Origin: Candidatus Zixiibacteriota bacterium
Lineage (GTDB): Bacteria; Zixibacteria; MSB-5A5; DASWLN01
Direction of reading: 5' to 3'
Length of the DNA stretch: 64,000 nt
NCBI GenBank assembly: GCA_036396115.1
Contig: DASWLN010000168.1
Span: 3,362 to 67,361 of the forward strand
The number at the start of each line of letters is the position of its first letter. Positions within the stretch are counted from its first letter, which is position 1. Below, one piece after another: positions 1-64,000 of this stretch. Below the pieces are notes generated by a model. That model saw only the letters and a list, made by a program, of their open reading frames with translations, was not told the DNA's origin and did not search any database. The position numbers and the translations under genes were made by a program.

Positions 1-2
1 TA

Positions 3-110
3 AGAGATCACGGATTTCTTAAAAGAATGTCGACCAAAGGAGGAAGGAAAGTATTGCAAAGAAGGAGAGGCAAGAAAAGAAAAAGGTTGACGGTCAAGCC
101 GGGCAGATGA
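3..110 (+). CDS. rpmH: 50S ribosomal protein L34, 5'-truncated at window edge
   Basis: Manual translation from nt 3 gives RDHGFLKRMSTKGGRKVLQRRRGKKRKRLTVKPGR*, matching the conserved L34 C-terminus. Stop TGA 108-110 overlaps the rnpA ATG (ATGA). Not in the ORF track because it is under 60 aa and partial. Confidence 0.6.
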   Translation, partial: RDHGFLKRMSTKGGRKVLQRRRGKKRKRLTVKPGR

Positions 111-442
111 AAGAGTCTTTACCTAAGGTAATCAAGAAGAAAGAGGAAATCGAGGAGACTATCCAGCAGGGAGAAAAAAGAAAAGGGAAGTATCTGCTCG
201 GGTTTGTGCGCCCTTATTCCCAAGAAAATTTTAGCTTCTGTATCTTAATCAATAGAAAGATAAAAAAAGCAGTTGAGCGAAATCGGATAAAAAGGCTTTT
301 AAGGGAGATAGTTCGCAAGAATAAGGAAATTTTCAGAACCAAAGGGAGGATTGCTCTGCTTTACATTTCCAGATCAGCCGAGACGAGCTATTCTGAACTG
401 GAGAATGACCTTAAGGGAATGTTTTATGAGAATGATCGATAA
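107..442 (+). CDS. rnpA: RNase P protein component
   Basis: 111 aa, basic, with motif KAVERNRIKRLLRE typical of RnpA. Position rpmH-rnpA-yidD-yidC. Confidence 0.85.
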   Translation: MKESLPKVIKKKEEIEETIQQGEKRKGKYLLGFVRPYSQENFSFCILINRKIKKAVERNRIKRLLREIVRKNKEIFRTKGRIALLYISRSAETSYSELENDLKGMFYENDR

Positions 443-656
443 GTTTTTGCAAGCGGTCTTAATAGTTATCATACGATTCTATCGATACAGTCTAAGTTAT
501 TTCTTTCCAAGCAGTTGTAGATTTGAACCGAGTTGTTCCGAATATGCCATTTCTGCTTTGAGAAGTTATGGAGTAGTAAAAGGGTCTTGGCTAACGATAA
601 AAAGATTATCCAGGTGCCATCCCTTTCATCCAGGCGGATATGACCCCATAAAATAG
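426..656 (+). CDS. yidD: membrane protein insertion efficiency factor YidD
   Basis: Conserved YidD core FYRYSLSYFFPSSCRFEPSCSEYAISALRSYG...RLSRCHPFHPGGYDP. Likely start is internal (MRMIDKF) overlapping the rnpA stop. Synteny. Confidence 0.8.
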   Translation: MRMIDKFLQAVLIVIIRFYRYSLSYFFPSSCRFEPSCSEYAISALRSYGVVKGSWLTIKRLSRCHPFHPGGYDPIK

Positions 657-666
657 GGAGAGATTT

Positions 667-2319
667 ATGGAAAAGAAAAACCTTTTAGCCTTAGTTCTAA
701 TCAGCCTACTCACTATGGGTTATTTCATCTATACGGGCTCCATTACCCCTAAAGAGCCGAGCCGTCCTTATTCTGCGAAAGGGGGGATTGAAATTGATAC
801 CTCTTCAGTAGGAACCCAGAAATCACCTGAGTTAAAAACGGAGCGCGGGAAGTTTGCTGTTCAGGATACAACCACACCGGAAAAAGTAGTAAAGGTGGAA
901 ACCGACCTTTACAGGGCACATTTCTCAAGTAGGGGCGCGACGTTGAAGAGTTTCTTGCTTAAGCGATATAAATATTCAGAGAATGGAAACCAAATTGAGC
1001 TTATTCCTCAAGATAGTCCGGGAAGTTTGGGCATACTGTTTTCGGATTCGACACTGTTTTCTTTCCAAGTTGACTTAGATAGTCTAATTCTTAATGACGT
1101 AACACAAAGGGGCACAATAACTTTCAATGGTCATGCAAAAGATGGCACAACAATAACAAAAAAATACACCTTCTATAATAACAAATATCATTTCAACTTA
1201 GAGCTCGAAATCTCAGAGGATGGACAGGCTGAATCGAGAAGAGATTATGCTTTGGCTTGGTCATCCGGGCTTGCCTCAACCGAGAAAGATCTAAACGAGG
1301 ACCTGCGCTATTTTGAGGCTTATTCTATGATGGGGCAGCAACTTCGCAGTAGTAAGAAATTCAAAAAGGAAAGTGGTACAGAAATGGATGTGCTGGAGGA
1401 ATCTAATTCTGGCCAGACCGACTGGGTAGCAACCAAAACTAAATATTTCTTGGCTTCAATTGTTCCCCTATCCAAGAAAGGATCAGGCTTTTCAGTTTAC
1501 GGGAAAAGGTGGTTTAGCGGTCAAGAGGGTCAAAGACTTGAGCACAAACAGATAGCTGTCTTCTTGGAGATGCCCTTCGCCAGGGATAGTATAGCAATAG
1601 ACAGTTTCATGGTGTACCTTGGTCCACTGGATTACAATAAATTAAGGAGCTATAAAATAGGACTTGAGAACACGGTTAACTTAGGGTGGAAAATAATCAA
1701 GCCGTTTTCCATTGCCATTCTTTGGATTTTCGTGAACTTGCACAAATTAATTCCTAATTATGGCTTGGTGATAATCATATTTACCATCTTAATGAAGATT
1801 GTGCTCCATCCCCTAACGCATAAGAGCACAAAATCAATGAGTAAGATGCAAGAGCTCCAGCCCAGGATAACAGAACTAAAGGAGAAGCACAAGGACGACA
1901 CTCAAAGGATGAACCAGGAGATGATGAAGCTTTATAAGGAGCAAGGAGTTAACCCTCTGGGCGGATGCCTGCCTTTATTGCTCCAGATGCCCTTGTTTTA
2001 TGGTCTGTTCGTGATCTTCCAAAGCACCATTGAGCTGAGAGGAGCAGAATTTGCTTGGTGGCTGAAGGATTTGTCGCAAAAGGACCCCTACTTTATCCTT
2101 CCTTTAATTATGTCAGTAGCTATGTTCTGGCAGCAGAAGATAACCATAAGAGATCCCAAGCAAAAGATGATGGTCTATCTTATGCCCATACTATTCTTCT
2201 TCCTTTTCAAAGGCTTCCCCGCAGGCTTGACCCTTTATTGGACACTCTTCAATATCCTCTCTTTGGCTGAACAGTATTACCTTAAAGCCAAACATGCCAG
2301 CGAAGCAGTTTCCGCATGA
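667..2319 (+). CDS. yidC: membrane protein insertase YidC
   Basis: 550 aa with an N-terminal TM, a large periplasmic domain and a conserved C-terminal 5-TM Oxa1/YidC core (NPLGGCLPLLLQMPLFYGLF..., basic tail). Synteny. Confidence 0.9.
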   Translation: MEKKNLLALVLISLLTMGYFIYTGSITPKEPSRPYSAKGGIEIDTSSVGTQKSPELKTERGKFAVQDTTTPEKVVKVETDLYRAHFSSRGATLKSFLLKRYKYSENGNQIELIPQDSPGSLGILFSDSTLFSFQVDLDSLILNDVTQRGTITFNGHAKDGTTITKKYTFYNNKYHFNLELEISEDGQAESRRDYALAWSSGLASTEKDLNEDLRYFEAYSMMGQQLRSSKKFKKESGTEMDVLEESNSGQTDWVATKTKYFLASIVPLSKKGSGFSVYGKRWFSGQEGQRLEHKQIAVFLEMPFARDSIAIDSFMVYLGPLDYNKLRSYKIGLENTVNLGWKIIKPFSIAILWIFVNLHKLIPNYGLVIIIFTILMKIVLHPLTHKSTKSMSKMQELQPRITELKEKHKDDTQRMNQEMMKLYKEQGVNPLGGCLPLLLQMPLFYGLFVIFQSTIELRGAEFAWWLKDLSQKDPYFILPLIMSVAMFWQQKITIRDPKQKMMVYLMPILFFFLFKGFPAGLTLYWTLFNILSLAEQYYLKAKHASEAVSA

Positions 2320-3709
2320 AAAAAAAAATTTCAAAGCCGGCAGTGATACTATTGCCGCCATTTCCACTCCTCCAGGAGAAGGCGGAATAGGCATTGTTCG
2401 GCTCTCCGGCAACGACTCCTTCAAAATCGCAGACAAGCTCTTCGCAGGCAAGACCCTGCCCAGCCAGATGAAAAGCCATACTGTCTGTTTTGGAAAACTG
2501 ATGGATGCCACAAGCAGCGAATTGTTAGATGAGGTGCTGGTGACCGTATTGCGTTCCCCTAATAGCTACACTTGTGAGGATATGGTGGAGATAAGTTGTC
2601 ACGGAGGCGGTTTGGTTCTATCCAAAATATTAGAGCAAACGCTCAGATGCGGAGCAAGATTAGCCAATCCCGGAGAGTTCACCCTGAGAGCTTTTTTAAA
2701 TGGAAGAATGGACTTGGCTCAGGCTGAAGCCGTGGTTGATATAATCCGGGCAAAGACAGATTCAAGTTTGAAAGTTGCCCTGCAGAATTTGGAAGGTAAG
2801 CTCTCAAAAAAACTAAATCATTGCCGTGAAAGACTAATCGATATATTGGCAGAGATAGAGTTAGGAGTGGATTTCATTGAGGAAGATGTTGAGGAATTAG
2901 ATAGAAAAAAGATAACCAAGAAGATAACCGAACTGGAAATAGATATAAAGAATCTCTTGGACAGCTATGTTGAAGGCCGCATTTTAAGAGAGGGATTGAA
3001 TGTTGTTATTGTGGGAAGCCCCAATGTTGGCAAATCAAGTCTTTTGAATGCGTTCTTAGGGAAAGACAGGGCAATTGTAACTCCGATTCCAGGAACGACC
3101 AGAGACACAATAGAAGAATTCGTTAGCATAAAAGGGATTCCAGTAAGACTGGTTGATACTGCCGGGTTCCATATCTCTAAGAACAAAATAGAATTAGAGG
3201 GGATAAGAAGGGCGAAAGTTGAGATAGATAAGGCAGACCTTGTGGTTTGGGTTGTTGATTTGTCAAAGAAACTTAGTGAAAATGAGAGAAAGTTAGAAGA
3301 ATTAATTTCCAAGTATAAGTATGTCGTGGCACTAAATAAGATCGATATAGCTTCAAGTCGAACTGTAAAGAAAATGCTGGCAGAATTCAAAAAAAGAGAT
3401 GTTATGAGAATATCGGCATTGCAATCCATTGGTATTAAAAACCTTAGAGATTTCATTATTTCTTCCTTTATAGGCAAGACTAAATCAGAGAACAACCTGA
3501 TTATCTCCAATTTAAGACATAAGCAATTATTAGAAAAGAGCTTAGAGAATTTGAAAAGGGCAAAAGAAAGTCTTGAAAAGGGAATGAGTCCTGAATTCGT
3601 TGCTCTTGATCTAAGAATGGCGCTTGACTCTATTGGTGAGATAGTTGGAAAAGTGGTTACAGATGATATCTTAAATCGAATATTCTCCAAATTTTGTGTA
3701 GGTAAGTGA
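2294..3709 (+). CDS. mnmE: tRNA modification GTPase MnmE
   Basis: DTIAAISTPPGEGGIGIVRLSG N-domain, G-domain motifs GSPNVGKSSL/DTAGF/NKID and the C-terminal CxGK tetrapeptide (CVGK). Confidence 0.9.
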   Translation: MPAKQFPHEKKNFKAGSDTIAAISTPPGEGGIGIVRLSGNDSFKIADKLFAGKTLPSQMKSHTVCFGKLMDATSSELLDEVLVTVLRSPNSYTCEDMVEISCHGGGLVLSKILEQTLRCGARLANPGEFTLRAFLNGRMDLAQAEAVVDIIRAKTDSSLKVALQNLEGKLSKKLNHCRERLIDILAEIELGVDFIEEDVEELDRKKITKKITELEIDIKNLLDSYVEGRILREGLNVVIVGSPNVGKSSLLNAFLGKDRAIVTPIPGTTRDTIEEFVSIKGIPVRLVDTAGFHISKNKIELEGIRRAKVEIDKADLVVWVVDLSKKLSENERKLEELISKYKYVVALNKIDIASSRTVKKMLAEFKKRDVMRISALQSIGIKNLRDFIISSFIGKTKSENNLIISNLRHKQLLEKSLENLKRAKESLEKGMSPEFVALDLRMALDSIGEIVGKVVTDDILNRIFSKFCVGK

Positions 3710-3832
3710 AGCCTCCCCGTGATAAATCACGGAGCTTCCCAAATATGAAAGGCCCTCGGCTTCCCTCGGCTTCGCCGAGAGGCGAGCGAGACTTTCTGGT
3801 AGAGGCGAGTAATTATAATATAAGATGTTACA

Positions 3833-5719
3833 ATGATAATCTATAAAGAAGAATATGAAGTGATTGTGGTCGGTGCTGGCCATGCTGGTTGTGAGGCTGC
3901 GCTTGCCACATCCCGTATGGGTCACAAAACCCTACTTCTGACAATGAATAAAGAGGCGATTGCTCAAATGTCTTGCAATCCGGCAGTTGGTGGTCAGGCA
4001 AAAGGGCATTTAGTCAGAGAGATAGATGCATTAGGTGGAGAGATTGGGTTTAATACAGATAAGGCAGCTGTTCAACTAAAGGTTCTAAACAAGAGAAAGG
4101 GTCCTGCAGTTTGGTCAACCAGGGCACAGTGCGATCGCACAGCATATCGTGTTGCTATGCGGCAGGTGCTTGAAAGTCAGCCGAATCTCTGGGTAAAACA
4201 AGGAAATATAATTGAGATATTGGCTGACAAGAACAAAGCAAAAGGAGTATTGACCGAGACCGGAACCGCCTATTTAGGCAAAATCCTTATTCTCTGTGTG
4301 GGGACATTTTTAAACGGCTTGATCCATATAGGACTTACGAAATTTGAAGCCGGAAGGATGGGCGAATTTCCAGCAAGAGGGATAACTGAAAATCTGATTA
4401 AACTCGGTTTTGAAGCGGGAAGACTTAAAACCGGTACTCCACCAAGACTAGATGGAAAGACAATTGATTTTGAAAAGACGGAAATCCAATGGGGAGATGA
4501 AAATCCAACCCCATTTTCTCTGAGAACTAACAAATTATCCTTCAAGGACTTACCCTGTTTTTTGACTTATACAAATTCGGATACACACAAATTCATATTG
4601 AAAAACTTAGATCGCTCACCTCTTTACAGCGGGATTATAAAGGGCATCGGACCACGCTATTGTCCCTCAATTGAAGATAAAGTTGTAAGATTCAAAGAGA
4701 AGCCGAGACATCAGCTTTTTCTTGAACCAGAAGGTTATAACACAAATGAATACTATCTAAATGGGTTTGCCACAAGCCTGCCTGAAGATGTCCAGCTTTC
4801 CGCTTTAAGAACAGTGGCAGGCTTGGAAAAAGTGGAGATGACCAGGCCCGGATATGCGATTGAGTATGATTTCTTCCCTCCGATTCAACTGAAGAACAGT
4901 TTGGAAACAAAGTTGATTGAAAACCTTTTCTTTGCCGGGCAACTAAACGGGACTTCCGGATATGAGGAGGCAGCAGCACAGGGCATAGTGGCAGGCATAA
5001 ATGCCGGTCTGAAATTAGAAGAAGAAGAGGCATTTGTGTTGGACCGAAGTCAGGCTTATATTGGTGTCCTGATAGATGATTTGATAACCAAAGGGACAAG
5101 CGAGCCTTACCGTATGTTCACCTCCCGGGCTGAGTATCGACTCCTTCTAAGAGAGGATAATGCGGACCAGAGGTTAACAGAATATGGGCATAAATTCGAC
5201 TTAATAGATAAGGAAATATACTCTCGAGTTAAGATCAAGATGAAGAATATAGAGGAGGAAAGAGGAAGGCTCAAAAGGACTTACACTAAACTCTCCTTTT
5301 TTAATCTTGAGTCCGACAATAACAAGAGAATATCTTTAGCTGATGCCTTAAAGATTCCGGGTATAACTTACGAGAATTTGGCTAAGGTGGACAAGGCCAG
5401 CCAGAGCATTTCTCCTCATGTAGCTTTGCAAGTAGAGTTGGAGACTAAATATGAGGGGTATATCAAAAGACAGGAAGAAGAGGTGGCGAAATTCAGAAGG
5501 CTTGAGAATATGGTTATTCCACAAGATTTTGATTATCAAGGACTTAGTGGTTTCAAGAAAGAGGCTTTGGAAAAGTTAAATAAAATCAAGCCAGTTTCAG
5601 TTGGTCAGGCTTCGCGCATATCCGGCGTCTCACCAGGTGATATTGCAGTTCTCTTGGTCCACCTGAAGCGTCATAAAGAGGGGAAAGTTTCACGTGAAAC
5701 AAAGACATTTTTGATATAG
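3833..5719 (+). CDS. mnmG: tRNA uridine 5-carboxymethylaminomethyl modification enzyme MnmG (GidA)
   Basis: 628 aa with an FAD-binding N-terminus YEVIVVGAGHAGCEAALA. Globally GidA-like. Confidence 0.95.
   Translation: MIIYKEEYEVIVVGAGHAGCEAALATSRMGHKTLLLTMNKEAIAQMSCNPAVGGQAKGHLVREIDALGGEIGFNTDKAAVQLKVLNKRKGPAVWSTRAQCDRTAYRVAMRQVLESQPNLWVKQGNIIEILADKNKAKGVLTETGTAYLGKILILCVGTFLNGLIHIGLTKFEAGRMGEFPARGITENLIKLGFEAGRLKTGTPPRLDGKTIDFEKTEIQWGDENPTPFSLRTNKLSFKDLPCFLTYTNSDTHKFILKNLDRSPLYSGIIKGIGPRYCPSIEDKVVRFKEKPRHQLFLEPEGYNTNEYYLNGFATSLPEDVQLSALRTVAGLEKVEMTRPGYAIEYDFFPPIQLKNSLETKLIENLFFAGQLNGTSGYEEAAAQGIVAGINAGLKLEEEEAFVLDRSQAYIGVLIDDLITKGTSEPYRMFTSRAEYRLLLREDNADQRLTEYGHKFDLIDKEIYSRVKIKMKNIEEERGRLKRTYTKLSFFNLESDNNKRISLADALKIPGITYENLAKVDKASQSISPHVALQVELETKYEGYIKRQEEEVAKFRRLENMVIPQDFDYQGLSGFKKEALEKLNKIKPVSVGQASRISGVSPGDIAVLLVHLKRHKEGKVSRETKTFLI
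5686..5701. promoter_or_regulatory. parS-like centromere site (aGTTTCACGTGAAACa), 15/16 match to the tGTTTCACGTGAAACa consensus
   Basis: Perfect 14-bp palindromic core GTTTCACGTGAAAC seen directly in the sequence. Lies in the 3' end of mnmG, ~1.6 kb upstream of parAB. Confidence 0.75.
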
Positions 5720-5934
5720 AAAATCGTAGGCGACCCATATGGGTCGCTTTCTTTGGAGTGCATCCTACGGATGCCGCATCGTCACGGACGGGGCACTCCA
5801 TATATAAAAAATGGATTCCCGCCTTCGCCATGCACGAACGGTGCAGGGTTTTCGCTGGAAGGACATAAAAATACGACATAAAAATTAAGCCAGCAATTTA
5901 ATTGACCGATAATTTCTATAACAGGGAGGTAATT

Positions 5935-6438
5935 ATGAATGAGAAATTCTATTATTCAAAAAGATTCTTGCGGGGGATGCTAGTTCTTGGGATTGGTTCG
6001 ATGTTCATATGTATAACTACAGTAGTGCTTGTGTCCATAAAGGACCTACCCTTCATATCAACGGAAAATCTATTATATTCCTTGCAATTCATATGCTTTG
6101 CCATTGTTGCTGCTGGGTCTTTTAGGATCCTCTTTAAGGTGAAGAGTAAGCCTGCAATTACTATAACGGACAACAAGATAGTCTTTGGGCCATATATTGT
6201 TAAGAGATTTTTTGGTGATGGTAGAAAGTTAGAACTTAACTTCGGACAGATTATTTCAGCTGTTGTAATAGACAATTGGAATATTTTTGTCCGCCCTCTT
6301 TTTGGTAAAAGGAAAGATATTGAGGTGAAATTCAAAATAGACGACGATAAAGTGAGGTCGTTTCATATCTATCTCAGTGTAGTCGACAACCCAGAAAGAC
6401 TAATTGAAATCCTCAAGCAGCACATAAAATTTGTGTGA
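5935..6438 (+). CDS. hypothetical small membrane protein (paralog of 20004..20543)
   Basis: N-terminal 2-TM segment plus a soluble domain. Shares EKFYY...ITDNKIV/ITDEKIV...L(I/V)(E/D)ILKQ with the ORF at 20004. Likely start at MNEKFYY. Confidence 0.5.
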   Translation: MNEKFYYSKRFLRGMLVLGIGSMFICITTVVLVSIKDLPFISTENLLYSLQFICFAIVAAGSFRILFKVKSKPAITITDNKIVFGPYIVKRFFGDGRKLELNFGQIISAVVIDNWNIFVRPLFGKRKDIEVKFKIDDDKVRSFHIYLSVVDNPERLIEILKQHIKFV

Positions 6439-6450
6439 ATTAGCGGTTAC

Positions 6451-6479
6451 GTAGGAACAGAACAGTGTTCTGTTCCTAC
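6451..6479. repeat. REP-like palindrome variant GTAGGAACAGAACAGTGTTCTGTTCCTAC
   Basis: Perfect inverted repeat. Same GTAGG(G)A...TCCCTAC architecture as the copies at 20436, 25034, 41731 and in the island clusters. Confidence 0.7.
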
Positions 6480-6603
6480 AAAAAGAAACCATAGCGATTT
6501 TTTGGAGTATCCCGCCTTTGGCGGGACCAAGAAAAAATAAAGCTAAGGCTTTATAGTCCAACTTCTTAGGTAGAACATAAAAGTCCTACGGATAAAAGGA
6601 AAA

Positions 6604-6619
6604 AGTTTCACGTGAAACT
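6604..6619. promoter_or_regulatory. second parS-like site (AGTTTCACGTGAAACT)
   Basis: Same 14-bp core palindrome. Its central CGTG contains the GTG start of rsmG. Confidence 0.7.
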
Positions 6620-7280
6620 TGAAACTTTAAAGGTTGTCTCCTCAGAGTGGGGAGCACCTCTTTCTTCAGAACAAATAGCTAAACTCTCTATTTTCGTTGA
6701 ACATCTCTTGGCTTGGAGTAGGCGGTTTAACCTAATCTCCAAAAAAGACTCGAACATAGAGGCCATCACCAAACATATCCTCGACTCATTAACCCTCCTT
6801 AGGTTTATATCTATCCCTCGGAATGCTAAAATCATAGATATCGGCTCAGGGGCTGGCTTTCCAGGCATCCCCCTAAAAATTGCCAGAGAAGATTTAGATT
6901 TCAGTTTGGTGGAGTCAACTCACAAGAAATTCTTATTCTTGAAGGATATTGCCCAGAAACTTGAATTATCCAATTTTTGTATTTTTAACCAAAGAGCAGA
7001 GGAGTTATCCGGCTGCGATGAATTCAAAAACAAATACGATTTCGCAACTGCGAAGGCATTGACCGACCTGACTGGAACAGTTAAGATTTGCTTCCCTTTT
7101 CTTAAGAAGGGAGGAGCCTTAATCGCTTACAAAGGAGAGAAATTAGAACAGGAGCTAAAAGAGCTAAAACAAAGGGTTAGAGAAGAAGCATTTGAAGTCA
7201 CAAAAAGAGAGACGATTTTCATTTCCAAGATAAATCTGAAAAGAAACCTGGTGGCTATTGAAAAAAGACTTGATTTTTAA
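6612..7280 (+). CDS. rsmG: 16S rRNA (guanine527-N7)-methyltransferase RsmG (GidB)
   Basis: LLAWSRRFNLIS motif and SAM-binding IDIGSGAGFPGIPLKI. Synteny after mnmG. Confidence 0.85.
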   Translation: MKLETLKVVSSEWGAPLSSEQIAKLSIFVEHLLAWSRRFNLISKKDSNIEAITKHILDSLTLLRFISIPRNAKIIDIGSGAGFPGIPLKIAREDLDFSLVESTHKKFLFLKDIAQKLELSNFCIFNQRAEELSGCDEFKNKYDFATAKALTDLTGTVKICFPFLKKGGALIAYKGEKLEQELKELKQRVREEAFEVTKRETIFISKINLKRNLVAIEKRLDF

Positions 7281-7324
7281 AGGGAAGTTCATTTATCTTG
7301 CTAGTTATTGGATAGGAGTACCGA

Positions 7325-8086
7325 TTGGGGAAAATAATTGCAATCACAAATCAAAAAGGGGGAGTGGGGAAAACCACCACTGCGGTTAATTTAGCTTCCT
7401 GTTTAGCGGTGGCTGAAAAAAGAACATTGCTTGTGGATATCGATCCCCAAGCCAACAGCACCAGCGGTATTGGTTTGGATAAGAACAAGTTAGATAAGAC
7501 CATATACGAAGTTTTAATCAACGAAACCGCGATTGAAGATGTAATCCGTAAAACCGAAATACCATTTTTGGAAGTTGCCCCCTCTCATTTGAGACTGGTT
7601 GGAGCTGAAATTGAATTGGTGAATATGTTTGCACGGGAAAAAAAACTTGCAAGCGCACTGGAGCCGATAAAGAATAAATACGACTTCATTATTGTTGATT
7701 GTCCCCCTTCTCTGGGCCTTTTGACCTTGAACACCTTGACTGCGGCTGATTCAGTTTTAATCCCCATCCAGTGTGAATATTACGCCTTAGAAGGATTAGG
7801 GCAATTGCTTAATACTATAAAACTTGTCCAAAGACATCTCAACCCAAGTTTGAAAATCGAGGGAGTTCTTTTGACTATGTATGACAGTCGGCTTAACCTT
7901 TCCAAGCAAGTGGCAGAAGAGGTAAGAAAACATTTTTCAGACAAAGTGTACAAGACTGTAATCAGTCGTAACGTCAGGCTTTCCGAAGCTCCCAGCTTTG
8001 GCAAACCGATTATCCTTTACGATATCCTTTCAACCGGAGCAGAAAATTATATAAACTTAACCAAGGAAATATTAGATCATGAGTAA
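7325..8086 (+). CDS. parA: chromosome partitioning ATPase ParA/Soj
   Basis: Deviant Walker [15 protein letters not shown]. Full-length ParA similarity. TTG start. Confidence 0.9.
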
Positions 8087-8930
8087 AACAGTATTAGGTA
8101 AAGGAATTGAGGCTTTGATTCCTGGTCTTCCCGAGGATAAGTTTGAGGGAAAAGGGAATCTGATTCAACTTGAAATCAAGAAAGTAAAACCAAATCCGTA
8201 TCAGCCGCGAGGCGCCTTCGACCAAACAAAGTTGGAGGAACTGGTTGACTCTATCCGGCAGAGGGGTTTGGTTCAGCCCTTAGTGGTCAGGCGAAAAGAG
8301 GACGGGTTTGAATTGGTAGTTGGAGAGAGAAGACTTTTGGCAGCCCAGAAGGCAGGATTGAATTTCGTGCCGGCGCTCCTGTTGGATAAACTGACCAAAC
8401 AGGAAATGATGGAGATGGCTTTGGTGGAGAATATCCAAAGAGAGGATTTAAATCCAATTGACCAAGCCAAAGGATACAGCCGACTCATAACCGAATGCGG
8501 GGTTTCCCAGAAAGAGCTTTCCAAAAGAATTGGCAAGGACCGCTCCTCTGTTTCTAACATCTTGCGGCTCTTGAACTTACCTGACAAAATACAGCGATAT
8601 CTGTCAGAAGGCAAGCTTTCCGAGGGGCATGCCAGAGCCATTTTGGCGATTCCAGATAAGAAGAGCCAAATATCTTTGGCAGAAAGGATCGTAAGACAGG
8701 GTTTATCTGTGCGCAGAGCTGAAGAGCTTGTTTATAAAAGAAAAGAGGCAAGAAAGGGAACAAAAAAGTACAAGACATCAAAATATTCTGATTTGGAAGA
8801 TAGATTAAGGGAATACCTTAAAACAGCGGTTAAAATTAGTCAGAAACAAGGAAAAGGTAGAATTGAAATAGAATTTTACTCAGAAGAGGATTTAGGTCGA
8901 ATTCTTGAGTTATTCAATTTGAAGATTTGA
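8079..8930 (+). CDS. parB: chromosome partitioning protein ParB/Spo0J
   Basis: ParB box [28 protein letters not shown], an HTH and a C-terminal dimerisation domain. Overlaps the parA stop. Confidence 0.9.
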
Positions 8931-8931
8931 T

Positions 8932-9708
8932 ATGCCAAGAAGGTATGTTAATTTTATCATAGTTCCTGAAGATAAATCAGAAGGAATAAAGCTTAGATTG
9001 TCAACTCTGGCTGTGAAGTTCCTCTTGGGAATTATCCTGGTGGTAGTCGTGGTAATGGCTATTATGTCGATATTTTATGTCAAGGCATTATCTATTGCTA
9101 TGTTGAACAATGAGTTGAAAAAAGAGAATCAAAGGCTGAGAGAATATAACTCCAAGGTTGTGCAAATGGAGAAGGAGCTCGAGGACTACAGGTCATTTTT
9201 CTCTAGAGTTGCGAATTTAGCTGGCGTTGATCAAGATTTGATAGCTAAGAATGGAGAGAGGGTGGCTCAAGTGTTGGGAAATACGTTGGATTCCACAGTT
9301 GACTACTCTATCGGTCCGCAGGAGGTGGACACTCAAGTTGCAGATATTCCGAGCGGCTTGCCTTTGGGGGGATGGATTAGTAGAGATTTTAGCACCGAGC
9401 ATAAGGCTATAGATATTGCAGCAAAGGAGGGAACCGAGGTAAAAGCAGCTGCAGATGGAGTAGTCAAATTCGTTGGCTGGGACGAAACCTTTGGCAACCT
9501 GATTATTCTAAAACATAAAGGCGATATTGAGACCTATTATGGACATAACCAGAAGATTTTAGTAAAGCCCAATCAGAAAGTGAAAAAGGGAGAGACGATC
9601 TCGCTATCAGGAAACACAGGCAAAAGCACAGCCCCGCACTTACATTATGAAATTAAAAAGGATGATAAATCAGTTAATCCCTGGAACTATATGGGGAAGA
9701 AACGCTAG
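8932..9708 (+). CDS. M23 family metallopeptidase with N-terminal TM and coiled coil (EnvC/LytM-like)
   Basis: M23 motifs HKAIDIAA...GNTG.STAPHLHYEI. Confidence 0.85.
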   Translation: MPRRYVNFIIVPEDKSEGIKLRLSTLAVKFLLGIILVVVVVMAIMSIFYVKALSIAMLNNELKKENQRLREYNSKVVQMEKELEDYRSFFSRVANLAGVDQDLIAKNGERVAQVLGNTLDSTVDYSIGPQEVDTQVADIPSGLPLGGWISRDFSTEHKAIDIAAKEGTEVKAAADGVVKFVGWDETFGNLIILKHKGDIETYYGHNQKILVKPNQKVKKGETISLSGNTGKSTAPHLHYEIKKDDKSVNPWNYMGKKR

Positions 9709-9737
9709 AGGTCAAAATGCAAAAAAGGAAGGAAAAA

Positions 9738-10073
9738 ATGGAGGGAGGGTTAAATACCTTTGTGGGCAAAGGTTCAACTATCAATGGTGAGTTGGAAGTG
9801 GCGGGTGGTGTCAGGATAGACGGGACAGTTAAGGGAAAGGTGACGGCAAGCGAGACAGTTATAGTTGGAGCAGAGGGGATTATTGAAGCGGATATTGATA
9901 CTAAGATTACGGTGGTGGGTGGAAGGGTGTCCGGAGTAATTACTGCTCTGGATAAAGTGGAGCTCCAGTCTAAGTCAATGATAATCGGGGATATCACAAC
10001 TAAGAATCTGGTAGTTGAGCAGGGAGCGATTTTTCACGGAAAATGCAATATGAAAGAAGGGATGACAGAATAG
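9738..10073 (+). CDS. bactofilin family cytoskeletal protein
   Basis: DUF583-type beta-helical repeats (GELEVAGGVRIDGTVKGKV..., VVGGRVSGVI...). Size ~110 aa. Confidence 0.8.
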   Translation: MEGGLNTFVGKGSTINGELEVAGGVRIDGTVKGKVTASETVIVGAEGIIEADIDTKITVVGGRVSGVITALDKVELQSKSMIIGDITTKNLVVEQGAIFHGKCNMKEGMTE

Positions 10074-10295
10074 AGGTATAAAAGGTAGTGTTTTTGTTGA
10101 TAAGTAACGAGCCTTTGTGGAAATCAGAGTAACTATTTGATAGATCTTGTCTTAAATGAATGTTACTTAGAAGAAAAACAAAGGGTTATCCACATAGATT
10201 CTGGTAAGTCAAGGCAGATTTGATAATTACTCAATCTTTGAAAATCTTAAAATTAACTGAATACCTCAACTCGTTACATATTAAGGACTAAGTTG

Positions 10296-10330
10296 TGGGA
10301 GGGGTTGTCTTATCCTCCCTTTTGTTTTTC
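10296..10330 (+). terminator. candidate intrinsic terminator (GGGAGGGG-loop-CCTCCC followed by a T-tract)
   Basis: Hairpin plus TTTTGTTTTT seen in the sequence, ~220 nt downstream of the bactofilin gene. Confidence 0.35.
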
Positions 10331-10365
10331 AGGTGAAATCAAAACCCAGTAATAATAGGTGAATC

Positions 10366-11223
10366 GTGAGCCTGTTGGGTGCGCATATGTCAATCTCAGG
10401 TGGGGTTTTCAATTCTTTATTGGAAGGTGAACAAGTAGGGTGCAATACCGTTCAGATATTCACTAAAAGTAGCAATCAGTGGCAAGCTAAGACATTGAGC
10501 GCGAATGAGATAGATAGATTTTATAAAGAGCAAGAAAGAACTAAAATAAACCCAGTTGTCGCGCATAATTCATATCTTATAAACTTAGGGTCTCCGGACA
10601 GAGGTCTATTAGAAAAATCAAGAGAATCGATGCTAATCGAATTGGGACGTTGTGGGAGATTGTCCATCCCCTATCTGGTGATACATCCTGGCTCGCACCT
10701 GGGAGATGGTGAGAAAAAAGGAATAAAAAGGATCGCTGATTCAATCAATTGGTTGTTGGGTAAGACTGCAAAAGATGAAGTGAAGATCGGATTAGAGACA
10801 ACTGCCGGCCAGGGCTCTAATATAGGTTATCGCTTTGAGCAATTAGCTGAGATAATGGGCTTAATCGAAGACAAAAAAAGAGTGGGAATCTGTTATGATA
10901 CTTGCCATACCTTTGCGGCTGGATATGATATAAGGAACAAGGAAAGTTATGAAAAAACTTGGAAAGAGTTTGATAGAATTCTGGGGACGAAAAATCTCTT
11001 GGCTATTCATATGAATGATTCCAAAAAAGGGTTGGGTTCAAAAATAGATAGGCATGAACATATTGGCAAAGGGGAGATCGGCTTGGCAGGTTTTAAACTT
11101 ATTATGAATGACCAAAGATGGGAGAACGTCCCCAAAATTTTGGAGACGCCCAAAAAAGAGGATAAACTCAAATTAGATAAGATGAATCTGGCAACTTTGA
11201 GAAGGTTGATAGTTAAGAAATAG
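10366..11223 (+). CDS. nfo: deoxyribonuclease IV (endonuclease IV, AP endonuclease)
   Basis: LLGAHMSISGG N-terminus, a TIM-barrel Nfo metal-binding pattern (HPGSHLG, ETTAGQGS, DTCHTFAAGYD, HMNDSK) and a C-terminus KILETPK. Confidence 0.9.
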   Translation: MSLLGAHMSISGGVFNSLLEGEQVGCNTVQIFTKSSNQWQAKTLSANEIDRFYKEQERTKINPVVAHNSYLINLGSPDRGLLEKSRESMLIELGRCGRLSIPYLVIHPGSHLGDGEKKGIKRIADSINWLLGKTAKDEVKIGLETTAGQGSNIGYRFEQLAEIMGLIEDKKRVGICYDTCHTFAAGYDIRNKESYEKTWKEFDRILGTKNLLAIHMNDSKKGLGSKIDRHEHIGKGEIGLAGFKLIMNDQRWENVPKILETPKKEDKLKLDKMNLATLRRLIVKK

Positions 11224-11404
11224 TTTTGGAGTGCATCCCGCCGATGGTGGGATGCATGCATTGACACGGTCAATGCACTCCATAAATATTAGCGCGTAGG
11301 GCCGAAGTAAATCTATCGCCCGAAGAGTAGGAGACTATTGAAAAAGAATGTTTTGACGGGGCTGACCCAAAAGGATCTTTTGATTCATTTAAACGTCTCT
11401 CGGC

Positions 11405-11510
11405 TGTCATTGCGAGGAGTCCCGATATCCATCGTGACGACGTGGCAATGCTGAATTAAGTTCAGGATCGCCACGCTCCCCCCGACAAGTCGGGGTCGCT
11501 CGCGATGACA
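11405..11510. repeat. MITE-like element with TGTCATTGCGAG / CTCGC(A/G)ATGACA terminal inverted repeats
   Basis: One of at least 9 copies in the window. ~80-105 bp, GC-rich, internally palindromic. Confidence 0.75.
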
Positions 11511-11577
11511 ATGGACTTATGGGTCAACCCCACTACCCTATAAAAAATCTAATACTTAAGAACAGAAGGGATAAAAT

Positions 11578-13470
11578 ATGAAGAGAATTTGGTTTTTGCT
11601 TATCTTGGTTTTGTTTTTCTGGTGGAGAGGCTCTTATTCTATGGTTCTTTTGGATATAAAGGTGGAAGAGGGTAAGAAGGGGAAGGTGGAGAGTTTCAGC
11701 TTGATTGACCAGGGCACAGTCGAACTCTATGATTCACTTGAAACCTCAGCATTCTTGGGTAACTTCACCCTCTCAGCCCAGGCCGCAACTTTCGACAGCG
11801 TTAACTTGACGTTAGATCTGTCCCTTTTCACTTTGGGTCCAGATATTCAGAGTTACTTCAAAGAATATTTGCTCAAAACTGGAGAAGAAACTGTGCTGCC
11901 AGAGCTTAGGGTAAAGGATGATATCCTCTTCAGGGTAAAGATCACTCCTCATATAAAGGCTGAAGAGACAAATAGATGCAATTTGAATACCAAAGATGCG
12001 GAGACCTGGTATTCCGACCCCAGCACGCATTTCTATTATCACTACATTCTCGAAACTCTGCCGGACTACCACTGGAACACAAACAAAGGGGTGTTAGAGG
12101 ATTTTTATCATAGGATTTGGGATAGGTTCGGTTTTTGGGATCCTGACAAGATCGATTATTTTTTAGTCCCCTGCGAGCTTAAGGAGATATACTGGGATAA
12201 AAGGTATGGTCAGGGGCTCGATCCCACCAAAAGGAAAATCTACGTGATATATAATCAGAGCACGCGCAGCGTGGATGGGCCGGGAGTGGGGATGTTCTTG
12301 TTCTATAGATACTGGGGGTATGCGCCAGCTATGGTGGTGGAGGGAGCTACGGGAAATATCGGGCTGGCTCATTATCAAGCCCAAAAACTAAAAAAAAGAG
12401 GTATGCTTTTTAGCTTGAAAGAACTGGAAATCAGTAAAGATTACAAGTCCAAACCCAAGGAAATCGCTTTCTATCAAGCCAGCTCTTTTATAAAATATTT
12501 AGTTGATACTTACGGTTTGGGGAGGTTTAAGAAATTTTACGAAGAGGTTACGGATTTGACTTTTGAACAAGCCCTATTTAAGGTTTATGGGAAAAAGTTG
12601 CCTCAACTGGAAAAGGAATGGTTAGCATACCTTGATACTTTCAAAGAGTATGAGGCGAATTTGGTTTACTTCGTCACGCTTAAAACGCAATACCGACACT
12701 ACGCAGAGGCAATTGACCTTTTAAATGACCTCTTGGAGATGTCAGAAAACAAGGCTGGTTATTTGAGCGACCTGGCTGGCATCCATTATACCTTAGGAGA
12801 TTACGAGAAAGCAAAAGAGTACTACTTGAAGTTGTTGGATTTGAAGCCGGAAAACCCGCTTTTCATCTGTCTTTTGGGGAACACTTATAATCTTTTGGGA
12901 GATTATGGCCAGGCGGAAAGCTTGTATGTGAAAGCAATCGGGCTGGATACTAGTTACATAACCCCGCTTTTGAAGTTAGGCGAACTATATCTGGCAGAAG
13001 GGGAATACCAGAAGGGAAAGGAGCTTTTCGACAAGGGATTATCCAAGGGACCGGGCACAGAGGAAGCGGCTTTGCTTTTCTTAGGGTCAGCAGAGTGTAA
13101 GAAGAATTTGGGCCAGCCGGAAGAGGCACAGGAAGATTTGGAAAAAGGGCTTTACCAGTGCCAGGTTATGCTGAATAGTTTTCCTGAAAGGCCAGCTCCT
13201 TATTATTACAGTGGCAAGGTTTATCTGGCTATGGGATTTCCTGATACCGCAGCATATTACTTGGAAACAGCGGCCACACTGGAGGATATTCCTTATAGAC
13301 GGGGTAAAATTCTTTTGGACTTGGCTGGGGCTTACTCTGCAGTTGGGGATTTGGAATTAGCACAGAAGGCTTACCAGGAGATATTAGACATAAACTGTGG
13401 AGCAAGGGAAAAAGAGCAGGCGGAGAAGCTCTTGGCTCAACCCAAAGAAAGAAAGGAGGGTAGTAAATGA
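11578..13470 (+). CDS. secreted TPR-repeat protein (unknown N-domain plus C-terminal TPRs)
   Basis: Signal-peptide-like N-terminus and multiple TPR-like repeats (YTLGDYEKAKEYYLKLLDLKPEN...). Confidence 0.65.
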   Translation: MKRIWFLLILVLFFWWRGSYSMVLLDIKVEEGKKGKVESFSLIDQGTVELYDSLETSAFLGNFTLSAQAATFDSVNLTLDLSLFTLGPDIQSYFKEYLLKTGEETVLPELRVKDDILFRVKITPHIKAEETNRCNLNTKDAETWYSDPSTHFYYHYILETLPDYHWNTNKGVLEDFYHRIWDRFGFWDPDKIDYFLVPCELKEIYWDKRYGQGLDPTKRKIYVIYNQSTRSVDGPGVGMFLFYRYWGYAPAMVVEGATGNIGLAHYQAQKLKKRGMLFSLKELEISKDYKSKPKEIAFYQASSFIKYLVDTYGLGRFKKFYEEVTDLTFEQALFKVYGKKLPQLEKEWLAYLDTFKEYEANLVYFVTLKTQYRHYAEAIDLLNDLLEMSENKAGYLSDLAGIHYTLGDYEKAKEYYLKLLDLKPENPLFICLLGNTYNLLGDYGQAESLYVKAIGLDTSYITPLLKLGELYLAEGEYQKGKELFDKGLSKGPGTEEAALLFLGSAECKKNLGQPEEAQEDLEKGLYQCQVMLNSFPERPAPYYYSGKVYLAMGFPDTAAYYLETAATLEDIPYRRGKILLDLAGAYSAVGDLELAQKAYQEILDINCGAREKEQAEKLLAQPKERKEGSK

Positions 13471-14054
13471 GGGTGTTAGCAATTAGTGGTAGTCCGGTGA
13501 ACGGCGGGAACGTGGAGGTATTGTTGGAAGAGATAAGCATGGGAGCAGAAAGCAGGGGAGCGAAATTCAGCTTAATTCACTTAAATGATTTAGAGATTCT
13601 ACCCTGTCAGGCTTGTGGCAAAAGCCTGGAACCAAACTTTTGCTTCTATGCGGATGGGATGGGATTAGTTTATGAAAAGTTATTGGCTTGCGATATTTTA
13701 GTCTTGGGCTCGCCCATCTATTTTGATTCTCTTTCTGCCCAGACTAAGCTTTTCATCGACCGCTGCAACTGTATAAGACCGATAGTTGAAACCCCTAAAG
13801 GAGATTTCATTTTCAAAAATAGATTCAAGAAACAAAGAAAGGGAGTAGCAGTTCTGGTGGGTGGAAAAAGGGGAAGGTTCGAAGGGGCTTTGACTGTCTT
13901 GAGAGGTTTTTTCAAGTGGGGGAATTTCAAGTTGGTGGATAGTCTGATTTATAAACATGATGATTGGGAGGTGGGAGGGGTAAAAAACAATAAAGAAGTG
14001 ATGAAGAGGGCTTTTGAGTTGGGGGAGGGGTTGGCACAAGGCAAGGCAAAGTAA
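13467..14054 (+). CDS. NADPH-dependent FMN reductase / iron-sulfur flavoprotein family protein
   Basis: MRVLAISGSP..GN flavodoxin-like N-terminus. CQACGK plus additional Cys residues. Overlaps the upstream gene by 4 nt. Confidence 0.65.
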   Translation: MRVLAISGSPVNGGNVEVLLEEISMGAESRGAKFSLIHLNDLEILPCQACGKSLEPNFCFYADGMGLVYEKLLACDILVLGSPIYFDSLSAQTKLFIDRCNCIRPIVETPKGDFIFKNRFKKQRKGVAVLVGGKRGRFEGALTVLRGFFKWGNFKLVDSLIYKHDDWEVGGVKNNKEVMKRAFELGEGLAQGKAK

Positions 14055-14079
14055 AAGATTTTAATTTTTCTATGTTTAA

Positions 14080-14400
14080 CTGTCAGGAGTAGCTCCTGAC
14101 AGAACAATAAAACCTATAACATTTATTGAAGGCGACATTCGCGAATGTCGCCTTCAAATATGTAGGGGCGTATTGCAATACGCCCCTATGCGCTCTACAT
14201 TTCTTGTTCGCATTTTGTTCATGCGGGAATTGGATTTCCCGCATGGCTTCAGGAAATAATCTCCCCTAACCCCTCTTTTTCAAAGAGGGGAACAGAATAA
14301 TCCCTCCCCCTTTAGCAAAGGGGGACTAATGGTTCGACATGCTCACCATCCTGAGCGAAGTCGAAGGAGGGGGATTTGAAAAAGACAAACACTTGCGTGC
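14080..14400. repeat. intergenic cluster of GC-rich palindromic repeats (several families)
   Basis: TGTCAGGAGTAGCTCCTGACAG, GTAGGGGCGTATTGCAATACGCCCCTA, CCCCTCTTTTTCAAAGAGGGG and GGTTCGACATGCTCACCATCCTGAGCGAAGTCGAAGGA all recur elsewhere (36290, 24960, 28430/21790, 21730/34880). Confidence 0.7.
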
Positions 14401-14470
14401 AGTAAAAAGATATTAACCTATTGGTCTAATTCCCGTATGAATGATAAGTCTAAGCGGGCTTCATAAACCG

Positions 14471-15268
14471 CTACATTTTTTGTTCGCACTTTTTCTTTAA
14501 ATTCTTTACCAATTCCAAATTATTTTTTTGCCTTTCCCTTAGTTTTTCATCCAAGGGATAGCTTAATATCTTTTCACACTCTTTTTGGCATTCCTCCATT
14601 TTTCCTAAATTGTAGAGGGCATTTGCCATTTTTGTCCTGCACTCGATTAGATTATAGTAATTTTTTGGCTGGCTTTTTTCTATTTTCACAAGAAGTTGGG
14701 AGTAGGAGGCATAAGCCCCTTCCCAATCACCACTTTGATATTGGGCGGAAGCCAAAGGCCATAAGAAAAGCTTCCCTTGAGGATACTTCTCACACATATC
14801 CTTGGAATGCATTACGGCTAAAGGATACCAGCCTTCATTGATATAGACCCAAATCAAAGCATTAGTTGCCGCTTCTTTGGAAAAGATGCTTTTTGTGGCG
14901 GCAATTTTCAAAAACTCTATCCCCTCTTTTCTTTTATCCCCCAAAAATGGAAGCCACTGAAAATTCTTGGTGACGATGCTACTCCAATAATAGTAGCTAC
15001 CCAAGCCCAAATAGGCGTCAGATAGCGTAGAATCCAAATCTATCGCTTTCTTCAAATTAGATTTAGCCCTTAAGCCATCTTTCAAGGCAGACCACAACTT
15101 GCCCCTTTTCCCCTCATAAACTGCTAAGTATCCATACGAGTTTCCTAAGAAAAGAGGGGCCCAGGCATCTTTTGGGTTGGCTTTGATTTTCTCTTTGCTA
15201 AGGTCAATACTCTTTTGGATATTTTGATGAAACCTCTTTTCCTCAAAATAATCTTCTTCATCCATCAT
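14471..15268 (-). CDS. hypothetical TPR-like protein (tandem paralog of 15474..16490)
   Basis: Shares WLPFLGDKRKEGIEFLK / WWLPFFGDKRKLGIEQTK and overall helical-repeat character with the neighbouring gene. Confidence 0.5.
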   Translation of the reverse strand: MMDEEDYFEEKRFHQNIQKSIDLSKEKIKANPKDAWAPLFLGNSYGYLAVYEGKRGKLWSALKDGLRAKSNLKKAIDLDSTLSDAYLGLGSYYYWSSIVTKNFQWLPFLGDKRKEGIEFLKIAATKSIFSKEAATNALIWVYINEGWYPLAVMHSKDMCEKYPQGKLFLWPLASAQYQSGDWEGAYASYSQLLVKIEKSQPKNYYNLIECRTKMANALYNLGKMEECQKECEKILSYPLDEKLRERQKNNLELVKNLKKKCEQKM

Positions 15269-15473
15269 CTTAACCTGCAGAACTGCAGCTAAGAAGAAAT
15301 ACCCTTCCGGCTCTTGAGAATAATCTTTTATAATTTGGCTAAAGCAACTTTCCGCTTGAAGAAAATTGTCACCAAGCGTGGCATCAATTCCCTGTAAAAT
15401 GGATTCCCTGGAGACTTGGGCAAAAGAGTAATTGATACCCAGAAGGAAAATTAAACAAAAAAGAAAGAAGGTC

Positions 15474-16490
15474 TTAAGGTTGATTATGCTGCTGAATGTT
15501 TTTCTTAATATCTTGGGCTTTTTGAATGAACTCTTTGATATGGTCGTCGGATTTCCCTTGGGTTTGATATTTCAAAATCTGGTCAATCTGCTCTAAGCAG
15601 TTAGCTTTGTCCCCCATTACCTGATAAAGATAGGCAATCCAATATTTTGTTTCCACCATACCACGAGGAGTGGAATACTTGGAAGCCCCAAAGGTCTTAA
15701 GCAAAGCCTGGTAGGTCTCTTGGGCATCTTTATACATCCCCTTTTTGATTTGAGTCTGACCCAAGAACCACAAAAGGAAAGGGTCATCCGGCTTTATCTT
15801 TTTTAAGTCCGGGCCAAGTGCTAATGCAGAATCATACTGTTGATTCTCCACATAGATTCTCAAAAGCCCATATTTCGCTTCATCTCGGGTGAACTTGCCC
15901 TTTTGGATAGCCAATTTGGTCTGCTCAATACCCAACTTTCGCTTATCCCCAAAAAAGGGAAGCCACCACAGCATTTTGGATTTGATGCTACGATAAAAAT
16001 TGTAAGCTCCCAAGCCAAAATAGATATCATAATAGGCGGAATCGGTCTCTACCCCCTTTTCCAAAATCTTTTTGGCTTTGCCCCCATCCCAAAAAGCTCC
16101 CCACCAATCTCCATTAAAAGACCGATAGATGCCGCGGTATCCGTAAGAGCCACCCAGATAAAGCAGGTCCTCGGCCGTGTAATTCCCCCTCTTCATCCTC
16201 TCCTCACCCTTTTGTATAGCTAAATTAATATATTTCTCAAACTCCCCTCGATAGGATTGGTTTCGGTAGTCATCAATGATAGATACAAAAGAAACGGCAA
16301 CATACATATATCCGCCGGCATCATCCGGATTAAGTTGTATAAGTTTCTTGAACTCTGCTATCCCCTCATCGAATTTGTCCTGATGTATATAGTCTATTCC
16401 CGCAAAGATTATGCTGTCCCTGTCCTCGGCATATAGGGTAAAAGGGTAGAGAAATAGAAATAAAAGAATGGCTAATATTTTTGATTTCAT
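15474..16490 (-). CDS. hypothetical secreted TPR-like protein (tandem paralog)
   Basis: Signal peptide MKSKILAILLFLFLYPFTLYA. Paralog of 14471..15268. Confidence 0.5.
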   Translation of the reverse strand: MKSKILAILLFLFLYPFTLYAEDRDSIIFAGIDYIHQDKFDEGIAEFKKLIQLNPDDAGGYMYVAVSFVSIIDDYRNQSYRGEFEKYINLAIQKGEERMKRGNYTAEDLLYLGGSYGYRGIYRSFNGDWWGAFWDGGKAKKILEKGVETDSAYYDIYFGLGAYNFYRSIKSKMLWWLPFFGDKRKLGIEQTKLAIQKGKFTRDEAKYGLLRIYVENQQYDSALALGPDLKKIKPDDPFLLWFLGQTQIKKGMYKDAQETYQALLKTFGASKYSTPRGMVETKYWIAYLYQVMGDKANCLEQIDQILKYQTQGKSDDHIKEFIQKAQDIKKNIQQHNQP

Positions 16491-16494
16491 ATCT

Positions 16495-17472
16495 TTAACC
16501 AGTAAATTTTCGTCTCAAGCTTTCCCCTGTTTTCTCCAAAGGATGAGAAGAGACCTGTTTTTTTATTTTTACGTAATTTTTCATTCCAGCTTTATATTCC
16601 CTAATCCATTTTCTGGCGAAAGCCCCATTTTTTATTTCGGCTAAAACCTTTCTCATATTTTGTTTAACTTTATCATCTATTACCCTTTTCCCTGACAAAT
16701 AGGAGCCGTATTCTGCGGTCTTGCTTATGCGATTATACATTCCACTGATACCATAAGATTTAATCAAATTCACAATAAAATCCAATTGATGAACACATTC
16801 AAGATAGGCATTTCCCTCGGGTAGTCCAGCCTGGACCAAGACCTCAAATCCTTTCTTCAAAAGTTCAGTTAATCCTCCACAAAGAACGGCTTGCTCACCA
16901 AATATATCCCCAATGGCTTCATCTCTGAAAGTTGTCCATAAGACGCCTGCTTTGGTTAAGCCAATTCCTTTGGCATAAGCCAAAACAAGCTTTTTGGCTT
17001 GTCCGGTGTAATCCTGATAAACCCCGACAAAACCTGTCACCCCTGTTTTGTTTTTATAATTTTCCCTTAAGATTTTTCCAGGGGAATGGGGGGCGACCAA
17101 TATTACATCTACATTTTTGGGAGGATGAATAAGTTTGAAGTGAATGCTAAATCCGTGGGCAAATAATAGAGTTTTGCCGAGGGGCAGGTATTTTTGTATT
17201 TTCGAAAAAACTTCTGGATGAGTATGGTCGGGAATTAAAAAAGAGATGATGTCACTTTCTTGAACCGCCTTTTCAATAGACAAAACTTCAAAACCATCTT
17301 TTTGGGCTAATTTGTTGTTTTTGCTTTTTGCCCTTAAGCCGATAATTACTTTACATCCACTATCCTTCAAATTGGCTGCCTGTGCCCTTCCCTGACTCCC
17401 ATAGCCCAAGATGCCAATGGTTTTATCTTTCAGATATTTTAAATTTGCGTTTTTGTCTTTGTAGATTTTCAA
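16495..17472 (-). CDS. ilvC: ketol-acid reductoisomerase
   Basis: N-terminal Rossmann GYGSQGRAQAANLKDSG and full-length class I KARI similarity. Confidence 0.9.
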   Translation of the reverse strand: MKIYKDKNANLKYLKDKTIGILGYGSQGRAQAANLKDSGCKVIIGLRAKSKNNKLAQKDGFEVLSIEKAVQESDIISFLIPDHTHPEVFSKIQKYLPLGKTLLFAHGFSIHFKLIHPPKNVDVILVAPHSPGKILRENYKNKTGVTGFVGVYQDYTGQAKKLVLAYAKGIGLTKAGVLWTTFRDEAIGDIFGEQAVLCGGLTELLKKGFEVLVQAGLPEGNAYLECVHQLDFIVNLIKSYGISGMYNRISKTAEYGSYLSGKRVIDDKVKQNMRKVLAEIKNGAFARKWIREYKAGMKNYVKIKKQVSSHPLEKTGESLRRKFTG

Positions 17473-17546
17473 ATACTTTCTCCATCCAGCTTTCTTCTTA
17501 TCGCTATCACTTAATCCTCTTTTAATCTCACCCGAAGACCGTTTGC

Positions 17547-17580
17547 TGTCATTGCGAGTCCGTAGGACAAAGCAATCTTG
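17547..17580. repeat. partial copy of the TGTCATTGCGAG MITE (one terminus only)
   Basis: TGTCATTGCGAGTCCGTAGGACAAAGCAATC. Other half absent. Confidence 0.5.
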
Positions 17581-17583
17581 ATG

Positions 17584-17871
17584 TTATAAATTGTCATATA
17601 AGTCTTCCCATTCCGGATTCATCTTGGTTATCATTGCGACCTTCTTTGTTCTCGAACCACCTTTAATCTGCTTTTCTCTGGTAATAGCATACTTGATATC
17701 GTTGGAAACCTCATAATATACTAACTTTGTAATATTATACTTCTTTGTGAAACCTTCAATCAACTTCTTTTTATGCTCATAAATCCTTTTTTTGAGATCG
17801 TTAGTTACCCCCGTATAAATTACTCTATTGTTCTGATTTGCTATTATGTAAACATAATATTCTTTTGTCAT
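17584..17871 (-). CDS. GIY-YIG nuclease family protein (UPF0213-like)
   Basis: YYVYIIANQNNRVIYTGVTNDLKKRIYEH = GIY-YIG motif. ~95 aa. Confidence 0.8.
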   Translation of the reverse strand: MTKEYYVYIIANQNNRVIYTGVTNDLKKRIYEHKKKLIEGFTKKYNITKLVYYEVSNDIKYAITREKQIKGGSRTKKVAMITKMNPEWEDLYDNL

Positions 17872-17929
17872 ATTCCATAGAGATTGCTTCGTTGTTGAAG
17901 CCGCCTAAAAACGCCCTGCTTCATCATTA

Positions 17930-18009
17930 TGTCATTGCGAGCGACCGCAGGGAGCGTGGTCCCGCCAACGGCGGGACTTCGTGATCGGTATGGACTCCTC
18001 GCAATGACA
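17930..18009. repeat. TGTCATTGCGAG MITE copy
   Basis: TIRs TGTCATTGCGAGCG...CTCCTCGCAATGACA. Confidence 0.75.
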
Positions 18010-18097
18010 GATTGAGAGGTAGTCGCCTTTAGCTTCGTAGATCAGGTGCCCTAAAGTACCTGACACTCTTCCCTACTTTTTTTAAATCCTCTCTTCA

Positions 18098-19486
18098 CTA
18101 ACCATCATCTTCCCCCTTATCTAATCCTCTTCTCTTCCTTTCCCACCACTCCATCCTCTTTTTAATTTCCTTCTCAAAACCAAACTCAGAAGGGGAATAA
18201 TATTTTCTGTTCTTAAGATTCTCTGGAAGATAGTCTTGATTTACGAAGTGGTCGGGGAAGCTATGGGGATATTTGTAATCTTTTCCATAACCGAGCTTTT
18301 TCATCAAGTCAGTTGGCGCATTTCTTATGTGCAAAGGAACTGGCAGGGCTTGGTGTTTTTGAATGTCCTCCTGCACAAGGCCAAATGCCCTATAAATGGC
18401 ATTGCTTTTGGGTGCAGTTGCTAAATACACAACTGCCTGGGCTAAAGCCAATTCCCCTTCAGGTGTTCCCAAAAAATGGTAAGCCTCTTTTGCCGCAATA
18501 GTTATCTGTAATGCCTGCGGGTCAGCATTGCCGATATCCTCTGAAGCGAAACGGACCAATCTGCGAGCGATATATAAAGGGTCCTCTCCGCCTGCTAACA
18601 TCCTTCCCAGCCAATAGAGCGAAGCATCAACGTCCGAGCCCCTTAAGCTCTTATGCAAAGCGGAGATTATATTGTAATGCTCCTCCCCGGCTTTATCATA
18701 AAGCAAAATCTTTTTCTGCATCACCTCTTGAGCGATTTCTAAAGTTATTTTTCTGGTTTGGTCTTTTTTATCCGGCTTGGTGGTCAGCACCGCAAATTCC
18801 AAAGCAGAAAGTGCCACCCGCGCATCACCATTTGAGGTTTGGACAATATATTCCAAAGCATCTGTGGAGAGTTTCACCTTGAAATTGCCCAACCCCCTTT
18901 GGTTATCTTCTAATGCCCTCTTCGAAATTAGCTCAACCTGCTCTAGTGTTAAAGAATTCAGGGTATAAACCTTACAGCGGGACAAGAGGGGAGAGATGAC
19001 TTCAAATGATGGATTTTCAGTTGTAGCGCCAATCAAGGTGATATTTCCCTTTTCAACATGCGGCAAAAACGCATCCTGTTGGGCTTTATTGAACCTGTGA
19101 ATCTCATCCACAAAGAGGATAGTTTTTTTACCGTAGAAATTCCTTTGTTTTGTGGCTTCATTCATCACGTCTTTTATTTCCTTTATGCCGGAAGTCACTG
19201 CGGAGAAGGGAATGAAATGAGCATCGGCTGTTTTGGCGATAACATGGGCTAAGGTTGTTTTTCCGCTTCCCGGTGGTCCCCAGAGGATAATGGATTGTAT
19301 CTTATCTTCTAAGATCGCCCTTCTTAAGGGAGAGTCTTTGCCCAGGATATGTTCCTGACCAACCAACTCATCCAAATTTTGTGGCCTCATCCTGTCAGCC
19401 AAAGGCCCCTTTGGTATTTTGGCTTTGAGTTTTTCTTCTTCAAAAAGGTCAGATTTTTCCTTATTCATATTGATCAAAATACTCAC
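18098..19486 (-). CDS. rarA: replication-associated recombination protein A (AAA+ ATPase RarA/MgsA)
   Basis: Walker A GPPGSGKTTLAHVIA and Walker B ILFVDEIHRFNKAQQD. MgsA C-terminal domain. Confidence 0.9.
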   Translation of the reverse strand: MSILINMNKEKSDLFEEEKLKAKIPKGPLADRMRPQNLDELVGQEHILGKDSPLRRAILEDKIQSIILWGPPGSGKTTLAHVIAKTADAHFIPFSAVTSGIKEIKDVMNEATKQRNFYGKKTILFVDEIHRFNKAQQDAFLPHVEKGNITLIGATTENPSFEVISPLLSRCKVYTLNSLTLEQVELISKRALEDNQRGLGNFKVKLSTDALEYIVQTSNGDARVALSALEFAVLTTKPDKKDQTRKITLEIAQEVMQKKILLYDKAGEEHYNIISALHKSLRGSDVDASLYWLGRMLAGGEDPLYIARRLVRFASEDIGNADPQALQITIAAKEAYHFLGTPEGELALAQAVVYLATAPKSNAIYRAFGLVQEDIQKHQALPVPLHIRNAPTDLMKKLGYGKDYKYPHSFPDHFVNQDYLPENLKNRKYYSPSEFGFEKEIKKRMEWWERKRRGLDKGEDDG

Positions 19487-19529
19487 TTTGGAGAGTATTT
19501 ACAAGATAAAAATTCAACCTACTACCATA

Positions 19530-19700
19530 ACCAACACCCTAGGGTTTCTGTAGGGGTTCGCCTGCCCGGCCAGGGATTTGCACAGCATCTTGACGACATC
19601 GAGTCCACCGGTCGCACCAGAGAACCTAGCCCCCTGTTGTCCCCCTTATCAGGGGGATTGTGTCGCACCCTAAAGGACATACTCTTGTCATTCTGACTCC
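19530..19700. repeat. intergenic repeat block (GGATTTGCACAGCATCTTGACGACATC family plus CCCCTTATCAGGGG hairpins)
   Basis: Near-identical segments at 36190-36300 and 37425-37460. Confidence 0.6.
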
Positions 19701-19870
19701 GCCTTGGCGGGGGAAGAATCTAATGGTTTCGATAAGTTAGAAAATCGAGATTCTTCGCCCCGATAAATCGGGACTCAGAATGACATTATGACATGGCTTC
19801 AGGGGCACAGGAAGCGTTCCTCCCCTGATAAGGGGAGGTTAGGAGGGGTTTATGCGACCCAAAGAGCCTT

Positions 19871-19950
19871 TGTCATTGCGAGCGCTAGCGAAGCAATCTG
19901 AAGTAATCTCGGGATTGCTTCGTCGTCCATATGGACTCCTCGCAATGACA
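19871..19950. repeat. TGTCATTGCGAG MITE copy
   Basis: TIRs TGTCATTGCGAGCGCTAGCGAAGCAATC...GGACTCCTCGCAATGACA. Confidence 0.75.
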
Positions 19951-20003
19951 GATTGTTAAGCCAGCAATTCAATTGCCGATAATTTTTGTAAAGGGAGGTA
20001 AAT

Positions 20004-20543
20004 ATGGAGGAAAAATTCTATTATACAAGACAGTTTGTTAACTCGCAATTAATTGCCGCAATTCTATTTTTAGTAACGGCAATCTTGTGGAACGTTGCGT
20101 ATTCTTTGGAAGGTTGGTCAGTTTGGTGGAGAATATTTGGATTGTTATATACTCTTCTCTGTTTACACTATCTTACGATATCAATCATTATCAAAAATAA
20201 GCCCTCGGTTATTATAACCGATGAAAAGATAGTTGCCAGATCGCCATTTTTTCTCAAACATAAAATCAGTTTTGAGCAGATTATTCCGACCGCCATTATT
20301 GGTGAAAAAATTAAGCTGAAATACAAGAAGCCAAACAATAAGGAAGGTTCTTTTTCCATTGCCCACCTTCGTAAGATTGATAACTGCGAAAGACTGGTTG
20401 ATATCCTCAAGCAGCGCAAAAATTTGTATAGGAAAGTAGGGACAGGTCGCGACCTGTTCCTACAACTAAATCAACGAAACTATTACCGAATCTGCCACAG
20501 GCAGGGCTTTTTTGGTAAGACGCAAGGAGCTGCCTTGTTTTGA
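20004..20543 (+). CDS. hypothetical small membrane protein (paralog of 5935..6438) with a repeat-derived C-terminal tail
   Basis: Paralog alignment ends at ...LVDILKQRKNL. The last ~30 codons read through a REP palindrome at 20436-20463. Confidence 0.5.
   Translation: MEEKFYYTRQFVNSQLIAAILFLVTAILWNVAYSLEGWSVWWRIFGLLYTLLCLHYLTISIIIKNKPSVIITDEKIVARSPFFLKHKISFEQIIPTAIIGEKIKLKYKKPNNKEGSFSIAHLRKIDNCERLVDILKQRKNLYRKVGTGRDLFLQLNQRNYYRICHRQGFFGKTQGAALF
20436..20463. repeat. REP palindrome GTAGGGACAGGTCGCGACCTGTTCCTAC inside the 3' end of the ORF at 20004
   Basis: Same sequence as 25034 and 41731. Confidence 0.75.
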
Positions 20544-21584
20544 TAAAAACCCCAGCCCGGTTAAGTGGTTTATTTTATCTTTTCTTATATCTTCCAATTT
20601 AACTTTGAAATCTTTCTGAAATTGTCTTAGGTCGATTCCTTCAGTTTTTCTCAATCCCAGAAAAATAGCTTCAGTTATGAGTTGCTCTTTAGATGGCTTT
20701 TCTTCAAACTGAATTGCTTTCCCCTTCTTTTTCATCAACTCTATATATTTCCTGACCCCTCTTAGGTTTCCCCAACGTTTATCTTTGTAAAATGAATGAG
20801 CTGACGCCCCAAAACCCAAATATTCTTTATGATTCCAGTAGTTGAGATTATGCTTGCTTTCAAAGCCGGGCAAAGAGAAATTTGATATTTCGTATTGTTT
20901 ATACCCCTTTGAAGTCAAATAATCAATTGCCCAAAGATACATCTGGCGAACTTTCTCGTCTGTTAGTAGTTTAATTTTCCCCTCTTTTTTCATCTGGTAG
21001 AATTTAGTTTCTTTTTCAATGGTTAAACTGTATGTGGAGATATGCTGAGGGGAAAGTCCAACTGCTTTTTTTAAAGAACTTTTCCAGGACCTAAGAGTCT
21101 GCTCGGGTATGCCAAATATCAAATCCAAGCCGATATTCTCAAATCCGCCTGCTTTAAGCAAGTTAAAGCTATGAATGGCTTGATCTGCACTATGAATTCT
21201 GCTTAAGTTTTTGAGCTCCTTATCATTAAAACTCTGAACTCCTAAGCTTACCCTGTTAAAACCCATATTTCTCAATCCCCTTATCCTGTTTTCATCCAAC
21301 GTATTAGGGTTGGCTTCAATAGTTATCTCGCAATTTGGGGTTAAGGTACAGTCCCTCTTAATAACTTGCATAATTTTATCCAATTGCTCTAATTTCAGAA
21401 CAGTAGGGGTGCCGCCACCTAAATAGATGGTGTCAATTTTAAGACTTGAAAAACTCTTAATCTCATACAAAAGCGCTGAAACGTACTTCTCCACTAAATT
21501 TCGGTCAAGGGGGATGGAGGCAAAATCACAATAAGGGCATTTTGAAAGACAGAAAGGTATGTGCAGATATATTGAAAGAGACAT
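20466..21584 (-). CDS. hemW: radical SAM family heme chaperone HemW (coproporphyrinogen III oxidase-like)
   Basis: Canonical CxxxCxxC (CLSKCPYCDF) near the N-terminus. HemN-like C-terminal domain. Confidence 0.85.
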   Translation of the reverse strand: MSLSIYLHIPFCLSKCPYCDFASIPLDRNLVEKYVSALLYEIKSFSSLKIDTIYLGGGTPTVLKLEQLDKIMQVIKRDCTLTPNCEITIEANPNTLDENRIRGLRNMGFNRVSLGVQSFNDKELKNLSRIHSADQAIHSFNLLKAGGFENIGLDLIFGIPEQTLRSWKSSLKKAVGLSPQHISTYSLTIEKETKFYQMKKEGKIKLLTDEKVRQMYLWAIDYLTSKGYKQYEISNFSLPGFESKHNLNYWNHKEYLGFGASAHSFYKDKRWGNLRGVRKYIELMKKKGKAIQFEEKPSKEQLITEAIFLGLRKTEGIDLRQFQKDFKVKLEDIRKDKINHLTGLGFLSKQGSSLRLTKKALPVADSVIVSLI

Positions 21585-21649
21585 CAGAAATGCAAACTAT
21601 AGCAAACGGATTAAATGTTGTTACATATTAGAGCAATATGCAATCTATC

Positions 21650-21915
21650 TTAAAATCCCCCTCCCTTCGACTTTGCTCAGGCCTTCGGCTCTGAGGCTCA
21701 GGCTCGAAGAGATGGTGAGGACATTCGGCTGAGCGGTTCGACCGTCCTGAGCGGCTCACCGTCGAAGGACTCAGTCGAAGCCCATATCGAACCATCAAGT
21801 CCCCCTTTTTCAAAGGGGAAGTCCTCTTTTTCCCCTCTTTGGAAAAGAGGCCCGCTTCGCCCGTCTCGCCGATGGCTCGCCGAGGCGGGCCGAATCGAGG
21901 CGAGGGCGAGGGGAG
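21650..21915. repeat. intergenic GC-rich repeat block (reverse-complement copies of the 14330 and 28361-28480 families)
   Basis: GGACTCAGTCGAAGCCCATATCGAACC..., CCCCTTTTTCAAAGGGG and CGCCGAGGCGGGCCGAATCGAGGCGAGGGCGAGGGG match 28366-28420 in reverse. Confidence 0.6.
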
Positions 21916-21945
21916 ATTCATTGAACGTAAATTAATGCGTTTGTA

Positions 21946-22620
21946 TTATCTAACCCGGCTTCCAATTCTACTCCAACGAACCCTGTCAGGGATATGATAC
22001 AGATTATAGAAGAAGATTTCAATTAAGGGGAAAATGTATGGGCTTCTTAACTTTGGCGCATTGGGATCCGGAGCCCAGGAGAATATTACCAAATCTACCT
22101 TTCCTTTGAGATTTCCTTTTTCCACAAATCCCCAGGTCCTTGAGTCTTCACTCTTATCGCGGTTATCTCCCAGGACAAAGAGCTCATCGATTGGCACCTG
22201 TATTGGTCCAAAATTGTCGCGGGTGGAGTAAAGAGCAGGTATTATGTATTTGTCCGTGAACTTAACCTTTTCAGAGTCGCGGAACATCCTTCCATCCACA
22301 GATACAACTTTGCCTACAATCTCCACAGTCTGTCCCTCGGTTGCCGCGCATCGTTTTATGAGAGTCTTGGTGAGATTTAATGGATATCTAAAGACGACAA
22401 TATCTTCTGGTTGCGGAGCTCTGAATCTGTAAGCTAATTTATTGACCACCACCCAGTCTCCGACCAGAAGCGTATCCTCCATTGAGCCCGTAGGAACGCG
22501 ATATATCTGCACCACAAAGTTACCCAAGAGGAATATGACTATTGCGATCAAGAGCAATATGACAAAAAGCCGCCTTCTGGGAGAGGCGATGTTCCTTTTT
22601 TTGCTGGCTAATTGAACCAT
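21946..22620 (-). CDS. lepB: signal peptidase I
   Basis: N-terminal TM. Catalytic Ser motif TGSMEDTL and a Lys box (IKRCAA). S26 family. Confidence 0.85.
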   Translation of the reverse strand: MVQLASKKRNIASPRRRLFVILLLIAIVIFLLGNFVVQIYRVPTGSMEDTLLVGDWVVVNKLAYRFRAPQPEDIVVFRYPLNLTKTLIKRCAATEGQTVEIVGKVVSVDGRMFRDSEKVKFTDKYIIPALYSTRDNFGPIQVPIDELFVLGDNRDKSEDSRTWGFVEKGNLKGKVDLVIFSWAPDPNAPKLRSPYIFPLIEIFFYNLYHIPDRVRWSRIGSRVR

Positions 22621-22685
22621 TTCCCCTCTTTTCCCATTCGTTAGTTTTATCGGAAGTTATGTTCAAAAAATTAACAACTGGAGAT

Positions 22686-24485
22686 TTATCTTTCTATCTT
22701 AAGAAGGGCTAAGAAAGCTTCCTGTGGTATCTCCACTGTGCCGATCTGCCTCATCCTCTTTTTCCCCTCTTTTTGCTTTTCCAGAAGTTTTCTTTTGCGG
22801 GTGATATCTCCACCATAGCATTTGGCAGTCACATTTTTCCTTATGGGGCTAATCCTCTCTCGGGAGATTATGCGCGAGCCGATAGCACCCTGGATTATCA
22901 CCTCGAAAAGTTGTCGTGGAATGAGCTGTCTTAGTTTGGTGCATAATTGTTTGCCCAGATAGTAAGCCTTTTCCTGATGGACAATGATTGAGAGAGCATC
23001 CACTGGTGTGCCATTTATCAAAATATCCATTTTAACCAACTTAGAGGGTCTAAATTCCAATAACTTGTAATCCATAGAAGCATATCCACGTGAAATGGTT
23101 TTCAATCTGTCATAGAAATCGAAAATTATCTCGGACAGGGGTATGTGATAATGCAGGCGGACACGGTTTTTGTCCGCATATTCGGTGGTGATGTAGATCC
23201 CCCTGCGCTCCGTGGCCAATTTCATTATGTTACCGATGTATTCCGAAGGAGAGATTATCACCAATTCCACATACGGTTCCTCTATTTTCTCCATTTGGTT
23301 GGAGGGAGGAAGAGCGGCGGGGTTGTCCACCAAAATGACTTTTCCATCGGTGCGGGTTACCTTGTATTCAACATTGGGAGTGGTGTTTATGATGGATAGA
23401 CCATATTCCCTCTGCAGCCTTTCCTGAATGATCTCCATATGTAGCATTCCCAGAAAGCCACAGCGGAATCCAAAACCTAAAGCGTTCGATTTCTCCGGCT
23501 CAAAACTCAAGGAGGCATCATTCAATTTCAATTTGGCGATGGAATCTTTCAGCTCCTCAAAGTTTTCCGCCAGGCTGGGATAGATTCCAGAAAAGACCAT
23601 AGGCTTTATATCCCTGAAGCCGGGCAGGGGCTCTATGGCTGGATTGGCCGCATCAGTTATGGTGTCGCCGACCTTAGTATCAGCCACGTTTTTTAGATTT
23701 GCCATAATATAACCCACGTCACCAGCTGAGAGTTTCTGTTGAGGCACGAACTTCATTTTCAAATATCCAATCTCCTCTACCTCATACTCTCCGGGATGAG
23801 AGAAAAATTTTATCTTGGTCCCTTTGGAGACTGTGCCCTCTTTGACTCGAATATAGGGTATTGCTCCTCTATAGGAATCGAAAATGGAGTCAAATATCAT
23901 ACCTCTTAAAGGAGATGAGCTTTCTCCCTCGGGCGGAGGGACCCTCCTCACTATTTCCTCCAAAACCCGGTCTATCCCTTTGCCCAATTTGGCGCTGGTG
24001 AGGATGATATCCTCCACATTAACTCCCAAAAGCTCTATTAAGTTTTTCTTTACAGTTTCTATTTGGGCACTGGGAAGATCGATTTTATTAATAACCGGTA
24101 TGATCGTCAGGTTATTTTCCAAAGCTAAATAGAGGTTGGAGATGGTCTGAGCTTCCACTCCCTGAGAGGCATCCACTAAAAGCAATGCCCCCTCACAGCA
24201 GGCTAGGCTGCGCGAAACCTCATAAGTGAAGTCAACATGGCCCGGAGTGTCAATCAGGTTCAAGATGTAAATTTCCCCATCTTTTGCTTTATATTCCATT
24301 CTTATAGCGTGCGACTTTATGGTAATCCCCTTTTCCCTTTCCAGGTCCATATCATCCAGGACCTGCTCACGCATCTGATGAGGGGAGACAGTCCCGGTTT
24401 TCTCCAAAAGCCTATCTGCCAAGGTTGATTTGCCATGGTCAATATGGGCGATAATGGAGAAGTTTCTTACGTTGGAGCTTTTCAC
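22686..24485 (-). CDS. lepA: elongation factor 4 (LepA)
   Basis: [21 protein letters not shown]1 motif. 599 aa. LepA C-terminal domain. Confidence 0.95.
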
Positions 24486-24594
24486 GATTTTTCCTTAAGT
24501 GAAAGATTATAATAAACTTTTGGCCAGAAGTCAACTTTTAAAGGTAAGAGCTTAGATGTCTTATAGTATGGGTGAGCTTCCGGAATGGAAAAAA

Positions 24595-24690
24595 TGTCAT
24601 TGCGAGGAGTCCCGAGAGCTTTCGGGACGACGAAGTCCCGCCTTTCGCGGGACTTCGCTCCACACGACAGAATCAGGACTCGCAATGACA
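24595..24690. repeat. TGTCATTGCGAG MITE copy
   Basis: TGTCATTGCGAGGAGTCCCGAG...GGACTCGCAATGACA. Confidence 0.75.
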
Positions 24691-25033
24691 GAAAACGATT
24701 TGCAGATTATTTTATAGAAGGCGACCCATATGGGTCGTCTTCTACTTCTAATACGATGCATTCGTATCCCTGCCTTGCCCTCAAGGCAGGAGATAGGCCC
24801 ACGTTGAGGGCAACGTGGGTTTACGGTTTTAGAGATGAGGGATCGCCTCTGGGAAATAACCTCTTCGTAGTGCGGGGAATTTATCCCCGCACGGGCTGGG
24901 ACGAACCTGTCCCGTGCCGGATGGTGCGGGATTCCCAGTTCTACGAGAGAAATTAAAAATGTAGGGGCGAGGTGACCTCGCCCCTACATTAAAAATCGTC
25001 CTGACTTATCGGGATTACTACATTAAGATAGGA

Positions 25034-25061
25034 GTAGGGACAGGTCGCGACCTGTCCCTAC
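25034..25061. repeat. REP palindrome GTAGGGACAGGTCGCGACCTGTCCCTAC
   Basis: Perfect 28-bp palindrome upstream of pth. Confidence 0.8.
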
Positions 25062-25170
25062 ATATAAATATCCCCCCTCTTTTTGCCTTGACAAAGGTTC
25101 AGATTTGGTTATTTTTATGAATCAAGCCCAGACTTGGGCTTGATTATTAGTTTATTCTTTTTGGCGGCTT

Positions 25171-25731
25171 ATGATTAAGCTTTTATTGGGGTTGGGAAAT
25201 CCAGGAAGAAAATATAGTTCAACTCGACACAACTTAGGTTATCGTTTGGTTGAGCTTTTAGCCAAAAGAAGCAAGAGAAAGTTTAAGTACGGTAAGGGAA
25301 GTTATATTTTCACTGAAGTCAAAATAAAAAGAAAAAAAGTAATTCTGGTCAAGCCGCAGACTTTTATGAACCAGAGCGGCATAGCGGCTAAAGATTGCTT
25401 GGATGATTTCAGTTTAAGCCCGGAAGAGCTTCTGGTGTTATGCGATGACATGAATCTTCCTTTGGGTAAATTGAGAATCCGACCAAAAGGAGCAGATGGC
25501 GGGCATAATGGCCTGAAATCGATAATTTCTCTTCTGAATACACGGGATTTTGCCCGTTTGAGAATGGGGATAGGGCTTCCCTCTCCTGAAATTAGAGCGG
25601 AAGATTACGTTTTGCAGGATTTCAGGTCAATTGAAAAAGATGAAGTAGCAAAGATACTAAAGGATGCCAGCTCGGCAGTGGAAACAGTAATATTCCAAGG
25701 TATAACCGAAAGCATGAATCGATTTAACTGA
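25171..25731 (+). CDS. pth: peptidyl-tRNA hydrolase
   Basis: LLLGLGNPGRKYSSTRHNLGY N-terminus and GHNGLKS motif. Confidence 0.9.
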   Translation: MIKLLLGLGNPGRKYSSTRHNLGYRLVELLAKRSKRKFKYGKGSYIFTEVKIKRKKVILVKPQTFMNQSGIAAKDCLDDFSLSPEELLVLCDDMNLPLGKLRIRPKGADGGHNGLKSIISLLNTRDFARLRMGIGLPSPEIRAEDYVLQDFRSIEKDEVAKILKDASSAVETVIFQGITESMNRFN

Positions 25732-25803
25732 AAGAATAATGGAAGTTCCCTGCTCTGGATTTTTTCCGGGGCCAAAAGTTTTTGGTCCGAAGGGAGGTGA
25801 AAC

Positions 25804-26142
25804 TTGAGAAAGTACGAGACGGTTTTCGTTTTAGATTCCTCTTTAGACAAAGCCACCACAGACCAGGAGGTGAAAAGAGTTGAGGATTTAATTGCCAGCC
25901 GGGAGGGGAAGGTCATAAAGGTGGACAGATGGGGAATCAGAAGGCTGGCATATCCCATAGCCAAGAAGCAACAGGGTTACTACACTTTGATCATCTTCGA
26001 GGGAGGGTCAGATTTACTCGGTGAATTGGAAAGAAGCTATAAACTGAACGAATCCTGTTTACGCTGGATAACCGTGGTATGTGAAGCGGAAGAGGAGCCA
26101 GCGGAAAAGAGCCCATCCAAAGAAGAAAAAGACCAAGTGTAG
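25804..26142 (+). CDS. rpsF: 30S ribosomal protein S6
   Basis: RKYETVFVLDSSLD...WGIRRLAYPI. Acidic C-terminal tail. TTG start. Confidence 0.9.
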   Translation: MRKYETVFVLDSSLDKATTDQEVKRVEDLIASREGKVIKVDRWGIRRLAYPIAKKQQGYYTLIIFEGGSDLLGELERSYKLNESCLRWITVVCEAEEEPAEKSPSKEEKDQV

Positions 26143-26181
26143 TATTTTTGTTTTGGGGCTAACTTATAAGGAGGAAAATAA

Positions 26182-26412
26182 ATGGAAGAATTAATTCGTA
26201 AAAAGGGAGTTTGCCGTTTTTGCGAAGGAAGAGCACCGAGAATAGACTACAAGGATGAGAAATTGCTTAGAAGATTCATCACCGAAAGAGGAAGGATACT
26301 TCCTCGTCGCATAACCGGCAATTGCGCCCTGCATCAGCGCCGGTTATCCATTGCTATCAAGCGCAGTCGACACTTAGCCCTGCTTCCCTTCACTTCGGAA
26401 GTCTATCGCTAA
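26182..26412 (+). CDS. rpsR: 30S ribosomal protein S18
   Basis: CRFCEG...[24 protein letters not shown]...[18 protein letters not shown]. Confidence 0.9.
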
Positions 26413-26415
26413 ACA

Positions 26416-27366
26416 GTGGAAAGAGATACGAATAGCTCTTTGAAAAATAAAGTGTGGATCTGGGCATCTTTGTGTTTGCTTCTGACTCTGGGATATGCCT
26501 TCTCATCCGGGATATGGGTAGTCAGTTATTTTTTGGGTATTGCACTTGCCCTATGCCTGACTATCTTTTTTTGGAGAAGCAAAAGGTACGGCCTAATTGG
26601 TGCAGTCTTTTTGGCAGCCCTGTTTTATGCTCTAAGGGGAGGAAATTCCGTTGTTTTTCTTTCTAAATGTTTACTTCCCGCACTGATATTAAGTTTAGGC
26701 CTAAAGCATAAGAGAAACCCGAGTTTAATCATCTTTCTGGCAATTATCCCCCATTTAGTGATTTTAGGACTAACAGTTGCCCACTACGGGGATATAGTTT
26801 TCATTTTCAGGGACCAGTTAGGGGAGTTAGCCCAAAGGATAGCCGGAGTCTTCGAGATTTTTGGTATAAATGCGATTGTATTACAGACAAAGATATTTTC
26901 TATCTTTGATACTCTAGCTCAACTTATTTTTGGTTTCGAGCTTCTTTCGAGCTGGGTTGAGGTATTCTTGATTTATCTTTTAATCCAGCTTATTGGAGAC
27001 AAGCTGGGATGGGATACGATTAAGCTCACCCGCTTTGGTCTTTGGCATAGCCAAGAGAGATTTGGTTGGGTGGCTCTTTTGAGTTTGGTTCTTTTTTTGG
27101 TAGGAGGGAAGCTGTTTGAGATAGTATCCAAAAATGCCGCCTTGGTTTTTGGATTTTGGTATACGGTCGTAGGCTTTTCAATAAGCGAGTACTTCTTTGG
27201 AAAATCGAAAGTGAATATGTGGATTAAGATTTTGTTCTATGTTTTTGTTTTGGTAACTCAAATTCTTTCTTTTGTGCTTTTGTCCTTGCTGGGATTTTTT
27301 GACAGCTGGTTAGATTTCAGAAAATTAGGGAAGAAGTCATTATCTAATAAAGGAGTAAATATATGA
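26416..27366 (+). CDS. polytopic membrane protein between rpsR and rplI (YybS/DUF2232-like position)
   Basis: ~8 predicted TM helices. Same genomic position as Bacillus yybS, upstream of rplI. The family assignment is by context only. Confidence 0.45.
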   Translation: MERDTNSSLKNKVWIWASLCLLLTLGYAFSSGIWVVSYFLGIALALCLTIFFWRSKRYGLIGAVFLAALFYALRGGNSVVFLSKCLLPALILSLGLKHKRNPSLIIFLAIIPHLVILGLTVAHYGDIVFIFRDQLGELAQRIAGVFEIFGINAIVLQTKIFSIFDTLAQLIFGFELLSSWVEVFLIYLLIQLIGDKLGWDTIKLTRFGLWHSQERFGWVALLSLVLFLVGGKLFEIVSKNAALVFGFWYTVVGFSISEYFFGKSKVNMWIKILFYVFVLVTQILSFVLLSLLGFFDSWLDFRKLGKKSLSNKGVNI

Positions 27367-27815
27367 AGGTTATCTTAAGGGAAGATATACCAAGCCTGGG
27401 GAAATGTGGAGAGGTGATAGAGGTTAAACCCGGCTATGCCAGGAATTACCTCATTCCTAAGAATTTAGTCATTATGGCTACGAAGGGAAGCCTAAAAGCT
27501 ATAAATGAGGTAAGCAAGCAAAAGGAGCTGAGGGAGAATAAGAAGAAAAAGGAGAGCCTTAAGCTCAAGGGTGCCATTGAAAAGATATCCTGCACTGCTG
27601 AGGTGAATGTGGGCGAGGAAGATAAAGTGTTTGGTTCGGTCACCAGCCAGGATATAGTTTCACTCTTAAAGGAGAAGGGTTTTGACATAGACAAGAAAAA
27701 ACTAGAGTTGGAAAACCCGATTAAAGTCCTGGGAGTTTATACACTTCCAATTAAACTTCATCCAGAAGTAGTTGCCAATTTGAAACTTTGGGTAGTCAAA
27801 AAAGAAGGGAGATAA
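27363..27815 (+). CDS. rplI: 50S ribosomal protein L9
   Basis: MKVILREDIPSLGKCGEVIEVKPGYARNYLIPKNLV. Confidence 0.9.
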   Translation: MKVILREDIPSLGKCGEVIEVKPGYARNYLIPKNLVIMATKGSLKAINEVSKQKELRENKKKKESLKLKGAIEKISCTAEVNVGEEDKVFGSVTSQDIVSLLKEKGFDIDKKKLELENPIKVLGVYTLPIKLHPEVVANLKLWVVKKEGR

Positions 27816-27816
27816 A

Positions 27817-28305
27817 ATGGCCATGGTTGAGGTCAAAGTGAACGGATTAGCTCTGGATATAGTAACCAACTCCCCAGTGGTGATACTCTCCGATATTGAG
27901 TCAGACAGGCTTCTGCCAATCTGGATAGGGCATTATGAAGCCTGGGCAATTGCTATGGAGCTTTCCGGTCTTGCTTCCAAGCGGCCCCTCACTCATGATT
28001 TGATTAAATCTGCAATCGAGCTGATGGGAGGGAAGGTGGAGAAAGTGGAAGTGACTCAATTAGTTAATCAAACCTTCTATGCTAAGGTTCATATCCAGAA
28101 GAACGGCTCACTTATGGAGTTGGATGCCAGGCCTTCTGATTCTATAGCTTTAGCACTTAAGACCCAGGCACCGGTTTTTGTGGACGAGAAGCTGTTCGAG
28201 GCAAAAAGGGAAGAGATGGAAGGTAAAGAGATGGGCGATATGGAATCTTTAAAGGAACGGCTCAAAAGGATTAATCCGGAAGATTTCGGTAAGTTCTCTC
28301 TTTAA
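27817..28305 (+). CDS. bifunctional nuclease family protein (DUF151/BFN) with UVR-like C-terminal motif
   Basis: VILSDIESDRLLPIWIGHYEAWAIAMELSG matches the BFN core. C-terminus ESLKERLKRINPEDF. Confidence 0.7.
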   Translation: MAMVEVKVNGLALDIVTNSPVVILSDIESDRLLPIWIGHYEAWAIAMELSGLASKRPLTHDLIKSAIELMGGKVEKVEVTQLVNQTFYAKVHIQKNGSLMELDARPSDSIALALKTQAPVFVDEKLFEAKREEMEGKEMGDMESLKERLKRINPEDFGKFSL

Positions 28306-28360
28306 ACCCAAATTATGCATTAGAAGCGAAGCGAACTAATGCATAATTTGGGATAAATCT

Positions 28361-28485
28361 CCCCTCGCCCTCGCCTCGATTCGGCCCGCCTCGGCGAGCC
28401 ATCGGCGAGACGGGCGAAGCGGGCCTCTTTTCCAAAGAGGGGAAAAAAGAGGTCTCCCCCTTTGAAAAAGGGGGATTAAGGGGGA
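28361..28485. repeat. GC-rich repeat block (CGCCTCGGCGAG family plus CCCCTTTGAAAAAGGGGG hairpins)
   Basis: Reverse-complement match to 21790-21915. Confidence 0.6.
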
Positions 28486-28553
28486 TTTTAGAATAGATTG
28501 CATATTGCTTTAATATGTAACCTTTATCTTCTGTCAAGGGCAAAAAACGTTAT

Positions 28554-30401
28554 ATGCTAAAGAAACCATTCATATTCCTCTTAATTCTTGCGATTTTGAT
28601 TACGGCTTATTCTATTCACGCTTTAGCTCAGGCGCCGGAAAATGAGTTTAAGCAAGCCCTGTCGCTTTATTCCGATGGCAATTACAAAGAAGCCAGGGTG
28701 AGGTTCGAGAAGTTGATTTCCACCTATCCGGCAGACGAACATTTATCGATTTTCAAGTTTATGCTCTCCAAGTGCGATTACTATCTGGGAGATTACATCC
28801 TGGCTCAGAGCGGATTCAGAAGTTTTGTAACCGAGTTTCCGCAAAGCCTATATTTGGGAGATGCCCATTTCATGCTGGGGAATATTGATTATCTAGAGGG
28901 GAACAAATTTGAGGCGGCAGTGGAATACCTCAAAGCATACGATTATGCGGAGAATGAAGAGCTCAAAGGTTTAGCCTATAACTCACTTATTCCTCTTCTG
29001 AAAGTGGGTTTGAGCTTAAGTGAACACGATAGGTTGGTTCGGCAAAGCAGGGGAAGAAAATTGGCGGATGAGGTATTGTTTCAATTGGCTCAAAGGGAGC
29101 TTGAGCGTAAAAACTTTGCTGAAGCCAAGGACTTTTTGGAGCAGTATATTGAAAATTATCCTGAAGGCAGTCATCTTAAAGAAGCAGAAGAGCTTCTGAA
29201 ACCCGTGGCTTCGCCCCGAGGCGAGTATGTATCTAAGCCCACTCAAGATATATATCCGAGACTTCCCTCGGCTTCGCCGAGAGGCGAGCGTCCCGAGACG
29301 AGCAAGATAGGCGTTTTGGTACCGCTATCCGGAGTTTATCAGACTTACGGTGAGAATCTTCTGAAAGGGATAAAGCTGGCTGTGGCGAAATACTATCCCC
29401 AAAGAATTGAGCTAACAGTCAAGGACACCCAGGAGAACCCAATTGTAACCGCCCATAAGACCAAGGAGTTAATTGAGGAGAACGGCGTCATAGCCATAAT
29501 TGGTCCATTGAAAAGTGATTGTGCCGCCTCTGCTGCGGCTGTGGCTAATTGCCTTTCTGTTCCGCTGGTCTGTCCAGCCGTATCAGAGGAGGGGATAACC
29601 ACTTTGGGCAAATATATTTTTCAATTAAGCACCAGCACTGAGAAAATGGGGAGAGCAATGGCACACTATGCCACAACTAGTATGGGACTGACGGAATTTG
29701 TCATTTTGGCGCCGGATGATTCCTATGGGAGAAACACAGTGAGTGGTTTTGAGGAGGAGGTGAAACACTTAGGAGGGAAAATTGCCGCTTGCCAGTTCTA
29801 TTCTCGAGAAAGCACAGATTTTGGAAATGAATTGAGAGCCATCCGGGATATTCTTTTCAAGGAAAAGGAAAAAAGGGAGGGCGGAATAGATACCACCAAA
29901 TACGTTGACATCCAAGGCAAGCCTTTACCTCTTGATGCCATTCCAGTTCAGGTAGACGGATTTTTCCTGCCGGGTTACAGCGAGGACGTTATCCTCATCG
30001 CTCCGCAAATAGCCTTCACCAAGATAGAAACGCATCTTTTGGGGAGTGAGGGGTGGAAAAATAAAAGGATCATCGAGCTTTCCGGAGATTATGTGCAGAA
30101 GGCAGTTTTCGTCTCAGATTCCTATGAGGATGAGAATGACTCTTCTGACTTTGTTTCTTCCTATGAAAAAACCTATGCTGAAAAACCGGATAAGGTAGCT
30201 GTTTTAGGTTATGACAGTATCAAGTTCTTGGGCTTGGCCTTGGAGGGAAAGAGTTGGACCTCTCAAGAAATAGGAGACTGTTTAAGCAAAGTGAAGGATT
30301 TTGACGGAGCATCGGGCAAGTTTTTACTTAATCCTCAACATGAGAACGAGAGCTTTTCCATATTTACCATAGAGGGAAAGAAATTCAAAAAACTAGAATA
30401 G
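28554..30401 (+). CDS. TPR-domain plus type I periplasmic-binding-domain fusion protein (LpoA-like architecture)
   Basis: Signal peptide, N-terminal TPRs and a C-terminal LivK/Peripla_BP_6-like domain (IGVLVPLSGVYQTYGEN...IGPLKS). The interdomain linker carries an in-frame repeat insertion. Confidence 0.6.
   Translation: MLKKPFIFLLILAILITAYSIHALAQAPENEFKQALSLYSDGNYKEARVRFEKLISTYPADEHLSIFKFMLSKCDYYLGDYILAQSGFRSFVTEFPQSLYLGDAHFMLGNIDYLEGNKFEAAVEYLKAYDYAENEELKGLAYNSLIPLLKVGLSLSEHDRLVRQSRGRKLADEVLFQLAQRELERKNFAEAKDFLEQYIENYPEGSHLKEAEELLKPVASPRGEYVSKPTQDIYPRLPSASPRGERPETSKIGVLVPLSGVYQTYGENLLKGIKLAVAKYYPQRIELTVKDTQENPIVTAHKTKELIEENGVIAIIGPLKSDCAASAAAVANCLSVPLVCPAVSEEGITTLGKYIFQLSTSTEKMGRAMAHYATTSMGLTEFVILAPDDSYGRNTVSGFEEEVKHLGGKIAACQFYSRESTDFGNELRAIRDILFKEKEKREGGIDTTKYVDIQGKPLPLDAIPVQVDGFFLPGYSEDVILIAPQIAFTKIETHLLGSEGWKNKRIIELSGDYVQKAVFVSDSYEDENDSSDFVSSYEKTYAEKPDKVAVLGYDSIKFLGLALEGKSWTSQEIGDCLSKVKDFDGASGKFLLNPQHENESFSIFTIEGKKFKKLE
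29201..29300. repeat. in-frame copy of the CCTCGGCTTCGCCGAGAGGCGAGCG repeat inside the CDS at 28554
   Basis: Same repeat as at 3751-3792 and 63741-63795. Encodes ASPRGEYVSKPTQDIYPRLPSASPRGERPETS in the linker. Confidence 0.7.
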
Positions 30402-30409
30402 GAGAGAAA

Positions 30410-30628
30410 TTGGACCAACAGGAAAGAAAAGTGGCTTTGAAGGTCTTCATAGACGGCAAGGAAAGGGATGTTACCTTTGATGAACTGACTCTGTCCAATA
30501 ATCTGGCTTTGGAGTCTTTGCTTAGGGTTTTAGCCCGAAAGAAAGTCGTTGATTCGAAGGAGCTTATGGAAGAGATGGAAAGGGTGAGAAAAGAAAGAAT
30601 GCCAGATCTCCCTTTGGATAAGAAATAG
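30410..30628 (+). CDS. hypothetical protein (72 aa)
   Basis: ORF with RBS-like GGAG upstream. First of three closely spaced small genes. Confidence 0.35.
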   Translation: MDQQERKVALKVFIDGKERDVTFDELTLSNNLALESLLRVLARKKVVDSKELMEEMERVRKERMPDLPLDKK

Positions 30629-30630
30629 AT

Positions 30631-31068
30631 ATGTCTGAACAAGTTATGCTTAACTGGAAAGTCCATCCATTTAAAAGAAACAAAAAAGTTTCAATCGGAG
30701 TGATTTTGCTTTTATTTTTGGTCTGGGGCATAGTGTATCTTGCCACAGGCAGTTTACTTTTTTTGGCAATTGCAGTCGTTATGTTGTTGGGTTCCCTTTC
30801 AGGGTTCTTCCTGCCGACCGAATATGAGTTTTATACGAATAAGATAAAAGTGAAATATTTTTTAGCCAGCTTGGAGAAAGAGTGGAAGAATTATCGCAGT
30901 TTCTATATAGATAAGAATGGAGTGCTTTTGAGTCCTTTTAAAGAACCATCCAGATTGGAGAACTTCAGAGGGGTATATCTCAGACTGGACAGAAACTCAG
31001 AGATAAAAGATAAGGTTATAGATTTTATCAAATCTAAGATGGATAATTCTGTTGACGGTTCACGGTAG
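30631..31068 (+). CDS. hypothetical membrane protein (145 aa, 2 TM)
   Basis: Starts 3 nt after the previous stop. Confidence 0.4.
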   Translation: MSEQVMLNWKVHPFKRNKKVSIGVILLLFLVWGIVYLATGSLLFLAIAVVMLLGSLSGFFLPTEYEFYTNKIKVKYFLASLEKEWKNYRSFYIDKNGVLLSPFKEPSRLENFRGVYLRLDRNSEIKDKVIDFIKSKMDNSVDGSR

Positions 31069-31129
31069 ATGGTTCATAGTTAAACCATTAATTACGGACT
31101 GTGAACCATGAACCATAGGTGAATTAAAT

Positions 31130-31561
31130 ATGATTTTTCGTCAGAAATTCTCGCTTCCCGACTTTAAGGAAACAGATTCAAATCTCAAGACCCAAAATTC
31201 GGGGAATCTGACACCAGAGCAGGAAGAGCTTTTACGTAAGGTGGCACAGAAGGTTGTGCGCTGGAAGATGTCGGTCCCAGCCATTCTTTTCCTGGAGTCA
31301 GTCAAGCCCCTAAATTACCTTGGAAGTCAGATGATGGTCTTCTTTGAACCGTTTGTTCAGACCGTTTTCACCTGGAAAGATTATGACCAATACAGAATTA
31401 TTATGGAGGAAAGGGAAAATGTCGAAAAATTGTTACAGAAGATAGAGGAGTTGGATGCCATAGAAAAAGAAAAAGAAAAAGAAGGAAAAAAGAAAATAAA
31501 GGAAAAAAGAAAGAATTTACCCTGGGGCAAAAGAATTTGGAGTTATATAAGCGGAAGGTGA
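31130..31561 (+). CDS. hypothetical protein with Lys/Glu-rich C-terminus
   Basis: ORF only. No family recognised. Confidence 0.35.
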   Translation: MIFRQKFSLPDFKETDSNLKTQNSGNLTPEQEELLRKVAQKVVRWKMSVPAILFLESVKPLNYLGSQMMVFFEPFVQTVFTWKDYDQYRIIMEERENVEKLLQKIEELDAIEKEKEKEGKKKIKEKRKNLPWGKRIWSYISGR

Positions 31562-31581
31562 TAGATTGAAATATAATAAGT

Positions 31582-31682
31582 TGTCATTGCGAGGAGCCCC
31601 GATGGCAATCGGGACGACGAAGCAATCTTGAAATTAAAACCGAGATTGCTTCGCTTCCCCTACAGGGTCGCTCGCAATGACA
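31582..31682. repeat. TGTCATTGCGAG MITE copy
   Basis: TGTCATTGCGAGGAGCCCCGATGG...GGGTCGCTCGCAATGACA. Confidence 0.75.
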
Positions 31683-31807
31683 GAATATATGTGCAGGGGT
31701 GAAGTTTATCTATTGCCTGAGCTGGTAGAGACGCAAAATTTTGCGTCTCTACAAACCACAGGGAATTCATCCCTGTGCGGATAATCATTTCGAAAATGGA
31801 GGTAAAT

Positions 31808-32446
31808 ATGAAAAGGATTTTAATTGCTTTGTTAGTGTTAGTTTTGTGCTTTAGTTTGACTTTGGCCCAAGAAGAAAAACCACTCTCCGGCAAGAAGGTT
31901 GTGATGATAATTGCCCCTAAAGATTTCAGGGACGAGGAGTTATTGGAGCCAATGACTATTCTCTTAGGTAAAGGAGCAGAGGTTGCTGTTGCCAGCAGTT
32001 CCCTTGATACGAGCGTTGGGATGTTGGGTGCGAAAATGAAGCCGGAGATTTTGGTTTCAAATATCAAAGCCAAAGACTGGGATGCAATTGTTCTGGTTGG
32101 TGGACAGGGAGCCAGAGAGTACTGGAATGATAAAGTTTTACATACCATCCTGAAAGATGCAGTAAAAGAAGATAAGATAATTGGAGCGATTTGCATCGCT
32201 CCGGTGACCTTAGCCAACACTGGCATATTGAAAGGCAAGAAAGCAACGGTGTATGAAGGTGTGGCAGACAAGCTAAAATCAAAAGGGGCAAGTTATACCG
32301 GCTCGGATGTACAAGAGGACGGCAAACTAATAACTGCCAATGGTCCTAAGGCGGCTGGGAGATTTGCGGAGGTGTTAGTAGAAGCTTTAGGAAAGGGACA
32401 AAAAGTGTGTCCAAAAACAGGTTTAAAGACCTGCCCTTTGCATTAA
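31808..32446 (+). CDS. DJ-1/PfpI family protein, secreted
   Basis: Signal peptide. DJ-1 core GKKVVMIIAPKDFRDEE...IGAICIAPV with nucleophile-elbow Cys. Confidence 0.8.
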   Translation: MKRILIALLVLVLCFSLTLAQEEKPLSGKKVVMIIAPKDFRDEELLEPMTILLGKGAEVAVASSSLDTSVGMLGAKMKPEILVSNIKAKDWDAIVLVGGQGAREYWNDKVLHTILKDAVKEDKIIGAICIAPVTLANTGILKGKKATVYEGVADKLKSKGASYTGSDVQEDGKLITANGPKAAGRFAEVLVEALGKGQKVCPKTGLKTCPLH

Positions 32447-32559
32447 GACAGTTTACCCTGCACCATTACGGTGCAGGGTTTAGAAGTTTAAAAAGTTTGT
32501 AGTTGCTCGTCTGCCCTTGGCAGGGCAGGGATTTATCGAACAAATTCTTGTCGGATAAA

Positions 32560-32700
32560 TCCGACCGCTACAATAAAGGAGATTGCTTCGTCGTCCTTCG
32601 ACAAAAGCTTCGGGACTCCTCGCAATGACAGTATATGGTATTGTCATTGCGAGCGTAGCGAAGCAATCTATGCAGTTGCCGCGATATTCATCGGGACGGT
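32560..32700. repeat. two abutting TGTCATTGCGAG MITE termini (tail of one copy and head of the next)
   Basis: ...GGACTCCTCGCAATGACAGTATATGGTATTGTCATTGCGAGCGTAGCGAAGCAATC... Confidence 0.65.
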
Positions 32701-32797
32701 TTTAGATAAAATCAAATTCGTCCCATAAATGTGGCAACTACATTAAGACATTGAAAACAAATATAATAACTCGAATGGACAAACAACAAGGAGCAAT

Positions 32798-34624
32798 ATG
32801 AAGGATTTAAAACCTGAAAATGTCAATGTAATTTTAGCCACGGATTGTGGAAGCACCACCACCAAAGCGATCTTAATCGAAAAAAAGGGAAGCGGATATC
32901 GCCTCATCGTTCGCGGCGAAGCTCCCACCACGGTGGAAGCACCTTTTGAGGATGTTACTATGGGGGTCTTAAATGCAGTGGGAGAGGTGGAGGAACTGAC
33001 CGGGAGAAAGCTTTTGGATGAGAACGGTAGAATCATCTCGCCTGCCAAGGGAAATATTGGCTGTGATATTTATATCTCCACTTCCAGCGCGGGTGGTGGT
33101 CTGCAGATGATGGTGGCTGGAGTTGTTCGCACTATGACTGCAGAATCAGCGGAGAGGGCGGCTCTGGGTGCAGGTGCGATTGTGATGGACGTTATCTCCT
33201 CAAATGATAAAAGACTTCCTCATGAGCAGATTCAAAGAATCAGGCACTTAAGGCCAGATATGATTTTGCTTTCCGGTGGAATCGATGGTGGAACCACCAC
33301 ACACGTGGTTGAGCTAGCAGAGTTGATTTCTGCGGCTGACCCCAAACCGAGATTGGGAAGCGGATATAAGCTTCCGGTAATCTATGCCGGAAATGTTAAT
33401 GCGCGCGAAGCGGTTAAAGAGACTTTGTCCGGAAAAACAGATTTGGATATTGTGGACAATATTCGTCCGGTTCTGGAAAGAGAAAATCTTTTGCCTGCCA
33501 GAGAGAAGATTCACGACCTTTTCATGGAGCACGTTATGGCTCAGGCGCCGGGGTACAAAAAGCTTATGACCTGGACCGATGCACCGATAATGCCCACTCC
33601 CGGAGCAGTTGGTTTAATCATCAAGATCATTGCGGACTTGGAGAAGATAGAGGCTGTGGGTGTGGATATAGGAGGAGCGACAACTGACATCTTTTCAGTT
33701 TTTCAGGGGGTTTTCAATCGGACCGTCAGCGCCAATCTGGGTATGAGTTATTCGGTCTCAAATGTATTTGCCGAAACCGGACTTCCCAATGTTATGCGCT
33801 GGGTTCCTTTCCATATGGATGAGCGGGATTTAAGAAACAGGGTAAAAAATAAAATGATTCGTCCAACCACCATTCCCCAGATGATGGAGGAGTTGATTTT
33901 CGAGCAAGCCATTGCCAAAGAAGCGTTAAGATTGGCTTTCATTCAACACAAATCGTTTGCCACGGTCTTGAAAGGTATACAGCAACAGAGGACCATTGCG
34001 GATGCATTTGACCAGACTGCCAGTGGTCAAACCCTGGTGAATATGATGAGTCTGGATATCTTAGTTGGCTCAGGCGGAGTGCTCTCGCACGCACCTCGCA
34101 GACAACAAGCCGCCTTAATGCTGATTGATAGTTTCCTGCCAGAGGGGATAACCCGCTTAGCAGTGGATAGCATATTTATGATGCCGCAATTAGGAGTGCT
34201 TTCCACCATTCATCCCAAAGCAGCCAAGGACGTGTTTGATAAAGATTGCTTGATTCATTTAGGAACTTGCATCGCTCCAGTGGGCGGAGGAAAAGAGGGG
34301 AAGGAGATTTTAAAATATAAGTTTAAGCTACCTAGTGGAAAAGAGGAGGAAGGGGTTTTGAAATACGGGGAAATGAAAAGGATTCTTTTGGATGTAGGAG
34401 AAAAAGCAGAAGCGAGCCTGGAGCCCTATAGGGGTTTTGACATCGGCAAAGGAAAGGGAGCAAAAGTCGAGACCAAAATAAGTGGAGGAGTTGCCGGGAT
34501 AATTTTGGATGGCAGAGGAAGACCGTTTAGTTTGCCCACAGATGACAAAATCAGAGTGAATAAGCTCAAAGAGTGGATGCTGGCTCTGGATATTTATCCC
34601 AAAGAAGCGCTGGAGAGCTTGTAA
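32798..34624 (+). CDS. GlmL/MutL-like ASKHA (acetate/sugar kinase-Hsp70-actin fold) protein, 608 aa
   Basis: N-terminus ILATDCGSTTTKAIL resembles the glutamate mutase L family phosphate-1 motif. A second DIGGATTDIFSV motif is present. Longer than canonical GlmL. Confidence 0.45.
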   Translation: MKDLKPENVNVILATDCGSTTTKAILIEKKGSGYRLIVRGEAPTTVEAPFEDVTMGVLNAVGEVEELTGRKLLDENGRIISPAKGNIGCDIYISTSSAGGGLQMMVAGVVRTMTAESAERAALGAGAIVMDVISSNDKRLPHEQIQRIRHLRPDMILLSGGIDGGTTTHVVELAELISAADPKPRLGSGYKLPVIYAGNVNAREAVKETLSGKTDLDIVDNIRPVLERENLLPAREKIHDLFMEHVMAQAPGYKKLMTWTDAPIMPTPGAVGLIIKIIADLEKIEAVGVDIGGATTDIFSVFQGVFNRTVSANLGMSYSVSNVFAETGLPNVMRWVPFHMDERDLRNRVKNKMIRPTTIPQMMEELIFEQAIAKEALRLAFIQHKSFATVLKGIQQQRTIADAFDQTASGQTLVNMMSLDILVGSGGVLSHAPRRQQAALMLIDSFLPEGITRLAVDSIFMMPQLGVLSTIHPKAAKDVFDKDCLIHLGTCIAPVGGGKEGKEILKYKFKLPSGKEEEGVLKYGEMKRILLDVGEKAEASLEPYRGFDIGKGKGAKVETKISGGVAGIILDGRGRPFSLPTDDKIRVNKLKEWMLALDIYPKEALESL

Positions 34625-34639
34625 ATTTACATTTAAAGC

Positions 34640-34945
34640 CAGCGGGAACTCCCCACCTGTTAAGGTGGGAATAAGAGCAGTTTGTGAGTTTTTGTGTCAT
34701 TCCTGTCCCGCATTTCTGCGGGATAAACTCCAGTCTCAAGACGCAGAATTCGCGCAGAGCCCGTCCCGTACTGGATACGGGAAATCCAGAAAAGGAAAGC
34801 AAGTATGGATCCCCGATTAAACCCTCGGGGATGACAAGACGTAGTAAGGGCAATTCATGAATTGCCCTTACAAACAGCAAGAACCACACCCGTCCTTCGA
34901 CATGCTCAGGATGGTGAGCAAGGTCGAACCATAAAGGCGCGGGAG
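34640..34945. repeat. intergenic GC-rich repeat block
   Basis: Contains TCCTTCGACATGCTCAGGATGGTGAGCAAGGTCGAACC (family at 14330/21730) and GTCCCGCATTTCTGCGGGATA hairpins. Confidence 0.55.
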
Positions 34946-35013
34946 TTGATATATTGAAATTGAGATTAACGAATTACTCATATAATCATAATAAATAAAC
35001 AAAAGAGGTTTTT

Positions 35014-36141
35014 ATGGGTCATGCATATACCCCCGGTTTAAAAGTAACAGAAAGAGTCCTTTTAATAAAAAACAGAATCTTGCCTTTAAAAGGGGAAGTA
35101 TTAGTGAAGGTTGGGGATAAAGTTCATCCCGATACGGTTGTAGCCAGAACTCTTCTGCCGGGAAACGTTGAGCCGGTGAACGTGGCTAATAAATTGGGCA
35201 TTCCAGCAGAGGATGTGGAGTTTCATATGCTCAAAAAGGAGGGAGACAAGGTAGAAGAAAAAGAGACCATTGCAGAAAGCAGAAGTTTTTTTGGTCTTTT
35301 TAGGTCTGATGTCCATTCCCCAATTGTGGGAAAAATCGAGAGCGTCTCGCATATTACCGGGCAGGTATTGATTCGGGGAAATCCAATTCCGGTTGAGATA
35401 AAGGCATATCTGGAAGGGGAGGTGGTGGAGGTCTTTGAGAAAGAAGGGGTGGCGGTCAGCACCTGGGGCTCTTTCATTCAGGGGATTTTTGGAATAGGCG
35501 GGGAAACGCATGGACAGATAAAAGTGTTAACCAAGGATAACAAGGAAGTGCTGACTGACAAGCTGATTGATAAAAGCTGTAAAGGAAAAGTGATTATAGG
35601 CGGAAGTATAGTGACCAGCAATGCCATTCATCAGGCGATTTCAGTTGGGGCTTGTGGAATTGTGGTAGGTGGATTGGACGACAAAGACTTAAGGGAGTTT
35701 TTGGGGTATGACTTAGGTGTAGCCATAACCGGCTCAGAGGATTTAGGGATAACTCTGGTCATAACCGAAGGTTTCGGTCAGATAAATATGGCGGAGAAGA
35801 CCTTTGAACTCTTTAAATCCAAAGAGGGAAAGGAAGCTTGCATTAATGGGGCTACGCAGATTCGGGCCGGGGTTATTCGTCCGGAGGTAGTTATCCCCTA
35901 TGAAGGAGATGTGCATAAGAAGGAAGAGAAAGAGAATTTGGGAAATGTCGGCTTAACCACGGGTTATCCAGTGAGGGTGATTCGTCAGCCCTATTTTGGG
36001 GAATTAGGAAAGGTGGTAGCTTTGCCTCCGCAACTGCAGAAATTGGAGTCGGAATCAAAAGCTCGAGTGTTGGAAGTCCAGTTCAAGGATGGCAGAAAGG
36101 TGGTAGTCCCACGGGCGAACGTGGAGATGCTGGAGGAGTAG
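35014..36141 (+). CDS. hypothetical protein, 375 aa (possible partner of the GlmL-like gene)
   Basis: ORF with a good RBS. No family recognised. Confidence 0.4.
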   Translation: MGHAYTPGLKVTERVLLIKNRILPLKGEVLVKVGDKVHPDTVVARTLLPGNVEPVNVANKLGIPAEDVEFHMLKKEGDKVEEKETIAESRSFFGLFRSDVHSPIVGKIESVSHITGQVLIRGNPIPVEIKAYLEGEVVEVFEKEGVAVSTWGSFIQGIFGIGGETHGQIKVLTKDNKEVLTDKLIDKSCKGKVIIGGSIVTSNAIHQAISVGACGIVVGGLDDKDLREFLGYDLGVAITGSEDLGITLVITEGFGQINMAEKTFELFKSKEGKEACINGATQIRAGVIRPEVVIPYEGDVHKKEEKENLGNVGLTTGYPVRVIRQPYFGELGKVVALPPQLQKLESESKARVLEVQFKDGRKVVVPRANVEMLEE

Positions 36142-36184
36142 TAAAGCAGTTTTGAGTTTTGAGAAAATTCTTTAGGTGTAGAGG

Positions 36185-36330
36185 CAAGGAATCCTCAACC
36201 CCTCTTGATCTCCCCTTATCAGGGGAGCAACCAGCAGAGTCCCCCTGACAAGGGGGACAACAGGGGGTTAGTCAGGAGCTTTGGGGTTGATGTTCTGTCA
36301 GGAGCTACTCCTGACGGATATAAAACAGAA
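36185..36330. repeat. intergenic repeat block (CCCCTTATCAGGGG / TGTCAGGAGCTACTCCTGACGG families)
   Basis: Matches 19600-19680 and 14080-14105. Confidence 0.6.
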
Positions 36331-36503
36331 AAGAGAAATATCAGGACTATGGTTCGACATAACCCAAAAGAGAGTCTTGAGTTTCAAGAGACGGGGGCTA
36401 ATAAAGTATTGTGCAGGCTAAATCCTTTAACTAAATGGGGGTTGATAAGATATATTGATCCCTAGGCCACGGCATAAGGATTTTTTTGTTGAGGAGGTAA
36501 TAA

Positions 36504-37283
36504 ATGAAATTAGATGATATCAAGATCTCTCGAGCCATAATCGAATCCTATAAGGATAAACTCGTCCGAGCTTTAGATGTAGATGTTGCTATAGTTGGCG
36601 CTGGCCCTGCGGGGATGGTATGCGGGTACTATCTAGCTTGTGCCGGTAAAGATGTTGTCATATTCGAAAGGAAGCTATCAGTGGGTGGTGGTATGTGGGG
36701 CGGTGGAGCGATGTTTAATCAAATAGTGATTCAAGGAAAAGCTAAAAAGATCATGGATGAGTTTGATATCCATACCGAACTCTATGAGAAGGGTTACTAC
36801 ATTGCGGACTCGATTGAAGCAGTTTCAACTATCTGCTCGAAGACCGCGAAGGCAAAAGTTAAGATCTTCAACCTTCTAAGCGCAGAGGATGTGTTGGTAA
36901 AGGATAAGCGGGTATGCGGTTTGGTCCTTAACTGGACCGCGGTTGAGATGGCCGGTTTGCATGTAGACCCAATCACCATGCGTGCGCGTTTCGTAGTGGA
37001 TGCTACGGGCCATGCGGCTGAGATAGTGCATATCATAGAAAGGAAGTCCGGTATGAAACTGAAGACGGCAACAGGTAAGATCCAAGGGGAACAGTCGATG
37101 TGGGCAGAGGCAGGTGAAGATGCGATCCTTGGAAATTCTAAAGAGGTCGCCTCAGGTTTATATGTCTGCGGGATGTGTGCTAACGCGGTGTTTGGTGCAC
37201 CACGCATGGGTCCCGTATTCGGAGGCATGCTCTTATCCGGAGAGAAGGTTGCCCGTGAGCTAATTGGGAAGTTATGCCAATGA
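36504..37283 (+). CDS. thi4: thiazole synthase Thi4 (archaeal/eukaryotic-type, thi4 family)
   Basis: [26 protein letters not shown] fold, GGGMWGGG, and the VVDATGH motif with Thr rather than Cys before GH. Confidence 0.85.
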
Positions 37284-37475
37284 TGGCGTAAGAATAGCTC
37301 GAGGATGCCTGCAAATTGATTCAGGGGAAGGAAAAGTATTTTGAGATTTGGTTTGATAACACAACCATCTTTAGTAAAGCAATTTAAGAGTTTAGAGGTT
37401 TATAGGTTTAGAGAATTATGTGGCGATTCGATTTGCACAGTATCTTGACGACATCAAATCCAAAAACCTTGTTCT

Positions 37476-37569
37476 TGTCATTGCGAGGATCCCGCCACAA
37501 GCGGGAGACGAAGCAATCCCTTTTTCGAAATCGAGACTGCTTCGTTCCCTACGAGGACTCGCAATGACA
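37476..37569. repeat. TGTCATTGCGAG MITE copy
   Basis: TGTCATTGCGAGGATCCCGCC...GAGGACTCGCAATGACA. Confidence 0.75.
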
Positions 37570-37710
37570 TATAATTACTTGGCAGGCGACATTCGCGAAT
37601 GTCGCCTTCATTGGGTCGCATTGACCATGTCAATATTCTATGAACAAGAAATGGACCCCAAAGCTGGACAGGATAAGCCTCTGTCTATTATCTGACAAAA
37701 AGGAGGGCAC

Positions 37711-38184
37711 TTGACCGATTCAAATCATTTCAATCTCAAAAATTGTCTTATTGGGCTTGCCGCCTTAACAGTGGCAATTCTTATTATCCTATATGCGGTC
37801 AAAGTCTGGCTGGTGGATAAAGCCCCATCCAGCCATTCTTCAGATAGCGGTTCAATAACACTAGGAAGCAGCTCTTTTGAAAAACGATCCTCCAAAGCGA
37901 TTACTTGGCAGGAAGCTGACAAGCATTATGGGGAAAATGTAACAATTGAAGGCAGGATCGCAGGAACATACAATTCAGGAAAGGTTTGCTTTCTTAATTT
38001 TGACACAAATTACAAGAACTCATTTACCGCAGTTATCTTCGCATCGGATTTTCACCTTTTTCCCGCAAATCCTGAAAGTTACTACGATGGTAAAAAAGTC
38101 CGCATAAAAGGTCGCATCAAAGAATATAGTGGCAGGCCGGAGATTATCCTAAACAACCTTACTCAGATAGAGGTGATAAAATAA
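37711..38184 (+). CDS. hypothetical membrane-anchored protein with C-terminal OB-fold-like domain
   Basis: N-terminal TM. C-terminal GKKVRIKGRIKEYSGRPEIILNN is reminiscent of tRNA_anti/BOF-type OB folds. Confidence 0.4.
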   Translation: MTDSNHFNLKNCLIGLAALTVAILIILYAVKVWLVDKAPSSHSSDSGSITLGSSSFEKRSSKAITWQEADKHYGENVTIEGRIAGTYNSGKVCFLNFDTNYKNSFTAVIFASDFHLFPANPESYYDGKKVRIKGRIKEYSGRPEIILNNLTQIEVIK

Positions 38185-38400
38185 ACCCAGATTTCGCAAT
38201 AGCAAAATCTGCCCAGAGGGCCGCTACATCCCGCTTCAGCGGGATTAGTCCCGCCTTAGGCGGGACCAGAGGGGGTCCCTAGACAAAATTTGCGTTGCAC
38301 CTTTTTGGTATAATTGGTTATTATGTAAGCACCGACTCCTGAACAACTTGAAAACATTGCTCATTTTCTAAGGCAAATTGTGGGATAAAAAGGGGGACTT

Positions 38401-39654
38401 TTGGGACGAAAACTCTGCGCGACTCTTCTTGCACTAACCTTATCCCTAATCCCAGCCGCAGGCCGCTCAAGCGATTTTGTCCTAAGTAGTTTTGTTGAAG
38501 CCGGAAGCTGGTCCACAACACAGGACTGCGAAGAGGATCTGGATGAAACTTTCTCCTATCAGTATTATCATCTAAGATTTGAAGAGAAACTATCCACCAA
38601 GTCAAAATACAGCCTCAGCTCCTTTTTATACCATAAAAATTACACTTCCCTCGATTCCCTGGACAATTTGTCCCGCACGCTAAACTTTCTTTGGTCCTAT
38701 GATGCGGTAAAATCAGGCGCCAAGACCTTCAGTTTGGATCTGGCGCTGGGATATCGGGGAAAGCGCTACGAGGACAACAAAGCCTTTGACTATGACAAGG
38801 TGTACATCCTTCCTTCAGCCGTCTTTGTGCTAAAGGACAATTTAAAACTAGATTTCTCCTTTGGAGTGGAAAACTTCAATTACCTGTCAGGCAAAAACAA
38901 AGATGAGTTCAAGCTTTTGGGCGCAATCGGGTGTGAGAGGTTTTTCGAAAAGAAACAGTTGAAGTTGGGCCTGGGTTACAAAATAGAAAATTCAAGTAAA
39001 AGCCGGCAAGGCCGCAAGAAATTAAAACAGGATGTCTCAATAGGGGCTGTGCTCAAGCCCAAAGCCTCACTTTTGTCTGAACTTGCCTTAAAAATGACCT
39101 TTGGCCAAAGGGACACCAAAGACGATGAAGACCAAGACCAAGATTACGATTATTGCTACAGATCCTTCCTCATCCGAACCAAACACAAGCTCAAAAAGAA
39201 AGTAACCTTTGGCTTTGAGTGTGGATACTTTAAGAAAACTTATGTCAGCGCCCTTTTGGGGTACCATTCTTACCACATTGCCAACAATTGGGACTACCAA
39301 ATTCTGGATAACGAAAAGCACAAAGTAACCTTGGGGCTATGGCTTGAACACAAAAGCGTGGATTATATTGGCGGCCAAAGAAGCGACTACCGAAAGGAGA
39401 CTATCAAAACCAAAGTCAACTTCCAGACCAAAAAGGAATGGAAGCTTGGAGCTGGACTAGAAGAGAATTTTTACATATACCAAACACCAGCCAAAGACAA
39501 AAACAGGACTTATTTTGTATTTTCGCTGGAGAAAGCATTTTTCTCAAGGCGTTTTCTTTTGCAGGCTGATTTTAAAACAAGATTTACTGACTACAAATAC
39601 CAAAACGACCAGGAACAGAAGGCAGTTAGATTGGGAATTGAATATAGGTTTTAA
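38401..39654 (+). CDS. putative outer-membrane beta-barrel protein
   Basis: Signal peptide. Alternating amphipathic strands. C-terminal ...LGIEYRF with terminal Phe typical of OMPs. Confidence 0.5.
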   Translation: MGRKLCATLLALTLSLIPAAGRSSDFVLSSFVEAGSWSTTQDCEEDLDETFSYQYYHLRFEEKLSTKSKYSLSSFLYHKNYTSLDSLDNLSRTLNFLWSYDAVKSGAKTFSLDLALGYRGKRYEDNKAFDYDKVYILPSAVFVLKDNLKLDFSFGVENFNYLSGKNKDEFKLLGAIGCERFFEKKQLKLGLGYKIENSSKSRQGRKKLKQDVSIGAVLKPKASLLSELALKMTFGQRDTKDDEDQDQDYDYCYRSFLIRTKHKLKKKVTFGFECGYFKKTYVSALLGYHSYHIANNWDYQILDNEKHKVTLGLWLEHKSVDYIGGQRSDYRKETIKTKVNFQTKKEWKLGAGLEENFYIYQTPAKDKNRTYFVFSLEKAFFSRRFLLQADFKTRFTDYKYQNDQEQKAVRLGIEYRF

Positions 39655-39656
39655 AG

Positions 39657-39880
39657 GTACGGAACAGGCATGGAGCGTTCCGTACAAAAACGGCGACATT
39701 AGAAATTGTGCCCCCGTAGGGACAGGTCGGGTGGAACATCCCGCTAGAAGGTATGATAGGGAGCAGACATGCCGCCGTGGTAATGAACGGGCATGGCGCC
39801 GTAGGGACAGGTCGAGTGGAACATCCCGCTAGAAGCGTGGAACCTGTCCTTACAGAGACGTCAATATCAAACAATCCCGG
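39657..39880. repeat. island REP cluster R1 (GTACGGAACAGGCATGGAGCGTTCCGTAC, GTAGGGACAGGTCG(G/A)GTGGAACATCCCGCTAGAAG units)
   Basis: Direct copy of these units recurs at 41648-41785 on the other side of the AbiE pair. Confidence 0.8.
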
Positions 39881-40001
39881 TTATTACCGGTTCGTATGAA
39901 TCCGTGGGTACAAAATCCCCAGAGAGAATATTTATTGACATACGAAGCTGGCAAGAGTATATTATTTTCAGTTTATCAAAAAGCACCCAACGGGGTTAAA
40001 T

Positions 40002-40775
40002 GTGAAAGAAAAAGTAATAGCAAAAAAGACGCTTTCTATTAAGGAAATAGACCTCATAACGCGTTTGGAATTCTATGGGAAAGAAATCTATACCAAAGGG
40101 GAGATTGTCTCTTTCTGTGGTGGTAGCAAACCCGCGGCATACTTGATAAAGAAGTTGTTGGAAAAAAACAGATTGAGGAAGATTATCAAAAACGTCTATC
40201 TTTTTGTTCCAATGAAGGCTCCAGGTGGCCTCTGGGCTGGGAATGAGTATTTAATTGCCAAAGCTTTGGCAAGAGGAGCTCGCTATTACATAGGATATTC
40301 CGCAGTATTTAATTCCTATGGCTTTACAGATCAAGTTGCGCAAACTATGCATGTTATCAATGATAGATATTCAATGCGTAAAACAGTTTTTGGGGTCAGG
40401 TATAAGTTGATAAAAGTTTTGCCCAACCGGCTTTACGGGTTAGAGACTCGCAAAATAGACAACGAGGATGTTGTTTTCCCGAAAAAGGAACGGGCAATGA
40501 TAGATGTGTTTGAGTTTTATAATGTAAGGAAAGCATACAGCATATTAACCGACCAAATATCTGAACTTAATACGCCCCTTCTTATCAACTATCTGACGCA
40601 ATATCCTGTTCTGGGAGTGCGAAGACGCGTGGGCTATTTTCTCGAAAAACTGAGGATCAATAGAGACCTTTTGAGTAAAATAAAAGTTGGCGAAAAAGGA
40701 TACTCCCCCTTATACGACATAGGCTCAAATCAAGGAAAGATCAATAATCGATGGAGAATTGTTATCAATGGATAG
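40002..40775 (+). CDS. abiEi: type IV toxin-antitoxin antitoxin AbiEi-like transcriptional regulator
   Basis: ~257 aa with an N-terminal wHTH. Immediately upstream of, and overlapping, an AbiEii-family gene. Confidence 0.65.
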   Translation: MKEKVIAKKTLSIKEIDLITRLEFYGKEIYTKGEIVSFCGGSKPAAYLIKKLLEKNRLRKIIKNVYLFVPMKAPGGLWAGNEYLIAKALARGARYYIGYSAVFNSYGFTDQVAQTMHVINDRYSMRKTVFGVRYKLIKVLPNRLYGLETRKIDNEDVVFPKKERAMIDVFEFYNVRKAYSILTDQISELNTPLLINYLTQYPVLGVRRRVGYFLEKLRINRDLLSKIKVGEKGYSPLYDIGSNQGKINNRWRIVING

Positions 40776-41631
40776 GGACAAGCTGGCGAGAATAATACCT
40801 GTCATTGCGCAAGAATATAACTTCAGATTGGAAATCATTGAGAAAGACTTTTATTTGACCCTCATTTTGAATAGTGTTGAGTCGCATTTAAGCGACAAAA
40901 TCGTCTTCAAGGGCGGAACGCTCTTAAATAAAATTCATCTTAATTATCACAGACTGAGCGAGGATATCGATTTTACATACCTTAGTCCGGATGGCTTAGA
41001 CACCCGCTCGAAAAGATCACATGCTTTGGCCCCGATAAGAGAGAAGATGCCCGAACTGTTGAAGCTTTTGGACCTGAAAAGCGAAAAACCCGAAGGGCAA
41101 GGTTTTAATAACTCCACTCAATATGTATTCAACATTTCCTACCCTTCTTTGATTTCCGGAAAGGACGAAAACATACAGTTAGAAATTTCATTAAGACAAA
41201 CGCCTATAGATAAGCCCGTGCATAATGTCATCGCACATTTTTATAAGGATCCTTTTACGGGTGAGGATTTAATTCCCAAGAATAAGATACTCTCGCTTTC
41301 TTTAAATGAAGCGGTTGCGGAGAAACTCAAAGCTTCAATAACAAGGAAAGATGCAGCTATCCGCGATTACTATGACTTATGGTATATATCGGAGACCAAA
41401 TTCGACTTTGAAGATAAAAAGTTCCTTTACATATTCAAGAAGAAGCTTGAATCCGAGAAATACAGAGCCAATTATTCATATAATTTCGGCTTGGATCAAA
41501 AAAAGGTTGAATTGCTTCATAAGCAAATAGAGACGGAATTAATACCTGTTATTCATGTAGGTGAAAGTTTTGATCTTGATAAAGTTTTCAGGCGGTTTAA
41601 TAGGATCTTGCAGAAAATATGGCGTGCGTGA
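40759..41631 (+). CDS. abiEii: nucleotidyltransferase AbiEii/AbiGii toxin family protein (DUF1814)
   Basis: IVFKGGTLLNKIHLNYHRLSEDIDFTY matches the KGGTAL...RFSEDID NTase signature. Confidence 0.8.
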   Translation: MLSMDRDKLARIIPVIAQEYNFRLEIIEKDFYLTLILNSVESHLSDKIVFKGGTLLNKIHLNYHRLSEDIDFTYLSPDGLDTRSKRSHALAPIREKMPELLKLLDLKSEKPEGQGFNNSTQYVFNISYPSLISGKDENIQLEISLRQTPIDKPVHNVIAHFYKDPFTGEDLIPKNKILSLSLNEAVAEKLKASITRKDAAIRDYYDLWYISETKFDFEDKKFLYIFKKKLESEKYRANYSYNFGLDQKKVELLHKQIETELIPVIHVGESFDLDKVFRRFNRILQKIWRA

Positions 41632-41647
41632 TATCCGTAAAAAGATA

Positions 41648-41785
41648 GTAGGGAACGGTCGCGTGGAACATCCCGCTAAAAGCGTGGAACCTGTCCCTAC
41701 AAAAACGGTGACATTAGAAATTGTGCCCCCGTAGGGACAGGTCGCGACCTGTCCTTAACAGAGACACCAATATCACAAGTTGTTT
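41648..41785. repeat. island REP cluster R2
   Basis: GTAGGGAACGGTCGCGTGGAACATCCCGCTAAAAGCGTGGAACCTGTCCCTAC plus GTAGGGACAGGTCGCGACCTGTCC. Confidence 0.8.
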
Positions 41786-41965
41786 GGCCTCGAGTTGGGA
41801 GAATTGAGTTGACAGAGCAATGAATTTGGAGCATATAAATAGGGTAGGTAAGATTGGTAAGACAGCTTATCCGCGAGCAAAGCAAATTCGCGCAACGAAG
41901 ATAGGACGATGGTGGGTTAAGCCTGAGGATTTAGAAAGTTTTATTAAAAGCAGGAGCAACATTCA

Positions 41966-42412
41966 ATGATGAAAATGACAAAAATTAGAGACAAATTAGA
42001 TTTAATTAGAGGGGAAATTATTTCATCTACAGCAAGAGTTGAATTTATTCTGGGCTATAAGTTAAGAAAATATTTTTTCCCCAAGGCCAATAATAAAGCA
42101 ACGATTCTTTTCTGGAACGTTATTAATACTCCTTTCCTTAATTTTGATAATAAAATTAGTCTTTATGAATCAATCCCGTATTTTAAAAAATTAAAAGGTC
42201 ATTCAGAGATTAAGAAATCTTTAAGGTTTATCCAAAAATTGAGAAATAAAATGGCTCATTGGGAACTGGATGAAAAGGAAAGCGACTTGAAGAATATTGT
42301 TATGTTTACATTGGTCGGGAAATATAGAAAAATAACAATTAATGATAGTTCAATTGAAGATTATAGGAAGCATGTTAATTTTCTTCTAAACAAATTTGGT
42401 TATAGTAGATGA
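41966..42412 (+). CDS. small HEPN-domain protein (Rx4-6H motif LRNKMAH)
   Basis: 148 aa, all-helical. HEPN signature seen directly in the sequence. Sits 115 nt upstream of the PHP-ATPase gene. Confidence 0.5.
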   Translation: MMKMTKIRDKLDLIRGEIISSTARVEFILGYKLRKYFFPKANNKATILFWNVINTPFLNFDNKISLYESIPYFKKLKGHSEIKKSLRFIQKLRNKMAHWELDEKESDLKNIVMFTLVGKYRKITINDSSIEDYRKHVNFLLNKFGYSR

Positions 42413-42526
42413 ATTTATCAGGCTTCGGTACTTGGATGCATTCATTAAGGCAAGGACAAATAAGTGAGAAAGATTTATTAATTCTGTTGAATCACATGCA
42501 TTGGGAGAGAATATAGATGCTGACAG

Positions 42527-45355
42527 ATGGAACGTTGTATGGATAAAGGTGCGCATTTTTACAGGTGTGATTTTCAAGTTCACACTCCGCGTGATCTAAA
42601 TTGGGCTGGTCCCGAGGCCGTTACACCCGAAGAAAGAAAGACATATGCGGAAGAACTGATTTTGGTTTGTCGATCCAAAGGTCTCGATGCAATCGCGATC
42701 ACGGATCATCATGACTTCGCCTTCTTCCCATACATCAAACAAGCGGCTAAAGATGAGCTTGACGACAACGGTCAACGGGTTTCTGCACACAAAAGGATCG
42801 TTGTCTTTCCTGGCATTGAAGTTACTTTAACTGCTCCGAATTGCCAAGCGTTACTTATCCTCGACGCAGACTTCCCGGAGAATCTCCTTCCAAGCGTTTT
42901 AACCGCACTGGCCATCACACCTGCGCCGGCAGAACATTCAAAGCACGCGGATGTACAGCGAATTCCCCAGAATGTTGTTAGCGATCTGACGGATTTATAT
43001 CAAAAACTGAATAGTCACCAGCAACTGAAGAATCGGTTTATCGTTTTACCTAATGTGAGCGAAACCGGATGCGGCACAATGCTACGATCCGGATTTGGTA
43101 ATTTCTATAAATCAATGCCATGCGTTGGTGGCTACACGGACGGCCCAGTGTCGCAATTTGGTACCGGGAACTTATCGATTGTTCGAGGAGAAAATCGAGA
43201 GTACGGTTTTAAGGCGATCGGAATCTTTCAAACATCTGATAATAGAAAACGCAATCACGAAGACCTCGGCAAATACACCACATGGGTTAAGTGGTCTGAG
43301 CCAACAGCGGAGGCCTTAAGACAGGCGTGTTTAGCAAAAGAATCAAGGATATCGCAAGAAGTTCCTTTGTTACCACCGGTATTCGTGACGTCAATTGATG
43401 TTTCTAACAGTAAATTCATGGGACAAATTTATCTGGAATTTAGCCAGCAATACAACGCCATAATCGGTGGTCGTGGAACTGGAAAATCAACAATCTTAGA
43501 ATATCTTAGATGGGGTTTGTGCGATCAGGTTTCAGAAATTGTACAAGATGAGGGAGAAATTCCTGGGTATCAGGAAAAAAGAAGGAAGCTTATAGAAAAG
43601 ACCCTGCTTCCGTTTGATTCTACGGTTCAGATTTCATTTGTCAAAAACAACGTTCCCCACATCCTTAGAAGAAAATCCGGAACGAACGAGATGTCTCTAA
43701 AAATTGGATCGGGGGAATTTCAACCTTGTGGTGAGGAGGATGTTAGAAACTTGCTCGCAATCCAAGCCTACAGCCAAAAGCAATTAAGCAGTGTCGGTGT
43801 CAGCATTGAGGAATTGAAAAGGCTGATTTATAGCCCCATCAGGCAAACGCTTAACGAGTTTGATTTAAAATTTGAGAAATTGCGCTCCGATATCAGAAGT
43901 TGCTATGAACTATGGCAGCAAAAAAAATTGATCGCATCTGAAATTGAGAAGGGCGAGCTTGAGCTTAAGTCATTGACTGAGCAAGTGGAAGGTCTCCGAC
44001 AAGGGCTAAAAGGAATCTCTGATCAAGATAAGGCTACAATTGCCTCCCATAAGCAATATGAAATTGTTGAGCAACATGTTGACGGTTGGCACGGAGAACT
44101 GGCGACGGCAAGAGAGGCATTAGAAACCATCAAAAGAGAACTCGCCGAGTATCCCACGACCGTACCTGATGATGTCAAATTGCCTGACACTGAGCTCATA
44201 GTTGTTACGGATATTCAGAAGACACTCAAAGACATTTTTGATGAGATTAACGCGACAGTTGATTCTTTGGGTGACAGATTAAATCCTAAGGGAGAGGTTC
44301 TGACCAAGTTAAACGATTTGATAGATAGTTGGAAAGGTGCTCTCAATCAACATAAGCGACAATATGAATCCGCAAAGCAAAAATCAACTTCACAGGAATC
44401 GACCTTAAAGCAAATCCAGATAATCGAAGATAGGGTTAAAGAAATAAGAAGATCTTTAACGGAAAGAAAGCAAGCCATGCTAAAAACAGGAGATCCCGAC
44501 ACAAAATTTAACGTCCTTAAAGAAGAGTGGTTTAACGCCCATAAGGAAAAGGCTGATTTGTTTCAAGCCCAAAGTGAGAAGTTGAATGAATTATCTGATG
44601 ATAATTTAAAAGCAACTCTAGGCAGAGGAAAGGGCACGGTAAACCTAGAAAACGTGCTAAAGGAGATAATCTCAGGTTCAAACGTGAGGAAGGAGAAAAT
44701 AGAATCTTTGTGCCAGAGAATTAAAGAGGCGACGGATCCTATTCAACAATGGAATCAAATCTTGGCCGAGTTTGAAGCAATTGCTCACTTCGATCCAACC
44801 AAAACCCCCGCCGCGACTTTACCGGCAACACCGATTTTAAGCTCTATCGGTTTTAGTGCAAACGATCTACGCAAAATAGCAGAGAAAATAAATAGCGAAA
44901 ACTGGATTGATCTATTTCTTGTTCAGTTGGACGATCTGCCTTTGTTTGAGTATCGTACTCGTGAAGGTGAGTATATAGAATTCACAGATGCTTCTGCCGG
45001 TCAACAGGCAACGTCTCTAATGAGGGTTTTATTAAATCAAGAAGGGCCTCCTCTTATAATTGATCAGCCGGAGGATGACTTGGATAATCGGATGGTTTCG
45101 GATATTGCGACTTTAATTTGGAAATCCAAGAAAACGAGGCAGTTAATATTCACAAGCCACAATGCAAACATTGTGGTTAATGGCGATGCAGAGTTGGTTG
45201 TCTGTTGCGGATACAAGGTTACGGGTGATCAATCAAAGGGTGAAATTAAGAATCAGGGAGCAATTGATATTGAGGAGATACGAGAGGAAATTATAGAGGT
45301 TATGGAGGGCGGCGAGGCAGCATTTAAGCTTCGCAAAGAAAAGTTTGGATTTTGA
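42527..45355 (+). CDS. PHP-family phosphoesterase fused to a Rad50/SMC-like ABC ATPase with a long coiled-coil insert (PplA-like defense protein)
   Basis: PHP motifs CDFQVHTPRD, AIAITDHHD, FPGIEVT. Walker A IIGGRGTGKSTILEYL. ~400 aa coiled coil. ABC signature SAGQQ, Walker B LIIDQPEDDLD, H-loop FTSHN. Alternative start at 42539. Confidence 0.7.
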   Translation: MERCMDKGAHFYRCDFQVHTPRDLNWAGPEAVTPEERKTYAEELILVCRSKGLDAIAITDHHDFAFFPYIKQAAKDELDDNGQRVSAHKRIVVFPGIEVTLTAPNCQALLILDADFPENLLPSVLTALAITPAPAEHSKHADVQRIPQNVVSDLTDLYQKLNSHQQLKNRFIVLPNVSETGCGTMLRSGFGNFYKSMPCVGGYTDGPVSQFGTGNLSIVRGENREYGFKAIGIFQTSDNRKRNHEDLGKYTTWVKWSEPTAEALRQACLAKESRISQEVPLLPPVFVTSIDVSNSKFMGQIYLEFSQQYNAIIGGRGTGKSTILEYLRWGLCDQVSEIVQDEGEIPGYQEKRRKLIEKTLLPFDSTVQISFVKNNVPHILRRKSGTNEMSLKIGSGEFQPCGEEDVRNLLAIQAYSQKQLSSVGVSIEELKRLIYSPIRQTLNEFDLKFEKLRSDIRSCYELWQQKKLIASEIEKGELELKSLTEQVEGLRQGLKGISDQDKATIASHKQYEIVEQHVDGWHGELATAREALETIKRELAEYPTTVPDDVKLPDTELIVVTDIQKTLKDIFDEINATVDSLGDRLNPKGEVLTKLNDLIDSWKGALNQHKRQYESAKQKSTSQESTLKQIQIIEDRVKEIRRSLTERKQAMLKTGDPDTKFNVLKEEWFNAHKEKADLFQAQSEKLNELSDDNLKATLGRGKGTVNLENVLKEIISGSNVRKEKIESLCQRIKEATDPIQQWNQILAEFEAIAHFDPTKTPAATLPATPILSSIGFSANDLRKIAEKINSENWIDLFLVQLDDLPLFEYRTREGEYIEFTDASAGQQATSLMRVLLNQEGPPLIIDQPEDDLDNRMVSDIATLIWKSKKTRQLIFTSHNANIVVNGDAELVVCCGYKVTGDQSKGEIKNQGAIDIEEIREEIIEVMEGGEAAFKLRKEKFGF

Positions 45356-45405
45356 TAGGTGGGAAAAATTATTAAGGCTTTATTCAATTAAACAGTAGGT
45401 AAAAA

Positions 45406-45729
45406 ATGGCGATGAAGAAATCTGAACTTTACAGCTCTCTTTGGAAAAGCTGCGATGAATTAAGAGGCGGGATGGACGCCTCACAGTATAAAGACTATGT
45501 GTTGGTTTTGTTGTTTGTCAAATACATCTCTGATAAATATGCTGGCGTGACTTACGCCCCGATCACTATTCCTCAAGGTTCAGGCTTCAAGGATATGGTG
45601 GCACTCAAGGATAAGGCGACTATTGGCGACGACATCAACAAAAGAATTATCCAAAAAATTGAAGAGGCAAATCCATCGCTTGGAAATATTGCCGTTGATT
45701 TTAACGATCCAGCAAAATTAGACAGGTGG
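45406..45729 (+). pseudogene. hsdM: type I R-M methyltransferase HsdM, N-terminal fragment only
   Basis: SELYSSLWKSCDELRGGMDASQYKDYVLVLLFVKYISDKY is the HsdM_N signature. The reading frame then runs straight into repeat cluster R3, with no MTase catalytic domain. Confidence 0.65.
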
Positions 45730-45815
45730 CCCACAGCTCTGCTGTGGGACAATTGCGGAACGGTCTCGTGGAACATCCCGCTAGTGGCGTGGAACCTGTC
45801 CTTACAGAGATGTTG
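45724..45815. repeat. island REP cluster R3 (GGTGGCCCACAGCTCTGCTGTGGG plus CGGAACGGTCTCGTGGAACATCCCGCTAGTGGCGTGGAACCTGTCC)
   Basis: Same composite as 51098-51180. Confidence 0.8.
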
Positions 45816-45908
45816 ACAGAGCAAGCGGGATTGTTCTATAATATAGAACAGTTGTATGATATGAGCGAACTTGATCTATTATAATTTCAAGAATTTTGGG
45901 TAGGGTCA

Positions 45909-46817
45909 ATGATTATTGCAGAACGACAAGTTAAACCTTTTCTCAAATGGGCCGGCGGTAAAGGTCAGCTTATCGAACAAGTTGTTTCATACTTACCCTC
46001 TTCTCTAAAGGAAGGAAGAATAAAGAAATACTTTGAACCTTTTTTGGGCGGTGGGGCTCTTTTCTTCTGGTTGGCCAAACAATACGAGTTCAGGTCGTCT
46101 TACTTGTACGAAATTAATCCCGCAGTATGTCTTTGTTATCAAGTCATCAAAAAGAATGTGAGAAAGCTGGTTAAGGAATTACAGCAGTTGGAATTAGAAT
46201 ACTTTTCGTCTACTGAAAATAGAAAAGAACAAATTTACTACGATAGACGAGAAGAATTTAATGCGTTTTTACACGGGAAGGCATCCAATGGCGTTGTCCA
46301 TCGAACTGCCCTGTTAATATTTCTTAATAAAACGTGTTATAATGGGCTCTATCGCGTGAATTCACAAGGCGAATTTAATGTTCCCTTCGGACGATATAAG
46401 AAACCTACGATTTGCGACGAAGACAATCTTCATGCTGTTAGTGAATTACTGCAAAAGGCAGAGATCGTTTGTGGGGATTTTGCGCTATGTTTGGACTATG
46501 CGGACGACAAATCTTTTGTTTACTTTGATCCGCCATATCGACCCATATCTTCGACGTCAAGCTTTACGAGTTATTCAAAGGGTGTTTTTGATGATGCCGA
46601 GCAGAAACGCTTAAGAAAGGTTTATGGTTCGCTCGATAAGAAAGGTGCTTGCATAATGCTAAGCAATTCTGACCCAAAGAACATGAACCCCGAAGATAAT
46701 TTCTTTGATGAATTGTATAACAGATATCGTATTGTAAGGTTGAATGCAACAAGACTTATCAATTGCAACGCCAACCAAAGGGGCGTTATCACCGAGATAT
46801 TAGTGATGAACTATTAA
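45909..46817 (+). CDS. Dam-family (alpha-class, D12) N6-adenine DNA methyltransferase
   Basis: PFLKWAGGKGQL motif I and DPPY motif IV (FDPPY). Confidence 0.85.
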   Translation: MIIAERQVKPFLKWAGGKGQLIEQVVSYLPSSLKEGRIKKYFEPFLGGGALFFWLAKQYEFRSSYLYEINPAVCLCYQVIKKNVRKLVKELQQLELEYFSSTENRKEQIYYDRREEFNAFLHGKASNGVVHRTALLIFLNKTCYNGLYRVNSQGEFNVPFGRYKKPTICDEDNLHAVSELLQKAEIVCGDFALCLDYADDKSFVYFDPPYRPISSTSSFTSYSKGVFDDAEQKRLRKVYGSLDKKGACIMLSNSDPKNMNPEDNFFDELYNRYRIVRLNATRLINCNANQRGVITEILVMNY

Positions 46818-46826
46818 AAAGGATGT

Positions 46827-47600
46827 ATGATGGCGAATAGCAAATCTTGGAAGAAAATTGTTGACGACTATGAAATCTTAGGGCACGACTTTGACAAATC
46901 GCCGTTTGTGCTTTCTGCAAATCAAATAAAGAGAGCATGTCAGGAATTTAAAGAAACCGGCGAGAAAGAGGTTCGTATTTTGTGCAAACAGGATAATCGT
47001 GAAGACCGACCAGACGTCTTCATTGAAAATGGTCTTTTCCTGCTACCTGTCAGAAATGGCCTCTACAATATCATTAAAGGAGAGGGATATGTTGATATTC
47101 CGGAAATAAAGAAAGAGACTGCTATTTATTCTTCAATGCTTGATTTTAAATTAGAGACAACAGAAGTTGGGAACTCTGAAATGCAACATCTTGATTATGC
47201 TTATGCTAGCAGTCTAATACGCACATTCATGGACGATTCGTCGCTTGTATTGACAATAAGGGGAAGAAAGTACACGCCGGAATTCGAATTTTCTATTGGA
47301 AAGCATCAGATTAAAGTAGCAAGCGTACAAACTGAAGTTGACGCTGGTTATGAGGGGAAAAATCAGGTTGTTTTGATTGAGGCAAAAAATTTCAGTGCAA
47401 CAAACATTATTATTCGGCAACTTTACTATCCCTTTAGACAATGGCAGGCGCGAACGAAGAAAAAAGTAGTCACTTTATTTTTTGATAAAAACCCTGGCGA
47501 TAATTCTTATTCAATTTGGCATTTTGAATTTACAGATTCCCAGAACTATAACAGCATTCGGTTAGTAAAATCTGGTAAATATAGAATCATAGAAAAATAA
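46827..47600 (+). CDS. putative type II restriction endonuclease (PD-(D/E)xK)
   Basis: EVDAGY...VVLIEAK provides the D...E-x-K core. Sandwiched between two MTases as in DpnII/MboI/LlaDCHI-type systems. Confidence 0.5.
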   Translation: MMANSKSWKKIVDDYEILGHDFDKSPFVLSANQIKRACQEFKETGEKEVRILCKQDNREDRPDVFIENGLFLLPVRNGLYNIIKGEGYVDIPEIKKETAIYSSMLDFKLETTEVGNSEMQHLDYAYASSLIRTFMDDSSLVLTIRGRKYTPEFEFSIGKHQIKVASVQTEVDAGYEGKNQVVLIEAKNFSATNIIIRQLYYPFRQWQARTKKKVVTLFFDKNPGDNSYSIWHFEFTDSQNYNSIRLVKSGKYRIIEK

Positions 47601-47617
47601 ATGAGTCATTAAGCGCA

Positions 47618-48406
47618 ATGGATAAGAAAAATACTGATGAAAGATTGGAACCTCAAACAACTACCGTCTGGTCATTTCCAAATCGTGGTAAGTGGCTGTC
47701 GCATAACGCCAAGTATCGCGGCAACTGGGCACCACAGATTCCCAACAATCTAATTCAACTTTATTCTAAGGAAGGCGATATCGTTTTAGATCCTATGGTG
47801 GGAAGTGGGACGACAATGATTGAGGCCAAGTCTCTTGGTCGCAAAGGTCTTGCTTTTGACATTCACCCCGAAGTTGTCAAGTTGGCGCAGGATGCTTGCA
47901 TGTTTTCGTCGGAACAGAAGCATTTCGAGCCAGCTATTGAACAAGGGGACGCGCGGAATTTGAAATCACTGAAAGATCATAGCGTCGATTTCATCGCAAC
48001 GCACCCGCCCTATCTGAATATCATCAAATACGGAAGAAAGGACGTTGACGGTGACCTCTCTGCTATAAGCAGCCTCAAGAAATTCTGCGATGAAATTGAA
48101 AAGGTTGCTGGAGAATGTTATCGTATTCTAAAACCCGGAAAATTCTGTGCTATTCTGATTGGTGATACGCGTCGAAAGCGGCATTATGTTCCTCTTGCCT
48201 TTTCGGTCATGCAACGCTTTCTGAAGCCAGGATTTGTATTGAAAGAAGACGTTATTAAGATTCAACACAACTGTGCGACGACCAGATACTGGAATGCACA
48301 AATAAAGGACTTCTTGCTCATTATGCACGAACATTTATTTGTTTTTCGCAAGCCAGACGTTGATGAGGACAAATTTCTTTATAAGGATAGCATCTATAAT
48401 GTTTAG
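47618..48406 (+). CDS. beta-class N6/N4 DNA methyltransferase (N6_N4_Mtase family)
   Basis: Motif IV (HPPY) precedes motif I-like DPMVGSGTT (circularly permuted order typical of beta-class). Confidence 0.8.
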   Translation: MDKKNTDERLEPQTTTVWSFPNRGKWLSHNAKYRGNWAPQIPNNLIQLYSKEGDIVLDPMVGSGTTMIEAKSLGRKGLAFDIHPEVVKLAQDACMFSSEQKHFEPAIEQGDARNLKSLKDHSVDFIATHPPYLNIIKYGRKDVDGDLSAISSLKKFCDEIEKVAGECYRILKPGKFCAILIGDTRRKRHYVPLAFSVMQRFLKPGFVLKEDVIKIQHNCATTRYWNAQIKDFLLIMHEHLFVFRKPDVDEDKFLYKDSIYNV

Positions 48407-48413
48407 GTAAAGG

Positions 48414-48443
48414 CAGGTGGCCCACAGCCCTGCTGTGGAAGAA
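48414..48443. repeat. island REP unit R4 (GGTGGCCCACAGCCCTGCTGTGG hairpin)
   Basis: Identical to the 5' part of R3 and R5. Confidence 0.7.
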
Positions 48444-48536
48444 TTTCAATAAGACCCAAGAATTGTTTGTAGTTCACACATAGAATTGGTATAAATATAG
48501 ATAGCTCCAAGTTCCCTCTAAGACAAGGAGGCTTTT

Positions 48537-49337
48537 ATGAAAGAAGTAACCTCAGAAATCGACGGATTGGTGGTTCGTTCTAGCGGGATATGGATTAAAC
48601 AAAAATATTACTACTTGAAAAGATACCTGGATATTTTTTCAAAAGGAATGAAGAATAGATGGAAAGGAAATTTAACTTATATTGATCTATTTGCTGGACC
48701 TGGGCGTTGTTTAATAGAATCTATTAAGGAAGAAGAAGACGGTTCTCCTTTAATAGCATTGCAGTACGATTTTAAGAAATACGTTTTTGTTGAAGAATCA
48801 AAAGAACTAATTGAGGCTTTGAAAACAAGATGTAAAAATTCCCCCAAGTTTAGCAGGATTGAATTTTTAGAAGGAGATTGCAATAATGTTGTTGATGAAA
48901 TTATTCCTCAGGTTGACCCAGCCGGTTTAAACCTTATTTTTATTGATCCTACCGGAATCGATATCCATTACAAGACCATTGAAAGAATTGTTAAAAACAA
49001 CCGATCTGATTTGTTAATTAATGTTCAGCTCGGGATGTATATCACTAGAAATTTTCTTGCCTATAAGAAAAAGGGTGATAATTCAAAACTGGGATTATTC
49101 TTAGGGGGTAACGTTGATTGGGATAAATTAAAGAATCCCCAGGATGCAGTTAAGTTGTATAAAGAGCGTATCAAGGGGCTGGGTTATCAGACAGTAGAAT
49201 TCAAAGACATTACTATTAAAAATACCCTAAATGCCCCGATGTACTTTTTATTATTTGCTTCAAAGAATCCAAAAGGCCTGCATTTTTGGAAAGAGATAAC
49301 TAAAAAAGATCATTCTGGGCAGTTCGAGTTGTTTTAG
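48537..49337 (+). CDS. TcmP-like (three-Cys-motif partner protein) family candidate
   Basis: Recalled resemblance to TIGR04474-type proteins. Contains YIDLFAGPG, reminiscent of C5-MTase motif I (DLFAGxGG). Immediately upstream of a Cx3Cx3C protein. Confidence 0.5.
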   Translation: MKEVTSEIDGLVVRSSGIWIKQKYYYLKRYLDIFSKGMKNRWKGNLTYIDLFAGPGRCLIESIKEEEDGSPLIALQYDFKKYVFVEESKELIEALKTRCKNSPKFSRIEFLEGDCNNVVDEIIPQVDPAGLNLIFIDPTGIDIHYKTIERIVKNNRSDLLINVQLGMYITRNFLAYKKKGDNSKLGLFLGGNVDWDKLKNPQDAVKLYKERIKGLGYQTVEFKDITIKNTLNAPMYFLLFASKNPKGLHFWKEITKKDHSGQFELF

Positions 49338-49387
49338 CAAGAAAATTATCTTTCAGTATAATTCGTGGAAGATGGTATAATATAAAC

Positions 49388-50170
49388 ATGGAAAAAATTT
49401 ACCGTAAGTCTCTTTTGTACAAAAGTGAAGTCGAATACGCAGATTTTTGTTTGAATCATGTAGAAGGATGCTCCCATGGTTGCAAATATCCGTGCTATGC
49501 TTATATGATGAAAAAGAGGTGCGGGATTGTTAAAAGCTACGATGACTGGTGCAAACCAAAAATAGTAGGTAATGCGTTAGACCTCTTAGACAAAGAAATT
49601 CCTAAATATAAAAGCAAGATCAAATATGTGCACCTCTGTTTTTCTACTGATCCATTTATGTATAATCAAGAAGAAGTGAGCGATTTAAGCCTGAAAATAA
49701 TCGATAAGCTTAATTTAAACGGTATCCGTTGCACTGTTCTGACAAAAGGCGTTTTTCCTGAAGAAGTTGGTCATAAAACTGTTTTTAGCAAAAACAACGA
49801 ATATGGCATTACACTTGTTTCATTGGATGAAAATTTCAGAAAGAAATTTGAGCCAAATTCAGCCCCTTTTCGCAATAGAATTCGTTCGCTTGAGGATATA
49901 CACAAACAAGGTTTTAAGACCTGGGTGAGCATGGAACCATACCCTACTCCTAATTTGATTAAGCAAGATTTGCTTGAAATATTGGAAGCGGTGTCCTTTG
50001 TGGACCAGATTATCTTTGGCAGGTTGAATTACAGTGTGAAATCCTCGGAGTTTGGACATGCAAAGGAATTCTATAACAGTATGGCCTCGTCAGTGATTAA
50101 GTTTTGCAGGAAGCACAAGATCAAATACCATATTAAAGATGGAACCCAGAAGCTAAGTGGTGGACAATAG
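49388..50170 (+). CDS. non-canonical three-Cys-motif radical-SAM-like protein
   Basis: CLNHVEGCSHGCKYPCY gives a Cx3Cx3C cluster in place of the canonical Cx3Cx2C (compare hemW in this window). Confidence 0.5.
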   Translation: MEKIYRKSLLYKSEVEYADFCLNHVEGCSHGCKYPCYAYMMKKRCGIVKSYDDWCKPKIVGNALDLLDKEIPKYKSKIKYVHLCFSTDPFMYNQEEVSDLSLKIIDKLNLNGIRCTVLTKGVFPEEVGHKTVFSKNNEYGITLVSLDENFRKKFEPNSAPFRNRIRSLEDIHKQGFKTWVSMEPYPTPNLIKQDLLEILEAVSFVDQIIFGRLNYSVKSSEFGHAKEFYNSMASSVIKFCRKHKIKYHIKDGTQKLSGGQ

Positions 50171-50336
50171 TCTCTTTTTAAGGCACTACTCGGCAGACAA
50201 AACAGGGATTGCTTCGCTAAAGCTCACAATGACAGCTGAATACTGCAACTTAGTACGCCACCAAAGTTTTAGCGAGTGAAGGGAAAAGGGACCTTACCCG
50301 ATGGGTGGGGTACACTTGTTATCATGGGAGAAAAAC

Positions 50337-51044
50337 ATGACTAGGGCAGATAAATTTTTGTCTCTTTTTAATCTTATTGAAAAAACCCTTCACAAAATAA
50401 GTCCTCGCGAGCCTGGTGAGGGTTTTAAGGAAATGATTAATCGTCTCAGCAAGTCTAACAAGATTATTTGCCAATATAAATATGATTTAAGGGACTACGC
50501 CGACCTTAGAAATGCAATAGTTCATCAGTTTACAGGGGAAGCCATCGCCGAACCGCACGAAGATGTTATTGCCAATCTACAAACAATCCATGATATTTTG
50601 GTTAGACCACCGACAGCCATTGAAATTTCCTCCAAACCTGTTTATTGTTGCGAAGCAAAGGATAAAATTGTTGATGTAGTAAAAACAATGACAGCCAAAG
50701 TTTACACCCATGTCCCCGTTTACGAAGATGATAGATTCGTTGGTGTTTTCTCCGAATCCAGTATTGCAAGGTGGTTAGGCGAAAATGCGGAGAAAGACGG
50801 ATTTCTTTTGAATGAAACGAGAGTTGGGGAACTAAAACAATTCTTTGAGAAAGATAATGACCCCTTCAATTCTTACAAATTTGTTTCAAAGGATATTGAC
50901 GTATTTACTATTATGGACTATTTCTTATCTTTTGTTAATGAAAATAAACGTTTAGGAGCTATTTTTGTAACGAATAGCGGCAGGAGCAGTGAAGGAATAT
51001 TAGGAATTATTACATCATGGGATTTACCAAGAATTGATAAATAG
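50337..51044 (+). CDS. HEPN-like N-domain plus tandem CBS-domain protein
   Basis: N-terminal helical domain with Rx4H (LRNAIVH). C-terminal CBS pair (VYTHVPVYEDDRFVGVFSESSIARWL and GAIFVTNSGRSSEGILGIITSWDL). Confidence 0.5.
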   Translation: MTRADKFLSLFNLIEKTLHKISPREPGEGFKEMINRLSKSNKIICQYKYDLRDYADLRNAIVHQFTGEAIAEPHEDVIANLQTIHDILVRPPTAIEISSKPVYCCEAKDKIVDVVKTMTAKVYTHVPVYEDDRFVGVFSESSIARWLGENAEKDGFLLNETRVGELKQFFEKDNDPFNSYKFVSKDIDVFTIMDYFLSFVNENKRLGAIFVTNSGRSSEGILGIITSWDLPRIDK

Positions 51045-51097
51045 AAGAGAAAAGGTACTATATTCATCGGGGCTCAGTAATACTTACCACCCCACCG

Positions 51098-51325
51098 GCA
51101 GGTGGCCCACAGCCCTGCTGTGGGAGAGTTGCGGAACGGTCTCGTGGAACATCCCGCTGAAAGCGTGGAGCCGTTCCCTACAGAGAAGGTTGCGTGGGTG
51201 ATTTTAGGGTAGGGAACAGGCATGCCTGTTCCGTACAAAACGGCCGCGTGGATGATTGTGATGTAGGGACAGGTCACGTGGATGATTTTAGCGTAGGGAA
51301 CAGTCGCGACTGTTCCCTACAAAAA
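51098..51325. repeat. island REP cluster R5
   Basis: GGTGGCCCACAGCC..., CGGAACGGTCTCGTGGAACATCCCGCTGAAAGCGTGGAGCCGTTCCCTAC, GTAGGGAACAGGCATGCCTGTTCCGTAC, 30-nt CGCGTGGATGATTGTGA units and GTAGGGAACAGTCGCGACTGTTCCCTAC. Confidence 0.8.
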
Positions 51326-51345
51326 GATGAAGGCGATGTTTGTGT

Positions 51346-52629
51346 ATGAAAGTCAATACAAAACCGGATAAACTATGGGATGTGGTGGTGATTGGTGGTG
51401 GGCCGGCGGGGATGATGGCAGCGGGGAGGGCGGCTGAGTTGGGTCGCTCGGTTTTGCTCGTCGAGAAAAACGCAATTCTTGGCAAAAAGCTTCTCCTTAC
51501 CGGCGGCGGACGGTGTAATCTTTCCAATAATAAACCAGAACTTCGCACGATGCTGGCAAAATACAAAGGCGTTGACCAATTTCTTTTCTCCGCTTTTTCA
51601 CAGTTCGGCGTAGAAGATACGCTTGAGTTTTTTAAGCGGCAAGGGATGGCGACCAAGGAGGAAGCGGAGGGGAGGATTTTCCCTGTTTCAAATAAAGCGC
51701 AAACAGTGTTGGACGTACTGGTGAGCTATATGAAAGAGGGCGGTGTTGAATTACGAACCAACTCTGTAGTTACAAGGCTTTGGGTTGATGCTTCCAATAC
51801 CGCCACACAGCACATCCGTATCCGACTTAAGGACAAAACAGAGTTGTTGGCGCAATCCTGCGTTGTTGCCAGCGGAGGCACGGCACGTCCGGCAACCGGT
51901 TCAACTGGGGATGGATTTGCGTGGCTTAAAAAAATCGGCCACACCATCATCCAGGACGACGTTGCGCTTGTGCCCGTCGCGCTTAAAGATGCGTGGGCAA
52001 AGAAACTGAGCGGAGTAACGCTTATAGATATTAAGCTCACCACTTTTCAAAACAAAGAGAAACAGGAAGTTGGGAAAGGTGAACTGCTCTTTACGCACTT
52101 TGGCATCAGCGGGCCAACAGTTTTAGATATGAGTAAAGAAATAGGAGAACTTTTAAAATACGGCGAAGTTACCATCATGCTAGATATATTTCCGAAACTT
52201 GATCACGGCGCGCTCAGGGATAAACTGCAGACGCTTTTGAATAGCCAGAGTAACAAGAAGTTAAAAAATACGATGAATAAGCTCGTCCCTTTAGCGCTTG
52301 TGCCGGCGATACTCCGACTGACTGGTGTAGATGGCCAGTTACCCAGTCATAGCCTGAGGCGCGAGCATAGGATAAAATTGGTTAGTGTGATGAAGGCCAT
52401 CCCGCTTAATGTCAAGGGTTTGCTTGGTGCGGATAAAGCGATTGTCTGTTCTGGTGGCGTAGCGCTCGAAGAAGTAGATTTCAGAACCATGCAGTCGCGC
52501 CTGGTACCAAATTTATATATTGTGGGCGATTTACTGAACATCGATCGCCCCTCAGGAGGCTATAGCCTCCAGCTCTGTTGGACAACCGGCTTTGTGGCGG
52601 GGAGCAATACGGAACGGTCGCGTGGATGA
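51346..52629 (+). CDS. HI0933/BaiN-family NAD(P)/FAD-dependent flavoprotein
   Basis: VVVIGGGPAGMMAAGRAA, GGGRCNLSN and the C-terminal HI0933 domain. Its last codons overlap the start of repeat cluster R6. Confidence 0.85.
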   Translation: MKVNTKPDKLWDVVVIGGGPAGMMAAGRAAELGRSVLLVEKNAILGKKLLLTGGGRCNLSNNKPELRTMLAKYKGVDQFLFSAFSQFGVEDTLEFFKRQGMATKEEAEGRIFPVSNKAQTVLDVLVSYMKEGGVELRTNSVVTRLWVDASNTATQHIRIRLKDKTELLAQSCVVASGGTARPATGSTGDGFAWLKKIGHTIIQDDVALVPVALKDAWAKKLSGVTLIDIKLTTFQNKEKQEVGKGELLFTHFGISGPTVLDMSKEIGELLKYGEVTIMLDIFPKLDHGALRDKLQTLLNSQSNKKLKNTMNKLVPLALVPAILRLTGVDGQLPSHSLRREHRIKLVSVMKAIPLNVKGLLGADKAIVCSGGVALEEVDFRTMQSRLVPNLYIVGDLLNIDRPSGGYSLQLCWTTGFVAGSNTERSRG

Positions 52630-52795
52630 TTGTGATGTACGGACAGGTCGCGACCTGTCCCTACAAAAACGGCCGCGTGGTTGATTGTGACGTTAGGAAC
52701 GGTCGCGTGGATGATTTTGGCGTAGGGAACAGGCATGCCTGTTCCCTACTTGAGAGCGTGGAACCGTTCCCTACAGAAACACCAATATCAAAAAA
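52609..52795. repeat. island REP cluster R6
   Basis: Tandem 30-nt CGCGTGGATGATTGTGA units interleaved with GTACGGACAGGTCGCGACCTGTCCCTAC and GTAGGGAACAGGCATGCCTGTTCCCTAC. Confidence 0.8.
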
Positions 52796-52807
52796 TGCCA
52801 ATCAACA

Positions 52808-52969
52808 ATGCGAAATAGAAAACCAAACCGTTTGAAGGGGTATGATTATTCGCAAAGTGGTGTGTATTTTGTAACCGTGTGTGCACAAAACCGCATTGAA
52901 TGGTTTGGTGAAATCGAAAACGGGGAAATGGCCTTATGCCTGGAAAAAGAAGAATCTGGATGTATATAA
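52808..52969 (+). pseudogene. REP-associated tyrosine transposase (RAYT, IS200-like Y1 transposase) N-terminal remnant
   Basis: Manual translation gives MRNRKPNRLKGYDYSQSGVYFVTVCAQNRIEWFGEIENGEMALCLEKEESGCI*. The GYDYSQxGxYFVTxCxxNR block is the characteristic RAYT N-terminus. It terminates after 53 aa, before any HUH or Tyr motifs. Abuts R6. Confidence 0.55.
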
Positions 52970-52987
52970 TCGGTTAGGGAAAGAAAA

Positions 52988-53581
52988 ATGATAATCCGTT
53001 GCACGGCAAGATTTTTAAAAGAAATGGGATTAACCAAGGCCGATCTCACCAGCAACACTTCAGAAGAATCAGAGTTGGGCGAGTGGTATACTAATCTGTT
53101 TTTTGTCGAACGTAAGAAATGTGTGATTTTTACTAATGCCCGAACTTTATTTACGTTCATATGGTTTGATGTTGATAGATCAGAGATCAGGAATCTTGGT
53201 AAGCTTTTCCGCATTGGTTTCGGCAAGGCCCTATTGGATGAAGATTTCGATGGTGCGTTGATACAGCATCTCGTTAACGAGTGCCGAGATATACGATTTG
53301 CCAAAACACAAGACAGAAGCGTACTCGGCGTTATGGTGGATCACGTCAAGAACACAAAATGGATGGTCATACGCGATGGCGGATTAGAAAAATCCGATTT
53401 CTCTGAAATAATAAAACAACTTAATCGCACACCGCTTTTAACGAAAGACTTTACTTATTCTATTGAGGAGCTTGGGAAGGTTTTGGGAGTTGCTGTAGAT
53501 ACGAAACTTAATTTTAATCCGTCTAATACGTTTTTGTCATCAAGCGCGCCCGAAATAAGGGACAATAAGGAACAGGCTTAA
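52988..53581 (+). CDS. hypothetical protein, 197 aa
   Basis: Protein-like composition on the island's coding strand. No family recognised. Confidence 0.4.
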   Translation: MIIRCTARFLKEMGLTKADLTSNTSEESELGEWYTNLFFVERKKCVIFTNARTLFTFIWFDVDRSEIRNLGKLFRIGFGKALLDEDFDGALIQHLVNECRDIRFAKTQDRSVLGVMVDHVKNTKWMVIRDGGLEKSDFSEIIKQLNRTPLLTKDFTYSIEELGKVLGVAVDTKLNFNPSNTFLSSSAPEIRDNKEQA

Positions 53582-53589
53582 GAGACAAT

Positions 53590-53770
53590 ATGGTTGATTG
53601 TGACGTACGGAACGGTCTCGTGGAACATCCCGCTGAAAGCGTGGAACCGTTCCCTACAAAAACGGCCGCGTGGATGATTGTGACGTACGGAACGGCCGCG
53701 TGGATGATTGTGACATGTGGAACGGTCGCGTGGAACATCCCGCTAACAGCGTGGAACCGTTCCCTACGAA
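53590..53770. repeat. island REP cluster R7
   Basis: Three tandem 30-nt units flanked by CGGAACGGTCTCGTGGAACATCCCGCTGAAAGCGTGGAACCGTTCCCTAC copies. Confidence 0.8.
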
Positions 53771-53797
53771 AACCGAATATACCTCGAGGAGGTTTGA

Positions 53798-54847
53798 GTG
53801 CCATTTAACCCGAAATTCACTATTACCGCGAAAATCAACAAGGCGCTGGTAGAAATTGAACGGGTGCGGGGGTTCTTAGATGCGTTGAAGCTCAAGGATG
53901 ACTGGTTTATTGATATGCAACAAAAAGCATTAATCTTAGAGTCGCACCATTCCACGCATATTGAAGGCACAGCCTTAAGCTTGCAGCAAGCCAAGTCCAT
54001 CCTGGAAGGCAAAAAGGCCAATGGTGTCAGGGCTGACGATAAAAGGGAACTTACAAATTACAAGAAGGCCATGGATTTGGTTTCAAGATATCTTGGCAAG
54101 GATGATCCAATCACCGAAAGCGCTATCTCTGGGCTTCACAAAGTTACTGTGAAAAGCGTCCGTGGCGGACAGGCAGACCCGGGCAATTACCGGAAAATCC
54201 AGAATTATGTGGTCAATTCCCGCACCCGGAAAGTAATTTACACCCCGCCGGGTCCGCTTACGGTCCCGCTTCTCATGCGCGAGTTTGTAGATTGGCTCAA
54301 CAAAACCGAGGAGGTGTCGCCGATTCTTGTTGCCGGCATAGCGCAGTTTCAGTTTGTGCATATTCATCCCTTTGTTGACGGCAATGGCCGGATGGCCCGG
54401 CTTCTCTCAACTTTAATCCTTTACAAAACCGGCTATGACTTCAAGCGGTTATTTACCATCTCGGAGTATTACGACAAAGACCGTCCAAGCTACTATAAGG
54501 CCATCCAGTCAGTGCGTGAGGGCAATATGGACATGACCGGCTGGCTGGAGTACTTCGTTTGTGGCCTGCGTTCGCAGATGGAAGAAATCCAAGCTAAAGG
54601 CCAGCAGTTAATTAAACAAGATGTCAAACTTCAGAAGATTAAAAAACTTGGGATTGGCCTGCGTCAGGAAAAGGCGGTCAAGCATCTAATTATTAAAGGT
54701 ACGATTACGGTTAATGAATATCAGGAGATTGCCTCATGTGTCCGACGGACAGCCCAGAGAGATTTGGAAGATTTAGTTGACAAAGGCATCATCCAAGCCG
54801 TGGCCAAGAGCGCTACCGATCCCACAAAGTATTACGTTTTACTGTGA
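53798..54847 (+). CDS. Fic/DOC family protein (putative AMPylase)
   Basis: Canonical Fic motif HPFVDGNGRMARL and a C-terminal wHTH (TAQRDLEDLV). Confidence 0.85.
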   Translation: MPFNPKFTITAKINKALVEIERVRGFLDALKLKDDWFIDMQQKALILESHHSTHIEGTALSLQQAKSILEGKKANGVRADDKRELTNYKKAMDLVSRYLGKDDPITESAISGLHKVTVKSVRGGQADPGNYRKIQNYVVNSRTRKVIYTPPGPLTVPLLMREFVDWLNKTEEVSPILVAGIAQFQFVHIHPFVDGNGRMARLLSTLILYKTGYDFKRLFTISEYYDKDRPSYYKAIQSVREGNMDMTGWLEYFVCGLRSQMEEIQAKGQQLIKQDVKLQKIKKLGIGLRQEKAVKHLIIKGTITVNEYQEIASCVRRTAQRDLEDLVDKGIIQAVAKSATDPTKYYVLL

Positions 54848-55062
54848 CACGTTACTGTGACATACTGTGACATGCTACTGTGACATACGGAACGGTCTCG
54901 TGGTTGATTTTAGCGTAGGGAACAGGCATGCCTGTTCCCTACAAAAACGGACGCGGGGATGATTGTGACATACGGAATGGTCGCGTGGATGATTGTGATG
55001 TAGGGACAGGTCGCGTGGATGATTGTCGCGTAGGGAATGGTCGCGACCATTCCCTACAAAAG
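54841..55062. repeat. island REP cluster R8
   Basis: (T)ACTGTGACA x4 tandem, then GTAGGGAACAGGCATGCCTGTTCCCTAC, 30-nt units and GTAGGGAATGGTCGCGACCATTCCCTAC. The Fic stop codon lies in the first ACTGTGACA unit. Confidence 0.8.
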
Positions 55063-55332
55063 ATAAAATCATTATCGGAATTGGTCGGTGCATTCAAAAC
55101 AACGTCATCAAAGCATATTCGTCAATTGTGTTTGCCTGAGTTTGGATAGCAACGGTCATTCTACGACCATGTAATACGTGATGAGAAATCATTATGTGAT
55201 GTCTAGATTTACATACAAAATAACCCACCAGGCTGGGATTTAGATAGAAATAATACGGAGAATTTGTTTATGTGATTCATTTTGTGCTGTCACTAAATAT
55301 AGGATCATAGTATAATCTATAGGAGGGCGAAG

Positions 55333-55641
55333 ATGGAGCTAGCACTTAAGATTATAGGGATGTTTTTGGGGGTTTTGGCCCGGACTTATGTCCCTTACTT
55401 ACGAAAACTAAAAGAGGGGAAGGAAACCAAGTTCAAAAAATGTTATACTCTCTCAACAGTGGCGTCGCTTGTTTTGGGTTTGATCATAACTTTACTTGTC
55501 TTTCCGCAATTTGATATTGCCAAAGCGGGCGTTGGCCTGGAAGCTTCCATCAAGTTATTCTGTCTTGCCTTTGGTTTCGGTTTTGGATGGAATAGCATAG
55601 TTTCGGAGACGATCAAATGGACAACAGGAGGCAAAAATTAG
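55333..55641 (+). CDS. hypothetical small membrane protein (102 aa)
   Basis: Three hydrophobic segments. ORF only. Confidence 0.3.
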   Translation: MELALKIIGMFLGVLARTYVPYLRKLKEGKETKFKKCYTLSTVASLVLGLIITLLVFPQFDIAKAGVGLEASIKLFCLAFGFGFGWNSIVSETIKWTTGGKN

Positions 55642-55863
55642 ATCGCCACGAGGAGGTTGTGCTCTCAAATCCTCGAAAACCGATTGGTGATAGATTTCTC
55701 TTGACTTAACTTATTGTTTCTGTAAATTGGAGTAAATAATTTTCTAAACCCTAGGATGATGAATGGGAGATAGTCCTGTTTCGATTGTAGTCCTTTTGGG
55801 AAGGGGCAAGAAATAATAATCAAATCACCTTGAGAATTAAAGGTGATTTTTTCTTTTTAAAAT

Positions 55864-57024
55864 ATGGTGCTTTCAAAGAAAATGAACTTTCTGTTTATCC
55901 TCATAATATTCGCATCTTCTTGTTCACTTGTGTGGGCAGACCAGCCTCCAATCCCACCAACTGAAGTTAAGGGCTCTGATACAAAAAACGATGCCGGTGG
56001 AAGCATAACTCTCAGCTGGAAGAGGTCGCCAGATGATGGGGCGGGGAAAAACAATATTGTCTCTTATAAGGTATTAAGGTCAAGCCAAGAAGAAGGATTC
56101 TACATCTTGATAAGTGATGTGACCGCTGGCGCAGAACAGTTTCTGGATAACAATGCCAAAGATGGGATAAAATATTTTTACAAGATAAAAGCTATAAGCA
56201 ATGAAGGTTTTTCTTTGTCCTTGCCCAGCCCAGCCATCGTGTCCAAGGCACAGTGGTTCGATACAACAAAGATCTATATACTGGCGATGTCGGTAATTCT
56301 CTTTTCGGCTATTCTTTATTTCATATCTAAAGCTAAATCGGGTAAGGAGCTTTTCATTCGCAAGATCGCCGGCTTAGACGCGGTGGATGAGGCGGTAGGT
56401 CGCGCTACGGAAATGGGGCGCAAGATAATTTACATTCCCGGAATCAATGACCTGGATGACATCCAAACTATAGCAGGTATAACCATTTTGGGTCGGGTGG
56501 CGAAATTAGTGGCTGAATATGAAGCTAAGCTTGAAGTTCCGGTTAGCCGTTCTATGGTTATGGTATCCTGTCGTGAAACAGTTAAGGAAGCATATATTAA
56601 CGCTGGTCGCCCGGATGCCTACAGCGATGATATGGTGCATTACCTGACGGATGACCAGTTTGCTTATGCGGCGGCATGCGATGGTATTTTCGTTAGAGAA
56701 AAACCGGCCGCTATATTTTTGATGGGAACTTTTTTTGCTGAATCTTTGGTCTTGGCTGAGACCGGAAACTCGGTGGGTGCAATTCAGATTGCAGGAACTG
56801 CCCGGCCTGCACAATTGCCATTCTTTGTGGCGGCTTGCGATTACACTTTAATCGGAGAGGAGCTTTTTGCTGCTTCCGCCTATCTTTCCAAAGACCCGAA
56901 GCTTTTGGGGAGCCTGAGGGGGCAGGATGTGGGGAAAGTGTTGTTCTTGCTTGGAATTTTGGTAGGGACGATCCTGATCTCTTTTAATATTTTGGATATA
57001 AGTTTTATCTTTAATGTAAGGTGA
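55864..57024 (+). CDS. cassette copy A, gene 1: signal peptide - Fn3-like ectodomain - TM - conserved ~230-aa domain - C-terminal TM
   Basis: Fn3 pattern (ITLSWKRSP...YKVLRS...YFYKIKAISNEG). Conserved motifs GLDAVDEAVGRATEMGR, AETG, QLPFFVAACDYTLIGEEL are shared with the genes at 59349 and 62816. Confidence 0.6.
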   Translation: MVLSKKMNFLFILIIFASSCSLVWADQPPIPPTEVKGSDTKNDAGGSITLSWKRSPDDGAGKNNIVSYKVLRSSQEEGFYILISDVTAGAEQFLDNNAKDGIKYFYKIKAISNEGFSLSLPSPAIVSKAQWFDTTKIYILAMSVILFSAILYFISKAKSGKELFIRKIAGLDAVDEAVGRATEMGRKIIYIPGINDLDDIQTIAGITILGRVAKLVAEYEAKLEVPVSRSMVMVSCRETVKEAYINAGRPDAYSDDMVHYLTDDQFAYAAACDGIFVREKPAAIFLMGTFFAESLVLAETGNSVGAIQIAGTARPAQLPFFVAACDYTLIGEELFAASAYLSKDPKLLGSLRGQDVGKVLFLLGILVGTILISFNILDISFIFNVR

Positions 57025-57042
57025 ATTGGGAGTTAGCCTAAA

Positions 57043-57696
57043 ATGCGCAGAGAGGTACCGATAGCCATAACAGCAGTAGTAGGCATCATCTTTTTGATGT
57101 CATACTTCACGCCCCATTTCCCCTTAAATGTATTGCACAACTCGGCAACTGATATATTTATGATAATCGCTGCCTTTTCCATCCTCTTAGGGGTTCTAAA
57201 TCTGGTCCGGGTGAATCTGGAGAAAATATCCAAAAAGAAGAGGGATTGGCCCTTCAGCATAGTTTTGATCTTAGGTCTTCTGGTTATGACTATCGTGGGA
57301 TTGGGTTTCTCGAAAGGCAGAAATTTCATGGAGCTGGGGACTAACTTCCGCTACCTGTACGATTATGTGTATAATCCCCTATCAGCCACCATGTTCTCCA
57401 TTCTGGCTTTTTTCATTGCCTCTGCCTCTTACCGTGCTTTTCGTGGACGTAACTTAGAGGCAACCCTGCTTTTGGTGGCGGCTTTTGTAGTTATGCTGGG
57501 AAGAGTCCCAATAGGTTATTATCTTTCCTCCTGGCTACCAACAAATTATCATCTGGGAGATGCTGCTAGCTGGATTATGAACGTTCCTCAAAAGGCGGGA
57601 CAAAGAGCAATCATGATTGGCATTGCTTTAGGTGTGGTCTCAACTTCGATACGTATCATCCTGGGCTTGGAGCGGACCTATCTGGGTGGGGAATAG
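57043..57696 (+). CDS. cassette copy A, gene 2: ~6-TM membrane protein
   Basis: Paralog of 60540..61190 (shared ...AFFIASASYRAFRGRN.../...AFYIASAAYRAFRART...). Confidence 0.55.
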   Translation: MRREVPIAITAVVGIIFLMSYFTPHFPLNVLHNSATDIFMIIAAFSILLGVLNLVRVNLEKISKKKRDWPFSIVLILGLLVMTIVGLGFSKGRNFMELGTNFRYLYDYVYNPLSATMFSILAFFIASASYRAFRGRNLEATLLLVAAFVVMLGRVPIGYYLSSWLPTNYHLGDAASWIMNVPQKAGQRAIMIGIALGVVSTSIRIILGLERTYLGGE

Positions 57697-57717
57697 AAAC
57701 TATTTTGGAGGAAATAA

Positions 57718-58569
57718 GTGAACTTTTTTGAGAAGCTTTTGGTCATTGACCGCCGAGTTATCTTTCTTTTCGTGGCTGTGGCTATTGCCGTTCCCCTCTT
57801 TTTCAAAGTCAATCTGAAAGTCGATATCACTCCCGAAGTAAGGAAAGTTTACGATATAATGGAGAATCTGCCGGAGGGGTCTAAGGTACTAGTCGCTTTC
57901 GATTACGATCCCGGCTCCATGCCGGAACTTCAGCCCATGGCGGAATCCTTTATCAGGCACTGCATAAGAAAAAAATTGAAGATGATTATTATGGGTTTGT
58001 GGCCCCAGGGGTTTATTCAGGCGAATCAGGCTTTGGAGAAGGTGCTGAAAGAAGAAGAATTCAAGGATGTTAAGCTAGAGGAAGGTGTGGATTGGGTCAA
58101 CTTGGGTTATGCTGCAGGGAATGAGGTGGTCATTGAGAGGATGGGAAGCGATATTTCAGCTGTTTTTGCTGCAGATTATAGAGGCATGAAATTAGGCAAT
58201 CTGCCTTTAATGAAAGGCGTCAAAAACTTCAGCAATATCGATTTCATATATAACCTGTCCGCTGGTTATCCGGGAACACAGGAGTGGGTGCAGTTTGCGG
58301 TTGATAAATTTGGCGCTAAATTAGCGGCTGGAAACACTGCGGTGCAAGCGCCCCTGATCTACCCTTTTTATCCTAAACAGCTTTTGGGGGTGTTGGGTGG
58401 TATGAAAGGGGCAGCAGAATATGAAGTTCTGATGGGAATTCCTGCTACGGGGGTAAAATACATGTTCTCACAGTCAGTTGCCCATGGAGTGGTCTGTTTC
58501 TTTGTTATAATAGGTAATTTAGCTTTCTTTTTAACCAGAGGTAAAAGAAAAAGCGGAGGTCAAAAGTGA
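57718..58569 (+). CDS. cassette copy A, gene 3: bitopic protein (N- and C-terminal TM, central soluble domain)
   Basis: Paralog of 61194..62051 (shared DYDPxxxxELxP, GMKGAAEYE). Confidence 0.55.
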   Translation: MNFFEKLLVIDRRVIFLFVAVAIAVPLFFKVNLKVDITPEVRKVYDIMENLPEGSKVLVAFDYDPGSMPELQPMAESFIRHCIRKKLKMIIMGLWPQGFIQANQALEKVLKEEEFKDVKLEEGVDWVNLGYAAGNEVVIERMGSDISAVFAADYRGMKLGNLPLMKGVKNFSNIDFIYNLSAGYPGTQEWVQFAVDKFGAKLAAGNTAVQAPLIYPFYPKQLLGVLGGMKGAAEYEVLMGIPATGVKYMFSQSVAHGVVCFFVIIGNLAFFLTRGKRKSGGQK

Positions 58570-59234
58570 GCGAAGCTATTGGACTATGGATCGGCGCGCT
58601 TTTGACTTTGGGGATTTTTAGTTTTCTCTATAAGGACAACCCTCTTTATAAATTTTGCGAAGCCCTTTTTGTAGGAATCTCTGCGGGGTATTTTGTCGTT
58701 ATTTCATATTGGCAGATCATAGTTGCAAAAATGGTGGATGTGCTCAGGGTGGGTTTCGATTATTGGATAGTCTTGAGATATTTTGATTTTCAGAGCTGGC
58801 TTCCGCTGTTGGGAGGCGTTTTTGGAATCTTGATGCTTTTGCGTCTGTTCCCCAAGATCGGTTGGATATCGCGTTGGTCATTGGCTTTAGTGGTTGGCAC
58901 CACAGCCGGCTTATATTTCACCGTCTACTTAGTGAGCAATGGTATGATGCAAGTCAAGAGCACCATAATCCCTTTGTATGTGGCTGGGGATATGAGCACA
59001 ACCATCGGCAATATCGTGGTGGTCTTAGGCACCGTCTGTGGGCTGATTTACTTTTTCTTCTCCAAAGAGCATAAAGGCGTTTTTGGCGGAGTGGCTAAGA
59101 TAGGAATCTGGTTTATTATGATTACCTTTGGGGCCTCTTTTGGTTATACTGTTATGTCGCGTATGTCGCTATTGATTGGAAGGATGGATTATTTGGGGAT
59201 ATCTTTTGGGGAATTTTTGAAGTTGCTTAAGTGA
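58566..59234 (+). CDS. cassette copy A, gene 4: ~6-TM membrane protein
   Basis: Paralog of 62066..62797 (shared LYKDNP(L/F)YKF(C/A)E, FFFS(K/R)EHKG(V/A)FG). Confidence 0.55.
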   Translation: MSEAIGLWIGALLTLGIFSFLYKDNPLYKFCEALFVGISAGYFVVISYWQIIVAKMVDVLRVGFDYWIVLRYFDFQSWLPLLGGVFGILMLLRLFPKIGWISRWSLALVVGTTAGLYFTVYLVSNGMMQVKSTIIPLYVAGDMSTTIGNIVVVLGTVCGLIYFFFSKEHKGVFGGVAKIGIWFIMITFGASFGYTVMSRMSLLIGRMDYLGISFGEFLKLLK

Positions 59235-59348
59235 AATAGAAGAGTTAAATTATAAAAAGCAATATTAGTATCCCCGCCTTGGCCTAAAAGAGCGGGAAAC
59301 CTTGGCCCATCTTGAGGGCAAGATGGGTTTACTGCTTACAAAAAGCAA

Positions 59349-60536
59349 ATGAAAAAGAGAAGGTCATATCCTTTAATTCTATTCTTGCTGTTAGGGTTTC
59401 TTTTGATTTGGGTTATTGCTTTTGCCCAAGAAGAATCTCCCTTACCTCCAAGCCAGGTCAAGGTCAAAGACACACCCAATGACAATGGTCATTCCTTAAC
59501 CATCACCTGGAAGTCATCACCGGACAGCGCCAAGATTCTAGGTTATGAGATTTTGAGGTCTGATTCTCCGGATGGTGAATTTAAAGTGGTGGGACAGGCA
59601 TTAGCCACAGATACCTTATATAAGGACAAGGGAGATAAGGAAAAAGAAAGCCCCAACTATTTCCCCAGTCATAAGAATTTTTATTACAAAGTAAGAGCAA
59701 AAACGGATGGACTGTCTTCCGAGTCAGAAATCTCCTTACCAGCTTATGCTTTCCAGCAATGGTATCACGCTGGGAAAACCCCGGTGTTGGTAGCAGTCCT
59801 CATCTTCAGCACCTTAACCCTGATCTTCATCAGCAAAGCCAAAAAAGGCAAGGAGCTTTATGTTAGACCTCTGGCTGGAATTGGGGCAGTGGATGAGGCG
59901 ATTGGCCGTGCGACCGAAATGGGAAGACCTATACTTTTCATTTTAGGCTTAGGAACCGCGGCGGATATCGCCACGATTGCTGGTTTTACCATCTTGAGCC
60001 GAGTAGCAAAAAGAACAGCGGAATATAAGACTAGAATAATAGTTCCCTGCAATGACCCCATTGTGATGGCAGTTGCTCAGGAAACAGTGAAGGCGGCTTA
60101 CATGGATGCCGGCAGACCGGAGGCTTATGAAGAAAAGAACATATTCTTTCTCACCTCCATGCAGTTTGCTTATGTGGCTGGGGTGAATGGAATAATGTTA
60201 AGAGAAAGGACCGCCACCAACTTCTATATGGGACTGTTCTACGCGGAATCGTTAATCTTGGCAGAGACCGGCTCAATTGCCGGCTCAATTCAGATCTCGG
60301 GGACTGACCAGATGTCTCAACTTCCTTTCTTTGTGGCGGCAACCGACTATACTCTAATCGGCGAAGAGCTTTATGCGGCAAGCGCCTATCTGGGTAGAGA
60401 GCCGTTGCTTTTGGGAGCGCTCAAAGCGCAAGATTGGGCCAAGGGGATACTTTTGATTTGTTTAATACTAGGAACTATCTTCACCAGTTTACATTTAGAT
60501 TTCTTTGCTAACCTTTTCAAATTCAGTTTGGAATAA
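59349..60536 (+). CDS. cassette copy B, gene 1: Fn3-like ectodomain - TM - conserved domain protein
   Basis: Same architecture and motifs as 55864..57024. Confidence 0.6.
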   Translation: MKKRRSYPLILFLLLGFLLIWVIAFAQEESPLPPSQVKVKDTPNDNGHSLTITWKSSPDSAKILGYEILRSDSPDGEFKVVGQALATDTLYKDKGDKEKESPNYFPSHKNFYYKVRAKTDGLSSESEISLPAYAFQQWYHAGKTPVLVAVLIFSTLTLIFISKAKKGKELYVRPLAGIGAVDEAIGRATEMGRPILFILGLGTAADIATIAGFTILSRVAKRTAEYKTRIIVPCNDPIVMAVAQETVKAAYMDAGRPEAYEEKNIFFLTSMQFAYVAGVNGIMLRERTATNFYMGLFYAESLILAETGSIAGSIQISGTDQMSQLPFFVAATDYTLIGEELYAASAYLGREPLLLGALKAQDWAKGILLICLILGTIFTSLHLDFFANLFKFSLE

Positions 60537-60539
60537 GAT

Positions 60540-61190
60540 ATGAGAAGACAACTTCCCATCTTGGTAGTTTTCATATCCGGGATTTTCATGGCGATACAGT
60601 ATTTTGTTCCCAGTGAGCCGGCAGAGTTTGTGCAGGAATACGCTATGGACTGGGTAATAGTTATTGGAGTATTTGCCATGGGTTTGGGATTGTGGAGCTT
60701 GACTAAAGTAAACTGGATCAAGGTTCAAAGACAAACGCCAGGTTGGGGTTATAATTTAGTCACCATTTTGGGAATGGTTTTTATGTTGGTGGTGGGACTG
60801 ATTTGGGATCCAGGATTAGGGTTTTTCCCGGGAGAAAAGTCGCAAGTAAGTGGAACCTGGTTTATGAACTTTTTCTGGTATATCTATCTTCCCATTCAGA
60901 CGGTTATGTTTTCCCTTTTAGCTTTTTATATTGCATCGGCGGCTTATCGCGCTTTCAGGGCAAGAACCATCTTAGCAAGTATTTTACTTGTTACCGCCAT
61001 AGTGATTATGTTGCGCCTTATTCCATTGGGAGCTGTTTCCGGCATAAACCAGTGGTTGGCTAACTGGATTCTGATAGTCCCCAATATGGCGGCTAAAAGA
61101 GCTATCTGGATGGGGGTTGGTTTGGGAATGGTGGCTATGGCCTTAAAGATAGTTTTGGGTATTGAACGTTCTTATATGGGCAGAGATTAA
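60540..61190 (+). CDS. cassette copy B, gene 2: ~6-TM membrane protein
   Basis: Paralog of 57043..57696. Confidence 0.55.
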   Translation: MRRQLPILVVFISGIFMAIQYFVPSEPAEFVQEYAMDWVIVIGVFAMGLGLWSLTKVNWIKVQRQTPGWGYNLVTILGMVFMLVVGLIWDPGLGFFPGEKSQVSGTWFMNFFWYIYLPIQTVMFSLLAFYIASAAYRAFRARTILASILLVTAIVIMLRLIPLGAVSGINQWLANWILIVPNMAAKRAIWMGVGLGMVAMALKIVLGIERSYMGRD

Positions 61191-61193
61191 TTT

Positions 61194-62051
61194 ATGGGTT
61201 TCTATGAAAAATTGATGAGTCTGGACCGCAGATGGGTCTATCTATGTGTGGCGATTGCAGTGGTTTTGCCGTTTCTTTTAGAAGAATTCGGGGTTCCGAT
61301 ATTTATACCACCCTATATTACTCCAGAAGTGAAAAGCGTTTACAACTTTGTAGAGAAACTAAGAGAAGATGATGTACTTTTTCTGGCTATCGATTACGAT
61401 CCGATGGCCAAGGCGGAGTTGCACCCTGTGGCTAGGGCAGTATTAAAACAGTGTTTCAAAAAGAATGTCAAGGTTATCATTTCCGCTCTTAGTCAAAATG
61501 GTCCGGGAATGGCAGAGCAGCTTATATCCCAGACTGCTAAAGAATATAACAAAGTTGATGGGGTAGATTATGTTTATTTGGGATACAAACCCTTTCCGGC
61601 CCTGGTGATTATGGGTATGAGCCAGAATTTTAAGTTGTTCTTCCCTAAGGACTATTACGGCACCCCGCTTGATTCTTTGCCTATGATGGCAAAAGTAAGA
61701 AACATCAAAGACACTAAGGGAGTGATTGACGTTGCAGCGGGAAGTGTGGCGGATATGTGGATAAATGAAGGTGCCGGAAGATACAACTATCCATTAGCTT
61801 TAGCAGTTACTGGAGTTATGGCTGCGGACTATTATCCTTTTTTGAATTCAGGTCAACTATTTGGACTGGTGAGTGGAATGAAAGGCGCGGCTGAATATGA
61901 GTATTTAATGGAGAAAGGTGGGTATATGAAAAAAGAGGAGTTTGACGCTTCTCGCGGTATGCCCATCCAGATGTTTGCCCATATTGTAGTCATACTCTTC
62001 ATTATCATTGGAAATGTCGGGTATTTTATGTCTAGAAGAAAAAAGTCTTAA
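61194..62051 (+). CDS. cassette copy B, gene 3: bitopic membrane protein
   Basis: Paralog of 57718..58569. Confidence 0.55.
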   Translation: MGFYEKLMSLDRRWVYLCVAIAVVLPFLLEEFGVPIFIPPYITPEVKSVYNFVEKLREDDVLFLAIDYDPMAKAELHPVARAVLKQCFKKNVKVIISALSQNGPGMAEQLISQTAKEYNKVDGVDYVYLGYKPFPALVIMGMSQNFKLFFPKDYYGTPLDSLPMMAKVRNIKDTKGVIDVAAGSVADMWINEGAGRYNYPLALAVTGVMAADYYPFLNSGQLFGLVSGMKGAAEYEYLMEKGGYMKKEEFDASRGMPIQMFAHIVVILFIIIGNVGYFMSRRKKS

Positions 62052-62065
62052 AGGGGAGATAAGGC

Positions 62066-62797
62066 GTGAGCTTAGTTGATTTTATGTGGATGAGCATAGG
62101 TGCTCTTTTGACGCTTTTCACATTCTCCTATCTGTATAAAGATAACCCATTCTATAAATTCGCCGAGCATCTGGTAGTGGGAGTCTCAGCCGGATATTTT
62201 GCAGTGCTTCTTTATTATAGCTCTTTTATGCCAAAGGTCATAGATACGGTATTCAGGCCTATTGAATGGAAATATTTTATCCTGGCTTTCAAACAGATAA
62301 AGCCAGAGTATCTATTGGCAGCACTCAAAGGTAGTCAGTGGTGGTATCTTGTCCCGGGGATATTAGGGGTTATGATGTGGACTCGTTTCTCCAGAAAACT
62401 TTCCTGGATTTCTCGCTTCTCACTTGCCTTCTACATGGGCATAGGAATTGGTGCCTCCATACCCTTGACTTTGCAGAACTATGTGTTGAAGCATTTGACT
62501 TCGACTATACAGCCGGTCAATTTCACCAGCTTAACCGGAATATGGCGGCTTTTGATAGTGATTCTTGTATTTTGTACCTTGGTTTATTTCTTTTTCTCTC
62601 GCGAGCACAAAGGGGCATTCGGAGCTTCCGCCAAAGTCGGAATATGGGTTCTAATGATTGCTTTTGGAGCGGGATTTGGTTTAACGGTTATGGGCAGGGT
62701 GGCGCTTCTGGCGGAGAGGGTTATTTTCCTGAGGGATTATTGGGTTGAGTTGAAATATTTCCTTTATATGCTTTTCAAATACGGGATGCTGCTTTAA
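62066..62797 (+). CDS. cassette copy B, gene 4: ~6-TM membrane protein
   Basis: Paralog of 58566..59234. Confidence 0.55.
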   Translation: MSLVDFMWMSIGALLTLFTFSYLYKDNPFYKFAEHLVVGVSAGYFAVLLYYSSFMPKVIDTVFRPIEWKYFILAFKQIKPEYLLAALKGSQWWYLVPGILGVMMWTRFSRKLSWISRFSLAFYMGIGIGASIPLTLQNYVLKHLTSTIQPVNFTSLTGIWRLLIVILVFCTLVYFFFSREHKGAFGASAKVGIWVLMIAFGAGFGLTVMGRVALLAERVIFLRDYWVELKYFLYMLFKYGMLL

Positions 62798-62815
62798 CCC
62801 CAACCCCTTATAAAT

Positions 62816-63619
62816 TTGATCTCTAAAATTATCTTCTATTTATCATTCTGGTTTGATTTCAATCGGGTCAATGTCTTAGTTACACTTCTGGTCTTCTTTT
62901 CCTTCCTGATTTATTTTATCGGAAGAGCCAAAAAAGGGAAATCCCTTTTTATTCGTCGCATTGCCGGCTTGGATGCTATCGAGGAGGCAGTTGGCCGCGC
63001 CACCGAGATGGGAAGGCCCGTACTTTATATCCCCGGAATAGAAGATATGGATAACATTCAAACCGTAGCCAGCATGATAATCTTAGGTAACGTTGCCAAG
63101 ATGGCAGCGCGCTATGAGACTACCTTGATTGTTCCCATCTGTAGGCCGTTTGTGGTGCCGGTGGCAGAGGAATCAGTGCAGCAGGGCTACATGGCTGCTG
63201 GCCGTCCGGATGCTTACGATAAGAACAGTGTGCGTTATATCTCAGATGAGCAGTTCGCCTATACTGCCGGGGTGAATGGGATAATGCTACGGGATAAACC
63301 AGCCGCAAATCTCTTGTTCGGGTCCTTCTTCGCTGAGTCATTGATTATGGCTGAAACCGGCTTTTCCACCGGAGCGATTCAGGTAGCAGGCACAGCTAAT
63401 ATTCATCAACTTCCTTTCTTTGTGGTAGCTTGCGATTACACCATAATTGGAGAGGAGCTTTATGCGGTCTCGGCTTATCTTTCCAAGGAGCCGAAACTCT
63501 TGGGAACACTTAAAGGTTCTGATTTGGCAAAGCTTATTATAATGATAATACTCATTTTGGGCGCGATTTTAGCCACAGCTAATGTCGAGTGGTTTAGAAA
63601 TCTGTTTTTTGTGCAGTAA
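62816..63619 (+). CDS. cassette copy C, gene 1 variant: TM plus conserved domain, lacking the Fn3 ectodomain
   Basis: Shares FIRRIAGLDAIEEAVGRATEMGRP...AETG...QLPFFVVACDYTIIGEELYA with the genes at 55864 and 59349. Followed by a MITE rather than genes 2-4. Confidence 0.55.
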   Translation: MISKIIFYLSFWFDFNRVNVLVTLLVFFSFLIYFIGRAKKGKSLFIRRIAGLDAIEEAVGRATEMGRPVLYIPGIEDMDNIQTVASMIILGNVAKMAARYETTLIVPICRPFVVPVAEESVQQGYMAAGRPDAYDKNSVRYISDEQFAYTAGVNGIMLRDKPAANLLFGSFFAESLIMAETGFSTGAIQVAGTANIHQLPFFVVACDYTIIGEELYAVSAYLSKEPKLLGTLKGSDLAKLIIMIILILGAILATANVEWFRNLFFVQ

Positions 63620-63653
63620 TTTTGTATGTAGCAGGGTTGGCCAAGAAGTCTAT

Positions 63654-63809
63654 TGTCATCGCGAGTGACCAGGGGGAGCGTGGCGATCTCGATTTCATAA
63701 TCCATGATGTTATAAGAGATTGCCACGTCGTCCGCCGCAGGCCCTCGGCTTCCCTCGGCTTCGCCGAGAGGCGAGCGCCGAGAGGCGAGCGAGACTCCTC
63801 GCAATGACA
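63654..63809. repeat. TGTCATTGCGAG MITE copy with nested CCTCGGCTTCGCCGAGAGGCGAGCG repeat
   Basis: TGTCATCGCGAGTGACC...CCTCGGCTTCCCTCGGCTTCGCCGAGAGGCGAGCG...GACTCCTCGCAATGACA. Confidence 0.7.
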
Positions 63810-64000
63810 GCCGAGGAATGTTTGAGTGAATTAAAAGACCCTTAAGATATTGACAAAATGGGTGTCATTCTGAGTAAAGCGAAGAATCTCTAGTCTTTGA
63901 TTTATGATAAGGCGAGATGGATTCGCTTCGCTCACCATGACAATCCCCCGCGCTTTTCAACATATCCACTAGAGGAAAAGGATTTTATGCGACGCGAAGT

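What the first reader, a model, noticed from the sequence alone, without database searches (positions are those of the whole stretch)
42527..45355. 942-aa PHP phosphoesterase :: Rad50/SMC-like ABC ATPase fusion (SbcCD-analog in one polypeptide; PplA-like)
The N-terminus has three PHP motifs (QVHT, ITDHHD, GIEVT), so it is a metal-dependent phosphoesterase. The remainder is a split ABC ATPase (Walker A GRGTGKST ... ~400 aa coiled coil ... SAGQQ signature, DQPEDDLD Walker B, SHN H-loop), the arrangement seen in Rad50/SbcC. A nuclease fused to a Rad50-like clamp is a plausible DNA-end or phage-DNA sensing effector. I recall a single-gene antiphage system named Ppl (PplA, PHP plus ATPase) from Gao et al. 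2020 with this architecture. The gene sits between a small HEPN protein and a decayed type I R-M, like restriction-linked ORFs (PrrC/RloC).
Basis: partly seen in the sequence, partly recalled or inferred. Interest (0 to 1): 0.7.

Follow-up and report, generated by a model that had tools for sequence, protein, structure and literature searches.

The report
Ppl-like TrlF nuclease-ATPase defence gene
This is an intact, horizontally mobile gene for a TrlF-family protein (a phosphoesterase-like domain fused to a Rad50/SMC-type ATPase), a sister of the proven anti-phage protein Ppl, so it is a new member of a named but untested family, not a new kind of system.

The parts
42527..45355 (+). TrlF-family ORF (942 codons; probable start ATG at 42539, giving 938 aa)
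   Evidence: NF045780 515.7 bits, cut-off 350, profile positions 1-943 of 944; P0001 100% identical, 938 aa; dN/dS 0.19 against the 94% relative
42539..43378 (+). PHP-superfamily domain (aa 1-280) with a remodelled ligand set: D11, Q13, H15, D19, H57, H58, E94, Q103, N172, D234, R236
   Evidence: Pfam PHP 18.9 bits, below its cut-off. A profile of the domain hits the PHP phosphoesterases 3e0f, 2anu, 7ug9 and 9etk. Motif mapping.
43379..43792 (+). ABC ATPase N-lobe (aa 281-418): Walker A GGRGTGKST (nt 43466-43492), Q-loop AYSQKQL (nt 43766-43786)
43793..44593 (+). Antiparallel coiled-coil arms (aa 419-685) with a proline-rich apex loop YPTTVPDDVKLPDTE (nt 44150-44194); no CxxC, no hinge domain
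   Evidence: AF2 secondary structure; Cys scan; coordinates
44594..44923 (+). Helical/beta insert between the coiled coil and the C-lobe (aa 686-795), function unknown
44924..45352 (+). ABC ATPase C-lobe (aa 796-938): signature SAGQQ (nt 44993-45007), Walker B LIIDQPEDDLD with Gln843 at the catalytic-Glu position (nt 45053-45085), H-loop SHN (nt 45152-45169)
42432..42538 (+). Upstream leader that is conserved with the gene (94.7% identity to L002); presumed to hold its own expression signals
   Evidence: the promoter scan found no more sites than chance gives
41820..41969 (+). Remnant of an HTH_17 (TrlR-like) regulator gene: only the C-terminal half is homologous to the intact 58-aa gene upstream of the 94% relative
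   Evidence: 17.6 bits against a cut-off of 27; the L002 copy scores 44.7 bits
41966..42412 (+). Independent 148-aa HEPN-like cassette (27% GC) lying in a ~500-nt indel; not part of the TrlF module
45406..45726 (+). 5' fragment of a type I hsdM (HsdM_N only); the ORF reads on into a repeat element up to 45816
45753..45812 (+). Copy of a palindromic interspersed repeat that truncates hsdM; other copies lie at 39716, 39801 and 41648, and further matches at 51144, 53620 and 53730

Best explanation
The ORF encodes an intact, stand-alone TrlF-family protein. A PHP-superfamily phosphoesterase-like domain is fused to a Rad50/SMC-type ABC ATPase head, which is split by a ~270-aa coiled coil. The gene is a horizontally mobile defence-island gene, typically lodged in or beside R-M or BREX loci, and a full-length paralogue of the single-gene anti-phage protein Ppl. 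The most likely mechanism is inferred by analogy with Ppl. The ABC heads bind NTP but hydrolyse it poorly or not at all, because Gln occupies the catalytic-base position. NTP-bound protein is held inactive. When infection lowers NTP pools and exposes free DNA ends, the coiled-coil clamp engages the DNA and the PHP-like domain attacks it. Shown here: family membership, architecture, fold, mobility, purifying selection, context and the active-site substitutions. Inferred: anti-phage function, NTP gating, DNA-end targeting, and whether the remodelled PHP site is catalytic at all.
Against: No experiment on any TrlF-family protein shows phage defence. The only paper on TrlF found no trlF phenotype (PMC7554251), and no later paper was found. 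Four of the nine canonical PHP ligands are replaced in this clade, so Ppl's exonuclease chemistry may not carry over. The Pfam PHP score is below its cut-off. The flanking HTH regulator and hsdM are decayed, so expression and function in this genome are unproven. The Ppl primary paper could not be read.
Confidence: 0.6

Rival explanations
1. The PHP-like domain of this clade is not a nuclease. With Q13, Q103, N172 and R236 in place of His it may have lost the trinuclear metal centre and serve instead as a nucleotide- or DNA-end-binding sensor. The protein would then act as an SMC-like clamp that marks or holds foreign DNA for other nucleases, such as the neighbouring restriction enzymes or RecBCD.
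For: Ligand substitutions are seen in 52 of 71 sampled sequences (signature DQHDHHEQ[N/H]DR), whereas Ppl and the distant TrlF clade keep the His ligands. The gene recurs directly beside R-M and BREX genes. From general knowledge, not tested here: the E. coli Pol III alpha PHP domain is an example of a PHP domain that has lost its metal ligands and keeps a structural role.
Against: The substituted positions are themselves strictly conserved polar residues, and H58 appears together with them, which looks like a rebuilt site and not a decayed one. D11, H15, D19, D56, H57, E94 and D234 remain invariant or nearly so. The gene has no obligatory partner.
Confidence: 0.2
2. It is one component of a TrlR-TrlF-TrlG type module, as in the Photorhabdus temperature restriction locus, and needs a TrlG (AlbA_2 + HATPase_c_4) partner to act.
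For: The family is named after that operon. TrlG-like genes lie directly downstream in 5 distant loci and divergently upstream in 4 flavobacterial loci. A remnant of a TrlR-like HTH gene lies upstream in the window.
Against: The window has no TrlG-like gene (tblastn). Only 6 of the 90 immediate neighbours from 62 loci carry AlbA_2. The 94% relative has no TrlG. An upstream HTH gene was found in only 1 of 66 loci.
Confidence: 0.08
3. It is a true Ppl orthologue.
For: The best PADLOC hit is Ppl. The architecture is the same and the alignment is collinear.
Against: The NCBIfam Ppl model scores 190 bits against a cut-off of 1000, while the TrlF model passes. Identity is 25%, and the PHP ligand set differs.
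Confidence: 0.04
4. It is a housekeeping DNA double-strand-break repair enzyme, an SbcCD equivalent in a single polypeptide.
For: The head has a Rad50/SbcC-like fold. PGAP attaches an electronically inferred 'double-strand break repair' GO term to one homologue.
Against: The gene is patchily distributed across phyla and occurs on plasmids and integrative elements. A 94%-identical copy lies in a different context. There is no conserved synteny, no zinc hook and no catalytic Glu.
Confidence: 0.04
5. It is an inactive relic in this genome.
For: The adjacent HTH regulator and hsdM are truncated by repeat elements, and a foreign cassette is inserted upstream.
Against: The 2.8-kb ORF is intact and every family-invariant residue is kept. 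dN/dS is 0.19. The 107-nt leader is conserved with the gene.
Confidence: 0.04

Closest known systems
Ppl (single-gene anti-phage system; NCBIfam NF042955; for example A. pittii WP_203370284.1)
   Same: Both have an N-terminal PHP domain, a split ABC ATPase with a coiled-coil insert, and the same order of Walker A, Q-loop, signature, DQPEDDLD Walker B and H-loop. The alignment is full-length (hhalign 99.9%). Both are single genes and both are found beside R-M genes (an S subunit lies next to ppl).
   Different: Identity is only 25% and the score is far below the Ppl model cut-off. Ppl keeps the canonical PHP ligands (DFHCHSP, THIIAIF, PAHVD, GSDAH). This protein has Q13, Q103, N172 and R236 at those positions and gains H58. 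No activity data exist for this clade.
TrlF of the Photorhabdus laumondii temperature restriction locus (trlR-trlF-trlG); NCBIfam NF045780
   Same: The protein passes the family model over its full length, and a remnant of a small HTH gene lies upstream. hsdM fragments were also noted inside the homologous locus of Yersinia ruckeri pYR3 (PMC7554251).
   Different: No TrlG is present here. In the published work the temperature phenotype maps to trlG, not to trlF. The Photorhabdus sequence itself could not be fetched for direct comparison.
Rad50/SbcC-Mre11/SbcD and SMC-like defence ATPases (Lamassu LmuB, Wadjet JetC, PtuA)
   Different: The phosphoesterase is a PHP domain fused in cis, not a separate Mre11-type calcineurin-fold subunit. 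The coiled coil is short. There is no CxxC hook, no hinge and no kleisin-like partner. Walker B has Gln in place of the catalytic Glu.
Restriction-linked ORFs (PrrC, RloC and similar genes embedded in type I R-M loci)
   Same: Both are accessory defence genes lodged within or beside hsd genes. Ten or more of the sampled TrlF loci carry HsdR, HsdM or HsdS within four genes.
   Different: The protein family is unrelated (anticodon nucleases versus PHP-ABC). No functional coupling to the R-M enzyme has been shown for TrlF.
Spaf_1101 family AAA-like ATPase (NCBIfam NF045781)
   Same: It is the third related NCBIfam model and matches the C-terminal ABC lobe (149.8 bits).
   Different: The score is below the cut-off of 475, and that family has no characterised function either.

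Membership tests
TrlF family AAA-like ATPase (NCBIfam NF045780) | Full-length score at or above the curated cut-off of 350 bits | tested here: met
   515.7 bits, residues 7-940 against profile positions 1-943 of 944
TrlF family AAA-like ATPase (NCBIfam NF045780) | N-terminal PHP-superfamily domain followed by a split SMC-like ABC ATPase | tested here: met
TrlF family AAA-like ATPase (NCBIfam NF045780) | Operon with trlR (a small HTH gene) and trlG (AlbA_2 + HATPase_c_4), as in the founding Photorhabdus locus | tested here: not met
   No TrlG-like gene in the window and only a truncated HTH_17 remnant. This feature is also absent from most family members, so it does not define the protein family.
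Ppl anti-phage protein (NCBIfam NF042955; PADLOC PDLC02208) | Score at or above the curated cut-off of 1000 bits | tested here: not met
   190.2 bits in 3 stretches. The PADLOC Ppl model gives E=4.5e-50 and 168.7 bits.
Ppl anti-phage protein (NCBIfam NF042955; PADLOC PDLC02208) | PHP + NTPase single-polypeptide architecture | tested here: met
   hhalign 99.94% over 801 columns against A. pittii Ppl
Ppl anti-phage protein (NCBIfam NF042955; PADLOC PDLC02208) | Canonical PHP metal ligands (HxH, H, E, H, H, DxH) | tested here: not met
   Q13, Q103, N172 and R236 replace four His residues
Ppl anti-phage protein (NCBIfam NF042955; PADLOC PDLC02208) | [quoted passage not shown] | not testable with these tools
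   Needs plaque assays and biochemistry. The mechanism is known only from review PMC12904381.
PHP phosphoesterase superfamily (Pfam PF02811) | Pfam gathering score of 26.4 bits | tested here: not met
   18.9 bits, E=0.0021, residues 42-102 only
PHP phosphoesterase superfamily (Pfam PF02811) | Profile-level homology to solved PHP enzymes, with motifs I-V in register | tested here: met
   3e0f at 8.4e-5, 2anu at 5e-4, 7ug9 at 1.1e-3, 9etk at 1.2e-3; motifs I, III, IV and V align with 2anu
Rad50/SbcC | ABC head fold with the coiled coil emerging between the lobes | tested here: met
Rad50/SbcC | CxxC zinc hook at the coiled-coil apex | tested here: not met
   No CxxC anywhere in the protein; the apex is YPTTVPDDVKLPDTE
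Rad50/SbcC | Walker B Asp-Glu with a catalytic Glu | tested here: not met
   IIDQPE: Q843 aligns with the Glu of wild-type ABCF1 (LILDEP) and with the Gln of E-to-Q mutant entries. Gln is invariant in 67 of 67 members.
Rad50/SbcC | Separate Mre11/SbcD nuclease partner | tested here: not met
   No such neighbour in the window or in 62 related loci
SMC proper | Hinge dimerisation domain at the apex | tested here: not met
   Only a ~14-residue loop lies between the helical arms
HEPN superfamily (for the 148-aa neighbour only) | Rx4-6H motif and a helical HEPN fold | tested here: met

The most novel reading that the evidence does not exclude
The 'Q-clade' of TrlF (signature D-Q-H-D-H-H-E-Q-N/H-D-R) may be a distinct, so far unvalidated single-gene immune module. 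Its rebuilt PHP centre would use a different metal stoichiometry, or act as a sensor, and its naturally hydrolysis-impaired (DQPE) ABC head would act as an NTP-level gauge. It may cooperate with the adjacent R-M or BREX system by seizing and processing the DNA ends that restriction creates. That would explain why the gene is repeatedly lodged next to restriction genes.
Probability: 0.15. Interest if true: 0.65.

Novelty: new member of a known kind. Interest (0 to 1): 0.35.

Why it matters
Ppl has only recently been given a mechanism (an NTP-gated exonuclease that senses 3'-OH ends). Its much more widespread sister family TrlF has a curated name but no demonstrated function. TrlF was found in at least 572 species-representative genomes and 412 plasmid records, with 774 50%-identity clusters at E<=1e-30. 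This locus, with its 94%-identical mobile twin, gives a clean, compact test case (gene plus a 107-nt leader). Two sequence-level hypotheses can be tested directly by point mutation. One is that Gln at the Walker B catalytic position makes the ABC head a nucleotide sensor and not a motor. The other is that a coordinated replacement of four His ligands defines a functionally different PHP centre. If TrlF defends against phage, annotation pipelines would gain a common defence gene that is now labelled only 'AAA family ATPase', 'chromosome segregation protein' or 'type III restriction enzyme'.

Full report
OBSERVATION. The ORF at 42527-45355 (+) is real. It has 942 codons, and the complementary strand is closed in the frame translated. 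The database holds an identical 938-aa protein (P0001) that starts at the second in-frame Met (window 42539). Family alignments begin at that MDKGAHF, so 42539 is the likely start. Residue numbers below use the 938-aa form. One source labels the carrying contig a candidate division Zixibacteria MAG. I did not verify that.

FAMILY. NCBIfam places the protein in NF045780, the 'TrlF family AAA-like ATPase'. It scores 515.7 bits against a curated cut-off of 350, and the alignment covers profile positions 1-943 of 944. The Ppl model (NF042955) scores 190 bits against a cut-off of 1000. The Spaf_1101 model scores 150 bits against 475. In PADLOC the best model is Ppl (E=4.5e-50), followed distantly by mad3, AriA and LmuB. 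Pfam sees SMC_N, AAA_21 and AAA_23 above threshold, and PHP only below threshold (18.9 bits against 26.4). A bona fide Ppl was obtained from an annotated Acinetobacter pittii plasmid (WP_203370284.1). Against it BLASTP gives 25% identity over residues 4-457 and 39% over 803-932. Profile-sequence alignment is collinear over 801 columns (residues 6-934 against 4-889, probability 99.94%). So the gene is a full-length paralogue of Ppl, but by the curated criteria it is a TrlF, not a Ppl. The name TrlF comes from the Photorhabdus laumondii 'temperature restriction locus' trlR-trlF-trlG. In that locus mutations in trlG, not in trlF, relieve growth restriction at 36 C, and no function was shown for trlF (PMC7554251). 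I found no later paper linking the locus to phage.

Gln843 occupies the position of the catalytic glutamate. It aligns with the Glu of wild-type ABCF1 (LILDEPTNNLD), and with the Gln of entries that read D-Q there, one of them named ABCB1HM-EQ. This Gln is invariant in 67 of 67 family members aligned and is also present in Ppl (LILDQPEDDLD). In ABC ATPases the E-to-Q change classically allows nucleotide binding and head engagement but blocks hydrolysis (established knowledge). I infer that the head is a nucleotide-binding switch or sensor and not a Rad50-type motor. This fits the report that Ppl is held inactive by bound NTPs (review PMC12904381; primary reference Xu et al., Mol Cell 2026, identified but not held).

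PHP DOMAIN. A profile of the N-terminal 280 residues from 16 diverse members finds solved PHP phosphoesterases: 3e0f (8.4e-5), TM0559 2anu (5e-4), the 5'-3' exoribonuclease 7ug9 (1.1e-3) and 9etk (1.2e-3). Motifs I, III, IV and V are in register with 2anu. The ligand set, however, is not canonical. Ppl and the distant TrlF members have DxHxH, an IH strand, AH and SD(x)H. The window protein has D11-F-Q13-V-H15, C-Q103, P-N172 and S-D234-N-R236, and it has H58 where the canonical group has Asn.

Across 71 sequences the signature D-Q-H-D-H-H-E-Q-N-D-R occurs 41 times and the same signature with H172 occurs 11 times. The canonical D-H-H-x-H-N-E-H-H-D-x type includes Ppl and the TrlF proteins of V. 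anguillarum, B. cereus and C. freundii plasmids. In the 87 closest homologues Q103 is invariant and Q13 nearly so. Four of the nine classical metal ligands are thus replaced in a coordinated, conserved way. That argues for a rebuilt site and against a decayed one, but it leaves open whether the domain is still a nuclease.

DISTRIBUTION AND MOBILITY. The word-indexed search gave at least 2522 hits at E<=1e-10. The exhaustive search of 1.84 billion cluster representatives gave 774 at E<=1e-30 and 4435 at E<=1e-10. At least 572 species-representative genomes from many bacterial phyla and some archaea encode a relative. 412 plasmid records match, mostly conjugative enterobacterial plasmids matching in part. 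Phage genomes almost never carry it (5 partial hits).

A 94%-identical copy (P0002) lies in an integrative element. There the order is serine recombinase, HTH_17 gene, TrlF, an HSDR_N_2/N6_Mtase/Eco57I methylase, an S subunit, an HNH/CTD10-MC6-DUF2326 cluster and an integrase. DNA identity between that locus and the window (94.7%) is confined to window 42432-45377, that is, the gene plus 107 nt upstream and 22 nt downstream. One further 80-nt patch (41856-41935) corresponds to the 3' half of the HTH_17 gene. dN/dS between the two copies is 0.19.

NEIGHBOURHOOD. In 76 related loci no gene is universally adjacent. Recurrent neighbours are type I HsdR, HsdM and HsdS (about 11 loci), type III Mod/Res and SNF2 helicases, TrlG-like AlbA_2+HATPase_c_4 genes, SIR2, recombinases and transposases. 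The TrlG-like genes lie directly downstream in 5 distant loci and divergently upstream in 4 flavobacterial loci. One 67% relative directly follows BREX PglX-PglZ-BrxL. Annotated plasmids show a restriction endonuclease plus an integrase, SIR2, and the AimR arbitrium module of a plasmid-prophage. All distant loci tested still pass the TrlF model and fail the Ppl model. This is the pattern of a stand-alone gene in defence islands and mobile elements, often restriction-linked.

MECHANISM (inference). By homology with Ppl, the protein most likely dimerises through its NTP-bound ABC heads and is kept off at normal NTP levels. It would be released when infection depletes NTPs and supplies free DNA ends, and it would then act on the DNA through the PHP-like domain. 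The DQPE Walker B supports the sensor part of this model. The remodelled PHP site weakens the nuclease part. The main rival is a non-catalytic PHP domain in a clamp that cooperates with neighbouring restriction enzymes. Membership of Ppl proper, a TrlG-dependent module, housekeeping repair and a dead relic are each unlikely, for the reasons given in the rival entries.

VERDICT. The gene is a new member of a known, named but functionally untested family (TrlF) related to Ppl. Interest is moderate. The value lies in a compact, testable representative and in two conserved active-site peculiarities, not in a new kind of system.

Noticed in passing
window 41966-42412 (+): A 148-aa HEPN-like gene with 27.3% GC (the window has 42.5%). 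It belongs to a family that is 70-86% identical across Patescibacteria, Elusimicrobiota, Nanoarchaeota, Bacteroidetes and others. No Pfam or NCBIfam model hits it. It is always found as a single small gene slotted between different defence genes, which suggests an unusually mobile and conserved mini-cassette.
   Followed up: partly
window 39716-39775, 39801-39860, 41648-41707, 45753-45812; further matches near 51144, 53620, 53730 (all + strand): A family of ~60-nt palindromic repeats (core GTGGAACATCCCGC...GTGGAACCTGTCC). Every copy is on the gene strand and just after a gene's 3' end. One copy truncates hsdM. The region around 41640-41775 folds strongly (z = -4.9). They look REP/MITE-like. 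An attC-like role was not tested.
   Followed up: partly
window 45053-45085 (Walker B); also Ppl at L093:3917-6595: Both the TrlF family (67 of 67 sequences) and Ppl carry Gln at the Walker B catalytic-Glu position (DQPE). This is a natural equivalent of the laboratory E-to-Q hydrolysis-dead mutation.
   Followed up: partly
window 40002-41631 (+): An AbiEi/AbiEii toxin-antitoxin pair lies immediately upstream of the locus, bracketed by the repeat elements.
   Followed up: no
window 45909-48406 (+): A Dam-family methylase, a DUF6996/DUF6997 protein and an N6_N4 methylase lie in a row, which looks like a two-methylase type II R-M with an uncharacterised nuclease candidate. The next genes are a 266-aa protein with only a weak, sub-threshold methyltransferase match, a radical SAM protein and a CBS-domain protein (48537-51044), all at low GC (36%).
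   Followed up: no
L002:10881-17525 (locus of the 94% relative): Downstream of the near-identical TrlF lie an HSDR_N_2+N6_Mtase+Eco57I methylase, an S subunit, and an HNH_2/CTD10, MC6 and CTD10+DUF2326 cluster. The whole set is flanked by a serine recombinase and a tyrosine integrase, so it appears to be a composite mobile defence element.
   Followed up: no
L078 and L080 (TrlF homologues with TrlG directly downstream): These two TrlG-linked TrlF proteins have lost PHP motif I altogether (A/V-Q-N in place of D-H-H). PHP degeneration therefore seems to have happened more than once in the family.
   Followed up: no
L097 (B. cereus plasmid pBC07-2) 3234-7661: A TrlF-family gene sits directly beside an AimR arbitrium lysis-lysogeny receptor in a plasmid-prophage.
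   Followed up: no

What the first reader, a model, noticed from the sequence alone, without database searches (positions are those of the whole stretch)
48537..51044. Three-gene module TcmP-like / Cx3Cx3C radical-SAM-like / HEPN-CBS, boxed between REP clusters: candidate uncharacterised defense system
Seen in sequence: a protein with a C5-MTase-motif-I-like YIDLFAGPG element, a protein whose only Cys cluster is the non-canonical CSHGCKYPC (Cx3Cx3C), and a protein combining an Rx4H HEPN-type motif with two CBS domains. The three form one co-oriented block delimited by repeats R4 and R5 inside an island otherwise made of Abi, R-M, PHP-ATPase and Fic modules. From memory, TcmP/three-Cys pairs have no assigned function. 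Pairing a putative RNase (HEPN) with a ligand-sensing CBS pair and an rSAM-like enzyme suggests a nucleotide- or modification-based immune or signalling module.
Basis: partly seen in the sequence, partly recalled or inferred. Interest (0 to 1): 0.85.

Follow-up and report, generated by a model that had tools for sequence, protein, structure and literature searches.

The report
TcmP–radical-SAM pair, separate HEPN–CBS gene
The block is not one three-gene system: it is a widespread but uncharacterised two-gene cassette (a methyltransferase-like protein plus a radical SAM enzyme resembling a DNA-repair lyase) that sits beside restriction and DNA-damage genes in many genomes, followed by an unrelated stand-alone gene for a probable ligand-regulated RNase.

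Summary
They do not form one system.

**Genes 1 and 2** (TcmP, 48537-49337; radical SAM, 49388-50170) are a conserved cassette:
- 38 of 46 informative genome loci keep them adjacent or fused.
- DNA homology to four other loci covers only 48526-50216.

**Gene 3** (HEPN RNxxxH + CBS, 50337-51044) is absent from all 60 loci holding a radical SAM homolog. None of 85 independent loci holding a HEPN-CBS homolog carries TcmP or the radical SAM gene.

**What the pair looks like:**
- The TcmP model is closest to the RlmJ methyltransferase fold.
- The radical SAM protein is closest to spore photoproduct lyase, with an invariant Pro-inserted cluster motif (CX3CX2PC).
- The radical SAM partner is under strong purifying selection (median 72% identity, dS saturated). 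TcmP is hypervariable (median 25%) and reassorts between loci.
- Neighbours are mostly R-M enzymes (types IIG, ISP, III, I) or LexA/DinB.

**Favoured reading:** a two-subunit, SAM-dependent enzyme acting on DNA. It is a variant of the untested TcmP/DUF5131 candidates (PADLOC PDC-M41/M30). HEPN-CBS is an independent single gene. The chemistry and biological role remain unproven.

The parts
48412..48445 (.). Short REP-like repeat at the upstream edge of the cassette; it separates the cassette from the type II R-M genes (45909-48406).
   Evidence: three copies in the window (45721, 48412, 51097), 0 expected by chance.
48537..49337 (+). TcmP: a class-I SAM methyltransferase-fold protein. Motif I is D50-L-F-A-G-P-G56; the motif IV-like element is D137-P-T-G. 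It is the hypervariable partner of the pair.
49388..50170 (+). Radical SAM enzyme resembling spore photoproduct lyase. The cluster motif is C28-x3-C32-x2-P35-C36. It is the highly conserved partner of the pair.
48526..50216 (+). Extent of the two-gene cassette, defined by nucleotide homology to independent loci.
   Evidence: Homology spans: L063 48526-49612 (to the contig end), L024 48533-50148, L015 48536-50136, L008 49412-50216.
50207..50234 (.). Short repeated motif in the 166-nt spacer between the radical SAM gene and the HEPN-CBS gene. Homology with the related strain breaks here.
50337..51044 (+). HEPN(RNxxxH)-CBS protein: an independent single-gene unit (an alternative upstream ATG lies at 50301).
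   Evidence: for the domains. for the lack of linkage.
51097..51344 (.). Composite REP cluster at the downstream edge of the block.
   Evidence: repeat families D1-D4.

Best explanation
**Shown: the block holds two unrelated units.**

Unit A (48526-50216) is a two-gene cassette. It encodes TcmP, which has an RlmJ-like SAM-methyltransferase fold, and a small radical SAM enzyme resembling spore photoproduct lyase, with a Pro-inserted CX3CX2PC cluster motif. The two proteins work together.

Unit B (50337-51044) is a solitary gene. It encodes an N-terminal HEPN-type domain with an invariant RNxxxH motif fused to a CBS pair.

**Inferred: how unit A works.** TcmP binds SAM and supplies substrate recognition, probably by flipping a base out of a nucleic acid. 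The radical SAM subunit reductively cleaves SAM and abstracts a hydrogen from the presented base or sugar, as SPL does on DNA. The outcome would be a covalent modification or processing of DNA.

The hypervariable TcmP paired with an almost invariant radical SAM subunit resembles the specificity/catalysis split of Mod/Res or HsdS/HsdR. The cassette rides in R-M operons and LexA/DinB loci, so its role lies in DNA conflict or DNA-damage biology.

**Inferred: how unit B works.** It is most likely an RNase whose activity is gated by an adenosine-type ligand bound to the CBS pair. It is not a component of unit A.
For: **The pair is a unit.**
- Of 46 loci with at least 900 nt upstream of the radical SAM gene, 37 have a full TcmP adjacent and 1 has a fusion. 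Two have a decayed TcmP and one an interrupted TcmP.
- Three independent TcmP-radical SAM fusions are confirmed by TIGR04474 hits.
- Nucleotide homology to four other loci covers exactly these two genes.

**HEPN-CBS is separate.**
- It is linked in 0 of 60 radical SAM loci and 0 of 85 HEPN-CBS loci.
- The related strain has AbiE at that position.

**Fold evidence.**
- RadicalSAM.org places SPL, DUF5131 and MJ0683-like proteins in one megacluster (PMC9477430).

**Asymmetric evolution.**
- Median identity between loci is 72% for the radical SAM protein and 25% for TcmP.
- Radical SAM dS is saturated with dN about 0.15.
- L024's TcmP is 83% identical to the window's (dS 0.6), while its radical SAM partner is only 77% identical with saturated dS. 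This indicates reassortment.

**DNA-related context.**
- Type IIG/Eco57I/MmeI, Type ISP, ResIII/HsdR or type III Mod-Res genes sit tightly adjacent in about 16 of about 50 loci.
- LexA lies upstream in 6 loci and a Y-family polymerase downstream in 3.
- In the window itself a type II R-M lies directly upstream.

**HEPN-CBS domains.**
Against: - No biochemistry exists for any TcmP or for its partner.
- The structural relatives of TcmP (RlmJ, Trm1) act on RNA, not DNA, so the substrate could be RNA.
- The radical SAM protein lacks about 80 residues relative to SPL. The SPL catalytic Cys aligns one residue away from the family's conserved C84, so SPL-like chemistry is not established.
- Intact radical SAM genes exist without a recognisable TcmP: L001 (seen on 50 contigs), L030, L047 and L058. 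In L008 the gene is still under purifying selection (dN/dS 0.13) beside a decayed TcmP.
- TcmP divergence is spread over the whole protein rather than confined to a discrete recognition domain.
- Gene 3 lies on the same strand 166 nt downstream with no convincing terminator. Co-transcription in this genome cannot be excluded.
- Most loci come from metagenome-assembled genomes.
Confidence: 0.6

Rival explanations
1. One reading: one three-gene defence system. TcmP and the radical SAM enzyme make or sense a modified nucleotide, and HEPN-CBS is the ligand-gated RNase effector.
For: All three genes are co-oriented between REP repeats inside a defence island. No strong terminator lies between genes 2 and 3. 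The same three-gene arrangement appears in a second sample of the same population (L076).
Against: Linkage is 0 of 60 and 0 of 85 in either direction. The related strain has AbiE in place of gene 3. Homology to other loci ends at 50216, and a repeat lies in the spacer. HEPN-CBS neighbours elsewhere are mostly housekeeping genes. REPs also box an ordinary flavoprotein gene.
Confidence: 0.04
2. The TcmP-radical SAM pair is a DNA-damage repair or tolerance module of the SOS response. Like SPL, it would reverse a DNA lesion directly. It would not be a conflict system.
For: SPL is the closest known enzyme. LexA-TcmP-radical SAM-DinB arrangements occur in L024, L037 and L039, with LexA also present in L035 and L055/62. 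SplB-like radical SAM proteins have already been tied to SOS and mutagenesis operons (PMC3765255). The radical SAM protein is under very strong purifying selection.
Against: A lesion-specific repair factor should not need a hypervariable, reassorting partner. Distribution is patchy across phyla. The pair sits in variable islands and is operonic with R-M enzymes or next to integrases. One genome can carry two pairs with different TcmP types (L013 and L063 from one MAG).
Confidence: 0.15
3. The pair is a self-protection or anti-restriction module of mobile elements. It would modify the element's own DNA to evade host R-M, rather than defending the host.
For: The classical TcmP/DUF5131 pairs occur in prophages (PMC12429752). 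An integrase-TcmP-radical SAM-Mod-Res element was deposited as an 'unverified bacteriophage'. An integrase lies next to the pair in L038.
Against: This radical SAM family is almost absent from 50,697 phage records and 72,556 plasmid records: one full-length and one partial match above 50% identity. Most loci are chromosomal and sit next to the host's own R-M genes.
Confidence: 0.1
4. The pair targets RNA (rRNA or tRNA) as an abortive-infection effector, or makes a small-molecule antiviral nucleotide in the manner of viperin.
Against: SPL clearly outranks viperin and the RNA-modifying radical SAM enzymes, and it is the only sequence-profile hit. Both recurrent genomic contexts, R-M and LexA/DinB, concern DNA.
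Confidence: 0.1

Closest known systems
TcmP / three-Cys-motif protein pairs (TIGR04474 with PF07505 DUF5131); PADLOC candidates PDC-M41 and PDC-M30
   Same: Gene 1 is a bona fide TcmP and hits PDC-M41A at 1.3e-25. It is paired with a small three-Cys protein of the radical SAM superfamily. It is found beside R-M systems, which is how the PDC candidates were defined.
   Different: The partner does not reach the DUF5131 cut-off (19.4 bits against 28.9) and matches only that model's N-terminal third. It hits PDC-M41B at only 1.2e-4. It passes PF04055 instead and is closest to SPL. PDC systems are untested predictions, so the known kind itself has no established function.
Spore photoproduct lyase (SplB; PDB 4FHC)
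   Different: The window protein has 260 residues against 340. An extra Pro sits in the cluster motif. No equivalog-level similarity exists. The catalytic Cys is not in register. It has an obligatory methyltransferase-like partner, which SPL lacks.
RlmJ (23S rRNA m6A2030 methyltransferase) and the RlmJ-like protein LPL1258
   Different: There is no detectable sequence similarity. TcmP motif IV is DP[FYT]G rather than (D/N)PP(Y/F). TcmP always comes with a radical SAM partner.
Type III (Mod/Res) and type I (HsdS/HsdR) restriction-modification logic
   Same: A fast-evolving, reassorting methyltransferase-fold subunit is combined with a conserved catalytic subunit. Fused single-chain versions occur occasionally. 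Both sit in the same kind of genomic neighbourhood.
   Different: There is no nuclease or helicase domain, and the conserved subunit is a radical SAM enzyme. No evidence of self/non-self discrimination exists. This is an analogy only.
SplB-like radical SAM proteins of SOS/mutagenesis cassettes (PA0069 and Rv2578c families)
   Same: These are the best NCBIfam hits, though weak at 4e-11 and 3e-10. They share the LexA association.
   Different: Scores are far below the cut-offs (42 bits against 360). Those families pair with DUF4130/UDG, not with TcmP.
HEPN RNases embedded in R-M loci (PrrC, RloC) and CBS-regulated proteins
   Same: Gene 3 has the Rx4H motif. A few homologs follow hsdS in type I R-M operons (L070, L092, L094). 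The CBS pair suggests control by an adenosine-type ligand.
   Different: There is no ABC ATPase domain. Most homologs sit among housekeeping genes. The HEPN assignment is below Pfam thresholds.

Membership tests
TcmP (TIGR04474) | The HMM score exceeds the curated cut-off. | tested here: met
   158.6 bits against a cut-off of 53, covering profile positions 4-263 of 263.
TcmP (TIGR04474) | The gene is adjacent to a three-Cys-motif, radical-SAM-like partner. | tested here: met
   The partner lies 50 nt downstream in the window. In 46 informative loci, 37 have a full adjacent TcmP and 1 has a fusion.
Radical SAM superfamily (PF04055) | The HMM score exceeds the Pfam gathering threshold. | tested here: met
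   41.5 bits against 29.5.
Radical SAM superfamily (PF04055) | A canonical CX3CX2C cluster motif is present. | tested here: not met
   The motif is CX3CX3C (C28, C32, C36 with P35 inserted), invariant in 50 homologs. Of the 102 representatives that contain the motif region, 80 share it; more distant relatives have CX3CX2C.
Radical SAM superfamily (PF04055) | The protein has the partial TIM-barrel fold. | tested here: met
Radical SAM superfamily (PF04055) | The protein binds a [4Fe-4S] cluster and reductively cleaves SAM. | not testable with these tools
   This needs reconstituted protein.
DUF5131 / PF07505 (the classical three-Cys partner) | The HMM score exceeds the gathering threshold. | tested here: not met
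   19.4 bits against 28.9, covering only residues 13-92. A few close homologs carry a precomputed PF07505 hit.
Spore photoproduct lyase | Full-length similarity, including the catalytic Cys and the C-terminal DNA-binding part. | tested here: not met
   Profile E 5e-6 over residues 11-193 only. The SPL catalytic Cys aligns with F85, next to C84. The window protein is about 80 residues shorter.
PADLOC PDC-M41 (two-gene candidate) | Both component HMMs are matched. | tested here: inconclusive
   Component A at 1.3e-25; component B at only 1.2e-4 over residues 12-90.
PADLOC PDC-M41 (two-gene candidate) | Anti-phage activity has been demonstrated. | not testable with these tools
   PDC systems are guilt-by-embedding predictions and were not assayed.
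HEPN superfamily | A conserved Rx4-6H motif is present. | tested here: met
   R58, N59 and H63 are invariant in 41 homologs.
HEPN superfamily | A significant profile match or a helical HEPN fold is found. | tested here: inconclusive
   Only sub-threshold hits: RiboL-PSP in 17 of 41 members (best 0.0014), HepT-like in 10 of 41 (best 1.1e-4), and PADLOC CARF_HEPN at 2e-4.
CBS pair (Bateman module) | Two tandem CBS domains are present. | tested here: inconclusive
   One CBS domain scores 47 bits. The second is suggested only by alignment across whole Bateman modules, for example IMPDH positions 110-233.
   0 of 60 radical SAM loci and 0 of 85 independent HEPN-CBS loci.

The most novel reading that the evidence does not exclude
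The TcmP-radical SAM pair is a new class of DNA-directed conflict enzyme. A hypervariable methyltransferase-fold subunit would choose the DNA site, and an ultra-conserved SPL-like radical SAM subunit would perform radical chemistry on it. The outcome would be either a new DNA hypermodification that serves as a self mark, or a radical-based 'restriction' lesion on foreign DNA. That would extend radical SAM chemistry to sequence-specific DNA targeting in immunity.
Probability: 0.25. Interest if true: 0.85.

Novelty: new variant of a known kind. Interest (0 to 1): 0.5.

Why it matters
TcmP has carried a curated name for years, and its pairs are listed as defence candidates, yet nobody knows what they do. 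This window holds a clean example of a large sub-family: more than 6,000 homologs were retrieved, falling into 139 clusters at 50% identity. In this sub-family the partner is an SPL-like radical SAM enzyme with a non-canonical, invariant cluster motif.

Three observations together make a concrete, testable case for a two-subunit radical SAM enzyme acting on DNA:
- The catalytic partner is nearly frozen while TcmP is hypervariable and reassorts between loci.
- The two proteins have fused several times.
- The pair is tightly embedded in R-M operons and LexA/DinB loci.

If true, it would add a new chemistry to restriction-modification or DNA-repair biology. The analysis also removes a tempting but wrong three-gene model.

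Tried and rejected
- **Wrong frame.** My first translation of gene 3 was out of frame. I corrected it to a start at 50337.
- **Locus search.** The search for related loci with the full HEPN-CBS alignment failed because no conserved stretch was found. I repeated it with the 19 closest sequences.
- **Promoters and terminators.** The scan gave nothing beyond chance: 11 found against 8.4 expected, and 3 against 2.0.
- **RNA families.** Rfam returned no match in 48300-51400.
- **LexA box.** I looked for a shared LexA-box-like palindrome upstream of TcmP in the LexA-linked loci and in the window, and found none.
- **Literature.** I found no functional study of TcmP, DUF5131, PF07505, COG4422 or the 'radical SAM mobile pair'. 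The string CX3CX3C appears only once, in a review that applies it to NifB.
- **Sequence search against PDB.** Neither TcmP nor the single radical SAM sequence gave a hit. Only the family profile reached SPL.
- **Viral structures.** Foldseek against viral structures gave only generic radical SAM hits.
- **Divergent TcmP in L001.** The 438-aa protein upstream of the TcmP-less radical SAM gene gave only a marginal signal (E 0.007) and no NCBIfam hit.
- **Recognition domain.** I tested whether TcmP variability is confined to a recognition domain. It is not.
- **C5-cytosine methyltransferase.** I rejected this reading of TcmP. Motif I resembles that class, but there is no PCQ-type catalytic motif and the fold match is RlmJ-like.
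Full report
**1. What is in the sequence**

Three co-oriented ORFs occupy 48537-49337, 49388-50170 and 50301-51044. The third more likely starts at the ATG at 50337, which follows a purine-rich stretch. That start gives the 235-aa protein found 100% identical in public data (P0121).

Gene 1 carries TYIDLFAGPG. [quoted passage not shown]

Gene 2 carries GCSHGCKYPCYA. It passes Pfam Radical_SAM (41.5 bits against 29.5). It matches DUF5131 only weakly, and only over that model's N-terminal third. Its best NCBIfam hits are SplB-like families (PA0069, Rv2578c, 'mobile pair B'), all far below their cut-offs.

Gene 3 has one CBS domain above threshold and a weak HEPN signal.

The repeat GGTGGCCCACAGCCCTGCTGTGG occurs three times, at 45725, 48416 and 51101, against 0 expected by chance. 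Composite REP clusters mark most gene junctions from 45.7 to 55 kb.

The same repeats also box an ordinary HI0933-like flavoprotein gene. A different short repeat (50207-50234, also at 19871) lies in the 166-nt spacer between genes 2 and 3.

**2. Genes 1 and 2 are a conserved pair; gene 3 is not part of it**

The radical SAM protein retrieved 6,067 homologs. The best 120 are all 75-92% identical and are annotated from Nitrospirota, Omnitrophota, Desantisbacteria and other phyla.

A scan of one genome per species returned 60 loci. I called ORFs in them and searched iteratively with the three window proteins. The results:
- Among 46 loci with at least 900 nt upstream of the radical SAM gene, 37 have a full-length TcmP directly adjacent on the same strand.
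- One locus has a TcmP-radical SAM fusion.
- Two have a decayed TcmP, one has a TcmP separated by an insertion, and five have none.
- No locus has a HEPN-CBS homolog.

I then tested linkage from the other side. The HEPN-CBS protein has 48 listed homologs and 487 confirmed matches in metagenomes. In 85 independent loci there is no TcmP and no radical SAM homolog. The only positives are the window's own contig and a second sample of the same population.

No neighbour family recurs in more than 7 of 84 HEPN-CBS loci. The 115 flanking proteins are mostly housekeeping: GGDEF, purD, glycosidases and oxidoreductases. Only two are HsdS.

Nucleotide comparisons delimit the cassette precisely:

| Locus | Window span matched | Identity |
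|---|---|---|
| L063 | 48526-49612 (to contig end) | 90.6% |
| L024 | 48533-50148 | 78% |
| L015 | 48536-50136 | 71.5% |
| L008 | 49412-50216 | 93% |

L008 is a syntenic island of a related strain. It has the radical SAM gene preceded by a 66-aa TcmP remnant and followed by AbiEi/AbiEii.

**3. What the pair looks like**

*Radical SAM protein.*
- The AF2 model has pLDDT 80 and pTM 0.81.
- A profile of 46 diverse family members finds SPL as the only significant PDB hit (E 5e-6). The alignment covers the cluster loop, a TxD motif and an EPx7R motif.
- The SPL hydrogen-donor Cys aligns one residue after the family's conserved C84, so equivalence is unproven.
- C28, C32, P35 and C36 are invariant in 50 TcmP-linked homologs.
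- Of the 150 cluster representatives, 102 contain the motif region. Eighty of these carry CX3CX2PC. Twenty-two, all more distant, carry the canonical CX3CX2C. The 30%-identical Thermoplasmata relatives that lack TcmP also carry the canonical motif.
- RadicalSAM.org places SPL, DUF5131 and MJ0683-like proteins in one megacluster (PMC9477430).

*TcmP.*
- The AF2 model has pLDDT 92.
- Conserved across all TcmP subtypes are motif I (DxFxGxG), a motif IV-like DP[FYT]G, and K23, Y30, R171 and Y236.
- It is therefore a SAM-binding methyltransferase-fold protein of the exocyclic-amine type, not a C5-cytosine methyltransferase.

**4. Evolutionary behaviour**

Across 703 locus pairs the median identity is 72% for the radical SAM protein and 25% for TcmP. 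Radical SAM synonymous sites are saturated while dN is about 0.15, which indicates strong purifying selection rather than recent spread.

The two genes reassort. L024's TcmP is 83% identical to the window's (dS 0.6), while its radical SAM gene is 77% identical with saturated dS. Conversely, L008's radical SAM gene is 93% identical at the nucleotide level beside an unrelated TcmP remnant.

At least eight TcmP subtypes, from 246 to 434 aa, combine with one radical SAM clade. One MAG carries two pairs with different TcmP types (L013 and L063). The divergence is spread along the whole TcmP sequence.

Three natural fusions argue for a physical complex: P0290, P0298 and L056, each with a TIGR04474 N-terminal half.

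**5. Genomic company**

*R-M enzymes.* Immediately upstream, often with a gap of 50 nt or less or an overlap, lie large enzymes of these kinds:
- Eco57I/MmeI-type IIG enzymes (family F1, 10 loci)
- Type ISP enzymes (3 loci)
- another N6-methyltransferase fusion
- ResIII helicases and an HsdR

A contig deposited as an unverified bacteriophage reads integrase, TcmP, radical SAM, type III Mod, Res.

*SOS genes.* A second recurrent context is LexA upstream (6 loci) and a Y-family polymerase downstream (3 loci). This recalls the known SOS association of SplB-like radical SAM genes (PMC3765255).

*Other neighbours.* These include Fic, MNT-type nucleotidyltransferases and IrrE-type peptidases.

*Phages and plasmids.* The family is nearly absent from sequenced phages and plasmids.

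*The window itself.* The pair follows a type II R-M (methyltransferase, REase_II, methyltransferase; 45909-48406). It lies in an island with AbiEi/AbiEii, Ppl, an hsdM fragment, PDC-S63 and SoFic.

**6. Interpretation**

Shown:
- The block holds two independent units.
- The pair is a cooperating, horizontally shuffled cassette.
- Its folds are RlmJ-like and SPL-like.
- Its company is DNA-centred.

Inferred, with about 55% confidence that the substrate is DNA: TcmP presents a nucleic-acid site and the radical SAM subunit performs SAM-radical chemistry on it. The arrangement is analogous to the specificity/catalysis split of Mod/Res.

Whether the outcome is a protective modification, a lesion on foreign DNA or a repair reaction cannot be decided here. 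The SOS-repair reading, the mobile-element self-protection reading and the RNA or small-molecule readings remain open.

PADLOC's PDC-M41 and PDC-M30 (TcmP plus DUF5131) are the closest catalogued entities. They are untested guilt-by-embedding predictions (bioRxiv 10.1101/2024.01.29.577857).

**7. Gene 3**

Its family's only invariant residues are R58, N59, H63 and T212. Forty of 41 members hit CBS, 17 weakly hit HEPN_RiboL-PSP and 10 weakly hit HepT-like. Profile alignment to Bateman modules supports a CBS pair.

It is best read as a stand-alone RNase gated by an adenosine-type ligand. It is a variable cassette in this island and is embedded in type I R-M operons in a few genomes (L070, L092, L094). 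In most genomes it sits among housekeeping genes.

**8. Verdict**

The three-gene system is not supported. The two-gene module is a real, uncharacterised variant of a known candidate kind, with features that make it a good experimental target.

Noticed in passing
L024:177-4293; L037:4381-8186; L039; L035; L055/L062: A LexA (S24 peptidase) gene lies directly upstream of the TcmP-radical SAM pair and a Y-family (ImpB/DinB) polymerase directly downstream. This looks like an SOS-type operon built around the pair. L024 carries the TcmP subtype closest to the window's.
   Followed up: partly
P0290, P0298, L056:4918-6855; also P0294 (1002 aa): Natural single-chain TcmP-radical SAM fusions exist. P0294 joins the radical SAM domain to a different, roughly 740-aa N-terminal region containing a 'NLDYQG' element. 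That region was not identified.
   Followed up: partly
L001-L007 (Nitrospirae CG population, 50 contigs): An intact radical SAM gene has no recognisable TcmP. It sits downstream of a type IIG MmeI/Eco57I-like enzyme, a 631-aa reverse transcriptase and an unannotated 438-aa protein. An RT wedged between an R-M enzyme and the radical SAM gene is unusual.
   Followed up: partly
window 45406-45816: A 136-aa ORF holds only the HsdM N-terminal domain and runs into the REP repeat at 45721-45810. It appears to be a remnant of a type I R-M system. The related strain L008 has a similar fragment directly before its radical SAM gene.
   Followed up: partly
window 45909-48406: A complete type II R-M lies directly upstream of TcmP. 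It comprises a D12-class Dam-like methyltransferase, a REase_II (DUF6996/6997) and an N6/N4 methyltransferase. This fits the general R-M adjacency of the pair.
   Followed up: yes
window 40002-45355 and 52988-54847: The rest of the island holds AbiEi/AbiEii (40002-41631), a PHP-ATPase matching PADLOC Ppl (42527-45355), a DUF6933 protein matching candidate PDC-S63 (52988-53581) and SoFic (53798-54847).
   Followed up: yes
window 51097-51344, 52607-52773, 53575-53772, 54885-55036: Composite REP-like repeat clusters built from several sub-units sit at almost every gene junction. The related strain L008 has the HI0933-like and DUF6933 genes in the opposite order. The repeats may therefore mediate cassette shuffling.
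   Followed up: partly
window 54840-54885: Two tandem copies of a 23-nt unit (TACTGTGACAYGYTACTGTGACA) lie just after the Fic gene.
   Followed up: no
L157 (MT836112.1, 'UNVERIFIED: Bacteriophage sp.'): The record reads integrase, DUF6550, TcmP (416 aa), radical SAM, type III Mod, Res. It looks like an integrative defence island rather than a phage genome.
   Followed up: partly
window as a whole versus L063 and L008: The window's HEPN-CBS protein is labelled Zixibacteria in NCBI (P0121). The window's TcmP-radical SAM cassette is 90.6% identical in DNA to one in an Omnitrophota MAG (L063). The island is syntenic with a JGI contig (L008). The cause is either recent horizontal transfer or MAG binning or taxonomy problems.
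   Followed up: no

What the first reader, a model, noticed from the sequence alone, without database searches (positions are those of the whole stretch)
52808..52969. Decayed RAYT (REP-associated tyrosine transposase) gene abutting a REP cluster explains the palindromic repeats
An unlisted 53-codon ORF translates to MRNRKPNRLKGYDYSQSGVYFVTVCAQNRIEWFGEIENGEM..., the hallmark N-terminal beta-strand of IS200-like Y1/HUH RAYT transposases. It stops prematurely before the HUH and Tyr motifs. It lies immediately after cluster R6, whose units include the GTAGGGACAGGTCGCGACCTGTCCCTAC palindrome that is also dispersed at 6451, 20436, 25034 and 41731. REPs flanking their cognate RAYT form the canonical REPIN arrangement, so the dispersed palindromes are probably REPs once mobilised by this now-dead transposase.
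Basis: partly seen in the sequence, partly recalled or inferred. Interest (0 to 1): 0.65.

Follow-up and report, generated by a model that had tools for sequence, protein, structure and literature searches.

The report
Broken REP transposase gene, both halves
The short ORF really is the front end of a dead REP-associated tyrosine transposase (RAYT) gene sitting among its palindromic REP repeats. Its back end lies 2 kb downstream, past two inserted defence-type genes, and this kind of gene-plus-repeat system has already been described.

Summary
**Observation confirmed.**
- ORF 52808-52969 exists. Its first 43 codons match the N-terminus of about 170-190-aa RAYT/TnpA_REP proteins (tblastn E=7e-20, 79% to P0008).
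- A metagenome contig from a related Zixibacteria lineage (L005) carries an intact RAYT at the same chromosomal position, downstream of the same flavoprotein gene.
It is on the same strand (E=4e-29), keeps the YIQNNP tyrosine motif and has two in-frame TAG codons.
- The 41 codons that include the HUH motif are absent. In their place are 2069 bp carrying a DUF6933 gene, a SoFic-like Fic gene and two REP arrays.

**Family.** The motifs, the "double-foot" GTAG...CTAC palindromes, and a REP lying in frame inside the gene all match TnpA_Y1 subclass 2.4 (Quentin et al. 2018). The in-gene REP is therefore published.

**REPs in the window.** There are 10 clusters of this REP family. The four largest surround the gene remnants.

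**Open points.**
- The C-terminal piece may come from the same copy as the N-terminal piece or from a second copy. Its nearest relatives differ from those of the N-terminal piece.
- An intact RAYT elsewhere in the genome could not be looked for.

**Verdict.** This is a new member of a known kind, of modest interest.

The parts
51132..51325 (.). REP array between the CBS-domain gene and the HI0933-like gene. It holds a long hairpin unit, 30-nt half-units and double-foot palindromes at 51209 and 51293.
51346..52629 (+). HI0933-like FAD flavoprotein gene, used as the synteny anchor. Its native stop is lost because the REP array begins at 52609 and adds 7 codons.
   Evidence: Pfam 2e-76. 81% aa identity to L005 and 86.5% to L088. 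Alignment.
52608..52780 (.). Its last two units are collinear with the array upstream of the intact RAYT in L005.
   Evidence: Predicted hairpin stability.
52775..52807 (+). RAYT 5' leader (AGAAACACCAATATCA...). It is conserved in L005, and the same motif follows the REP arrays at 39854 and 41760.
   Evidence: 3 matches against 0.02 expected
52808..52936 (+). RAYT N-terminal remnant, codons 1-43 (MRNRKPNRLKGYDYSQSGVYFVTVCAQNRIEWFGEIENGEMAL). The ORF then runs on through unrelated codons to the stop at 52967-52969.
   Evidence: tblastn E=7e-20, 79% to P0008. blastn collinear with L005 up to 52931. NF047646 positions 6-33.
52932..52987 (.). Junction filler. It shows no similarity to the RAYT middle in L005 or to the DUF6933 upstream region in L088.
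   Evidence: alignment score no better than shuffles
52988..53581 (+). DUF6933 gene, a PADLOC candidate defence family (PDC-S63). The module 52981-53588 is 89% identical to L088, where it lies upstream of the HI0933 gene.
   Evidence: Pfam 1.1e-39. PADLOC 2.9e-17..
53595..53773 (.). REP array between DUF6933 and Fic, made of two long hairpin units and 30-nt units
53798..54847 (+). Fic-domain gene, SoFic-like, with the HPFVDGNGR motif
   Evidence: Pfam Fic 7e-18. PADLOC SoFic 2.4e-63. Among 80 relatives at 70-82% identity, none lies next to a RAYT or a REP.
54840..54885 (+). Four copies of TACTGTGACA. In relatives L005 and L088 this element lies between the HI0933 gene and the array upstream of the RAYT.
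54879..55059 (+). REP array that runs into the RAYT reading frame. The last two units (55000-55059) encode VGTGRVDDCRVGNGRDHSLQ in frame, and they include the palindrome GTAGGGAATGGTCGCGACCATTCCCTAC at 55030-55057.
55060..55275 (+). RAYT C-terminal remnant: KIKSLSELVGAFKTTSSKHIRQLCLPEFG*QRSFYDHVIRDEKSLCDV*IYIQNNPPGWDLDRNNTENLFM*. In-frame TAG at 55147-55149 (TGG in L005) and at 55204-55206 (CGG in L005). Tyr motif YIQNNP present. Natural stop at 55273-55275.
   Evidence: tblastn E=4e-29. NF047646 E=1.6e-7, positions 71-131. Y1_Tnp E=0.0024..
25034..25061 (.). Dispersed intergenic REP, an exact copy of GTAGGGACAGGTCGCGACCTGTCCCTAC
   Evidence: Predicted DNA hairpin -12.2 kcal/mol, z=-6.8.
20436..20463 (.). 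Dispersed REP with 1 mismatch, lying between convergent genes. ORF 20004-20543 reads through it.
41648..41758 (.). Composite REP: a long hairpin unit plus a palindrome with 2 mismatches, followed by the leader-like motif
39657..39860 (.). Composite REP array, followed by the leader-like motif and a possible third RAYT remnant at 39844-39985
45756..45808 (.). Long-hairpin REP unit at the 3' end of ORF 45406-45816

Best explanation
**What it is.** This is the wreck of a "REPtron", a RAYT gene with its REPs, in the chromosome of a Zixibacteria MAG. The gene belonged to TnpA_Y1 subclass 2.4 (Bertels' RAYT group 4).

**How an intact copy works.** It encodes a protein of about 175-185 aa with an HUH motif and a single catalytic tyrosine. 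This is a single-strand DNA endonuclease that recognises REP hairpins by their GTAG foot, and it is thought to cut and rejoin them and so spread REPs through the genome. That step rests on published work with E. coli TnpA_REP and is not shown here.

**What is left here.**
- Codons 1-43 at 52808-52936.
- A 3' remnant at 55000-55275 with two nonsense codons.
- The 41 codons that include the metal-binding HUH motif are gone. In their place are 2069 bp with two defence-type genes (DUF6933/PDC-S63-like and SoFic-like Fic) and REP arrays.
- No functional enzyme can be made from this locus.

**The REPs.** The palindromes and long hairpins around the remnants, inside the remnant's frame, and scattered through the window are the cognate "double-foot" REPs of this subclass.

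**How the locus was reshaped.** More than one event was needed, and recombination between REP arrays is the most likely route (inferred). It is unsettled whether the 3' remnant comes from the same gene copy as the 5' remnant or from a second copy.
For: **Homology**
- N-fragment: E=7e-20, 79% to P0008. C-fragment: E=4e-29.
- A concatenate of the two fragments hits 613 family proteins, best E=2.8e-39.
- The same concatenate hits NF047646 (REP-associated tyrosine transposase) at E=1.6e-10, with profile positions about 34-70 missing.
- A profile of the family hits E. coli TnpA_REP (PDB 4ER8) at E=7.6e-5 across the HUH and W/Y motifs.
- The alignment shows the PNHxHG column absent from the window, and WQ(R/K)SFYDH and YIxNNP present in the C-fragment.

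**Synteny**
- L005 has the order HI0933 gene, REP array, intact RAYT (P0008), REP array.
- L005 1-1563 aligns with window 51384-52931 at 81% identity. L005 1687-1876 aligns with window 55001-55190 at 75%.
- L005 1564-1686, which includes VVMPNHFHGII, therefore has no counterpart in the window.

**Subclass features.** Quentin et al. [quoted passage not shown] All of these are seen in L005 or in the window.

**REPs**
- 10 matches to the palindrome pattern against 0.08 expected.
- 10 clusters of this family, with the four largest (173-194 nt) at 51.1-55.1 kb.
- Predicted hairpins of -11.4 to -12.2 kcal/mol, z -6.5 to -7.9.
- 45 of 82 RAYT loci from other genomes carry such a palindrome inside the gene.

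**Other checks**
- No other RAYT-length match in the window.
- The left junction is identical in four assemblies.
Against: - Pfam Y1_Tnp does not detect the N-fragment. It scores the C-fragment below the gathering threshold: 18.4 against 23 bits.
- Even intact homologues score 50-76 bits on NF047646, below its 80-bit cut-off. The family is therefore a relative of the curated equivalog and not a formal member of it.
- The C-fragment is only 57-61% identical to the C-terminal region of P0008, which is about the family median. In bootstraps its nearest neighbour was never P0008 (0 of 200), whereas P0008 was nearest to the N-fragment in 88 of 200.
- The TACTGTGACA element, which in relatives lies upstream of the RAYT, sits to the right of the cassette. 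A single clean insertion does not explain this layout.
- Activity of this RAYT subclass on these REPs has not been shown experimentally.
- The rest of the genome could not be searched for an intact copy.
Confidence: 0.87

Rival explanations
1. One intact RAYT gene was split in a single step by insertion of a mobile DUF6933-Fic cassette, and the two remnants are the two halves of that one gene.
For: - Both pieces lie on the same strand, in the right order, and miss only the middle.
- L005 has a single RAYT at this position.
- The two-unit internal REP architecture (LGNGRMDGCVVGNGRDRSLQ against VGTGRVDDCRVGNGRDHSLQ) is shared with P0008.
Against: - 123 bp of the gene are missing, so it is not merely interrupted.
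- The TACTGTGACA element lies upstream of the RAYT in L005 and downstream of HI0933 in L088. In the window it lies to the right of the cassette.
- The nearest relatives of the C-fragment differ from those of the N-fragment.
- In L088 DUF6933 occurs without Fic. Of 80 Fic relatives, 79 lack DUF6933, so the pair is not a recurrent cassette.
- The cassette has no terminal repeats or target duplication.
Confidence: 0.25
2. The two remnants come from two different RAYT copies, or from a gene that recombined at its internal REP array. One copy lost its 3' part and the other lost its 5' part by recombination between REP arrays.
For: - The N- and C-fragments have discordant nearest neighbours.
- The layout TACTGTGACA element, REP array, C-fragment mimics the L005 layout of that element, REP array and RAYT, minus the 5' two-thirds.
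- A possible third remnant at 39844-39985 suggests the genome once held several copies.
- The subclass 2.4 row of Table 1 in Quentin 2018 carries a value of 1.5, which I read as mean copies per genome. The column was not confirmed.
Against: - The fragments are short (43 and 71 aa) and the C-fragment is a pseudogene, so its placement is noisy.
- L005 shows only one RAYT here.
- At the nucleotide level the C-fragment is still 75% identical to L005.
Confidence: 0.45
3. The locus is dead, but the REPs in this genome are still maintained by another, intact RAYT elsewhere. In that case this remnant does not "explain" the dispersed palindromes.
For: - Some dispersed copies are perfect palindromes (25034).
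- Subclass 2.4 genomes may hold more than one copy (the 1.5 value in Table 1 of PMC6006769, read as copies per genome).
Against: - The 64-kb window has no other RAYT.
- The largest REP arrays are concentrated around these remnants.
- The genome-contig scan returned no close intact relative from this organism, although the MAG may not be in that collection.
Confidence: 0.3
4. The fragment is a remnant of an ordinary IS200/IS605 transposase (TnpA), or it is a chance ORF unrelated to the palindromes.
For: - IS200 TnpA and RAYTs share the Y1/HUH fold and the Pfam family PF01797.
- The Pfam search on the 53-aa ORF found nothing.
Against: - The best named matches are RAYT or REP-associated tyrosine transposase.
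- The YIxNNP and WQ motifs and the N-terminal NRLKGYDYS extension are signatures of subclass 2.4, not of IS200.
- No TnpB-sized gene lies nearby: the neighbours are DUF6933, Fic, the flavoprotein gene and a 102-aa protein gene.
- Chance is excluded by E=7e-20 and by synteny with L005.
Confidence: 0.02

Closest known systems
TnpA_Y1 subclass 2.4 (RAYT group 4 of Bertels et al. 2017), as described by Quentin, Siguier, Chandler and Fichant 2018 (PMC6006769)
   Same: - The published motifs are HuH NH[IFV]H, WQ and YIxNNP. The orthologue P0008 has PNHFHG, HWQK and a deviant YVVNNS at the Y motif. The window's C-fragment has (W>stop)QRSFYDH and YIQNNP.
- There is a short conserved N-terminal extension.
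[quoted passage not shown]
- The cognate REPs are long and "double foot" (5' GTAG ... CTAC 3').
- The distribution across phyla is patchy.
   Different: - This copy is a pseudogene with the HUH segment deleted and two nonsense codons.
- The host is a Zixibacteria MAG, a phylum not highlighted in that paper.
- Besides simple palindromes, the local REP arrays contain tandem 30-nt half-units and 53-57-nt hairpins.
E. coli TnpA_REP (YafM) with REP/BIME, the REPtron (PDB 4ER8; Ton-Hoang 2012 and Messing 2012, as cited in PMC6006769 and PMC3733652)
   Same: - HUH and single-tyrosine core.
- REPs with a GTAG foot flank the gene.
- The family profile aligns to the HUH and W...Y regions of 4ER8.
   Different: - It belongs to a different subclass (2.2: DHLH, WE, YIHYNP).
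- Its REPs are imperfect bulged hairpins, not double-foot palindromes.
- It has no REP inside the gene.
- Sequence similarity to the present family is only marginal (E=7.6e-5 with a profile, nothing with a single sequence).
REPIN-RAYT systems of Pseudomonas and Enterobacteria (Bertels and Rainey 2011, groups 2 and 3)
   Same: A RAYT gene, typically single-copy, is associated with short palindromic repeats that occur as inverted pairs. The double-foot palindrome is formally a REP doublet without a spacer (a remark in PMC6006769).
   Different: - Group 4 RAYTs show much lower flanking 16-mer abundance in Bertels 2017.
- The REP doublets here have no spacer, or have a structured spacer of about 29 nt.
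- Vertical persistence was not tested.
REP insertions inside protein-coding genes (Di Nocera et al. 2013, PMC3733652)
   Same: REPs are tolerated in frame in loops or linkers, or at gene ends. In this window that applies to the RAYT linker, the 3' end of the HI0933-like gene, and ORF 20004-20543.
   Different: Here the host gene is the RAYT itself, and the same palindrome is read in two different frames in different homologues.

Membership tests
RAYT / TnpA_REP (TnpA_Y1 subclass 2.4) | Significant sequence similarity to family members over the conserved core | tested here: met
   - tblastn E=7e-20 for the N-fragment and 4e-29 for the C-fragment.
- 613 homologues for the concatenate of the two fragments, many named RayT or REP-associated tyrosine transposase.
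RAYT / TnpA_REP (TnpA_Y1 subclass 2.4) | HuH motif NH[IFV]H (metal binding) | tested here: not met
   - Absent from the window. The 41 codons that contain it in L005 (VVMPNHFHGII, L005 1564-1686) have no counterpart.
- Present in the syntenic orthologue P0008.
- The locus is therefore a remnant of a member, not a functional member.
RAYT / TnpA_REP (TnpA_Y1 subclass 2.4) | Conserved WQ upstream of the Tyr motif (GTAG recognition region) | tested here: inconclusive
   The homologous stretch is present (EFG*QRSFYDH), but the W codon is TAG at 55147-55149 (TGG in L005).
RAYT / TnpA_REP (TnpA_Y1 subclass 2.4) | Tyr motif YIxNNP | tested here: met
   YIQNNP is present in the C-fragment, immediately after the second in-frame TAG. 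The motif definition comes from PMC6006769 Table 1.
RAYT / TnpA_REP (TnpA_Y1 subclass 2.4) | Curated profile thresholds (Pfam PF01797 gathering score, NCBIfam NF047646 cut-off) | tested here: not met
   - N-fragment: no Pfam hit. C-fragment: 18.4 bits against 23.
- NF047646 gives 41 bits for the concatenate of the two fragments against a cut-off of 80.
- Intact homologues also stay below that cut-off, at 50-76 bits.
RAYT / TnpA_REP (TnpA_Y1 subclass 2.4) | Canonical REPs (5' GT[AG]G at the foot of a hairpin) within about 1 kb of the gene | tested here: met
   - REP arrays at 52608-52780 and 54879-55059 abut the remnants.
- L005 has REP arrays on both sides of the intact gene.
- Hairpins are predicted to be stable.
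RAYT / TnpA_REP (TnpA_Y1 subclass 2.4) | [quoted passage not shown] | tested here: met
   - 55000-55059 is in frame and encodes VGTGRVDDCRVGNGRDHSLQ.
- 45 of 82 related loci carry an internal double-foot palindrome. Its offset from the start is 0 or 1 modulo 3 and never 2.
RAYT / TnpA_REP (TnpA_Y1 subclass 2.4) | Sequence-specific cleavage and joining of single-stranded REP DNA | not testable with these tools
   This needs biochemistry. It is known only for E. coli TnpA_REP (cited in PMC3733652 and PMC6006769).
REPIN (inverted REP doublet) | Two REPs in inverted orientation that form one larger hairpin | tested here: met
   - The 28-nt palindromes are spacer-less doublets.
- The 53-57-nt units (GTACGGAACGG...CCGTTCCCTAC) pair their ends around a spacer of about 29 nt.
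- Genome-wide population structure was not testable.
IS200/IS605 insertion sequence | TnpA, often with TnpB, bounded by subterminal hairpins, usually in multiple identical copies | tested here: not met
   - No TnpB-like neighbour.
- No second copy in the window.
- The motifs are those of subclass 2.4, not subclass 1.1.
SoFic defence protein (the inserted Fic gene) | Match to the PADLOC SoFic model, plus the Fic motif HxFx(D/E)GNGR | tested here: met
   - PADLOC SoFic E=2.4e-63 over residues 11-337.
- HPFVDGNGR is present in the translation.
- A defence function was not tested.

The most novel reading that the evidence does not exclude
The REP array inside subclass 2.4 RAYT genes may not be a passive, tolerated insertion. 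It could be a functional element in cis, and two roles seem possible.
- **Seed copy.** It may be a master copy of the REP that travels with the gene. The identical 28-mer GTAGGGACAGGTCGCGACCTGTCCCTAC lies inside RAYT genes of at least 17 loci from many phyla, and it is read in either of the two stop-free frames.
- **Recombination or integration site.** Genes might be captured through it. On this reading, the defence-gene pair in the window arrived through REP- or RAYT-mediated recombination at that internal array, and REP arrays here would act somewhat like cassette junctions in a hypervariable defence island.
Probability: 0.12. Interest if true: 0.6.

Novelty: new member of a known kind. Interest (0 to 1): 0.3.

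Why it matters
- **Annotation.** It identifies three unannotated ORFs in this MAG, called at 45, 69 and 73 aa, as pieces of a RAYT/REP system. It also explains the dense palindromes in the window.
- **A natural comparison.** Two related Zixibacteria lineages from the same metagenome carry the locus in different states: one has the RAYT intact (L005) and one has it destroyed (the window). With whole genomes one could ask whether REP populations decay once their RAYT is lost, which is an open question in REPIN-RAYT biology.
- **Rearrangement.** The breakpoints between three relatives fall at REP or REP-like elements, in a region that collects defence genes.
- **Limits.** None of this changes the current picture of RAYTs. 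The most striking feature, a REP in frame inside the gene, was published in 2018.

Tried and rejected
- **Pfam on the 53-aa ORF and on the 73-aa ORF 54928-55149.** No hits. These are too short for the models and say nothing against homology.
- **phmmer of P0008 against PDB.** Nothing. A family profile was needed.
- **Rfam on 50000-56500.** Only a chance snoRNA hit at E=0.92, so the repeats are not a curated RNA family.
- **Residual RAYT sequence in the filler 52932-52987.** None. The alignment score was no better than shuffles.
- **Further RAYT copies in the window.** Only REP-derived peptide matches, plus one weak remnant at 39844.
- **Whether Fic travels with a RAYT or with REPs.** 80 metagenomic Fic relatives were scanned. 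None had a RAYT or a REP, and one had a distant DUF6933. The idea of a recurrent RAYT-Fic or DUF6933-Fic cassette is rejected.
- **More sister loci through the 90% cluster of the HI0933 protein.** The cluster has a single member.
- **Correlation of N- and C-fragment similarity across homologues.** This is biased, because the homologues were selected with the concatenate of the two fragments. It was replaced by a nearest-neighbour bootstrap.
- **First palindrome pattern.** It had the wrong length and found nothing. It was corrected.

Full report
**1. The observation**

ORF 52808-52969 (+) exists and translates exactly as quoted. Only its first 43 codons (52808-52936) look like a RAYT. tblastn with 120 family proteins gives E=7e-20 and 79% identity to P0008 residues 1-43, and 111 of the queries hit this spot.

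Profile libraries barely see so short a piece. Pfam Y1_Tnp finds nothing at E<=1. NCBIfam NF047646 (REP-associated tyrosine transposase) gives E=0.071 on profile positions 6-33.

The REP cluster just upstream (52608-52780) and the dispersed palindromes are real. GTAGGGA-N14-TCCCTAC with up to 2 mismatches matches 10 times against 0.08 expected. There are two small inaccuracies in the finding:
- The unit in the cluster differs from the quoted palindrome by one base (GTAC for GTAG).
- The element at 6451 is a different 29-nt palindrome that shares only the feet.

**2.

On the same strand, 2.1 kb downstream, frame translation gives this sequence:

VGTGRVDDCRVGNGRDHSLQKIKSLSELVGAFKTTSSKHIRQLCLPEFG*QRSFYDHVIRDEKSLCDV*IYIQNNPPGWDLDRNNTENLFM*

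It spans 55000-55275 and is the C-terminal half of the same protein family:
- tblastn E=4e-29.
- NF047646 E=1.6e-7, profile positions 71-131.
- Pfam Y1_Tnp E=0.0024.

It carries the Tyr motif YIQNNP. It also has two in-frame TAG codons, at 55147-55149 (TGG in the orthologue) and at 55204-55206 (CGG in the orthologue). In the alignment with 22 full-length homologues, the column block with the HUH motif (PNHxHG) has no counterpart in the window.

**3. Synteny settles what happened on the left side**

The window comes from a candidate division Zixibacteria MAG. Its LepA is 100% identical to an NCBI protein with that name. The region 49988-56581 is identical to an ENA metagenome contig, and parts of it recur in three other assemblies.

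Contig L005 comes from the same JGI metagenome as one of those assemblies, and it shows the following:
- It carries the orthologous HI0933-like flavoprotein gene, 81% identical at the protein level.
- That gene is followed by a REP array, an intact 185-aa RAYT (P0008) and another REP array.

The blastn comparison with the window gives:
- L005 1-1563 aligns with window 51384-52931 at 81% identity, straight through the array, the 5' leader and the first 41 codons.
- The alignment resumes at L005 1687 with window 55001, at 75% identity.
- The intervening 123 nt of L005 (41 codons, including VVMPNHFHGII) are replaced in the window by 2069 nt.

Those 2069 nt contain:
- a 56-nt filler of unknown origin;
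- a DUF6933 gene at 52988-53581;
- a REP array at 53595-53773;
- a Fic gene at 53798-54847;
- four TACTGTGACA repeats;
- another REP array, which runs in frame into the C-terminal remnant.

PADLOC assigns Fic to SoFic (E=2.4e-63) and DUF6933 to the candidate defence family PDC-S63 (E=2.9e-17).

**4. Not a simple insertion**

A second relative, L088 (86.5% protein identity in the flavoprotein), has DUF6933 directly upstream of the flavoprotein gene. It has no REPs and no RAYT, and AbiE-type genes lie nearby. The locus is therefore hypervariable.

Several observations argue against a one-step insertion:
- The breakpoints between the window and L088 fall at the 3' end of a REP (51319/51320) and in REP-foot-like AATAAGGGACA repeats.
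- The TACTGTGACA element lies between the flavoprotein gene and the upstream REP array in L005, and after the flavoprotein gene in L088. In the window it lies to the right of Fic.
- P0008 is the nearest relative of the N-fragment in 88 of 200 bootstraps. It is never the nearest relative of the C-fragment (57-61% identity, about the family median).
- Eighty metagenomic relatives of the Fic gene show no RAYT or REP nearby.

I conclude that at least two events shaped the locus, probably recombination between REP arrays. The 3' remnant may belong to the same gene, to a second copy, or to a recombinant. This remains open.

A weak third remnant at 39844-39985 resembles the linker and following helix of P0044 (E=1.9e-4). 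It hints that several copies once existed.

**5. Which family, and is the in-gene REP new?**

Homologues encode VGTGRDLSLQ or RDRSRPVPT just before KIKSLSELIGAFK. These are the two stop-free translations of the palindrome GTAGGGACAGGTCGCGACCTGTCCCTAC. The third frame begins with TAG.

I surveyed 80 loci from named genomes plus L005 and L006:
- 45 carry a strict double-foot palindrome inside the gene, 217-357 nt from the start.
- The offset is 0 or 1 modulo 3 and never 2.
- 17 carry the identical 28-mer, across Patescibacteria, Bacteroidota, Nitrospinota, Gammaproteobacteria and Spirochaetia.

This looked novel, but it is published. Quentin et al. 2018 (PMC6006769) define TnpA_Y1 subclass 2.4 (Bertels group 4) by:
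- HuH NH[IFV]H, WQ and YIxNNP;
- "long" and "double foot" REPs;

Most of these are seen in L005 and the window. P0008 itself has YVVNNS where the published Y motif is YIxNNP. A profile of the family also aligns to E. coli TnpA_REP (4ER8) across both catalytic regions (E=7.6e-5). Intact homologues nevertheless stay below the NCBIfam equivalog cut-off, at 50-76 bits against 80.

**6. The REPs in the window**

There are ten clusters of this family.
- The four large ones (173-194 nt) lie at 51132-51325, 52608-52780, 53595-53773 and 54879-55061, all around the remnants.
- Small ones lie at 20436, 25034, 39716-39844, 41652-41754 and 45756-45782.
- All sit at gene ends or between genes.
- Unit types are 28-nt double-foot palindromes, 53-57-nt hairpins with the same feet, and tandem 30-nt half-units.
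- Predicted DNA hairpins are strong: -11.4 to -12.2 kcal/mol, z -6.5 to -7.9.
- Rfam has no matching family.
- Three other double-foot palindrome families occur, at 6451, 24961 and 31725.

**7. Mechanism**

Shown here: the locus cannot make a functional enzyme, because the HUH segment is absent and the remnant has two nonsense codons.

Inferred from published work on E. coli TnpA_REP (cited in PMC3733652 and PMC6006769): the intact ancestor recognised the GTAG foot of REP hairpins on single-stranded DNA, then cut and rejoined them, and so seeded the dispersed copies.

Not testable here: whether another intact RAYT in this genome still serves the REPs.

**8. Verdict**

This is an ordinary pseudogenised member of a described RAYT subclass with its described REP type, in a phylum where it had not been highlighted. 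The extra value is modest. The locus offers a natural comparison of intact and destroyed RAYT copies in co-occurring lineages, and it shows rearrangement breakpoints at REP elements in a region rich in defence genes.

Noticed in passing
L006, L011, L015, L017, L026, L036, L039, L040, L046, L051, L052, L056, L063, L066, L072, L073, L084 (inside the RAYT match in each): The identical 28-mer GTAGGGACAGGTCGCGACCTGTCCCTAC lies inside RAYT genes of very different phyla, although the proteins are only about 50-65% identical. It is read in either of its two stop-free frames. Most of these loci have no other copy within 5 kb. This suggests constraint at the DNA level, or co-transfer of the REP with its RAYT, and goes beyond the "tolerated insertion" view in Quentin 2018.
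   Followed up: partly
window 39844-39985 (+): A possible third RAYT remnant. LSLQRRQYQTIPVITGSYESVGTKSPERIFIDIRSWQEY resembles P0044 residues 94-134, from the linker to the WQ motif (tblastn E=1.9e-4). It lies directly after a REP array.
   Followed up: partly
window 39854-39869, 41760-41775, 52775-52790: The motif AGARACRYCAATATCA follows three REP arrays (0.02 matches expected by chance). At 52775 it is the 5' leader of the RAYT, and it is conserved in L005. In homologue P0044 the same sequence appears to be translated as part of the linker (KRQYQIIP).
   Followed up: partly
window 54840-54885; L005 1298-1323; L088 9963-10000: TACTGTGACA tandem repeats occur only once in the window, after Fic. 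In two relatives they lie downstream of the HI0933-like gene. AATAAGGGACA repeats, which resemble a degenerate REP foot, follow DUF6933 and HI0933 in the relatives and coincide with rearrangement breakpoints.
   Followed up: partly
window 52609-52629: The HI0933-like flavoprotein gene has lost its native stop (GSNS* in L005 and L088). It now ends 7 codons into the REP array (GSNTERSRG*).
   Followed up: yes
window 20004-20543 and 5902-6438: Two paralogous genes of about 178 aa each have a double-foot palindrome at the 3' end, and the two palindromes belong to different families. The ORF at 20004 reads through its REP (...VGTGRDLFLQ...), which lengthens the predicted protein.
   Followed up: no
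window 24961-24987 and 31725-31752: Two further double-foot GTAG...CTAC palindromes with unrelated stems: GTAGGGGCGAGGTGACCTCGCCCCTAC and GTAGAGACGCAAAATTTTGCGTCTCTAC. The genome holds several REP families.
   Followed up: no
window 42527-45355 (+); L088 601-5543: A 942-aa SMC/AAA protein matches the PADLOC Ppl model (E=4.5e-50). The relative L088 carries AbiEi/AbiEii, GIY-YIG, RadC and HsdM_N genes next to the same Radical-SAM and flavoprotein genes. The neighbourhood behaves like a defence island.
   Followed up: no
window 667-5719: yidC, mnmE and mnmG lie at the start of the window, and GC skew is positive over most of the window. This is consistent with an origin-proximal chromosomal region.
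   Followed up: no
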